Source: Anaerolineales bacterium (lineage in GTDB: Bacteria; Chloroflexota; Anaerolineae; Anaerolineales; Villigracilaceae). From it: a stretch of 15,300 nucleotides of DNA. This document shows, one piece after another, positions 1 through 15,300 of the stretch; the first letter of the stretch is position 1, and each line of letters opens with the position of its first letter. The stretch spans positions 1 to 15,300 of the forward strand of contig JBGANO010000015.1 in NCBI GenBank assembly GCA_044222305.1, read 5' to 3'. A program made the translations under genes and the position numbers. The notes under the pieces are model-generated. The model saw nothing but the letters and a program-made list of their open reading frames with translations. It had not been told where the DNA came from and made no database searches.

Positions 1-696
1 AGAGTTTGCGACGTGTTCGCTAATCCTGTATTACCTTTCTTGGTGAAATCCTAAAATGTTTCCTGATTCTGCACTAGCTGTTCAAATTTTATCCCTCAAA
101 GGCAGAGAACGATTACATACGGTTGGAATGGAAATAAATTTGTTGAAATAACGAATGAGTTCGAACCTCCAGAATATCGCTTTCAGGCAGTTCAAGATGC
201 GGATGCCGCAGTCATTATTGGAAAATACGAAAAGGCGATTCAGTTGTATGATGAAGCAATCACAAGTGGAGAATTGAAATGGTGGTCGCCCGAAAGATTA
301 ATATATGAACAGCACATTGCAAATCCTGTTTATATGTTCAAAGCTACCCCTTCAATAGTTCCTACAGAAAACGCATCCGAATACCCTCGCCTCGCCGCGT
401 ATGCCTACTACCGCATCATGCTCCTCCACTTCGCGCAGGGAAATCAATCAGAAGCCCTCACAACCTACAACACCCTGCTAGAAACTTTTGGCAATGACCC
501 ATACGCTCGTCCCTACGTTGAAATGGCAACCACGTTTTGGGAGGCGTACCAATCCACACATAAAATGTATGATAGTTGCGCGGCGGCGATCCAGTACGCG
601 GTGGAACATCCCGAAATTTTGATTCCGCTGGGGAGCGATTATCATGGGGCGCAGAGTCATATCTATGTGCCTGAGGATGTGTGTCCGTTTAGGTAA
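1..696 (+). pseudogene. Decayed copy A of the tandem lipoprotein family. Only the C-terminal TPR-like part is intact, and the copy is truncated by the window edge.
   Basis: Frame 1 from about nt 67 to TAA 694-696 reads ..IPQRQRTITYGWNGNKFVEITNEFEPPEYRFQAVQDADA.. and is homologous to copies B and C. The last 318 nt are about 95% identical to 1864-2181 by hand count. Every + frame has a stop within nt 1-70: frame 1 TAA 52-54 and TGA 64-66, frame 2 TGA 44-46, frame 3 TAA 21-23. There is no in-frame ATG/GTG/TTG between 67 and TTG 244, so a signal-peptide-bearing protein cannot be read through. Confidence 0.55.
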
Positions 697-990
697 GCGC
701 AAAGCCACCCGCCGACGTTTATGCCAACGATCCCAAGTTGATGCGCGTTACGCAGGAGAATTGTCATGAAAAAACTTACAACCGTTTTCCTCACCATAAT
801 TTTTCTCCTCTCCGCCTGCGGACAACCTGCGCCCATCCCTGTCATTGAAAATGCTACAGCAACTTCGTCCCCACTCCCAACAAACACATCTACTCCAACA
901 GACACACTGACCGCTTCCATTACGCCTCTGCCCACCATCCCCACCTTCACGCCGACATTCGATGCTTCGACGATTGTTACAGTCACGCCC
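379..990 (+). repeat. Conserved junction module 1 of the lipoprotein array: last 318 nt of copy A, the 69-nt spacer, and about 225 nt of the 5' end of copy B.
   Basis: Hand alignment against 1864-2475. Spacers 697-765 and 2182-2250 differ at one position. The 3' blocks show about 17 mismatches in 318 nt. The 5' blocks are identical for 60 nt and then moderately diverged. Confidence 0.8.
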
Positions 991-2181
991 GCGTTAGCCA
1001 GAACATGTCCACAAATCAACTTAGAAACAAAACTAGACACAACCCCTTTTTATGAACATCTCAAGAAGTATTCCGACGATCAAATATTCAAAGTAATTCT
1101 TGAATATCTAAATGCTGGCGGCTCTTGGGGGACACTTACTTCTGAGTTTTCAGACAGCGACCAATATGGTCGGGTCTTGGGTCAAATTAATGAGTTAGAT
1201 TTGACTAATGATGGCATAAAAGATTTTCTGGTAGAAATACCGCCCGGGTTTGGAATCTATTCCTGTAAAAATGGGGTTTATGAGTTATCTCTAAATTTGA
1301 ATGGGGTTGTGGGTGAACCTGCCTCCATAACTAAAACAAAGGACATGAATCTAAATGGCATACCTGAGATTGTGGCAGGCATTACGTTTTGTTCAGGACA
1401 TTGCTTTGACATTTCGATTTTTGAATGGGATGGTCAAGAATTTCAAAACTTGCTGGGTGAATGGCAAACAATCACGTCTTCAGAAGAGAAAATCGTGGAT
1501 GTAAACAATGATGGGCTTTTTGAGTTGGTGATTGAAGGACCATTTCCAAGCATGGGAAGTTATATAGATTACATTCCTTTGCGCGGACAAAAAGATGTAT
1601 ATTTCTGGAATGGAAAAAACTATATTGTGTCTCGTTCTGAATTTTCCCCACCCGTATACCGTTTTCAGGCAATTCAGGATGGGGATGCCGAAACTTTAGA
1701 CGGCAACTTTGATAAGGCTTTGATATTCTACGAGGAAACAATCTTTAGCAAAAATCTACAATGGTGGTCAATGGATCGCAGAGAGCATGAAGTCAAACTA
1801 TATCTGGACATTTGGGATCCAGCAAAACCTACTCCGCCACCTGAACCGCCCGAAGATAAAACCGAATACCCTCGCCTCGCCGCGTATGCCTACTACCGCA
1901 TCATGCTCCTCCACTTCGCGCAAGGAAATGAATCAGAAGCCCTCACAACCTACAACACCCTGCTAGAAACATTTGGCAACGACCCATATACTCATCCCTA
2001 CGTTGAAATGGCAACCGCGTTTTGGGAGGTGTACCAATCCACACATAAAATGTACGATGGTTGCGCGGCGGCGATCCAATACGCGGTGGAACATCCCGAA
2101 ATTTTGATTCCGCTGGGGAGCGATTATCACGGGGCGCAGAGTCATACCTATGTGCCAGAGGATGTATGTCCGTTTCGGTAA
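766..2181 (+). CDS. Secreted lipoprotein, copy B: signal peptide with lipobox, Pro/Thr-rich linker, three FG-GAP/VCBS-like DxNxDG repeats, and a TPR-like helical C-terminal module.
   Basis: 471-aa ORF with AGGAG 7 nt upstream of the ATG. N-terminus MKKLTTVFLTIIFLLSAC has lipobox LSAC with Cys18. PT-rich linker (TSSPLPTNTSTPTDT..PTIPTFTPT). Repeats DLTNDGIKDFLV, DMNLNGIPEIV and DVNNDGLFELV, each followed by W(D/N)G. C-terminal EYPRLAAYAYYRIMLLHFAQGNESEAL.. helical repeats. Confidence 0.85.
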   Translation: MKKLTTVFLTIIFLLSACGQPAPIPVIENATATSSPLPTNTSTPTDTLTASITPLPTIPTFTPTFDASTIVTVTPALARTCPQINLETKLDTTPFYEHLKKYSDDQIFKVILEYLNAGGSWGTLTSEFSDSDQYGRVLGQINELDLTNDGIKDFLVEIPPGFGIYSCKNGVYELSLNLNGVVGEPASITKTKDMNLNGIPEIVAGITFCSGHCFDISIFEWDGQEFQNLLGEWQTITSSEEKIVDVNNDGLFELVIEGPFPSMGSYIDYIPLRGQKDVYFWNGKNYIVSRSEFSPPVYRFQAIQDGDAETLDGNFDKALIFYEETIFSKNLQWWSMDRREHEVKLYLDIWDPAKPTPPPEPPEDKTEYPRLAAYAYYRIMLLHFAQGNESEALTTYNTLLETFGNDPYTHPYVEMATAFWEVYQSTHKMYDGCAAAIQYAVEHPEILIPLGSDYHGAQSHTYVPEDVCPFR

Positions 2182-2475
2182 GTGCAAAGCCACCCGCCGA
2201 CGTTTATGCCAACGATCCCAAGTTGATGCGCGTTACGCAGGAGAATTGTCATGAAAAAACTTACAACCGTTTTCCTCACCATAATTTTTCTCCTCTCCGC
2301 CTGCGGACAATCTTCACCCGTCCCTGTCATTGAAAATGCTACGTCAACCCCGTCCCCGCTCGCAGCAAACACATCTTCGCCAACCCACACACCGACCGCG
2401 TCCATCACGCTCCTGCCCACCATCCCCACTTTCACACCGACATTCGATGTTTCGACGATTGTCACGGTCACGCCT
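1864..2475 (+). repeat. Conserved junction module 2 of the lipoprotein array: 3' end of copy B, spacer, and 5' end of copy C.
   Basis: Same alignment as for 379-990. The period between modules is 1485 bp. Confidence 0.8.
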
Positions 2476-3696
2476 GCGCCGAAGGCGGAGTGTCCGAAAC
2501 CAATTGGTTATCCTGAGAAGGATTTCAATTTAGTTGAATTCAAAGAGAACGGCAATTATCAAAATGGACAAGAGGCAGTTTTATCCTTTCTTAATAAGTA
2601 TGGGGCTGAAGTTTTTGTAGGCTATGAAAGAAATGCGAGAGCAAGTGCAGAAGAAGAAATAGCTTTTCGAGATCTCACCAATGATGGAGCGCCCGAATTA
2701 GCCGTGAGACTGGCTGTTTCTATTGCGTCGACCTCTTTCGAAATCTTTGGTTGTAGAGATGGTGAATATCAAGTGTTACTATCCATTCCTTCGAATAGTT
2801 TGGGCTATGCTCCAATTCTTTTCTCAATTGAAGATAATAATAAAAACGGAATCCCTGAACTCACCATATTAGCAGGTTACTTATCTCAAGGAGGACATTC
2901 TTATGTAGCCTACGAATGGGATGGACAAAAATTCGCAAACATACTTTCTCCTTTTTATCAACATGACCCCGATTCGAAATATTTATGGGCGGAGGCAACT
3001 GGAGAAATTCATTATGATGATATTGACAACGATTTTCTTAATGAGTTGATTTTAGATAGCGGGGTTCCCGTTTGGGAAACTTATTGGTCAGGGCTGCCAT
3101 GGCGAAATAAAAGAACTTATTACAAATGGAATGGTCAAAACTATGCTCCTTATAAAATTGAGTTCGCTCAACCTGAATTTAGATTTCAAGCGGTACAAGA
3201 CGGGGATTTAGCTTTTTCTCAACAAGAATATGACAAGGCATTAAGCTTGTATCAAGATGGAATATTTAGTGACGGGCTAAAGGGTTATTCGCCAGAAATT
3301 CGTGACAACCTTCGAGCACAATGGGATGCTGGATACGGAACCAATCCAACTCCAACGCCATATCCTATTGCAGTAGATGAATATCCAAAATTAGCCGCGT
3401 ATGCTTACTACCGCATCATGCTCCTCCATTTCGCGCAGGGAAATGAATCAGAAGCAACCGCAACTTACAAAACCCTGCAAGCAACATTTGGCAAAGACTC
3501 ATACGCTCATCCCTACGTCGAATTGGCAACCGCGTTTTGGGAGGCATATCAATCCACACATAAAATGTACGATGGCTGTGCGGTGGCGATCCAGTACGCA
3601 GTGGAACATCCCGAAATTTTGATTCCGCTGGGGAGCGATTATCATGGGGCGCAGAGTCATATCTATGTGCCTGAGGATGTGTGTCCGTTTAGGTAA
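2251..3696 (+). CDS. Secreted lipoprotein, copy C, with the same architecture as copy B but a diverged core.
   Basis: 481-aa ORF. The first 60 nt are identical to copy B, and the upstream 69-nt spacer (same AGGAG) differs from it at one position. Repeats DLTNDGAPELAV, DNNKNGIPELT and DIDNDFLNELIL. The C-terminal 106 codons are highly similar to copies A and B. Confidence 0.85.
   Translation: MKKLTTVFLTIIFLLSACGQSSPVPVIENATSTPSPLAANTSSPTHTPTASITLLPTIPTFTPTFDVSTIVTVTPAPKAECPKPIGYPEKDFNLVEFKENGNYQNGQEAVLSFLNKYGAEVFVGYERNARASAEEEIAFRDLTNDGAPELAVRLAVSIASTSFEIFGCRDGEYQVLLSIPSNSLGYAPILFSIEDNNKNGIPELTILAGYLSQGGHSYVAYEWDGQKFANILSPFYQHDPDSKYLWAEATGEIHYDDIDNDFLNELILDSGVPVWETYWSGLPWRNKRTYYKWNGQNYAPYKIEFAQPEFRFQAVQDGDLAFSQQEYDKALSLYQDGIFSDGLKGYSPEIRDNLRAQWDAGYGTNPTPTPYPIAVDEYPKLAAYAYYRIMLLHFAQGNESEATATYKTLQATFGKDSYAHPYVELATAFWEAYQSTHKMYDGCAVAIQYAVEHPEILIPLGSDYHGAQSHIYVPEDVCPFR
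3379..3696 (+). repeat. Terminal half-module: the conserved 3' 318 nt of copy C, with no following spacer or 5' module.
   Basis: The last ~97 nt (from GTGGAACATCCCG to the stop) are identical to copy A, whereas copy B has 6 differences there by hand count. Downstream sequence is unrelated to the 69-nt spacer. Confidence 0.75.
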
Positions 3697-3714
3697 CGCC
3701 AAAATACTGCATAA

Positions 3715-3730
3715 AGATATAATCATATCT
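3715..3730. promoter_or_regulatory. Candidate operator/-10 region: a 16-nt palindrome AGATAT-AATC-ATATCT overlapping a TATAAT hexamer (3718-3723).
   Basis: Perfect 6-bp inverted arms sit 21 nt upstream of the antitoxin start. AbrB/MazE-type antitoxins commonly autoregulate at palindromes overlapping their promoter. No good -35 was seen. Confidence 0.3.
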
Positions 3731-3750
3731 ACCGATGTTCAACAGGAGAC

Positions 3751-3963
3751 ATGATGAAGCCAATCACTGTTTCGCCTAGATTTCAAATAGTTCTTCCAAA
3801 GAAAGTGCGAGAACAGATGCGGATTAGGGCGGGGCAGAAATTGCACGTTATCGCTTATGACAATATCCTCACTTTAATTCCTGTCCGCCCGATACAAGAA
3901 GCGCGCGGCTCGCTTAAAAACATCAAGACGGACGTTGTGCGCGACGATGTGGACCGTGTTTGA
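3751..3963 (+). CDS. AbrB/SpoVT/MazE-type (VapB-like) antitoxin or DNA-binding protein.
   Basis: 70-aa ORF. The N-terminus KPITVSPRFQIVLPKKVREQMRIRAGQKLHV matches the swapped-hairpin AbrB/SpoVT motif (..vtIPkeiReklgi..Gd.l.). AGGAG lies at 3744-3748, so the second ATG at 3754 has the better spacing. Confidence 0.8.
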   Translation: MMKPITVSPRFQIVLPKKVREQMRIRAGQKLHVIAYDNILTLIPVRPIQEARGSLKNIKTDVVRDDVDRV

Positions 3964-4012
3964 CACTTTCCATCATCTTTCTTCTTTCATCCTTCATCAT
4001 TCATCCTTCATA
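3964..4012 (+). repeat. Degenerate heptamer array x7 (consensus NTTCATC), ending 1 nt before the ATG at 4014.
   Basis: cactttc catcatc tttcttc tttcatc cttcatc attcatc cttcata. It contains TTCATCCTTCAT twice (3986-3997 and 4000-4011). Confidence 0.7.
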
Positions 4013-4013
4013 A

Positions 4014-5636
4014 ATGATCTACGATTTCATCATCATCGGCTCAGGCTTCGGGGGAAGTGTCTCCGCCATGCGCCTCACCGAAAAAGGCTATTCCGTTCTC
4101 GTTCTTGAAAAAGGCAAACGCTACGACGATAAAGATTTTGCCAGGACCAACTGGCAATTCTGGAAATATCTCTGGCTCCCCGCCATCCGTGCGCATGGAA
4201 TTTTGCAGGTCAGCATTCTCAAAGGCGCGATGATCCTTCACGGGGCGGGCGTCGGCGGCGGCAGTTTGGGATACGCCAACGTGCTCGAAGTTCCAAGCGA
4301 CGAAACGTTTGGGACTCCCGCGTGGAATCAAACTGTGAAATGGGGTGATGCGTTGCGTCCGCACTACGAGACAGTGCGGCGGATGCTCGGCGTGACGCGC
4401 AATCCCAAACTCTGGAAAGCGGATGAAGTCCTCAAACAAATTGCGGATGAACGCGGCATGGGGCACACTTTCCGCGCGACGGATGTCGGTTCATTCTTCG
4501 GGGAGGCTGGGGTCACCGTCCCTGATCCATTTTTCGGCGGCGACGGACCCGCCCGCGCAGGGTGCATCCATTGCGGCGGGTGCATGGTGGGATGTCGTCA
4601 CAACGCGAAGAACACACTCCCGAAGAATTATTTGTATTTCGCGGAGAAGAATGGGGCAAAAGTAATTTCAGAATCAGAAGTGACCGACGTTCGACCTTTG
4701 ACCTTTGACAATGAAGAGTCGAAAGTCGAAGGTCAAAGGTCGGATGCTCGTTACAAAATTACGTATCAATCATCAACATCGCTGTTCAAACGCAAACACA
4801 CGGTCTATGCAAAGAATGTAATTTTCTCCGCTGGCGTGATGGGGACGATGAAATTGTTGCTCAACTTGCGCGATGTGAAAAAGTCATTGCCGAATCTTTC
4901 GCCGCGACTTGGCGACATGGTGCGCACAAACTCCGAAGCATTGCTCGGCTCGATCGCCCGCGGATCGGATGTGGACTTTTCACAAGGCGTTTCGATCTCA
5001 TCCATTATGAACGCGGACGAAGTGACGCGCGTCGAACCTGTCCGCTACCCAAATGGATCGTCGCTGATGCGTTTTCTCGGCGCTCCGCTCGTCTCCGATG
5101 TGACGAATGTCCCCGCCCGCATCGTCCGCTCTCTCACGTGGATTCTTCGCCATCCGATAGACTACCTCCGCGCGATGATCTTCCCCAACTGGGCGCACAA
5201 CGTGACCATCCTGCTCGTCATGCAACACGTAGACAATCACATGAAATTCCGCATCGGACGCAGTCCGCTCACGCTCTTCCGTCGCGGCTTGGTCGCGCAA
5301 CCCGACGCGGATCACCAAATCCACGCGCGGGTGGATGCGGGTCACGATGTGACACGTGAGTTTGCAAAGCGCATCAACGGCGCGGCGCTCGGCTCCATCA
5401 CCGAGAACGCGTTCAACCTCCCCACCACTGCCCACATCCTCGGTGGCGCGCCGATGGGACAAAACGCCGAAGAAGGTGTTGTGGACGAAAATTTCCAAAT
5501 CCACAACTACGAAGGTATGTACATCATAGACGGCTCGATCATGCCCGCGAATCCTGGCGTCAACCCGTCGCTGACCATCACCGCGCTGGCAGAATATGCG
5601 ATGAGTAAGGTGGGGAGTAAACAGGGAAACATGTAG
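4014..5636 (+). CDS. GMC-family FAD-dependent oxidoreductase (cholesterol-oxidase-like).
   Basis: 540-aa ORF. N-terminal Rossmann motif DFIIIGSGFGGSVSAMRLTEKGYSVLVLEKG. Cys-rich CIHCGGCMVGC segment typical of this subgroup. C-terminal GMC signature GMYIIDGSIMPANPGVNPSLTITALAE. Confidence 0.88.
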   Translation: MIYDFIIIGSGFGGSVSAMRLTEKGYSVLVLEKGKRYDDKDFARTNWQFWKYLWLPAIRAHGILQVSILKGAMILHGAGVGGGSLGYANVLEVPSDETFGTPAWNQTVKWGDALRPHYETVRRMLGVTRNPKLWKADEVLKQIADERGMGHTFRATDVGSFFGEAGVTVPDPFFGGDGPARAGCIHCGGCMVGCRHNAKNTLPKNYLYFAEKNGAKVISESEVTDVRPLTFDNEESKVEGQRSDARYKITYQSSTSLFKRKHTVYAKNVIFSAGVMGTMKLLLNLRDVKKSLPNLSPRLGDMVRTNSEALLGSIARGSDVDFSQGVSISSIMNADEVTRVEPVRYPNGSSLMRFLGAPLVSDVTNVPARIVRSLTWILRHPIDYLRAMIFPNWAHNVTILLVMQHVDNHMKFRIGRSPLTLFRRGLVAQPDADHQIHARVDAGHDVTREFAKRINGAALGSITENAFNLPTTAHILGGAPMGQNAEEGVVDENFQIHNYEGMYIIDGSIMPANPGVNPSLTITALAEYAMSKVGSKQGNM

Positions 5637-5742
5637 ACAGGTAAACAGGGAAACACGTAGACACGGAAACACGTAACTCGTAACTTGTATCTCGTATCTT
5701 TCCTCTTTCATCTTTCATAATTCATCCTTCATCCTTTACAAT
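5617..5742 (+). repeat. Continuous short-period array: 7 octamers (G[TG]A[AG]ACAN, 5617-5672) followed by 10 drifting heptamers (5673-5742).
   Basis: gtaaacag ggaaacat gtagacag gtaaacag ggaaacac gtagacac ggaaacac | gtaactc gtaactt gtatctc gtatctt tcctctt tcatctt tcataat tcatcct tcatcct ttacaat. It starts inside the GMC CDS (stop TAG 5634-5636) and ends 7 nt before the ATG at 5750. Confidence 0.8.
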
Positions 5743-5749
5743 AAACACC

Positions 5750-7060
5750 ATGCCAACCTTTTCCCCCTCCCTCTCCTTCGCCCAAGAACTCGACTCCCTC
5801 GACCCCCTCGCTTCCTACCGCGAGCAATTCGTCATCACCGACCCCGACCTGATCTACCTCGACGGCAACTCGCTGGGGCGTATGCCCAAGTCTGCGGCAG
5901 AACGCGCCAAGCAGGTGATAGACGAAGAGTGGGGGCACGACCTAATCCGCGGCTGGAACAAAGGCTGGTGGGAAGCCCCGACTCGCGTGGGCGACAAGAT
6001 CGGAAAATTAATCGGCGCAGAAGCGGGTCAAGTGATCGTTACAGACACGGTTTCAAGCAACCTCTTCAAACTCGCCACCGCCGCGCTCACACACCAACCA
6101 AACAAAAAACGAATCATCACCGATACATTTAATTTCCCCTCCGATCTGTACATCCTCCAGGGGATTCAACACCTCTTATCAGACTCAATACGCAGTACGC
6201 AGCACGCAGTACACAACACGCAATACGAAGTAATCCGCATCACCGCAAGCGATAACGACATTACACCGAATATCACCGAACTTGAATCTGTAATCAATGA
6301 AAACACGGCTTTGGTTACTTTATCGCATGTTGTTTTTAAAAGCGGATATATCTATGACATGCAAAGAATCACAGAACTCGCGCACGCCAAAGGCGCATTG
6401 GTTCTTTGGGATTTGAGTCACTCCGTCGGCGCGGTTCCCATCGAACTCGACAACTGCAACGCCGACCTCGCCATCGGATGCACTTACAAATATCTCAACG
6501 GCGGTCCGGGCGCGCCCGCCTTCCTCTATGTCAACAAAAAGATTCAAGAAAAACTTACCTCGCCCATCTGGGGTTGGTGGGGACAAAAACATCCGTTCGA
6601 CTTCGGTCTCGACTACGAACCCGCCGCAGGCGCGCGAAGATTTTTAGCAGGCACACAACCGATGATCTCCATGCTCACAATGGAAACCGCCCTCGAACCG
6701 ACTCTGCAAGCAGGCATGGACTTCATCCGCGCCAAATCCATCTTGATGACGGACTACGCTTCTTTCCTGACGGATAGCTGGCTCGCCCCTCTCGGCTTTT
6801 CCCTCGGCTCCCCGCGTGACTCTGCCATGCGCGGCTCCCACATCTCCATCCGCCACACGGACGGCTACCGAATCAACCGCGCCCTCATCGAAGAGATGGG
6901 CGTCATCCCCGACTTCCGCGAACCCGACAACATCCGCTTAGGATTTTCATCGCTCTACACATCCTTTGTTGAAATTCGGGAAGGCTTCGATCGCATCAAG
7001 CGCGTGATGGATGAAAAGCGATACGAGAAATATCCGAAGCAAAGGTTGACCGTCACATAA
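5750..7060 (+). CDS. kynU: Kynureninase (PLP-dependent, EC 3.7.1.3).
   Basis: 436-aa ORF. Family motifs: YLDGNSLG, VTDTVSSNLFKL, FPSDLY, WDLSHSVGAVP, the PLP-lysine motif GCTYKYLNGGPGAP, RFLAGTQP, MRGSHISI and PDFREPDNIRLGF. The matches are to Pseudomonas-type kynureninase as recalled from memory. Confidence 0.9.
   Translation: MPTFSPSLSFAQELDSLDPLASYREQFVITDPDLIYLDGNSLGRMPKSAAERAKQVIDEEWGHDLIRGWNKGWWEAPTRVGDKIGKLIGAEAGQVIVTDTVSSNLFKLATAALTHQPNKKRIITDTFNFPSDLYILQGIQHLLSDSIRSTQHAVHNTQYEVIRITASDNDITPNITELESVINENTALVTLSHVVFKSGYIYDMQRITELAHAKGALVLWDLSHSVGAVPIELDNCNADLAIGCTYKYLNGGPGAPAFLYVNKKIQEKLTSPIWGWWGQKHPFDFGLDYEPAAGARRFLAGTQPMISMLTMETALEPTLQAGMDFIRAKSILMTDYASFLTDSWLAPLGFSLGSPRDSAMRGSHISIRHTDGYRINRALIEEMGVIPDFREPDNIRLGFSSLYTSFVEIREGFDRIKRVMDEKRYEKYPKQRLTVT
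6190..6231 (+). repeat. In-frame degenerate heptamer array x6 inside kynU.
   Basis: acgcagt acgcagc acgcagt acacaac acgcaat acgaagt = 42 nt = 14 codons, within the segment encoding SDSIRSTQHAVHNTQYEV. Confidence 0.75.
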
Positions 7061-7130
7061 ACAGACGATTGACCATAGACCACAGACACTGCCTCTCATT
7101 CATCGTCTAACGTCCATCGTCAATGGTCGT
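7061..7130 (+). repeat. Drifting heptamer array x10 in the spacer after kynU.
   Basis: acagacg attgacc atagacc acagaca ctgcctc tcattca tcgtcta acgtcca tcgtcaa tggtcgt. It begins immediately after stop TAA 7058-7060. Confidence 0.55.
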
Positions 7131-7152
7131 CATTTCCCTCAAGGACAAAACC

Positions 7153-7797
7153 ATGGAATCCAAACCCGACACAATCAAAGTATCAGCCAATCATAAAGAG
7201 GAAATATCCGCCAACCGCGCGGACTTGTTCGTGACCGTCAAAGGATCGTCGCTCGTCGGCGGGGACGCGGCGATGAAAAAAGCCAAAGAGGTGAGTCAAC
7301 TCGTCGAAGCGGTGACCAGTCTGGGGGTGGAGTCCGAAGCGATCCACTTGCAGGGAGTCCACATCGAGACGTCGAGCGGCGCGTTGCTGAAATCATCCAG
7401 CGCGACGTATCGGTTGAAAATCCAGTGTGAAAAATTGGATTCACTCGCCGAGATACTCGATGTCGTCTCAGAGCAAAAGAACGCGACGCTGGAGCGCATT
7501 GCATGGAAATACAACGAAGACGAAGCGCATGAACGCGGCTTGCTCGCGGCGTTGGAAAAAGCCAAAAGCAAAGCGGATAAAGTGGCGAAGACGATGGGCG
7601 TGAAGATTCTTGGGGTGTACGATTTGATCGAAAACAGTTTTGATGAAGAAATGCCCTATCCGCAATTTGCCGCCATGCAGGCCGCGCCAAAGCGCTCGGT
7701 AGGTATAACACCCGAACCCAGCCTCGGCATGGACATTCAGCACAGCAAAACAGTCAACGTCAATGTAGAAATTTGGTATCGCGTGTCCCCACTTTAA
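7153..7797 (+). CDS. SIMPL/DUF541-family protein (oxidative-stress-defence or 26-kDa periplasmic immunogenic protein family).
   Basis: ORF 7123-7797. The ATG at 7153 is preferred because it has AAGGA about 9 nt upstream and ATG 7123 lies inside the heptamer array. Typical family pattern: ..I.VS....EISANRADLFVTV...S......AMKKAKEVSQLVEAV...GV....I...GV.I. No signal peptide was seen. Confidence 0.7.
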   Translation: MESKPDTIKVSANHKEEISANRADLFVTVKGSSLVGGDAAMKKAKEVSQLVEAVTSLGVESEAIHLQGVHIETSSGALLKSSSATYRLKIQCEKLDSLAEILDVVSEQKNATLERIAWKYNEDEAHERGLLAALEKAKSKADKVAKTMGVKILGVYDLIENSFDEEMPYPQFAAMQAAPKRSVGITPEPSLGMDIQHSKTVNVNVEIWYRVSPL

Positions 7798-7798
7798 T

Positions 7799-7919
7799 GT
7801 CATTGCGAGCGAAGCGAAGCAATCTCCTCGTCGTATAAGAGATTGCTTCGTCGGGCTACGCTTCGTCTTCGTTCGCCTATCGGCGAACTCCGCTCAGCGT
7901 GAGCCCTCCTCGCAACGAC
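7799..7919. repeat. Palindromic REP/MITE-like element of the GTCAYYSYGAGSG family, between convergent genes.
   Basis: Terminal inverted repeats GTCATTGCGAGCG (7799-) and CCTCGCAACGAC (-7919). Internal perfect 12-bp hairpin CGAAGCAATCTC (7815-7826) / GAGATTGCTTCG (7839-7850). Second hairpin GTTCGCC (7871-7877) / GGCGAAC (7882-7888). Confidence 0.6.
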
Positions 7920-7924
7920 ATTTG

Positions 7925-8329
7925 TTATTTCCGCGCCAACACAATCACGGAGGCGCCATCGGCAGAAGTGATCGTCAGTGTATCGCCATTCAGCGAAAAG
8001 GTTGCGGCGCCAGCAAACACACTGAGCACGGCAGATTCTTGCACGCTTGCATTGCCGATGCAAGCCATCTTCGTTGAGATAAATTGGCTAAAGACGATGT
8101 TGCTTTCCTCCAACGTGTACCCACCATTGAATTGATTGCAACCCACATTGCCGCTGATCTTTTCAGCGTCAAACATTATGGATGTTTCAATATTCGGATC
8201 GGCGGGAGTTGGGTTGGATGCTGAACCGTACGAAACAAGTCCCCATTCCCCCGCGAGGGATGCGGACGCGGCAGGGGCGCAAGCCGCAAGCGCGAACACG
8301 GCAACGATTAACAAATAGAATTTTTTCAT
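7925..8329 (-). CDS. META-domain (HslJ-like) lipoprotein.
   Basis: The ORF runs to 8341, but GAGGAG sits 4 nt upstream of the ATG at 8329. MKKFYLLIVAVFALAAC has lipobox LAAC. The META motif GNVGCNQFNGGY and the ..LTITSADG..VIVLARK tail are present. Confidence 0.85.
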   Translation of the reverse strand: MKKFYLLIVAVFALAACAPAASASLAGEWGLVSYGSASNPTPADPNIETSIMFDAEKISGNVGCNQFNGGYTLEESNIVFSQFISTKMACIGNASVQESAVLSVFAGAATFSLNGDTLTITSADGASVIVLARK

Positions 8330-8417
8330 GATACTCCTCATATAATTGATTTCATTTTATCTGACGAAATTTTCTCACGAATGTTCCCTATTCGAGTTAA
8401 CCCAAATCACCGAACAA

Positions 8418-8475
8418 CGTAGTAGCGACTTCAGTCGCTTTTTACCGTAATTTGACGACTGAAGTCGTCACTACG
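8418..8475. repeat. Long imperfect palindrome of the GCGACTTCAGTCGC type.
   Basis: Arms CGTAGTAGCGACTTCAGTCG (8418-8437) and CGACTGAAGTCGTCACTACG (8456-8475) pair at 18 of 20 positions. Each arm also contains its own 6-bp mini-hairpin (AGCGAC-TTCA-GTCGCT and GACGAC-TGAA-GTCGTC). Confidence 0.7.
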
Positions 8476-8576
8476 CGATAGCCATTCAATGTTATTCTGA
8501 ATAATGGGGCACGGCATCACCTCTAGCACTTTTGTTCTACAAATGATAAAATCGCGTCTCTCAAAGGAATAAGGGT

Positions 8577-9581
8577 ATGACTTCAGAAACCATAATCGTT
8601 GACCAACTCAGCAAAACGTATCAAGTGCCAGAACGCGAAGGCGGATTCGGCGCGGCGGTGCGTGGCTTCTTCAAACGCAAATACAAAGATGTGAAAGCCG
8701 TGCAGGAGGTCAACTTCAAGATCGAGCAGGGAGAGATCGTCGGCTTTCTCGGTCCGAACGGCGCGGGCAAGACGACCACGCTCAAAATGCTCTCTGGTTT
8801 GCTCCACCCCACCGAAGGCAAAGCCGTTGTGCTTGGATTCACTCCGTGGGAATTGAAAGCCGATTACCTGCGCTCGATGACCCTCGTGATGGGACAACGC
8901 AACCGCCTCGCATGGGACATCCCCGCGGCGGATTCGTATTTGCTCGCCCAAGCCATTTACCGCCTTTCCGATGATGACTACAAAAAAACATACAAAGAAC
9001 TCGATGAACTACTCGAACTCGAACCGTTGATGAAGAAGCCCGTCCGCAATCTTTCGCTGGGTGAACGGATGAAAGTCGAGATCGCGGCGGGATTGTTACA
9101 TCGCCCCAAAGTGTTGTTCCTCGACGAACCCACAATTGGATTGGATATCACAGGTCAGGTAAAGATCCGCGAATTTTTGCGCGAGTACAACAAACGCACA
9201 GGCGCGACGATTCTGCTCACGAGTCATTACATGGCGGACGTGACCGCGTTGTGCGAGCGGATCATCATCATCCATCACGGTCAACTCAAATATGACGGCG
9301 GCATCGCCAACCTGTCGCGTCGCATCGCGCCGTTCAAGTTGATCGGCGTGCGACTTGCCCTGAGCGGAGACGAAGGGTTGGAGAAGTCGAACGGACGCGA
9401 TCTGTCGCAGTATGGCGAACCAGTTCAAAATGAGGAAGACGCGGAGAAGGTCTACATCCGCGTCAAATCGGAGGATGTCACGAAAGTCACATCGCGCATG
9501 TTGTCCGAACTCCCCATCCACGATATCACGATCGCCGATCCGCCGATCGAGGATGTGATCGAGCGGGCGTTTAATGAATAA
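8577..9581 (+). CDS. ABC transporter ATP-binding protein (COG4586-like uncharacterised ABC-2 system).
   Basis: 334 aa. Walker A GPNGAGKTT, Q-loop MGQR, signature LSLGERMK, Walker B VLFLDEPT, H-loop TSHYM, and an extra C-terminal domain of about 90 aa. Confidence 0.92.
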   Translation: MTSETIIVDQLSKTYQVPEREGGFGAAVRGFFKRKYKDVKAVQEVNFKIEQGEIVGFLGPNGAGKTTTLKMLSGLLHPTEGKAVVLGFTPWELKADYLRSMTLVMGQRNRLAWDIPAADSYLLAQAIYRLSDDDYKKTYKELDELLELEPLMKKPVRNLSLGERMKVEIAAGLLHRPKVLFLDEPTIGLDITGQVKIREFLREYNKRTGATILLTSHYMADVTALCERIIIIHHGQLKYDGGIANLSRRIAPFKLIGVRLALSGDEGLEKSNGRDLSQYGEPVQNEEDAEKVYIRVKSEDVTKVTSRMLSELPIHDITIADPPIEDVIERAFNE

Positions 9582-9599
9582 ACCTTTTCACCGCGAAGC

Positions 9600-9654
9600 G
9601 CGCGAAGACCACAAAGAAAAAAGATTTTCCTTCGCGTTCTTGGCGGTCTTCGCG
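9600..9654. repeat. Palindromic element of the CGCGAAGACCACAAAG type, inside the ABC operon.
   Basis: Arms CGCGAAGACCACAAAGAA (9601-9618) and TTCTTGGCGGTCTTCGCG (9637-9654) pair at 16 of 18 positions. It lies between the ATPase stop (9581) and the permease start (9669). Confidence 0.65.
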
Positions 9655-9668
9655 GTTAAGGAAGTTTT

Positions 9669-10466
9669 ATGTTAAACATTTTCAAACGACTCTGGCAGGT
9701 GAACTGGGCGGAGCAGTGGCAATACCGCGCCAACCTCGCCATGTACATTTTATATTGGCTCGTTTCGCCGATCATTTATCTCTCGGTGTGGACGAGCATC
9801 GCCACCGTCAACGGCGACGTGAAGGGGCTGACCGCCAACGACTTCATCACGTATTACATGATCCTGCTCATCGTGGATCAACTCACCAGCAACATCATCA
9901 TTCATAACTTCGGATACAAAGTGCAAGACGGCTCGCTCTCGGGCGAACTCATCAAACCGATTCATCCGATGCTGACGAACGCGCTGGTGAACGACATCGC
10001 CTTCAAGACGTTGAACATGATGCTGTTGATTCCGATCTGGATCGGGCTTGCGCTTCTCTTCAAGCCTCAGTTTGATTCAGTTTCCTGGAGCGGAATCGCC
10101 CTTGCGATCCCCGTCATCATGCTGGGTTACGCCATCAACTTTTTACTCTCGGGCATTATCACCTCGCTCGCCTTCTGGACGACGCGCGTGTACTCGATTC
10201 ACGAATTTTATTACGCGCTGACCTTGTTATTTGCAGGCTCCTTCGTGCCGTTGCAATTAATGCCTGATGTGATTCAAAATATCGCGCGCGTTCTGCCGTT
10301 TCAATTATTTATGTACCTGCCGATTCAAATAATTCAAGGGAATCTTTCCATGAGCGAAATCACGCAAGGATATATAACAGGCATCCTCTGGTTCATCGCC
10401 GCGCTGATCGGATTCCGATTCGTCTGGCGCGAGGGAGTCAAACGATACGCCGCGGTGGGAGCGTGA
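9669..10466 (+). CDS. ABC-2 family permease (ABC2_membrane_6 / COG4587-like).
   Basis: 265-aa hydrophobic ORF with about 6 predicted TM segments. AGGA lies 6 nt upstream. It directly follows the ATPase on the same strand. Confidence 0.82.
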   Translation: MLNIFKRLWQVNWAEQWQYRANLAMYILYWLVSPIIYLSVWTSIATVNGDVKGLTANDFITYYMILLIVDQLTSNIIIHNFGYKVQDGSLSGELIKPIHPMLTNALVNDIAFKTLNMMLLIPIWIGLALLFKPQFDSVSWSGIALAIPVIMLGYAINFLLSGIITSLAFWTTRVYSIHEFYYALTLLFAGSFVPLQLMPDVIQNIARVLPFQLFMYLPIQIIQGNLSMSEITQGYITGILWFIAALIGFRFVWREGVKRYAAVGA

Positions 10467-10479
10467 CAGATAAAACCAT

Positions 10480-10579
10480 GTCATGCTGAGGAACGCCTCT
10501 CGTCCCGAAGCATCTCTCCTCGTGTTTGGAGTCTTACTGCCCTGACGCAGTGCAACTGCGTCAAGAACTTTAGAATGAC
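10480..10579. repeat. Palindromic REP/MITE-like element of the GTCAYYSYGAGSG family, between the two permease genes.
   Basis: Starts GTCATGCTGAGGAACG..CGAAGCATCTC and ends ..TTTAGAATGAC (imperfect TIRs, 9 of 12). Internal hairpin GACGCAGT/ACTGCGTC (10544-10562). Confidence 0.5.
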
Positions 10580-10595
10580 AAACAATGGATAACAT

Positions 10596-11381
10596 ATGCA
10601 CTCATTCAAATTAATTTCCACCTTTATCAAGATCAACATTCAAATGGCGGTAGCATACCGCGCTGACACTATCGTGAACATTTTGCTCAACTTGATGTGG
10701 CTTGGCTGGGAACTGCTCACGCTCAACATTATTTTCAGCAACACCCAAACCATCGGCGGTTGGGGATTCGGCGAATTGATCGCCCTGCTCGGAGTCTTCC
10801 GTCTCGTCAACACGATGATGTTCGCGCTGATCTGGCCCAACACCGAAAAATTCAATGCGTCCATCCGCGACGGTTCGATGGATTACACCATCCTCCAACC
10901 CGTCGACAGCATGTTCCTCGTCACATTTTCGCGCATCACCATCTGGCGGATTTGGGATCTGATCCTTGCTATCGTTTTGATCGCCATCGGCATCAACATT
11001 TCGGGAGATTTAGTTACCCCGCTCAGTATTTTACACTTCGTATTACTCGCCACCTCGGGCGTAATCATCATCTACAGTTTGTGGATCATCCTGATCGCCC
11101 TCACTTTTTGGTTCACCAAATTCGACAACAACGTGACCATCCTCCACGCCCTCATCGACGCGGGGCGCTACCCCTCAACCGTGTATCCCATGTGGTTGCA
11201 GATCATCGTCACGTTTCTCATTCCGATCGCGGTGGCGACGACGGTTCCCCTCCAGGCATTGCGCGGCGATTTGGAGGGTTGGCGCATCATCATGTTTTTT
11301 GCGATTGGGATCGCCAGTTTCATCGTCGCGTCACAGGTTTGGAAGAGGGGATTGAAGCGGTACAGCGGCGCGAGTAGTTAA
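10596..11381 (+). CDS. ABC-2 family permease (second subunit, COG3694-like).
   Basis: 261-aa hydrophobic ORF with about 6 TM segments and the same C-terminal K/R-YSGA(G)-type tail as the first permease (KRYAAVGA vs KRYSGASS). There is no clear SD, so the start is uncertain (alternative ATG at 10644). Confidence 0.8.
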   Translation: MHSFKLISTFIKINIQMAVAYRADTIVNILLNLMWLGWELLTLNIIFSNTQTIGGWGFGELIALLGVFRLVNTMMFALIWPNTEKFNASIRDGSMDYTILQPVDSMFLVTFSRITIWRIWDLILAIVLIAIGINISGDLVTPLSILHFVLLATSGVIIIYSLWIILIALTFWFTKFDNNVTILHALIDAGRYPSTVYPMWLQIIVTFLIPIAVATTVPLQALRGDLEGWRIIMFFAIGIASFIVASQVWKRGLKRYSGASS

Positions 11382-11390
11382 AGACCTCAG

Positions 11391-11420
11391 CCACAGATTA
11401 CACGGATTCTCACGGATTTT
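11391..11420 (+). repeat. Degenerate 10-nt tandem repeat x3.
   Basis: ccacagatta cacggattct cacggatttt, 10 nt after the permease stop. Confidence 0.6.
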
Positions 11421-11452
11421 TATTTAAAGACCGTCTGGTGATCGAATCAAAA

Positions 11453-11483
11453 AGCCAACCCTCTAAGTCGGGTTGGCTTTTCT
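11453..11483. terminator. Bidirectional rho-independent terminator between convergent genes.
   Basis: 9-bp stem AGCCAACCC (11453-11461) / GGGTTGGCT (11470-11478) with an 8-nt loop. It is flanked by AAAAA upstream and TTTTCT downstream, so there is a U-tract on both strands. Confidence 0.75.
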
Positions 11484-11560
11484 GTGTAAATCGGTGAAAC
11501 TTGTGCTGACGGTTCGTCTTTCGCTCACCGTGCCGAAGTATCCGTGGCTAAAAGCTCGTA

Positions 11561-11971
11561 TTATTTCTTCGCAAGCACAACGACCGAACTTCCATCCGCT
11601 GATGTAATCGTCAACGCGTTGCCGTTCAATTCATAGGTGGCGGTTTCGACGAATACGCCGAACAAGACCTGCTCCTGTTCACCTGCGGGACCTTCACAGA
11701 ACATCAACGTTGAGAAGAGAGCGCCGAACGTGATCGTGCCGTCGCCTGTTTTATAATCGCCGCCGAAGCCGTTACAGCCAACATTTCCATTCACCTGACC
11801 GTCATCGCCGAAGATGATGGAGGTCTCCACATCGGGCGCGGCAGGCGTCGGGTTGGTTGCGTCGCCATAGGATTCGAGAGTCCACTCCCCAACGATCGAG
11901 GGGGACGCGGCGGGGGCACAGGCAGCAAGGGCAATTGCCATCATAGAAAGTAACACAAAAATCTTCTTCAT
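11561..11971 (-). CDS. META-domain (HslJ-like) lipoprotein, paralog of 7925-8329.
   Basis: 136 aa with AGGAG 6 nt upstream. MKKIFVLLSMMAIALAAC has a lipobox. The motif GNVGCNGFGGDY and the tail LTITSADGSSVVVLAKK are present. Roughly half the residues are identical to the other META protein by eye. Confidence 0.85.
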   Translation of the reverse strand: MKKIFVLLSMMAIALAACAPAASPSIVGEWTLESYGDATNPTPAAPDVETSIIFGDDGQVNGNVGCNGFGGDYKTGDGTITFGALFSTLMFCEGPAGEQEQVLFGVFVETATYELNGNALTITSADGSSVVVLAKK

Positions 11972-12022
11972 CTTTATCTCCTAAAAATATTTTACTGTCC
12001 ACATTCCACACATTTTGAATAT

Positions 12023-12090
12023 GTCACCCTGAGCGATAGCGAAGGGTCTCTACGGCAACGTCAGGGATTCTTCGCTCCGCTCAGAATGAC
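12023..12090. repeat. Palindromic REP/MITE-like element of the GTCAYYSYGAGSG family.
   Basis: Left arm GTCACCCTGAGCGATAGCGAAG (12023-) pairs with right arm CTTCGCTCCGCTCAGAATGAC (12070-12090) at about 18 of 22 positions with one gap. Confidence 0.65.
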
Positions 12091-12187
12091 ATTGCGTACG
12101 GTAAGTTACTGAATGGACGAATTTCCTACCGAAAAGTTCCCGTAAATATTTTGTGTAGAGAGCGCTCTCTAGCGCACTTTTTCAATT

Positions 12188-12296
12188 GACCTCTTGCGAA
12201 AGTCTCTTCGCCACAGAGAGCACAGAGAAAAAAGAGATTTTCTCAAAGGTCTCTGTGGACTCTGTGGCTAAGCAAAACGCACTTATGCAAGAGATC
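12188..12296. repeat. Nested palindromic element of the GCCACAGAG type.
   Basis: Inner arms GCCACAGAGAGCACAGAG (12210-12227) / CTCTGTGGACTCTGTGGC (12251-12268) pair at 16 of 18 positions. Outer arms are GACCTCTTGCGAAAG (12188-12202) / CTTATGCAAGAGATC (12282-12296). Confidence 0.6.
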
Positions 12297-12309
12297 TAAT
12301 AGATTTATC

Positions 12310-13131
12310 CTACGGCCTCAATCGGTTGAAATTTCTCCGCGCAAACAATGTGATCCCCGCCGCGGCAGAGACGTTCAACGACTCCACTTTTTGATTAATG
12401 GGGATACTAACCTTCAAGTTCGCGGCGTTTTCGATCTCAAGCGAGCATCCCTCTTTTTCATTGCCGAAGACAATCAGCAATCGCTCAGGGATGGATGCGA
12501 TCTCATCCACCGTTTTTTCTGCGTCCGCAGATGTGACCAGCAAAGTTTGTTTGTTTTGTGCGCAATAGTCAATCAATTGACTTGTTGTCGCAGTCATTAC
12601 GGGCAAAGTAAACAGATAGCCCCTGCTCGCGCGGATCAACCTGCGGTCGTAAATATCGAGCGGATCCATGTTCAGCAGGATCATCCCGCCCACGCCCAAC
12701 GCCAACGACGTGCGGATGATGTTGCCGATGTTGCCCGAAATGCTCACATCTTCCAGCACAACCACATCCTTAGTGATGCTCTTCAATTTTTCCAATCCGA
12801 TGGGTTTGGGAGCCTCGGCGATGGCGAAGATACGCGAGAGTTTGTCGTTCTCGAACAGTTTCTTTGTCGTCCGCTTTGCCACCTCATGGATGGTCGCGCC
12901 TGCTGTGAGTTTCTTTCGCAGGGTTTCCGAAATTACATCGTCGCCCGAAAAATAAACGGATTCAATTTCAATCCCTGCCTCGAGGGCTTGCAGGATATTT
13001 TCCTCGTCGTCAATGATGATCTGGTTGAGTTCGCGCCGTCCCTCGCGCGTGAGCAGTTTGCGGATGGGTCCCGCGAGGGGATGATTAAGGGAATCAACGA
13101 GGAAGGGGTTGTTTTCGGAGGGTTCGTTCAT
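12310..13131 (-). CDS. SPOUT (SpoU/TrmH) RNA 2'-O-methyltransferase that most resembles thiostrepton/nosiheptide-resistance 23S rRNA A1067 methyltransferases (Tsr/NHR).
   Basis: 273 aa. SPOUT motifs: VVVLEDVSISGNIGNIIRTSLALG, YDRRLIRASRGYLFTLPV, LLIVFGNEKEG, SIPINQKVESLNVSAAAGI. These closely parallel Streptomyces azureus Tsr as I recall it ([70 protein letters not shown]). The size is similar and there is an N-terminal L30e-like domain. SPOUT membership is firm. The specific substrate is an inference. Confidence 0.8.
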   Translation of the reverse strand: MNEPSENNPFLVDSLNHPLAGPIRKLLTREGRRELNQIIIDDEENILQALEAGIEIESVYFSGDDVISETLRKKLTAGATIHEVAKRTTKKLFENDKLSRIFAIAEAPKPIGLEKLKSITKDVVVLEDVSISGNIGNIIRTSLALGVGGMILLNMDPLDIYDRRLIRASRGYLFTLPVMTATTSQLIDYCAQNKQTLLVTSADAEKTVDEIASIPERLLIVFGNEKEGCSLEIENAANLKVSIPINQKVESLNVSAAAGITLFARRNFNRLRP

Positions 13132-13173
13132 GGTTGAGATAATATGCGGTTACAGAGAGAGTGTCAAGAAGAA

Positions 13174-13320
13174 ATCCCGAAGGGATGGTAGGTTTATAGA
13201 ATTACGTCAAGCCAAAACACAATCCCGAAGGGATGACATGATTCCCCATTACGTTATGACACCCCTTCGGGGTTGATAAAAATCATGTCGGAATCTATAA
13301 TCCTTTCACTCCTTCGGAGT
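13174..13320. repeat. Nested palindrome of four ~30-nt units, each carrying a CCCGAAGGG or CCYYTTCGGRG mini-hairpin (orientation + + - -).
   Basis: ATCCCGAAGGGAT at 13174-13186 and 13222-13234, ACCCCTTCGGGGT at 13261-13273, ACTCCTTCGGAGT at 13308-13320. The flanks of unit 1 (..GGTAGGTTTATAGAAT) pair with those of unit 4 (..ATCTATAATCCTTTCAC), and the flanks of unit 2 (GGGATGACAT) pair with those of unit 3 (ATGACACCCC). Confidence 0.65.
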
Positions 13321-13328
13321 TTCAATTC

Positions 13329-13994
13329 ATGAACCTGATTTTTCAAGACAAGCACATTCTGGTTATAAACAAGCCCGCAGGGATTCCCGTCCTGCCTGAC
13401 GGGTGGGAGAAGGATTCGCTGTATTTGGTGAAGATGCTGGAAGAGGAATTCGGGAACCCTTCGACAGGCTCAGGGCAACGGCTGTGGGTTGTTCACCGCT
13501 TGGACAAAATCACCAGCGGAGTGATGGTCTTTGCGCGGGAGGCGGAGAGTCACCGCGCGTTGAATATGCAGTTCGAGAATCACGAGGTGGAGAAGGTCTA
13601 TCACGCGATCGTGGAGGGGAATCCAAGGTGGGAGGAGAAAACGGCGAAGCATCCGTTGCGAGTCAATGTGGGGCATAAACATCGGACGGTGGTGGACGAC
13701 AGGAACGGGAAATCGTCGGAGACGCGATTCAGGCTGAGGAAACTGTATCAATCGTCGGCGTTGGTCGAAGCGATGCCGACGACGGGAAGAACGCATCAGG
13801 TGCGAGTCCATGCAAAAGCGTTGGGGCATCCGCTTGTGGGGGATGTCCTGTATGGCGCGGCGGAGTCGAAAGTCATTGGACGCCCCGCACTGCATGCGTG
13901 GTCGTTGACGTTCACGCATCCAATTACTGATGAAAGACTCACATTCAAAGCGGAATACCCGCAGGATTTTGCCACCGCGTTGAAACTTTTGTAA
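13329..13994 (+). CDS. RluA-family pseudouridine synthase (no S4 domain).
   Basis: 221 aa. Motifs ILVINKPAG, HRLDKITSGVMVFA (catalytic Asp), KVYHAIVEG, TGRTHQVRVHAKALGHPLVGDVLYG and LHAW. Confidence 0.9.
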   Translation: MNLIFQDKHILVINKPAGIPVLPDGWEKDSLYLVKMLEEEFGNPSTGSGQRLWVVHRLDKITSGVMVFAREAESHRALNMQFENHEVEKVYHAIVEGNPRWEEKTAKHPLRVNVGHKHRTVVDDRNGKSSETRFRLRKLYQSSALVEAMPTTGRTHQVRVHAKALGHPLVGDVLYGAAESKVIGRPALHAWSLTFTHPITDERLTFKAEYPQDFATALKLL

Positions 13995-14032
13995 GTTGAA
14001 GGCGTTCGGTTTCTTGTGGTATCCTTCGCCCG

Positions 14033-14887
14033 ATGATTCCAAACCCTTCGACTTCGCTCAGGACAGGCTTGCCCCGCCTCGATATTTTGCCCATCGAAAG
14101 TTTGATCTTGCATGAAGACCACGACGCGCAGAGGAGCGCGCCGCTGATCGAGAAGTTGCGCGGCGCGGGCGTGTTGCGAAACCCTCCGATCGTGATGCCG
14201 CTGACAGATGGCACGGAACGATACATGGTGCTGGACGGCGCGAACCGAGTCACTTCGTTGCATGAGTTGGAATTTCCACACCTCGTGGCGCAGGTGGTGG
14301 AAGCGGACGATCAAAATGTAAATTTGCAAACGTGGAACCACGTTGTCTGGGGGATGAGCGCGAAGTCGTTGATGAGCGAGCTTCGCAAACTGAAAGGCGT
14401 GGATGTTGTAAAAGTCGACCCGCATAAATCGGTGGACGCGCCGAAGTACGCGCCTGTCAACGCGCGCCTGCCCGACGGGAAATTGTATTTGCTCCTGGAA
14501 GACCCCACCGACCTTGCGAATCATATCGCCACCCTTCATGCGATTGTGAACGCGTACAAAACCTCCGCGTCGCTCGACCGCACCAGCCAGACGTTGATCG
14601 AACCGTTCCGCGAAGTACACAAAGACCTGACCGCGCTGATCATCTTTCCGCGGTTTAAGATTCGCACTTTGCTCAAACTTGCGGGGCGAAAGATCGTCCT
14701 GCCTACCGGCATCACGCGCTTCACGGTTTCGCCGCGCACGTTGCATTTGAATTATCCACTGCACGAGTTATCGAGCGGCAAGCCGATTGAATACAAAAGA
14801 GAATATCTCAAGAAGTGGGTGGACGAGCGCGTGATGAAGAAGGGCGTTCGTTTGTATGCCGAAGCGACGTTTTTGTTTGATGAGTGA
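14033..14887 (+). CDS. ParB/Sulfiredoxin-fold protein that resembles SbnI/SerK-type free L-serine kinases.
   Basis: 284 aa. IESLILHED..PPIVMPLTDGTERYMVLDGANRVTSLHELEFPHLVAQVV..LQTWNHVV parallels S. aureus SbnI as I recall it (IDLHE..HPILVTAMQHGRYMVIDGVHRYTSLKALG..ISTWQHKV). C-terminal LPTGITRFTVSPRTLHLNYPLHEL parallels VPAGVTRFNISGRCLNLQVPLALL. The start is uncertain: codons 4-12 are repeat-derived, and an in-frame TTG at 14069 has AGGA 5 nt upstream. Confidence 0.65.
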   Translation: MIPNPSTSLRTGLPRLDILPIESLILHEDHDAQRSAPLIEKLRGAGVLRNPPIVMPLTDGTERYMVLDGANRVTSLHELEFPHLVAQVVEADDQNVNLQTWNHVVWGMSAKSLMSELRKLKGVDVVKVDPHKSVDAPKYAPVNARLPDGKLYLLLEDPTDLANHIATLHAIVNAYKTSASLDRTSQTLIEPFREVHKDLTALIIFPRFKIRTLLKLAGRKIVLPTGITRFTVSPRTLHLNYPLHELSSGKPIEYKREYLKKWVDERVMKKGVRLYAEATFLFDE

Positions 14888-14893
14888 AATGCA

Positions 14894-14960
14894 AGAGACT
14901 AGAGATTAGAGAATAGAGAATAGTGGACTAGAGAATTAGAGAACTAGAGAATTAGAGGAT
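14894..14960 (+). repeat. Short-period array: 5 heptamers (AGAGANT) then 4 octamers (TAGAGAAY).
   Basis: agagact agagatt agagaat agagaat agtggac | tagagaat tagagaac tagagaat tagaggat. It starts 7 nt after stop TGA 14885-14887. Confidence 0.75.
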
Positions 14961-15096
14961 TTGTCGCCACGCATCGTCCCGACACCGCACCTGTGGTGGG
15001 TGCAAGTGCGCTCATTGGGAGTGAGCGCAGAGAACTTTGAGTTTTTGTCCTTGAACATCTATGACGACTCTCTTTGACCATTGAACTGTTCAACTC

Positions 15097-15179
15097 GGGA
15101 CTTTCGCTTTTACTGCTCCAAGAGACCGTCGCTTTGCTGGCAAACACGGCGGTCACAGACGACCTGCGAGCGAAAGCCC
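15097..15179 (+). other. Candidate structured RNA or leader element with nested helices. The strand is not established.
   Basis: Outer helix GGG(A)CTTTCGC (15097-15107) / GCGAAAGCCC (15170-15179) has 10 bp with one bulge. Inner helix GACCGTCG (15124-15131) / CGGCGGTC (15147-15154) is capped by TTTG-CTGG-CAAA. It lies 43 nt upstream of a possible ATG. Confidence 0.3.
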
Positions 15180-15185
15180 TACAAT

Positions 15186-15221
15186 TATCAAACTACTGAA
15201 CTATCAAACTATCAAACTACC
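15186..15221 (+). repeat. Degenerate octamer array x4.5 (TATCAAAC) abutting an ATG.
   Basis: tatcaaac tactgaac tatcaaac tatcaaac tacc, followed directly by ATG 15222. Confidence 0.7.
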
Positions 15222-15300
15222 ATGGATTTCTTTTTTTCCGAAGATAACTTAAAACGCATGACGCCTGTGGAGACGCGGATCACGTCGCTGACGGCGGAGC
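15222..15300 (+). CDS. Possible 5' end of an ORF running off the window (MDFFFSEDNLKRMTPVETRITSLTAE..). Product unknown.
   Basis: The frame is open from ATG 15222 to the window end. There is no SD, but the same short-period-array-then-ATG layout is seen at 4014 and 5750. Only 26 codons are visible. Confidence 0.3.
   Translation, partial: MDFFFSEDNLKRMTPVETRITSLTAE

Follow-up and report, generated by a model that had tools for sequence, protein, structure and literature searches.

The window analysed here is a stretch of 15,300 nucleotides from an Anaerolineales contig. Positions 70 to 3696 hold a tandem array belonging to an uncharacterised, Anaerolineales-restricted family of predicted extracytoplasmic lipoproteins. 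The features of the array and its right flank are as follows.

1–69, forward strand: non-family sequence; holds the last codons of an upstream ORF (…FLVKS, stop codon 52–54) and passes directly into the gene A fragment
70–696, forward strand: gene A, present as a 3' fragment; last part of the FG-GAP core (A-type), helical mid region, conserved C-terminal domain
377–993, forward strand: junction module J1; A 3' block (~320 nt), 69-nt spacer and B 5' block (~228 nt)
697–765, forward strand: spacer 1; ribosome-binding site (GGAG) located 7 nt upstream of the ATG
766–2181, forward strand: gene B, 471 aa; LSAC lipobox (Cys18), Pro/Thr stalk, B-type FG-GAP core, helical mid region, TPR-like C-terminal domain
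1862–2478, forward strand: junction module J2; B 3' block, spacer and C 5' block
2182–2250, forward strand: spacer 2; sole difference from spacer 1 at window position 2183
2251–3696, forward strand: gene C, 481 aa; architecture as in gene B, core C-type
2482–3520, forward strand: segment of gene C exchanged for a D-type cassette in haplotype H2 (L072 compared with the window)
3394–3703, forward strand: third instance of the 3' homology block, where gene C ends; 91% identical to 394–703 and 90% to 1879–2181
3754–3963, forward strand: MazE/AbrB-type ORF of 69 aa (Pfam PF04014, E = 1.9e-7)
4014–5636, forward strand: GMC-family oxidoreductase gene; syntenic anchor of the locus

The ORFs of the array have their stop codons at 696, 2181 and 3696 and their start codons at 766 and 2251, which gives periods of 1485 and 1515 nt. 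A preliminary description of this DNA had proposed the same layout, and all of its positions were found again. It had also counted three head-to-tail paralogs; the tandem order holds and genes B and C are intact, but gene A is present here only as a 3' fragment. In spacer 1, neither a terminator nor a stable structure was detected, and a scan of the array for terminators, inverted repeats, tandem repeats and Rfam elements yielded none. Genes A, B and C are probably co-transcribed. The MazE/AbrB-type ORF, which separates the array from the GMC oxidoreductase gene, is kept in relatives and marks the right flank. A family gene lies a short way upstream of the GMC oxidoreductase gene in about 40 Anaerolineales loci. 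Most genomes have a single family copy.

Domain organization and predicted fold

The protein is composed of a lipobox signal peptide, a Pro/Thr-rich stalk, a variable FG-GAP domain of about 215 aa, a helical linker, and a TPR-like C-terminal domain, in that order. The lipobox pattern [LVI][ASTVI][GAS]C is matched by MKKLTTVFLTIIFLLSAC in B and C, and Cys18 is invariant in 99 homologs. In the AF2 model (pLDDT = 85–88), the N-terminus consists of a helix at residues 3–15 followed by disorder, and NCBIfam gave weak matches to lipoprotein signal regions. Fold and motifs both support a predicted surface lipoprotein.

A Foldseek search with the core identified integrin alpha chains with a probability of 1.0 (E = 6e-5, query-normalised TM-score 0.44, range 0.40–0.45), the alignments spanning some 180–200 columns of targets that are 450–900 residues long. 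A profile built from the core alignment matched Vibrio cholerae Bap1 (PDB: 6MLT, E = 3.8e-6) and ITFG2 (E = 0.07). The core presents three D-x-[DNT]-x-[DN]-G-x-x-[DE] loops, which in B read DLTNDGIKD, DMNLNGIPE and DVNNDGLFE, and the key Asp and Glu positions of these loops hardly vary, if at all. In integrins, FG-GAP loops of this form bind Ca2+. Among FG-GAP/VCBS proteins, which include the integrin alpha β-propeller, Bap1, the fungal PVL lectin, and ITFG2, the core resembles Bap1 in profile and integrin alpha in fold, and it has the three Ca-type loops; however, it differs from them in being joined to a TPR-like C-terminal domain particular to this family and in having only about three repeats (~16 strands in 215 aa), so that a closed seven- or eight-bladed propeller is not formed. 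The prediction of a Ca-binding, propeller-like surface protein in the preliminary description is supported, as far as fold and motif go, by the integrin alpha and Bap1 likeness, the loops and Cys18.

The FG-GAP and TPR domains that had been suggested for a Pfam search stayed under threshold in both B and C. FG-GAP_3 (PF13517) scored 18.5 bits in B against a gathering threshold of 26.9 and had no match in C; precomputed PF13517 matches are listed for about one homolog in three. For TPR, the fragment of A alone passes, as TPR_14 (24.9 vs 23.5). The C-terminal region is modelled by AF2 as paired helices at residues 299–447, for which the Foldseek TPR matches are weak.

An identity as an XAC2610/PliI-type immunity protein or lysozyme inhibitor was not supported by a significant match: NCBIfam NF047539 reached 13 bits (E = 0.095) against a cut-off of 35, and PliI (PDB: 4pj2) appeared only at Foldseek rank 41 (E = 0.016).

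Junction modules and strain haplotypes

The unit of conservation in the array is the junction and not the gene, as had been proposed. J1 and J2 are 92.9% identical over 617 nt by BLAST, with a longest common exact run of 127 nt, compared to 41–46% identity for the cores. The 5' block of the module encodes the signal peptide, lipobox and Pro/Thr stalk. Direct counting reproduced the earlier figures of one difference in 69 positions between the spacers, complete identity of B with C across the initial 60 coding nt, and 17 differences between A and B in the last 318 nt, over which A and C differ at 33 positions and B and C at 37. In L002 and L003 the two spacers are identical. The last 97 nt had been described as the same in A and C; they differ at one position, with an exact shared run of 96 nt, and B does stand apart (5 differences from A, 6 from C). 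A codon-aligned sliding comparison of B and C was far from uniform, with 72–100% identity in the first ~210 nt, 33–60% in the core, and 82–97% in the last ~290 nt. The scaffold motifs listed earlier are present. The amino acid identity of the B and C cores is 27%, where roughly one third had been estimated.

The family HMM covers only positions 70–693 of gene A (model columns 268–475), and the reading frame is broken by stops at 52–54 and 64–66. Together with the unrelated sequence at 1–69, these findings rule out that the start of the window merely cuts an otherwise complete gene A. Gene A is found intact (472 aa) at 6225–7643 of L002 and also in L072–L080. These are other assemblies from the same study, and they align to the window from position 70 onward only. 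L001 has the identical joint at gene A, yet begins just 132 nt upstream of it. The joint at 1–69 stems either from a haplotype with a deletion or rearrangement or from an artefact at the contig end.

A second haplotype, H2, consists of L072 with 11 similar contigs together with L073, L074 and L079, and was found in at least five samples. Compared to the window haplotype, it is short of precisely one unit of 1485 bp, and the crossover maps to where the 3' block begins. The H2 gene A is identical to that of L002 over nt 1–1160, and past this point 16 of 16 differences have the B-block state. At the H2 junction, 42 of the 44 diagnostic sites are in the J2 state and the remaining two are private SNPs of the window; module J2 directly follows the A core. 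A fourth core type (D) replaces the C core in H2 between flanks that are 99–100% identical. More precisely, L072 and the window are 99–100% identical up to position 2481, 45–55% from 2482 to 3220, 74–77% from 3221 to 3520, and 97–100% from 3521 on. L008, the orthologous locus of a close relative, has one gene of a different type with the same flanks; flanks and ends are 87–91% identical and the core is without a BLAST match. The copy-number and cassette variation that had been foreseen is thus observed in the co-occurring H2. In these metagenome assemblies, the shared ends are the sites of whole-unit loss or gain, by deletion or insertion, and of core swap, by conversion or import.

All of the data are metagenome assemblies, in which contigs often stop at repeats, and the repeats and haplotypes might be read as chimeras of strains or paralogs assembled through the shared modules. 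L003, L004, L075, L077, L078 and L080 end in or beside modules. L004 (1.6 kb) shows a B-state 3' block ahead of gene B and may represent an assembly path across the exact repeat of 127 nt, and the odd joint at 1–69 of the window and 1–132 of L001 is shorter than the assembler k-mer. However, at 127 nt the longest exact repeat is below the k = 141 given in the contig names, and the A–B and B–C junctions were found again in assemblies from at least three to four samples. With H2 recurring in its several samples and contigs, and with similar arrays (L029, L034) in unrelated MAGs from other assemblers, chimeric assembly is an improbable account of the locus.

Histories of the ends and cores

Within the array, pS is saturated in the cores (0.74–0.78) and much lower in the 3' block (0.17–0.32) and 5' block (0.24–0.39). 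Between genomes, the ends have a median pS of 0.69–0.72, with a median of 0.72 for the 3' block. At least 23 core types were identified among the 99 homologs, with a bimodal distribution of core identity; cores sort by type across genomes and ends sort by genome or array. The A core is nearest to L016/L018/L037 (68–71% nt identity), the B core to L006/L007 (69–73%), and the C core to L031/L033/L034 (53–57%). In contrast, pairwise identity of the 3' block within the array is 85–93%, and the block of C is 85–86% identical to A and B but only 59–66% to its core relatives L031/L033/L034. The discordance between ends and cores is repeated in arrays L029 and L034. It is absent from L017/L031, paralogs separated by 20 kb on a single contig, whose ends are 64% (3' block) and 55% (5' block) identical.

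Permutation analysis supported mosaic tracts: the first 60 nt are shared by B and C (P = 0.0007), the last 93 nt by A and C (P = 0.012), and a stretch of 61 nt by A and B (P = 0.02), the B–C tract being the only one to survive Bonferroni correction over six tests. The low pS of the ends against the saturated cores, the 68 of 69 identical spacer positions, the discordant clustering and the mosaic tracts support homogenisation of the ends by recombination, as the preliminary description held. The three hallmarks of segmental concerted evolution were found, namely ends that exceed the middle in similarity at synonymous and non-coding sites, ends that group by genome and a middle that groups by type, and chimeric alleles, the last in metagenome assemblies.

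Similar ends could also be the product of purifying selection on the stalk and C-terminal domain alone, with no recombination among copies. Among the 99 homologs, which come from many genomes, the median amino acid identity of the C-terminal domain is 78% and the stalk motif TASITPLPTIPTFTPTFDVSTIVTVTP shows almost no variation; the likeness of the ends owes in part to such family-wide protein constraint. As a complete explanation, however, selection is contradicted by the synonymous sites, since the pS of the ends approaches saturation between genomes and not within the array, and by the near-identical non-coding spacers. The disagreement between end and core histories and the placement of the strain-haplotype crossovers within the blocks also argue against it, and it is very unlikely.

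The cores had been pictured as diversifying or being exchanged as cassettes; they do not diversify rapidly and are discrete ancient types, each kept across genomes under purifying selection, with a dN/dS of 0.13–0.23 within one type. A recent tandem duplication followed by fast core divergence under positive selection, the ends remaining unchanged, would fit the tandem genes and the extreme core/end contrast, but is contradicted by core types that are common to several genomes and can hardly be right, given that each core has its nearer relatives in more distant genomes and not in its own array, that synonymous sites are saturated between types, that the within-type dN/dS is low, and that core identities fall into discrete classes with no continuum.

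As a separate observation, GC3 is lower in the core block, and there only, throughout the family (0.35 against 0.58).

Proposed mechanism and comparison with known systems

The best explanation, with a probability of about 80%, is a tandem lipoprotein array of ancient core types in which recombination-homogenised ends serve as crossover sites between strains. Homologous recombination of the ordinary kind, by gene conversion and unequal crossing-over, would keep the 5' block, 3' block and spacer of neighbouring copies alike. The homology blocks would in turn serve as crossover sites through which strains lose or gain whole units and exchange cores, and as a result strains would differ in the number and identity of displayed types. 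The recombination is likely driven by general (RecA-type) machinery with no dedicated system. The FG-GAP core may set the binding specificity, with the constant C-terminal domain and stalk serving to dock and present it.

Programmed variation with dedicated machinery, whether in the form of silent cassettes that supply an expression site, of an invertase or site-specific recombinase, or of a diversity-generating retroelement, would be in keeping with cassettes whose constant ends resemble pilE/pilS, vlsE, msp2 or shufflon targets, and with gene A being a promoterless fragment in the window. Yet the ORFs of B, C and the intact A are complete, every one of them having a GGAG site and an ATG of its own, and most genomes have a single copy. 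Inverted, template and short tandem repeats were looked for in the window and array and none were found, no recombinase or reverse transcriptase gene is present in the window or in 8–10 kb of flanks, and PADLOC returned no match. A dedicated system is accordingly most doubtful.

The pilE/pilS, vlsE and msp2 systems of Neisseria, Borrelia and Anaplasma, respectively, consist of one expression site and silent truncated cassettes with frequent switching within a clone. The array has in common with them a variable centre between constant ends that is exchanged via recombination in the ends. In contrast, the array copies are complete genes with their own translation start (gene A in other assemblies), the types are ancient and under purifying selection, and the variation is seen between strains.

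[quoted passage not shown] The array likewise combines paralogs of similar ends and divergent middle with recombinant alleles among strains. However, the bab loci are dispersed, whereas the array copies are adjacent and homogenisation is between neighbours only; bab has CT-repeat phase variation and no such repeat was found in the array. The array protein is predicted to be a lipoprotein with FG-GAP and TPR-like domains, unlike the outer-membrane β-barrel adhesin of bab, its hosts are environmental Chloroflexota and not a pathogen, and its family has many more core types.

Polymorphic recognition receptors of the Myxococcus TraA kind have a constant anchor and a variable head, with discrete specificity types in a population. 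The array protein may be compared to these by description, as a lead, since it shares a constant part and discrete variable head types.

Ends and cores of the array

The ORF listing and repeat finding bear out the three-copy layout and the periods given in the preliminary description. Stop codons are located at 696, 2181 and 3696, with the starts of B and C at 766 and 2251, and the window contains one repeat family with spacings of 1485 and 1515 nt.

Elements of the lipoprotein gene array (window coordinates)
70–696: gene A, a fragment
766–2181: gene B
2251–3696: gene C
377–993: junction module J1 (3' block, 69-nt spacer and 5' block of the next gene)
1862–2478: junction module J2, which matches J1 at 92.9% over 617 nt (BLAST)
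3394–3703: third copy of the 3' block (BLAST)
663–1040 (−) and 2148–2471 (−): antisense ORFs of 125 and 107 aa, overlapping the spacer and the stretch of each module that codes for the Pro/Thr stalk

The antisense ORFs occur twice because the junction module is duplicated, and they are probably not genes. Direct counts agree with those first made by eye: the inter-gene spacers show a single difference in 69 positions, B and C are identical over their first 60 coding nucleotides, and the last 318 nt of A and B differ at 17 positions. For the last 97 nt, where A and C had been described as identical, near-identity holds while full identity does not (one difference); B differs from C at six positions, as reported, and from A at five. 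When B and C are aligned by codons, their nucleotide identity is far from uniform, with 72–100% at the 5' end, 33–60% in the core (the variable section between the 5' and 3' blocks) and 82–97% at the 3' end.

The inclusion of gene A among the paralogs stands for its 3' part, but not for positions 1–69. The A frame is interrupted by stops at 52–54 and 64–66, the family HMM match begins only at position 70, and other assemblies of the same population (L002 and L072–L080) match the window from 70 and carry an intact A of 472 aa behind an Ion_trans_2 gene (IonT). Thus, the window contains only the 3' part of A, fused to the end of a different ORF (…FLVKS, stop at 52–54). The joint at 69/70 is present only in the window's contig and in L001, both of which end within 132 nt of it, and the sequence beyond (window 1–69; L001 1–132) matched neither gene A nor any fetched locus. 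The joint reflects either a haplotype with a rearrangement or an artefact at the contig end.

To compare the histories of ends and cores, 66 related loci were fetched from GTDB species representatives and 42 full-length genes were placed on a common HMM frame; synonymous differences among A, B and C were calculated by the Nei-Gojobori method with the intact A of L002. The cores are saturated (pS 0.74–0.78) while the 3' and 5' blocks are not (0.17–0.32 and 0.24–0.39, respectively). Between genomes, the median pS of the same blocks is 0.72 and 0.69. Since this is near saturation, a family-wide constraint on synonymous sites is absent. The spacer, which is non-coding, is also identical between copies at 68 of 69 positions.

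Each core has its closest relatives in other genomes. At the nucleotide level, the A core is 68–71% identical to those of L016, L018 and L037, the B core 69–73% to L006 and L007, and the C core 53–57% to L031, L033 and L034, with all remaining core pairs at 41–49%. The 3' blocks of A, B and C share 85–93% identity with each other, whereas the C block shares only 59–66% with those of its core relatives. The same discordance is found in the arrays of L029 (three copies) and L034; it was not seen in non-adjacent paralogs, either L017 and L031, which lie 20 kb apart on one contig, or L007 and L037 from one bin. The gene-conversion tracts suspected earlier are supported by a permutation of polymorphic sites within blocks, which identified mosaic tracts shared by B and C (first 60 nt, P = 0.0007), A and C (last 93 nt, P = 0.012) and A and B (61 nt, P = 0.02). 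Taken together, the synonymous, identity-matrix and mosaic data amount to segmental concerted evolution of adjacent paralogs.

Rapid diversification of the cores was not upheld. Instead, they represent ancient, constrained types that are common to several genomes, with a within-type dN/dS of 0.13–0.23. Among 99 homologs, core identities are bimodal (modes at 25–30% and 50–70%) and define at least 23 types, while the C-terminal domain has a median identity of 78%.

Co-occurring haplotypes

Within the same ENA study, 22 contigs were retrieved by a look-up of intact A (protein P0012). Beside the A-B-C arrangement of L002 and the window (H1), a second haplotype (H2) was identified in L072 and 11 similar contigs, L073, L074 and L079, with the order IonT, A*, D (465 aa), MazE and a GMC oxidoreductase gene (GMC). 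A* is identical to the A of L002 over gene nucleotides 1–1160, beyond which all 16 differences have the state of the B block. At sites that distinguish J1 from J2, H2 has the J2 state in 42 of 44 cases, the other two being private SNPs of the window. Therefore, H2 and H1 differ by exactly one 1485-bp unit, and the crossover lies where the 3' homology block begins. A second difference is apparent from the identity profile.

Identity of H2 to the window (window coordinates)
2182–2481: 99–100%
2482–3220: 45–55%
3221–3520: 74–77%
3521–4420: 97–100%

Thus, the C core is replaced by the D core in H2 with both breakpoints in conserved parts. D is a further type, with at best 55–62% amino acid identity to any core compared. 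The copy-number and cassette variation anticipated for this locus is found among metagenome assemblies: H2 lacks one 1485-bp unit and has a different core.

Short-read assemblies are broken by the junction modules, which can give rise to haplotypes or mask them, and a 1.6-kb contig with a B-state block ahead of B (L004) may reflect an assembly path across the repeat. Such an origin is unlikely for H1 and H2 given that no exact repeat exceeds 127 nt, which is shorter than the k = 141 stated by the contig names, that each junction recurs in several independently assembled samples, and that arrays in unrelated bins share the pattern. SNPs between assemblies were also considered as a sign of ongoing conversion. 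All lie in the modules and match a paralog; they were set aside as too few, with L004 again a possible assembly path.

In one sample, the D gene of H2 is broken into two ORFs (345 and 92 aa; L076 5495–6892), suggesting a pseudogene. Downstream of the array, over window 4421–7120, the strains of the window and L072, otherwise 99–100% identical, show short patches of 76–92% identity in the GMC and kynureninase genes. In L072, kynureninase and SIMPL are also separated by 1.2 kb of inserted sequence with a DSPc phosphatase and a HicB-like gene. Inter-strain recombination is therefore frequent around the locus.

Protein architecture, base composition and proposed mechanism

Searches of B and C against Pfam, NCBIfam, PADLOC and PDB sequences identified no significant named family, with sub-threshold matches only to FG-GAP_3, TPR and lipoprotein-signal models, and a literature search on this lipoprotein family returned nothing. 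More than 787 homologs were matched, all unnamed or "hypothetical" and from Anaerolineales/Chloroflexota metagenome bins. The C-terminal domain alone retrieved 640 clusters at 50% identity, always at the C-terminus of proteins mostly 450–540 aa long. In an alignment of 99 homologs, the lipobox Cys18 is invariant, the stalk motif TASITPLPTIPTFTPTFDVSTIVTVTPA..CP is nearly so, the middle is variable, and the last ~105 aa are highly conserved with two invariant cysteines. The Pro/Thr linker (B residues 47–76, window 904–993) carries the motif T.T..TPLPTIPTFTPTFD..TI.T.TPA at 90% conservation or more in these homologs. This pattern suggests that the linker has a specific role, for example as a modification or docking site, rather than being a simple spacer.

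AlphaFold models of B (pLDDT = 85) and of the core alone (pLDDT = 88) are confident. In the predicted order, a signal helix and a disordered stalk precede three short helices and about 16 β-strands, with paired helices running to the C-terminus. With the core domain modeled alone, Foldseek ranked integrin α propellers highest (probability 1.0, E = 6e-5; TM-score normalised to the query, 0.44), and the core profile matched Vibrio cholerae Bap1 (PDB: 6MLT, deposited as "hemolysin-related protein", E = 3.8e-6) and, weakly, ITFG2. The core contains three D-x-[DNT]-x-[DN]-G-x-x-[DE] loops that fit the integrin Ca-loop consensus. The earlier description of a Ca-binding, propeller-like protein is thus retained for fold and motif, though as a three-repeat partial structure and not as a closed propeller. 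The predicted lipoprotein would be lipidated, exposed at the surface and able to bind metal. A fold search with the whole protein was of little use, returning only generic proteins that combine a propeller with a helical repeat domain (nucleoporins and KICSTOR among them), and an identity as an XAC2610/PliI immunity protein or lysozyme inhibitor was dropped because the scores were far below thresholds.

The cores are also set apart by their base composition. GC3 is 0.58–0.74 in the neighboring genes of the window and 0.49–0.59 in the ends of B and C, and falls in the cores.

GC3 of core blocks and of HMM column ranges
Window 1021–1860 (B) and 2506–3375 (C), low-GC3 core blocks: 0.28–0.35
HMM columns 1–90, mean of 40 genes: 0.48–0.67
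HMM columns 91–360, mean of 40 genes: 0.30–0.36
HMM columns 361–475, mean of 40 genes: 0.45–0.77

These stepwise shifts fall at the boundaries of the homology modules. Across the family, core GC3 is 0.35 versus 0.58, and it is below both ends in 41 of 42 genes. The deficit is independent of amino acid conservation, as conserved core columns have a GC3 of 0.37 and the fairly conserved columns 301–345 have 0.30–0.33. Since the GC3 of the cores tracks host GC (r = 0.73, slope 1.2), at a constant offset of about −0.24, the cores are long-term residents with a lower GC3 equilibrium and not recent imports. A possible reason for the deficit is that cores of unlike type would be unable to recombine and would thereby escape GC-biased gene conversion.

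With respect to mechanism, neither a terminator nor any inverted repeat, short tandem repeat or Rfam element is present in the array, a promoter and terminator scan gave nothing above chance, and no recombinase or reverse transcriptase gene is present in the 8–10 kb flanks. Every copy carries an ATG and a GGAG site of its own. A role for the spacer as an RNA element or attC-like recombination site was discarded (folding z-score −0.08, no inverted repeats, no Rfam match), and programmed variation by cassettes, as in pilS, vls, msp2 or DGR systems, was rejected for this locus. The most economical mechanism is general homologous recombination, both between adjacent homology blocks, by gene conversion and unequal crossing-over, and with DNA of other strains; it would be expected to depend on RecA. 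From the conservation pattern and the roles of FG-GAP domains elsewhere, the FG-GAP core may set specificity while the stalk and C-terminal domain would be constant presenting or docking parts. Overall, the first reading of the array is confirmed as an observation and its interpretation is supported with these refinements.

The closest known analogue is the babA/babB/babC group of Helicobacter pylori, in which the 5' and 3' ends are homologous and the middle is divergent, and which shows gene conversion, chimeras and inter-strain locus variation (PMC5483490). In contrast to bab, the copies described here are in tandem and homogenised between neighbors only, the array lacks phase-variation repeats, the protein architecture is different, the types are far more numerous, and the hosts are environmental Chloroflexota. 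The phenomenon is of a known kind; the family and its population behavior are newly described.

Anaerolineales are abundant, filamentous and mostly uncultured and, to our knowledge, their surface biology is almost unknown. The locus defines a large family that sits at a fixed genomic position and combines a constant stalk and C-terminal domain with the many head types enumerated earlier. Co-occurring strains differ in which and how many types they carry through recombination in the constant ends. Such variation is typical of molecules that mediate recognition by phages, neighbors or substrates, so the family is a concrete candidate for these interactions in this phylum. A broader proposal, which we regard as unlikely, is that of a polymorphic surface-recognition locus (kin or partner recognition, a ligand or a phage receptor). 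Dozens of discrete FG-GAP specificity types would form a long-lived balanced polymorphism at one syntenic site, and the constant ends would be built-in recombination handles that shuffle types within and between strains. Cores of different type, unable to recombine together, would miss GC-biased gene conversion, which would explain the GC3 deficit. If this proposal holds, the locus would offer a natural experiment on the forces that maintain bacterial GC content. A GC3 step that reflected suppressed recombination would, by itself, bear on the debate over GC-biased gene conversion in bacteria.

The locus in related genomes

A family gene is found directly upstream of GMC (window 4014–5636) in about 40 loci, often with a MazE-like ORF between the two and often followed by kynureninase, SIMPL and ABC transporter genes. 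Most loci have one copy and a few have two or three. The closest relative, L008 (GMC 93.5% identical in amino acids), has a single family gene whose upstream flank matches that of A and whose downstream flank matches that of C. Its ends are 87–91% identical to those of the window, as are its flanking genes (87%), and its core is yet another type.

In L043 (flanks ~91% identical), one 5'-truncated copy is located between IonT and GMC, and L051 and L054 retain 3' fragments only. Similar 5'-truncated remnants (the 3' block with or without part of the core) occur mid-contig, often beside GMC, in many Anaerolineales bins, which suggests recurrent deletions ending in or near the 3' block.

Remnants of family genes
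L043 9989–10771
L051 9992–10502
L054 9950–10315
L066, L067, L070 and L071, near 10001

In L006, 3.6 kb of unrelated genes (11420–15000; cupin, carboxymuconolactone decarboxylase-like, alcohol dehydrogenase and SDR) separate a B-type gene from GMC, and the sequence right after the stop of this gene resembles the inter-copy spacer of the window. The MazE/AbrB-type ORF of the window (3754–3963, 69 aa; PF04014, E = 1.9e-7) has no adjoining toxin gene and is kept at the same place in L008, L016, L051, L061 and L072. It is followed by six tandem copies of the heptamer TCCTTCA (3969–4011), which end 2 nt ahead of the GMC start codon. In the conserved 5' flank of the locus, upstream of gene A, a stretch of about 73 nt (L002 6077–6149; L008 9853–9925) aligns between L002 and L008 in both orientations at 90% identity and is therefore palindromic. 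Two META-domain lipoprotein paralogs, at 7925–8341 (−) and 11561–11971 (−), lie on either side of the ABC transporter genes in the window; L008 has the second one only.

Follow-up and report, generated by a model that had tools for sequence, protein, structure and literature searches.

A run of short tandem repeats joins the gene for a GMC-family oxidoreductase to the kynureninase gene downstream of it in an uncultured Anaerolineales bacterium, and raises the question of what class of sequence fills this spacer, how it was built and whether it contributes to expression of the gene that follows. We addressed this in the window (the whole 15,300-nt stretch of DNA analysed) and at related loci in other genomes, which are denoted below by L numbers. 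The features concerned are collected in Table 1.

Table 1. Positions of the array, its parts, the flanking genes and the other repeat features of the window
Feature	Position	Strand	Evidence or remark
G-free heptamer array, TCATCCT type, reaching the GMC start codon	3964–4013	+	TRF 3969–4011
GMC-family oxidoreductase CDS	4014–5636	+	Pfam GMC_oxred_C (4.2e-17), GMC_oxred_N
Part A, seven octamers: GTAAACAG GGAAACAT GTAGACAG GTAAACAG GGAAACAC GTAGACAC GGAAACAC	5617–5672	+	TRF, 2.3 copies of a 24-nt higher-order unit
Part B1, heptamers GTAACTC GTAACTT GTATCTC GTATCTT, 14-nt super-period	5673–5700	+	TRF
Part B2, five G-free heptamers TCCTCTT TCATCTT TCATAAT TCATCCT TCATCCT	5701–5735	+
Promoter-like site TTCATA-N17-TACAAT, from the last repeat units	5714–5742	+	Consensus scan, 9/12
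7-nt gap AAACACC separating the −10-like hexamer from ATG, without SD	5743–5749	+
Kynureninase CDS	5750–7060	+	Pfam KYNU_C (3.7e-26)
Imperfect hairpin with 7-nt periodic arms, kynureninase-to-SIMPL spacer	7064–7128	+	Arms 7064–7087 and 7105–7128, 75 % complementary
Three 9–10-nt direct repeats, AATCCGTG type	11391–11420	−	One arm of a long inverted repeat flanking the intrinsic terminator 11450–11481
Purine-rich, C-poor octamer array, TAGAGAAT type	14894–14961	+	TRF; 6 nt past the stop of gene 14033–14887
G-poor octamer array, TATCAAAC type, adjoining ATG 15222	15186–15221	+	TRF 15186–15219

Structure and authenticity of the array

Using Tandem Repeats Finder (TRF), we found that positions 5617–5742 form a composite simple-sequence repeat, in which a block with a 24-nt unit is followed by heptamers of the form GTAWCTY and then by heptamers of the form TCNTCYT. 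The initial annotation had described octamers passing into heptamers, and the sequence is exactly as it was listed there, although the last of the proposed units, TTACAAT, is no repeat copy. Similarly, a period of 8 was indeed returned for the first block (7.5 copies, 5617–5676), but a higher-order unit of 24 nt, made up of three 8-mers, describes it better (2.3 copies, 90 % matches, score 89, 5617–5671). Beyond this block, TRF identified a period of 14 at 5673–5700 and a period of 7 at 5668–5696 and 5696–5733, and the repeats were imperfect throughout (75–90 % matches). Part A is rich in A and G and poor in T (5 in 56 nt), and it has stop triplets in two of three frames, the third being closed by a TAA at 5674 in part B1. 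The stepwise drift of units that had been proposed was borne out by the edit distance between units, which grows with their separation (Spearman 0.73), a value reached by none of 5000 permutations.

The window contains six such arrays, compared with none in each of five dinucleotide shuffles, whilst related loci contain 39, compared with six to nine in the shuffles. An assembly artefact was ruled out because two independent Logan assemblies, made from other runs, match the window at 100 % identity over 3.2 and 2.5 kb, array included; they are the only exact-protein matches, and the identity holds over their full length, so three samples carry the same array but differ nowhere else. A number of known element types were also considered and rejected. 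CRISPR arrays have repeats of 23–47 nt and unique spacers, whereas the units here are 7–8 nt long and contiguous, without spacers; a structured RNA or riboswitch was set aside as no Rfam match at E ≤ 1 was obtained anywhere in the window. The spacer folds no better than its shuffles (MFE −31.5 vs −33.2 kcal/mol, z = +0.42) and the focal array has no inverted repeat, which excludes a REP/BIME-type palindrome. Pairing of part A with part B as a long hairpin was likewise dismissed, both for the window (z = +0.4) and for L003 (z = +1.0).

Flanking genes and the kynureninase start

The array had been said to begin inside the GMC coding sequence, to encode its last residues and stop codon, and to end 7 nt before the kynureninase ATG, and this placement proved correct. 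The final six codons (SKQGNM) and the TAG stop (5634–5636, in the third unit) lie inside the repeat, and GMC orthologues terminate in SKHVNR or SKHGNR at the TAG of the corresponding unit. The start of kynureninase was set by N-terminal conservation, with orthologues aligning from residue 1. Between the two genes lies a spacer of 113 nt containing one TTG and no ATG or GTG, in which a scan for terminator-like sites found none. The 55 nt upstream of the ATG contain no G at all, and because of this no SD is possible there, in agreement with the earlier remark that a purine-rich SD is absent. The first 30 nt of the gene contain a single G, and the MFE of the region from −50 to +30 is 0 kcal/mol. 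The equivalent of the 7-nt gap before the ATG reads GCACATC in L043. Additionally, a minus-strand ORF (4998–5711) starts inside the array; as it is antisense to the conserved GMC gene, it was taken as spurious.

Other repeats and hairpins in the window

One organization, each time with a different local unit, had been proposed to recur at five further sites. Three of these are true 7- or 8-nt arrays (3969–4011, 14894–14961 and 15186–15219), whilst the other two (7061–7130 and 11391–11420) are of hairpin type, and for these the notion of a shared organization is wrong. Nor is the unit always different, since positions 3975–4011 are 92 % identical over 37 nt to positions 5696–5732. From this identity between the pyrimidine half of the focal array and the array upstream of the GMC gene it follows that sequence has been copied between spacers; judged by its sequence, part B2 is a paralogous copy of the latter array. 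Part B2 also has 24 nt identical to the GMC-upstream array of L003, and the two arrays of L043 have 24 identical nt in common, including the variant unit TCACCCT specific to that genome. Orthologues of the GMC-upstream array were present in L001, L003 and L043, and absent from L045 and L063; the GMC start region (−40 to +20) has an MFE of −1.8 kcal/mol.

The array at 14894–14961 carries TAG in all three frames, and its orthologues have three to eight units, with seven copies of GAGTAGA in L063 and none in L004. At 15186–15221, orthologues are built of CTATTCAA or ACTACCAA units (10.6 copies in L063), and L004 has a 12-nt spacer without repeats at this position. In the conserved block between the two arrays of this spacer (14888–15221) no consensus promoter match was found. 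The pre-start arrays stop 2, 7 and 0 nt short of the ATGs at 4014, 5750 and 15222, respectively, and are G-free, hence without an SD. On one strand of a single locus, arrays are of two compositions: purine-rich after stops and G-free before starts.

The site in the kynureninase-to-SIMPL spacer is a hairpin with arms of 24 nt (MFE −17.8 kcal/mol, z = −2.6), and none of 200 shuffles folds as well. It was rejected as a parallel case of a bipartite array before a start codon, ATG 7123. As homologues of the gene after kynureninase align from residue 10–11, and as ATG 7153 has AAGGA upstream of it, ATG 7123 is probably not the start of this gene, which would instead begin at 7153. Further hairpins of REP-like type are found at 9582–9668 and 12185–12270. 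The repeats at 11391–11420 belong to a dispersed element family, outside the 7–8-nt class.

Variation among relatives

Arrays were found at the same positions in close relatives, so that their absence there, which had been named at the outset as grounds for refutation, did not materialize. Four Anaerolineales relatives (87–89 % protein identity) carry the same array as the window with whole-unit differences, and orthologous spacers show whole-unit gaps of 8, 8 and 21 nt. Copy number is most variable in the GTAWCTY block (part B1), with one unit in L043, three in L003, four in the window, five to six in L001 and 17 in L045. These whole-unit differences, as well as the blocks copied between spacers, support the suggestion that a local process of slippage or templated patching fills the spacers. 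In a comparison made with purifying selection on the array in mind, identity of the array between species (84–87 %) was only modestly higher than identity at four-fold sites (65–82 %; synonymous-site identity among array-bearing genomes being 0.65–0.82), and repeats align all too readily, with any neighbouring unit.

Other relatives manage without any array, which is therefore not essential: the GMC-to-kynureninase spacer is occupied by a hairpin in L048 (z = −4.2) and L004 (z = −8.8), and by 30 nt with an AGGAG SD in L010. Compared by eye, part A resembles the left hairpin arm of L048, L051 and L052, and it appears to be a remnant of this arm as found in L048. The gene-proximal end varies as well. 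Of the five orthologous arrays, those of L001, L003 and L045 end in a G-containing CCTTTGTG...GTGGTAAAA motif, whilst a TTCATAAT...TACAAT tail is common to the window and L043; the promoter-like tail therefore does not always accompany the array. Synonymous sites place L043 nearer to L001 than to the window, and the tail that it shares with the latter may reflect recombination rather than selection.

Promoter-like tail and lineage-wide signals

The hexamers of the promoter-like site are 17 nt apart, and TACAAT ends 7 nt before the kynureninase ATG, which is the geometry of a leaderless sigma-70 promoter (match 9/12). The same site and spacing are present in L043, with one difference in 29 nt vs ∼30 % divergence at four-fold sites. 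Promoter matches of the 9/12 type are not in excess overall, as 19 were found vs 15.2 expected from shuffles. The window also has an 11/12 promoter, TTGACA-N17-TATTAT-N7-ATG, on the minus strand at 13167–13139. TA-like signals ∼10–12 nt upstream of starts mark leaderless genes, and the Chloroflexi are among the phyla showing such signals, which are of the TAtaaT type (PMC3160421).

The 7-nt periodicity of spacers, whose failure to exceed shuffled sequence had been named as another ground for refutation, exceeds dinucleotide shuffles at lag 7 in the clade of the window (z = 9.3) and in other Anaerolineales (z = 3.2), and falls below zero in outgroups. Coding sequences show autocorrelation at lag 3 only, and 28 of 70 arrays fall in the ∼10 % of sequence that is non-coding. 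G-free 30-nt leaders precede 12 of 81 starts in the clade, compared with 2 of 160 and 0 of 124 in the comparison groups, and TANNNT peaks 7 nt before starts in the clade (9/113, background ∼1) and 6 nt before starts in other Anaerolineales (13/209), counts that are inflated by orthology and stand for ∼4–6 independent genes. Within the clade, G-free leaders outnumber C-free leaders 12 to 1, and the opposite holds elsewhere. Initiation regions with G-free leaders fold to −1.1 kcal/mol, compared with −9.2 kcal/mol, and none has an SD.

Discussion

Units of 7 nt are the commonest among long simple-sequence repeats in bacteria, and heptamer repeats are concentrated at the boundaries of genes in a small number of lineages, namely filamentous cyanobacteria, Beggiatoaceae and Xanthomonas; to our knowledge, their function has never been established. 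The array studied here had been regarded as neither a microsatellite nor a dispersed repeat, a view that we do not share: it is an imperfect 7–8-nt simple-sequence repeat (SSR) of a known class, and part of it is a dispersed copy. It belongs to the prokaryotic SSRs with units of 5–11 nt, the range given by Mrazek (2007) as summarized in PMC4679880, and to the intergenic heptamer repeats, consisting of non-random head-to-tail copies in a non-coding location whose number varies at the same position in relatives.

The TAACTGA repeats of marine Beggiatoaceae, some Cyanobacteria and Bacteroidetes (MacGregor, 2015; PMC4679880) are likewise intergenic tandem heptamers in sense orientation near starts. 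They resemble the present arrays in replacing an SD, in preceding genes of unrelated function and in occurring in filamentous hosts, and translational roles have been proposed for them. However, TAACTGA is one fixed heptamer at 169 loci, whereas the units here change from one array to the next and also drift along a single array; TAACTYG, the closest of them, agrees in 5/7 bases, 8-nt units also occur, and the phylum is Chloroflexota. As with TAACTGA and STRR, three arrays end ≤ 7 nt before SD-less start codons in sense orientation, but a single-consensus dispersed family of either type was rejected on the basis of about 125 kb per clade, as units differ, only the TCATCCT module recurs (in two adjacent spacers) and TAACTGA itself does not occur. 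The GGGAATC repeats of Xanthomonas and the GGGGAYT repeats of Nostoc/Calothrix (STRR) share with ours a dominant 7-nt unit and an intergenic location near the 3′ end of the upstream ORF (PMC4692102). Occurrence at the same gene pair in related species, extensive variation in length and sequence, and slippage as the proposed origin are also shared with heptameric SSRs, as described in PMC4692102 and by Mrazek (2007) via PMC4679880. Conversely, the Xanthomonas and Nostoc units are G-rich, quadruplex-forming and of one consensus, whilst here there are two classes (purine-rich post-stop and G-free pre-start), the arrays are graded composites, with blocks copied from one spacer to another. In the leaderless TA-led genes (Zheng et al., 2011; PMC3160421), TANNNT lies ∼12–13 nt before the start and there is no SD, as in kynureninase, with the difference that the −35-like and −10-like hexamers here are formed by, or embedded in, tandem units. 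As for REP/BIME hairpins, strong stem–loops without a U-tail lie between the co-directional genes of relatives at the position of the array; the hairpins here have arms of 7–10-nt tandem repeats. We know of no description of such arms as a property of REPs, and nothing on tandem or heptamer repeats in Anaerolineae/Chloroflexi was found in the literature.

We favour, at a probability of roughly 0.5, a reading in which slippage built the array as filler, and its gene-proximal, G-free end supports an expression of kynureninase that is SD-independent and probably leaderless. The array would have been built by whole-unit replication slippage or duplication, a pyrimidine module of ∼40 nt would have been copied between neighbouring spacers, and the whole would overlie the remains of a REP-like hairpin still kept at this position by more distant relatives. 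Most units would represent tolerated filler, whilst the gene-proximal end would constitute the expression signal for kynureninase (TTCATA-N17-TACAAT, 7 nt, ATG), a leaderless-promoter arrangement that appears common in this lineage. The G-free run of 55 nt would offer no SD, no alternative ATG, GTG or TTG start and no stable RNA structure; as it holds no SD, translation would start without one, with a leaderless transcript or an mRNA read through from the upstream gene as its template. An SD-independent initiation platform, as had been speculated, is thus plausible in the form of a G-free, structure-free leader with a leaderless-promoter tail.

It is a real possibility, albeit not a probable one, that the array is neutral filler throughout, i.e. 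slippage-prone sequence tolerated in the lineage, with the promoter-like tail and G-free composition being by-products of whichever units expanded. Consistent with this are the hairpin, the 30-nt SD spacer or the 12-nt spacer found at the same positions in relatives, the wide variation in unit number, conservation only slightly over that of synonymous sites and the weakness of the promoter match. Neutrality sits poorly, however, with a composition that depends on position within one locus and strand, and as both compositions occur on one strand of one locus, replication-strand bias cannot explain them. The excess of G-free over C-free leaders in the clade, reversed elsewhere, and the fit of TACAAT-N7-ATG to a positionally enriched signal also argue against it.

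Somewhat unlikely, in our estimation, is a role as an unstructured, SD-less leader on a putative polycistronic mRNA shared with the GMC gene, where the G-free half would keep the start codon single-stranded and ribosomes would load via protein S1, a standby site or 70S scanning after termination at the TAG. The zero MFE around the start and a spacer lacking both a terminator-like site and any ATG or GTG, with its one TTG, agree with such a role; a role of this kind has also been put forward for TAACTGA repeats (PMC4679880), and starts without an SD tend in general to have weakly structured surroundings (PMC5397173). Nevertheless, composition by itself accounts for the lack of structure (z near 0), and the tails of L001, L003 and L045 do contain G. 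Furthermore, a polycistronic leader is compatible with, and not exclusive of, the promoter reading.

Quite improbable is a binding array, in which a pyrimidine-binding protein for single-stranded RNA or DNA with ∼7 nt per monomer (a cold-shock-domain protein or S1) might coat the leader. The units GTATCTT, TCCTCTT and TCATCTT are pyrimidine-rich, like the heptamers preferred by Bacillus CspB, for which PMC1904285 gives the consensus GTCTTTG/T and for which PMC4679880 cites one protein per heptamer. This is resemblance only, and the variation of unit sequences from array to array, together with their drift inside a single array, speaks against a sequence-specific binder. Rut sites are unstructured and contain more C than G. 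Part B, which is unstructured and has 22 C vs 4 G in 77 nt, could conceivably load Rho after the TAG, coupling downstream transcription to translation, but the other pre-start arrays measure only 34–50 nt and the tract lies directly before a start codon, making this very improbable. A contingency locus, in which changes in unit number switch the downstream gene on or off by phase variation, is hardly credible despite promoter-proximal repeats whose number differs between species, given that imperfect units (75–90 % matches) lower slippage rates and that the flanking genes encode metabolic enzymes rather than surface proteins.

Returning to slippage-built filler with a functional end, a bolder extension, which we consider unlikely as it stands, is that short-period arrays in this clade are evolvable expression modules and not junk, providing start-free run-ups, slippage-tuned promoters and frame insulation. 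G-free heptamer or octamer arrays would give a run-up without start codons or RNA structure. Within the TTCATCC family, −35-like (TTCATC/TTCATA) and −10-like (CATCCT/CATAAT/TACAAT) hexamers would be phased automatically, with three units plus 2 nt giving the 17-nt spacer between them, and as a result promoters of leaderless genes could arise, shift position and be tuned through whole-unit slippage and inter-spacer copying. Reading frames would, in turn, be insulated by the stop-rich purine arrays that follow the upstream gene.

These findings extend the phenomenon of heptamer repeats at gene boundaries to the Chloroflexota, and provide a comparative series for one spacer, from an SD spacer via a hairpin and a repeat-invaded hairpin to a pure repeat with a promoter-like end. 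They also suggest that gene callers will be prone to mis-placed starts and spurious ORFs in such tracts, as at ATG 7123 and with the minus-strand ORF described above. Moreover, they link intergenic repeats to leaderless gene expression. If this link is false, the locus documents lineage-specific inflation of spacers by slippage; if it is true, bacteria would have in slippage-prone repeats a simple means of making and tuning promoters.

Composition and non-random nature of the focal array

The array bridging the GMC oxidoreductase stop codon and the kynureninase start codon (5617-5742) reads, unit by unit, as the initial annotation described it: seven octamers (GTAAACAG GGAAACAT GTAGACAG GTAAACAG GGAAACAC GTAGACAC GGAAACAC), followed in order by the heptamers GTAACTC, GTAACTT, GTATCTC, GTATCTT, TCCTCTT, TCATCTT, TCATAAT, TCATCCT and TCATCCT. 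The terminal TTACAAT of the tract is not a copy of the repeat. The flanking genes and the repeat-encoded stop codon (see table) are likewise as previously stated. Using Tandem Repeats Finder, the octamer part was found to have period 8 (7.5 copies), although it is better described as a 24-nt unit in 2.3 copies with 90 % matches, and the heptamer part to have periods 7 and 14. Six arrays with a score of at least 40 were detected in the window vs none in each of five dinucleotide-preserving shuffles, and the focal array exceeds chance expectation. The 'drift' claimed for the units is measurable, as edit distance, 1.9 between neighbours, climbs to ∼5 for units 9-10 positions apart (Spearman 0.73), a correlation reached by 0 of 5000 permutations of unit order. 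An assembly artefact can be ruled out as the origin of the array, which was recovered unchanged in two Logan assemblies of separate sequencing runs that match the window at 100 % identity over 3.2 kb and 2.5 kb.

The initial annotation had regarded such arrays as possible neutral junk should spacers lack enrichment of this periodicity over dinucleotide shuffles, or should close relatives lack arrays in the same positions. Arrays occupy the same positions in relatives, and across 9.7 kb of spacer from four further loci of the window clade (loci that are partly orthologous, with crude gene calls taken as longest ORFs of ≥100 aa) the match frequency at lag 7 was 0.294 vs 0.254 in dinucleotide shuffles (z = 9.3), with z = 5.5 at lag 14; neither expectation of junk was thus borne out. 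The lag-7 signal gave z = 3.2 in other Anaerolineales and was negative in Roseiflexaceae and Bacillales loci. By autocorrelation, coding sequence has a 3-nt period only; locally, weak 7/14-nt periodicity was seen within the GMC gene (4693-4742, GACCTTT / AGTCGAA units) and the kynureninase gene (6186-6232, TACGCAG-type units encoding ...IRSTQHAVHNTQYEV...).

Features of the window and of related loci (L handles; MAGs or metagenome contigs of relatives)
Feature	Locus	Position	Strand	Detail
GMC-family oxidoreductase	window	4014-5636		last six codons and TAG stop (5634-5636) inside array
Kynureninase	window	5750-7060		downstream of focal array
Leaderless-type promoter, textbook	window	13167-13139	minus	TTGACA-N17-TATTAT-N7-ATG, 11/12; gene ending at 13131
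Leaderless-type promoter	window	13996-14032	plus	TTGAAG-N18-TATCCT-N7-ATG, likewise textbook; before gene 14033
Post-stop array	window	14894-14961		TAGAGAAT
Post-stop array	L001	6288-6343
Post-stop array	L048	2943-2974
Post-stop array	L063			GAGTAGA x7
Pre-start array	window	3964-4013
Pre-start array	window	5695-5749
Pre-start array	window	15186-15221
Pre-start array	L011	637-679	minus
Pre-start array	L039	3929-3947
Pre-start array	L063			ACTACCAA x10.6
Periodic-arm hairpins	window	9582-9668; 12185-12270; 7064-7128; 11389-11420 with 11537-11549
Periodic-arm hairpin	L004	9925-10003
Periodic-arm hairpin	L048	4725-4822
Periodic-arm hairpin	L002	1343-1469
Inserted small gene	L002	962-1333		upstream of kynureninase
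Inserted small gene	L063	~9300-10000		upstream of kynureninase
Inserted small gene	L007, L012, L049, L053, L067			upstream of kynureninase
GTAACTY/GTATCTY heptamers	L009	5067-5092	antisense	within dehydrogenase-like ORF; further heptamer runs close by
GTAACTY/GTATCTY heptamers	L008	5127-5398

Orthologous spacers and a proposed ancestral hairpin

A homologue search returned kynureninase relatives from Anaerolineales / Chloroflexota MAGs and metagenome contigs only. The GMC-to-kynureninase order is kept together with a focal-type array in four species-level relatives (L001, L003, L043 and L045; L044 is identical to L003 and was counted with it), at protein identities of 87-89 % and 4-fold-site identities of 0.65-0.71 to the window (0.65-0.82 over all pairs). 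In these four the octamers begin in the last GMC codons, with the TAG in the third unit, and the blocks run from octamers through GTAWCTY heptamers to TCNTCTT heptamers. The orthologous arrays differ by whole units, with alignment gaps of 8, 8 and 21 nt, and GTAWCTY units number one in L043, three in L003, four in the window, five to six in L001 and 17 in L045. Judged from the alignments, such whole-unit differences are the signature of slippage or unequal duplication.

More divergent relatives that retain this gene order carry different spacers: in L048, L051 and L052 (78-83 %) the spacer folds into a strong hairpin (-29.4 kcal/mol, z = -4.2), in L004 and L006 (80 %) into another (-42.7 kcal/mol, z = -8.8), and in L010 (75 %) it measures 30 nt and contains AGGAG. 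Of the L048-type hairpin, the right arm (CCTT(A/T)GTG...GTGGT(A/G)AAA) persists beside the ATG in L001, L003, L045, L046 and L005, and the octamers resemble the left arm (L003 GTACACAAGGAAACAC cf. L048 GTCACGAAGGAACAC). We infer that repeats expanded within and across an ancestral hairpin, which would then have lost its folding (the spacer z-score is +0.42 for the window and +0.96 for L003), and that TCATCCT-type units may finally have taken over the place of the right arm in the window and L043.

The GMC and kynureninase genes of several relatives are separated by an inserted small gene, the product of which, presumably GxxExxY-like, terminates ...LLLNFGTGSLEHRRVIK. A triple AATCCGTG motif, in L002 a 48-nt unit x 2.6, lies 3' of this small gene. 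Heptamers of the focal GTAWCTY family were also seen in L008 and in L009, a 78 %-identity relative.

Composition classes and copying between spacers

The period 7-8 arrays fall into two composition classes. Post-stop arrays are purine-rich and C- or T-poor, with stop triplets rotating through three frames, and pre-start arrays are nearly G-free on the sense strand and reach the start codon. Since both classes share one spacer and one strand, replication-strand mutation bias alone is insufficient to account for them. Upstream stretches of 30 nt with no more than one G were found for 12/81 clade starts (about four gene families only), 2/160 starts in other Anaerolineales and 0/124 in outgroups, and stretches with no more than one C for 1/81, 8/160 and 9/124, respectively, counts that support a clade-specific pattern. 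Initiation regions (-40..+20) of the 12 G-poor starts averaged -1.1 kcal/mol vs -9.2 for 101 others, and SD-like motifs preceded none of the former vs 39 of the latter. Between the post-stop and pre-start arrays of the window, a conserved block (14962-15185; ...GCAGAGAACTTTGAG...CTTTGACGACTCTCYYTGACC...), which contains no match to the promoter consensus, is also found in L001, L003, L045 and L063; in L045 an additional periodic-arm hairpin is inserted in it.

The pyrimidine half of the focal array (5696-5732) and the array up to the GMC start codon (3975-4011) are 92 % identical over 37 nt. Furthermore, 24 identical nt are common to the kynureninase-proximal tail of the window and the GMC-upstream array of L003, and the two L043 arrays have a 24-nt identity of their own, which includes the L043-specific variant unit TCACCCT; copying or conversion of blocks has therefore taken place between spacers separated by 1.7 kb. 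'Templated patching' is thus a fair description, and the proposed origin by local slippage or such patching largely holds, given the whole-unit differences and inter-spacer copying, whilst the accompanying claim of a different local unit each time is wrong in view of the 92 % match. The tail that L043 shares with the window points to recombination or old polymorphism, since at synonymous sites the nearer of the two to L043 is L001.

A candidate leaderless promoter

The 55 nt upstream of the kynureninase ATG contain no G, making an SD impossible; other window genes use one, e.g. AGGAG before 766, 2251, 3751 and 11971. A consensus scan identified TTCATA-N17-TACAAT as the last 29 nt of the array (5714-5742), followed by 7 nt and the ATG, a 9/12 match that is weak by itself. 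L043 has the same site and spacing with one difference in 29 nt, vs ∼30 % difference at 4-fold sites and three differing positions in the 7-nt gap. TANNNT ends 7 nt before 9/113 clade starts vs a background of about 1 per position, and 6 nt before 13/209 starts in other Anaerolineales; because of this sharp enrichment, leaderless mRNAs seem common in the order. 'TA-led' starts are an accepted signature of leaderless genes, with Chloroflexi among the phyla that have them (PMC3160421).

The promoter reading of 5714-5742 is strengthened by the L043 conservation, the TANNNT enrichment and the clear promoters elsewhere in the window. On these grounds, and on the published signature, the gene-proximal units would be the promoter from which a leaderless kynureninase mRNA is made and, where transcripts read through, would form a leader free of structure and of start codons, all other units presumably being tolerated filler. 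The reading fails for L001, L003 and L045, whose arrays terminate in the hairpin arm. Within the TCATCCT unit, the hexamer CATCCT is one base off the TATCCT -10 of gene 14033, and each of the four orthologues with an array has CATCCT 6-7 nt upstream of the GMC start codon; as a possible -10-like element there it is a lead only.

Hairpin-type elements and neighbouring genes

Among the recurrences originally listed, 3964-4013, 14894-14961 and 15186-15221 stand as period 7-8 arrays, and two belong to other element types. We rejected 7061-7130 as a direct array, because it forms an imperfect hairpin whose arms have a 7-nt period. We likewise rejected 11391-11420 as a 7-8-nt array: it makes up one arm of a long inverted repeat that encloses an intrinsic terminator, and the family it comes from is dispersed, with a period of 9-10 nt and the end GTGGCTAAA. 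The adjacent SIMPL/DUF541 gene probably starts at ATG 7153, behind AAGGA; the longest-ORF start, ATG 7123, is unconserved and within the hairpin arm, and homologues align from residue 10-11.

Intergenic hairpins with arms of 7-10-nt tandem repeats (CCACNGAG / CTCNGTGG type) form a family that folds strongly (z = -3.5 to -8.8) and has no Rfam match. The loop is often an A-run then a T-run, and the right arm ends GTGG(C/T)AAA, 2-15 nt upstream of a start codon. Many Anaerolineales loci carry the complete triple motif AATCCGTGA-TAATTCGTGA-AATCCGTGGCTAAA, invariably on the strand of the local genes.

Directly before the GMC gene lies a 70-aa AbrB/MazE-type antitoxin-like gene (3751-3963; Pfam MazE_antitoxin, 2e-7), with no obvious toxin partner, its neighbour being the GMC oxidoreductase. 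Three tandem paralogous lipoprotein-like genes without a Pfam match occupy 244-3696. Two of them (766-2181 and 2251-3696) are 51 % identical overall and nearly identical over the first ∼80 and last ∼90 residues, and the 69-nt spacers before them (697-765 and 2182-2250) are identical; GC content is about 38-39 % in the divergent cores vs about 50 % at the ends, which suggests conversion of ends or cassette-like variable cores.

Relation to known repeats

According to Mrazek (2007), as relayed in PMC4679880, heptamers are the commonest of the prokaryotic long simple-sequence repeats with 5-11-nt units, for which polymerase slippage is the proposed origin. The GGGAATC repeats of Xanthomonas and the GGGGAYT repeats of Nostoc occupy intergenic positions near the upstream ORF; related species have them between the same genes, at highly variable length (PMC4692102). 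In marine Beggiatoaceae, some cyanobacteria and some Bacteroidetes, TAACTGA repeats take the place of the SD no more than a few nt from start codons, with S1, Csp and CsrA discussed as candidate binders (PMC4679880). The focal array resembles these repeats, taken together, in position, period, variability and SD absence, but differs in host phylum and in lacking a single consensus unit, and arrays of the window clade differ in being composite, graded and of two composition classes. For Anaerolineae or Chloroflexi, our literature search turned up no description of repeats of this kind.

The array is thus real as first described, and a leaderless promoter built of repeat units would be a concrete, testable candidate for its function. 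What the locus contributes to a known repeat class is an evolutionary series of unusual clarity, together with a link to leaderless expression.
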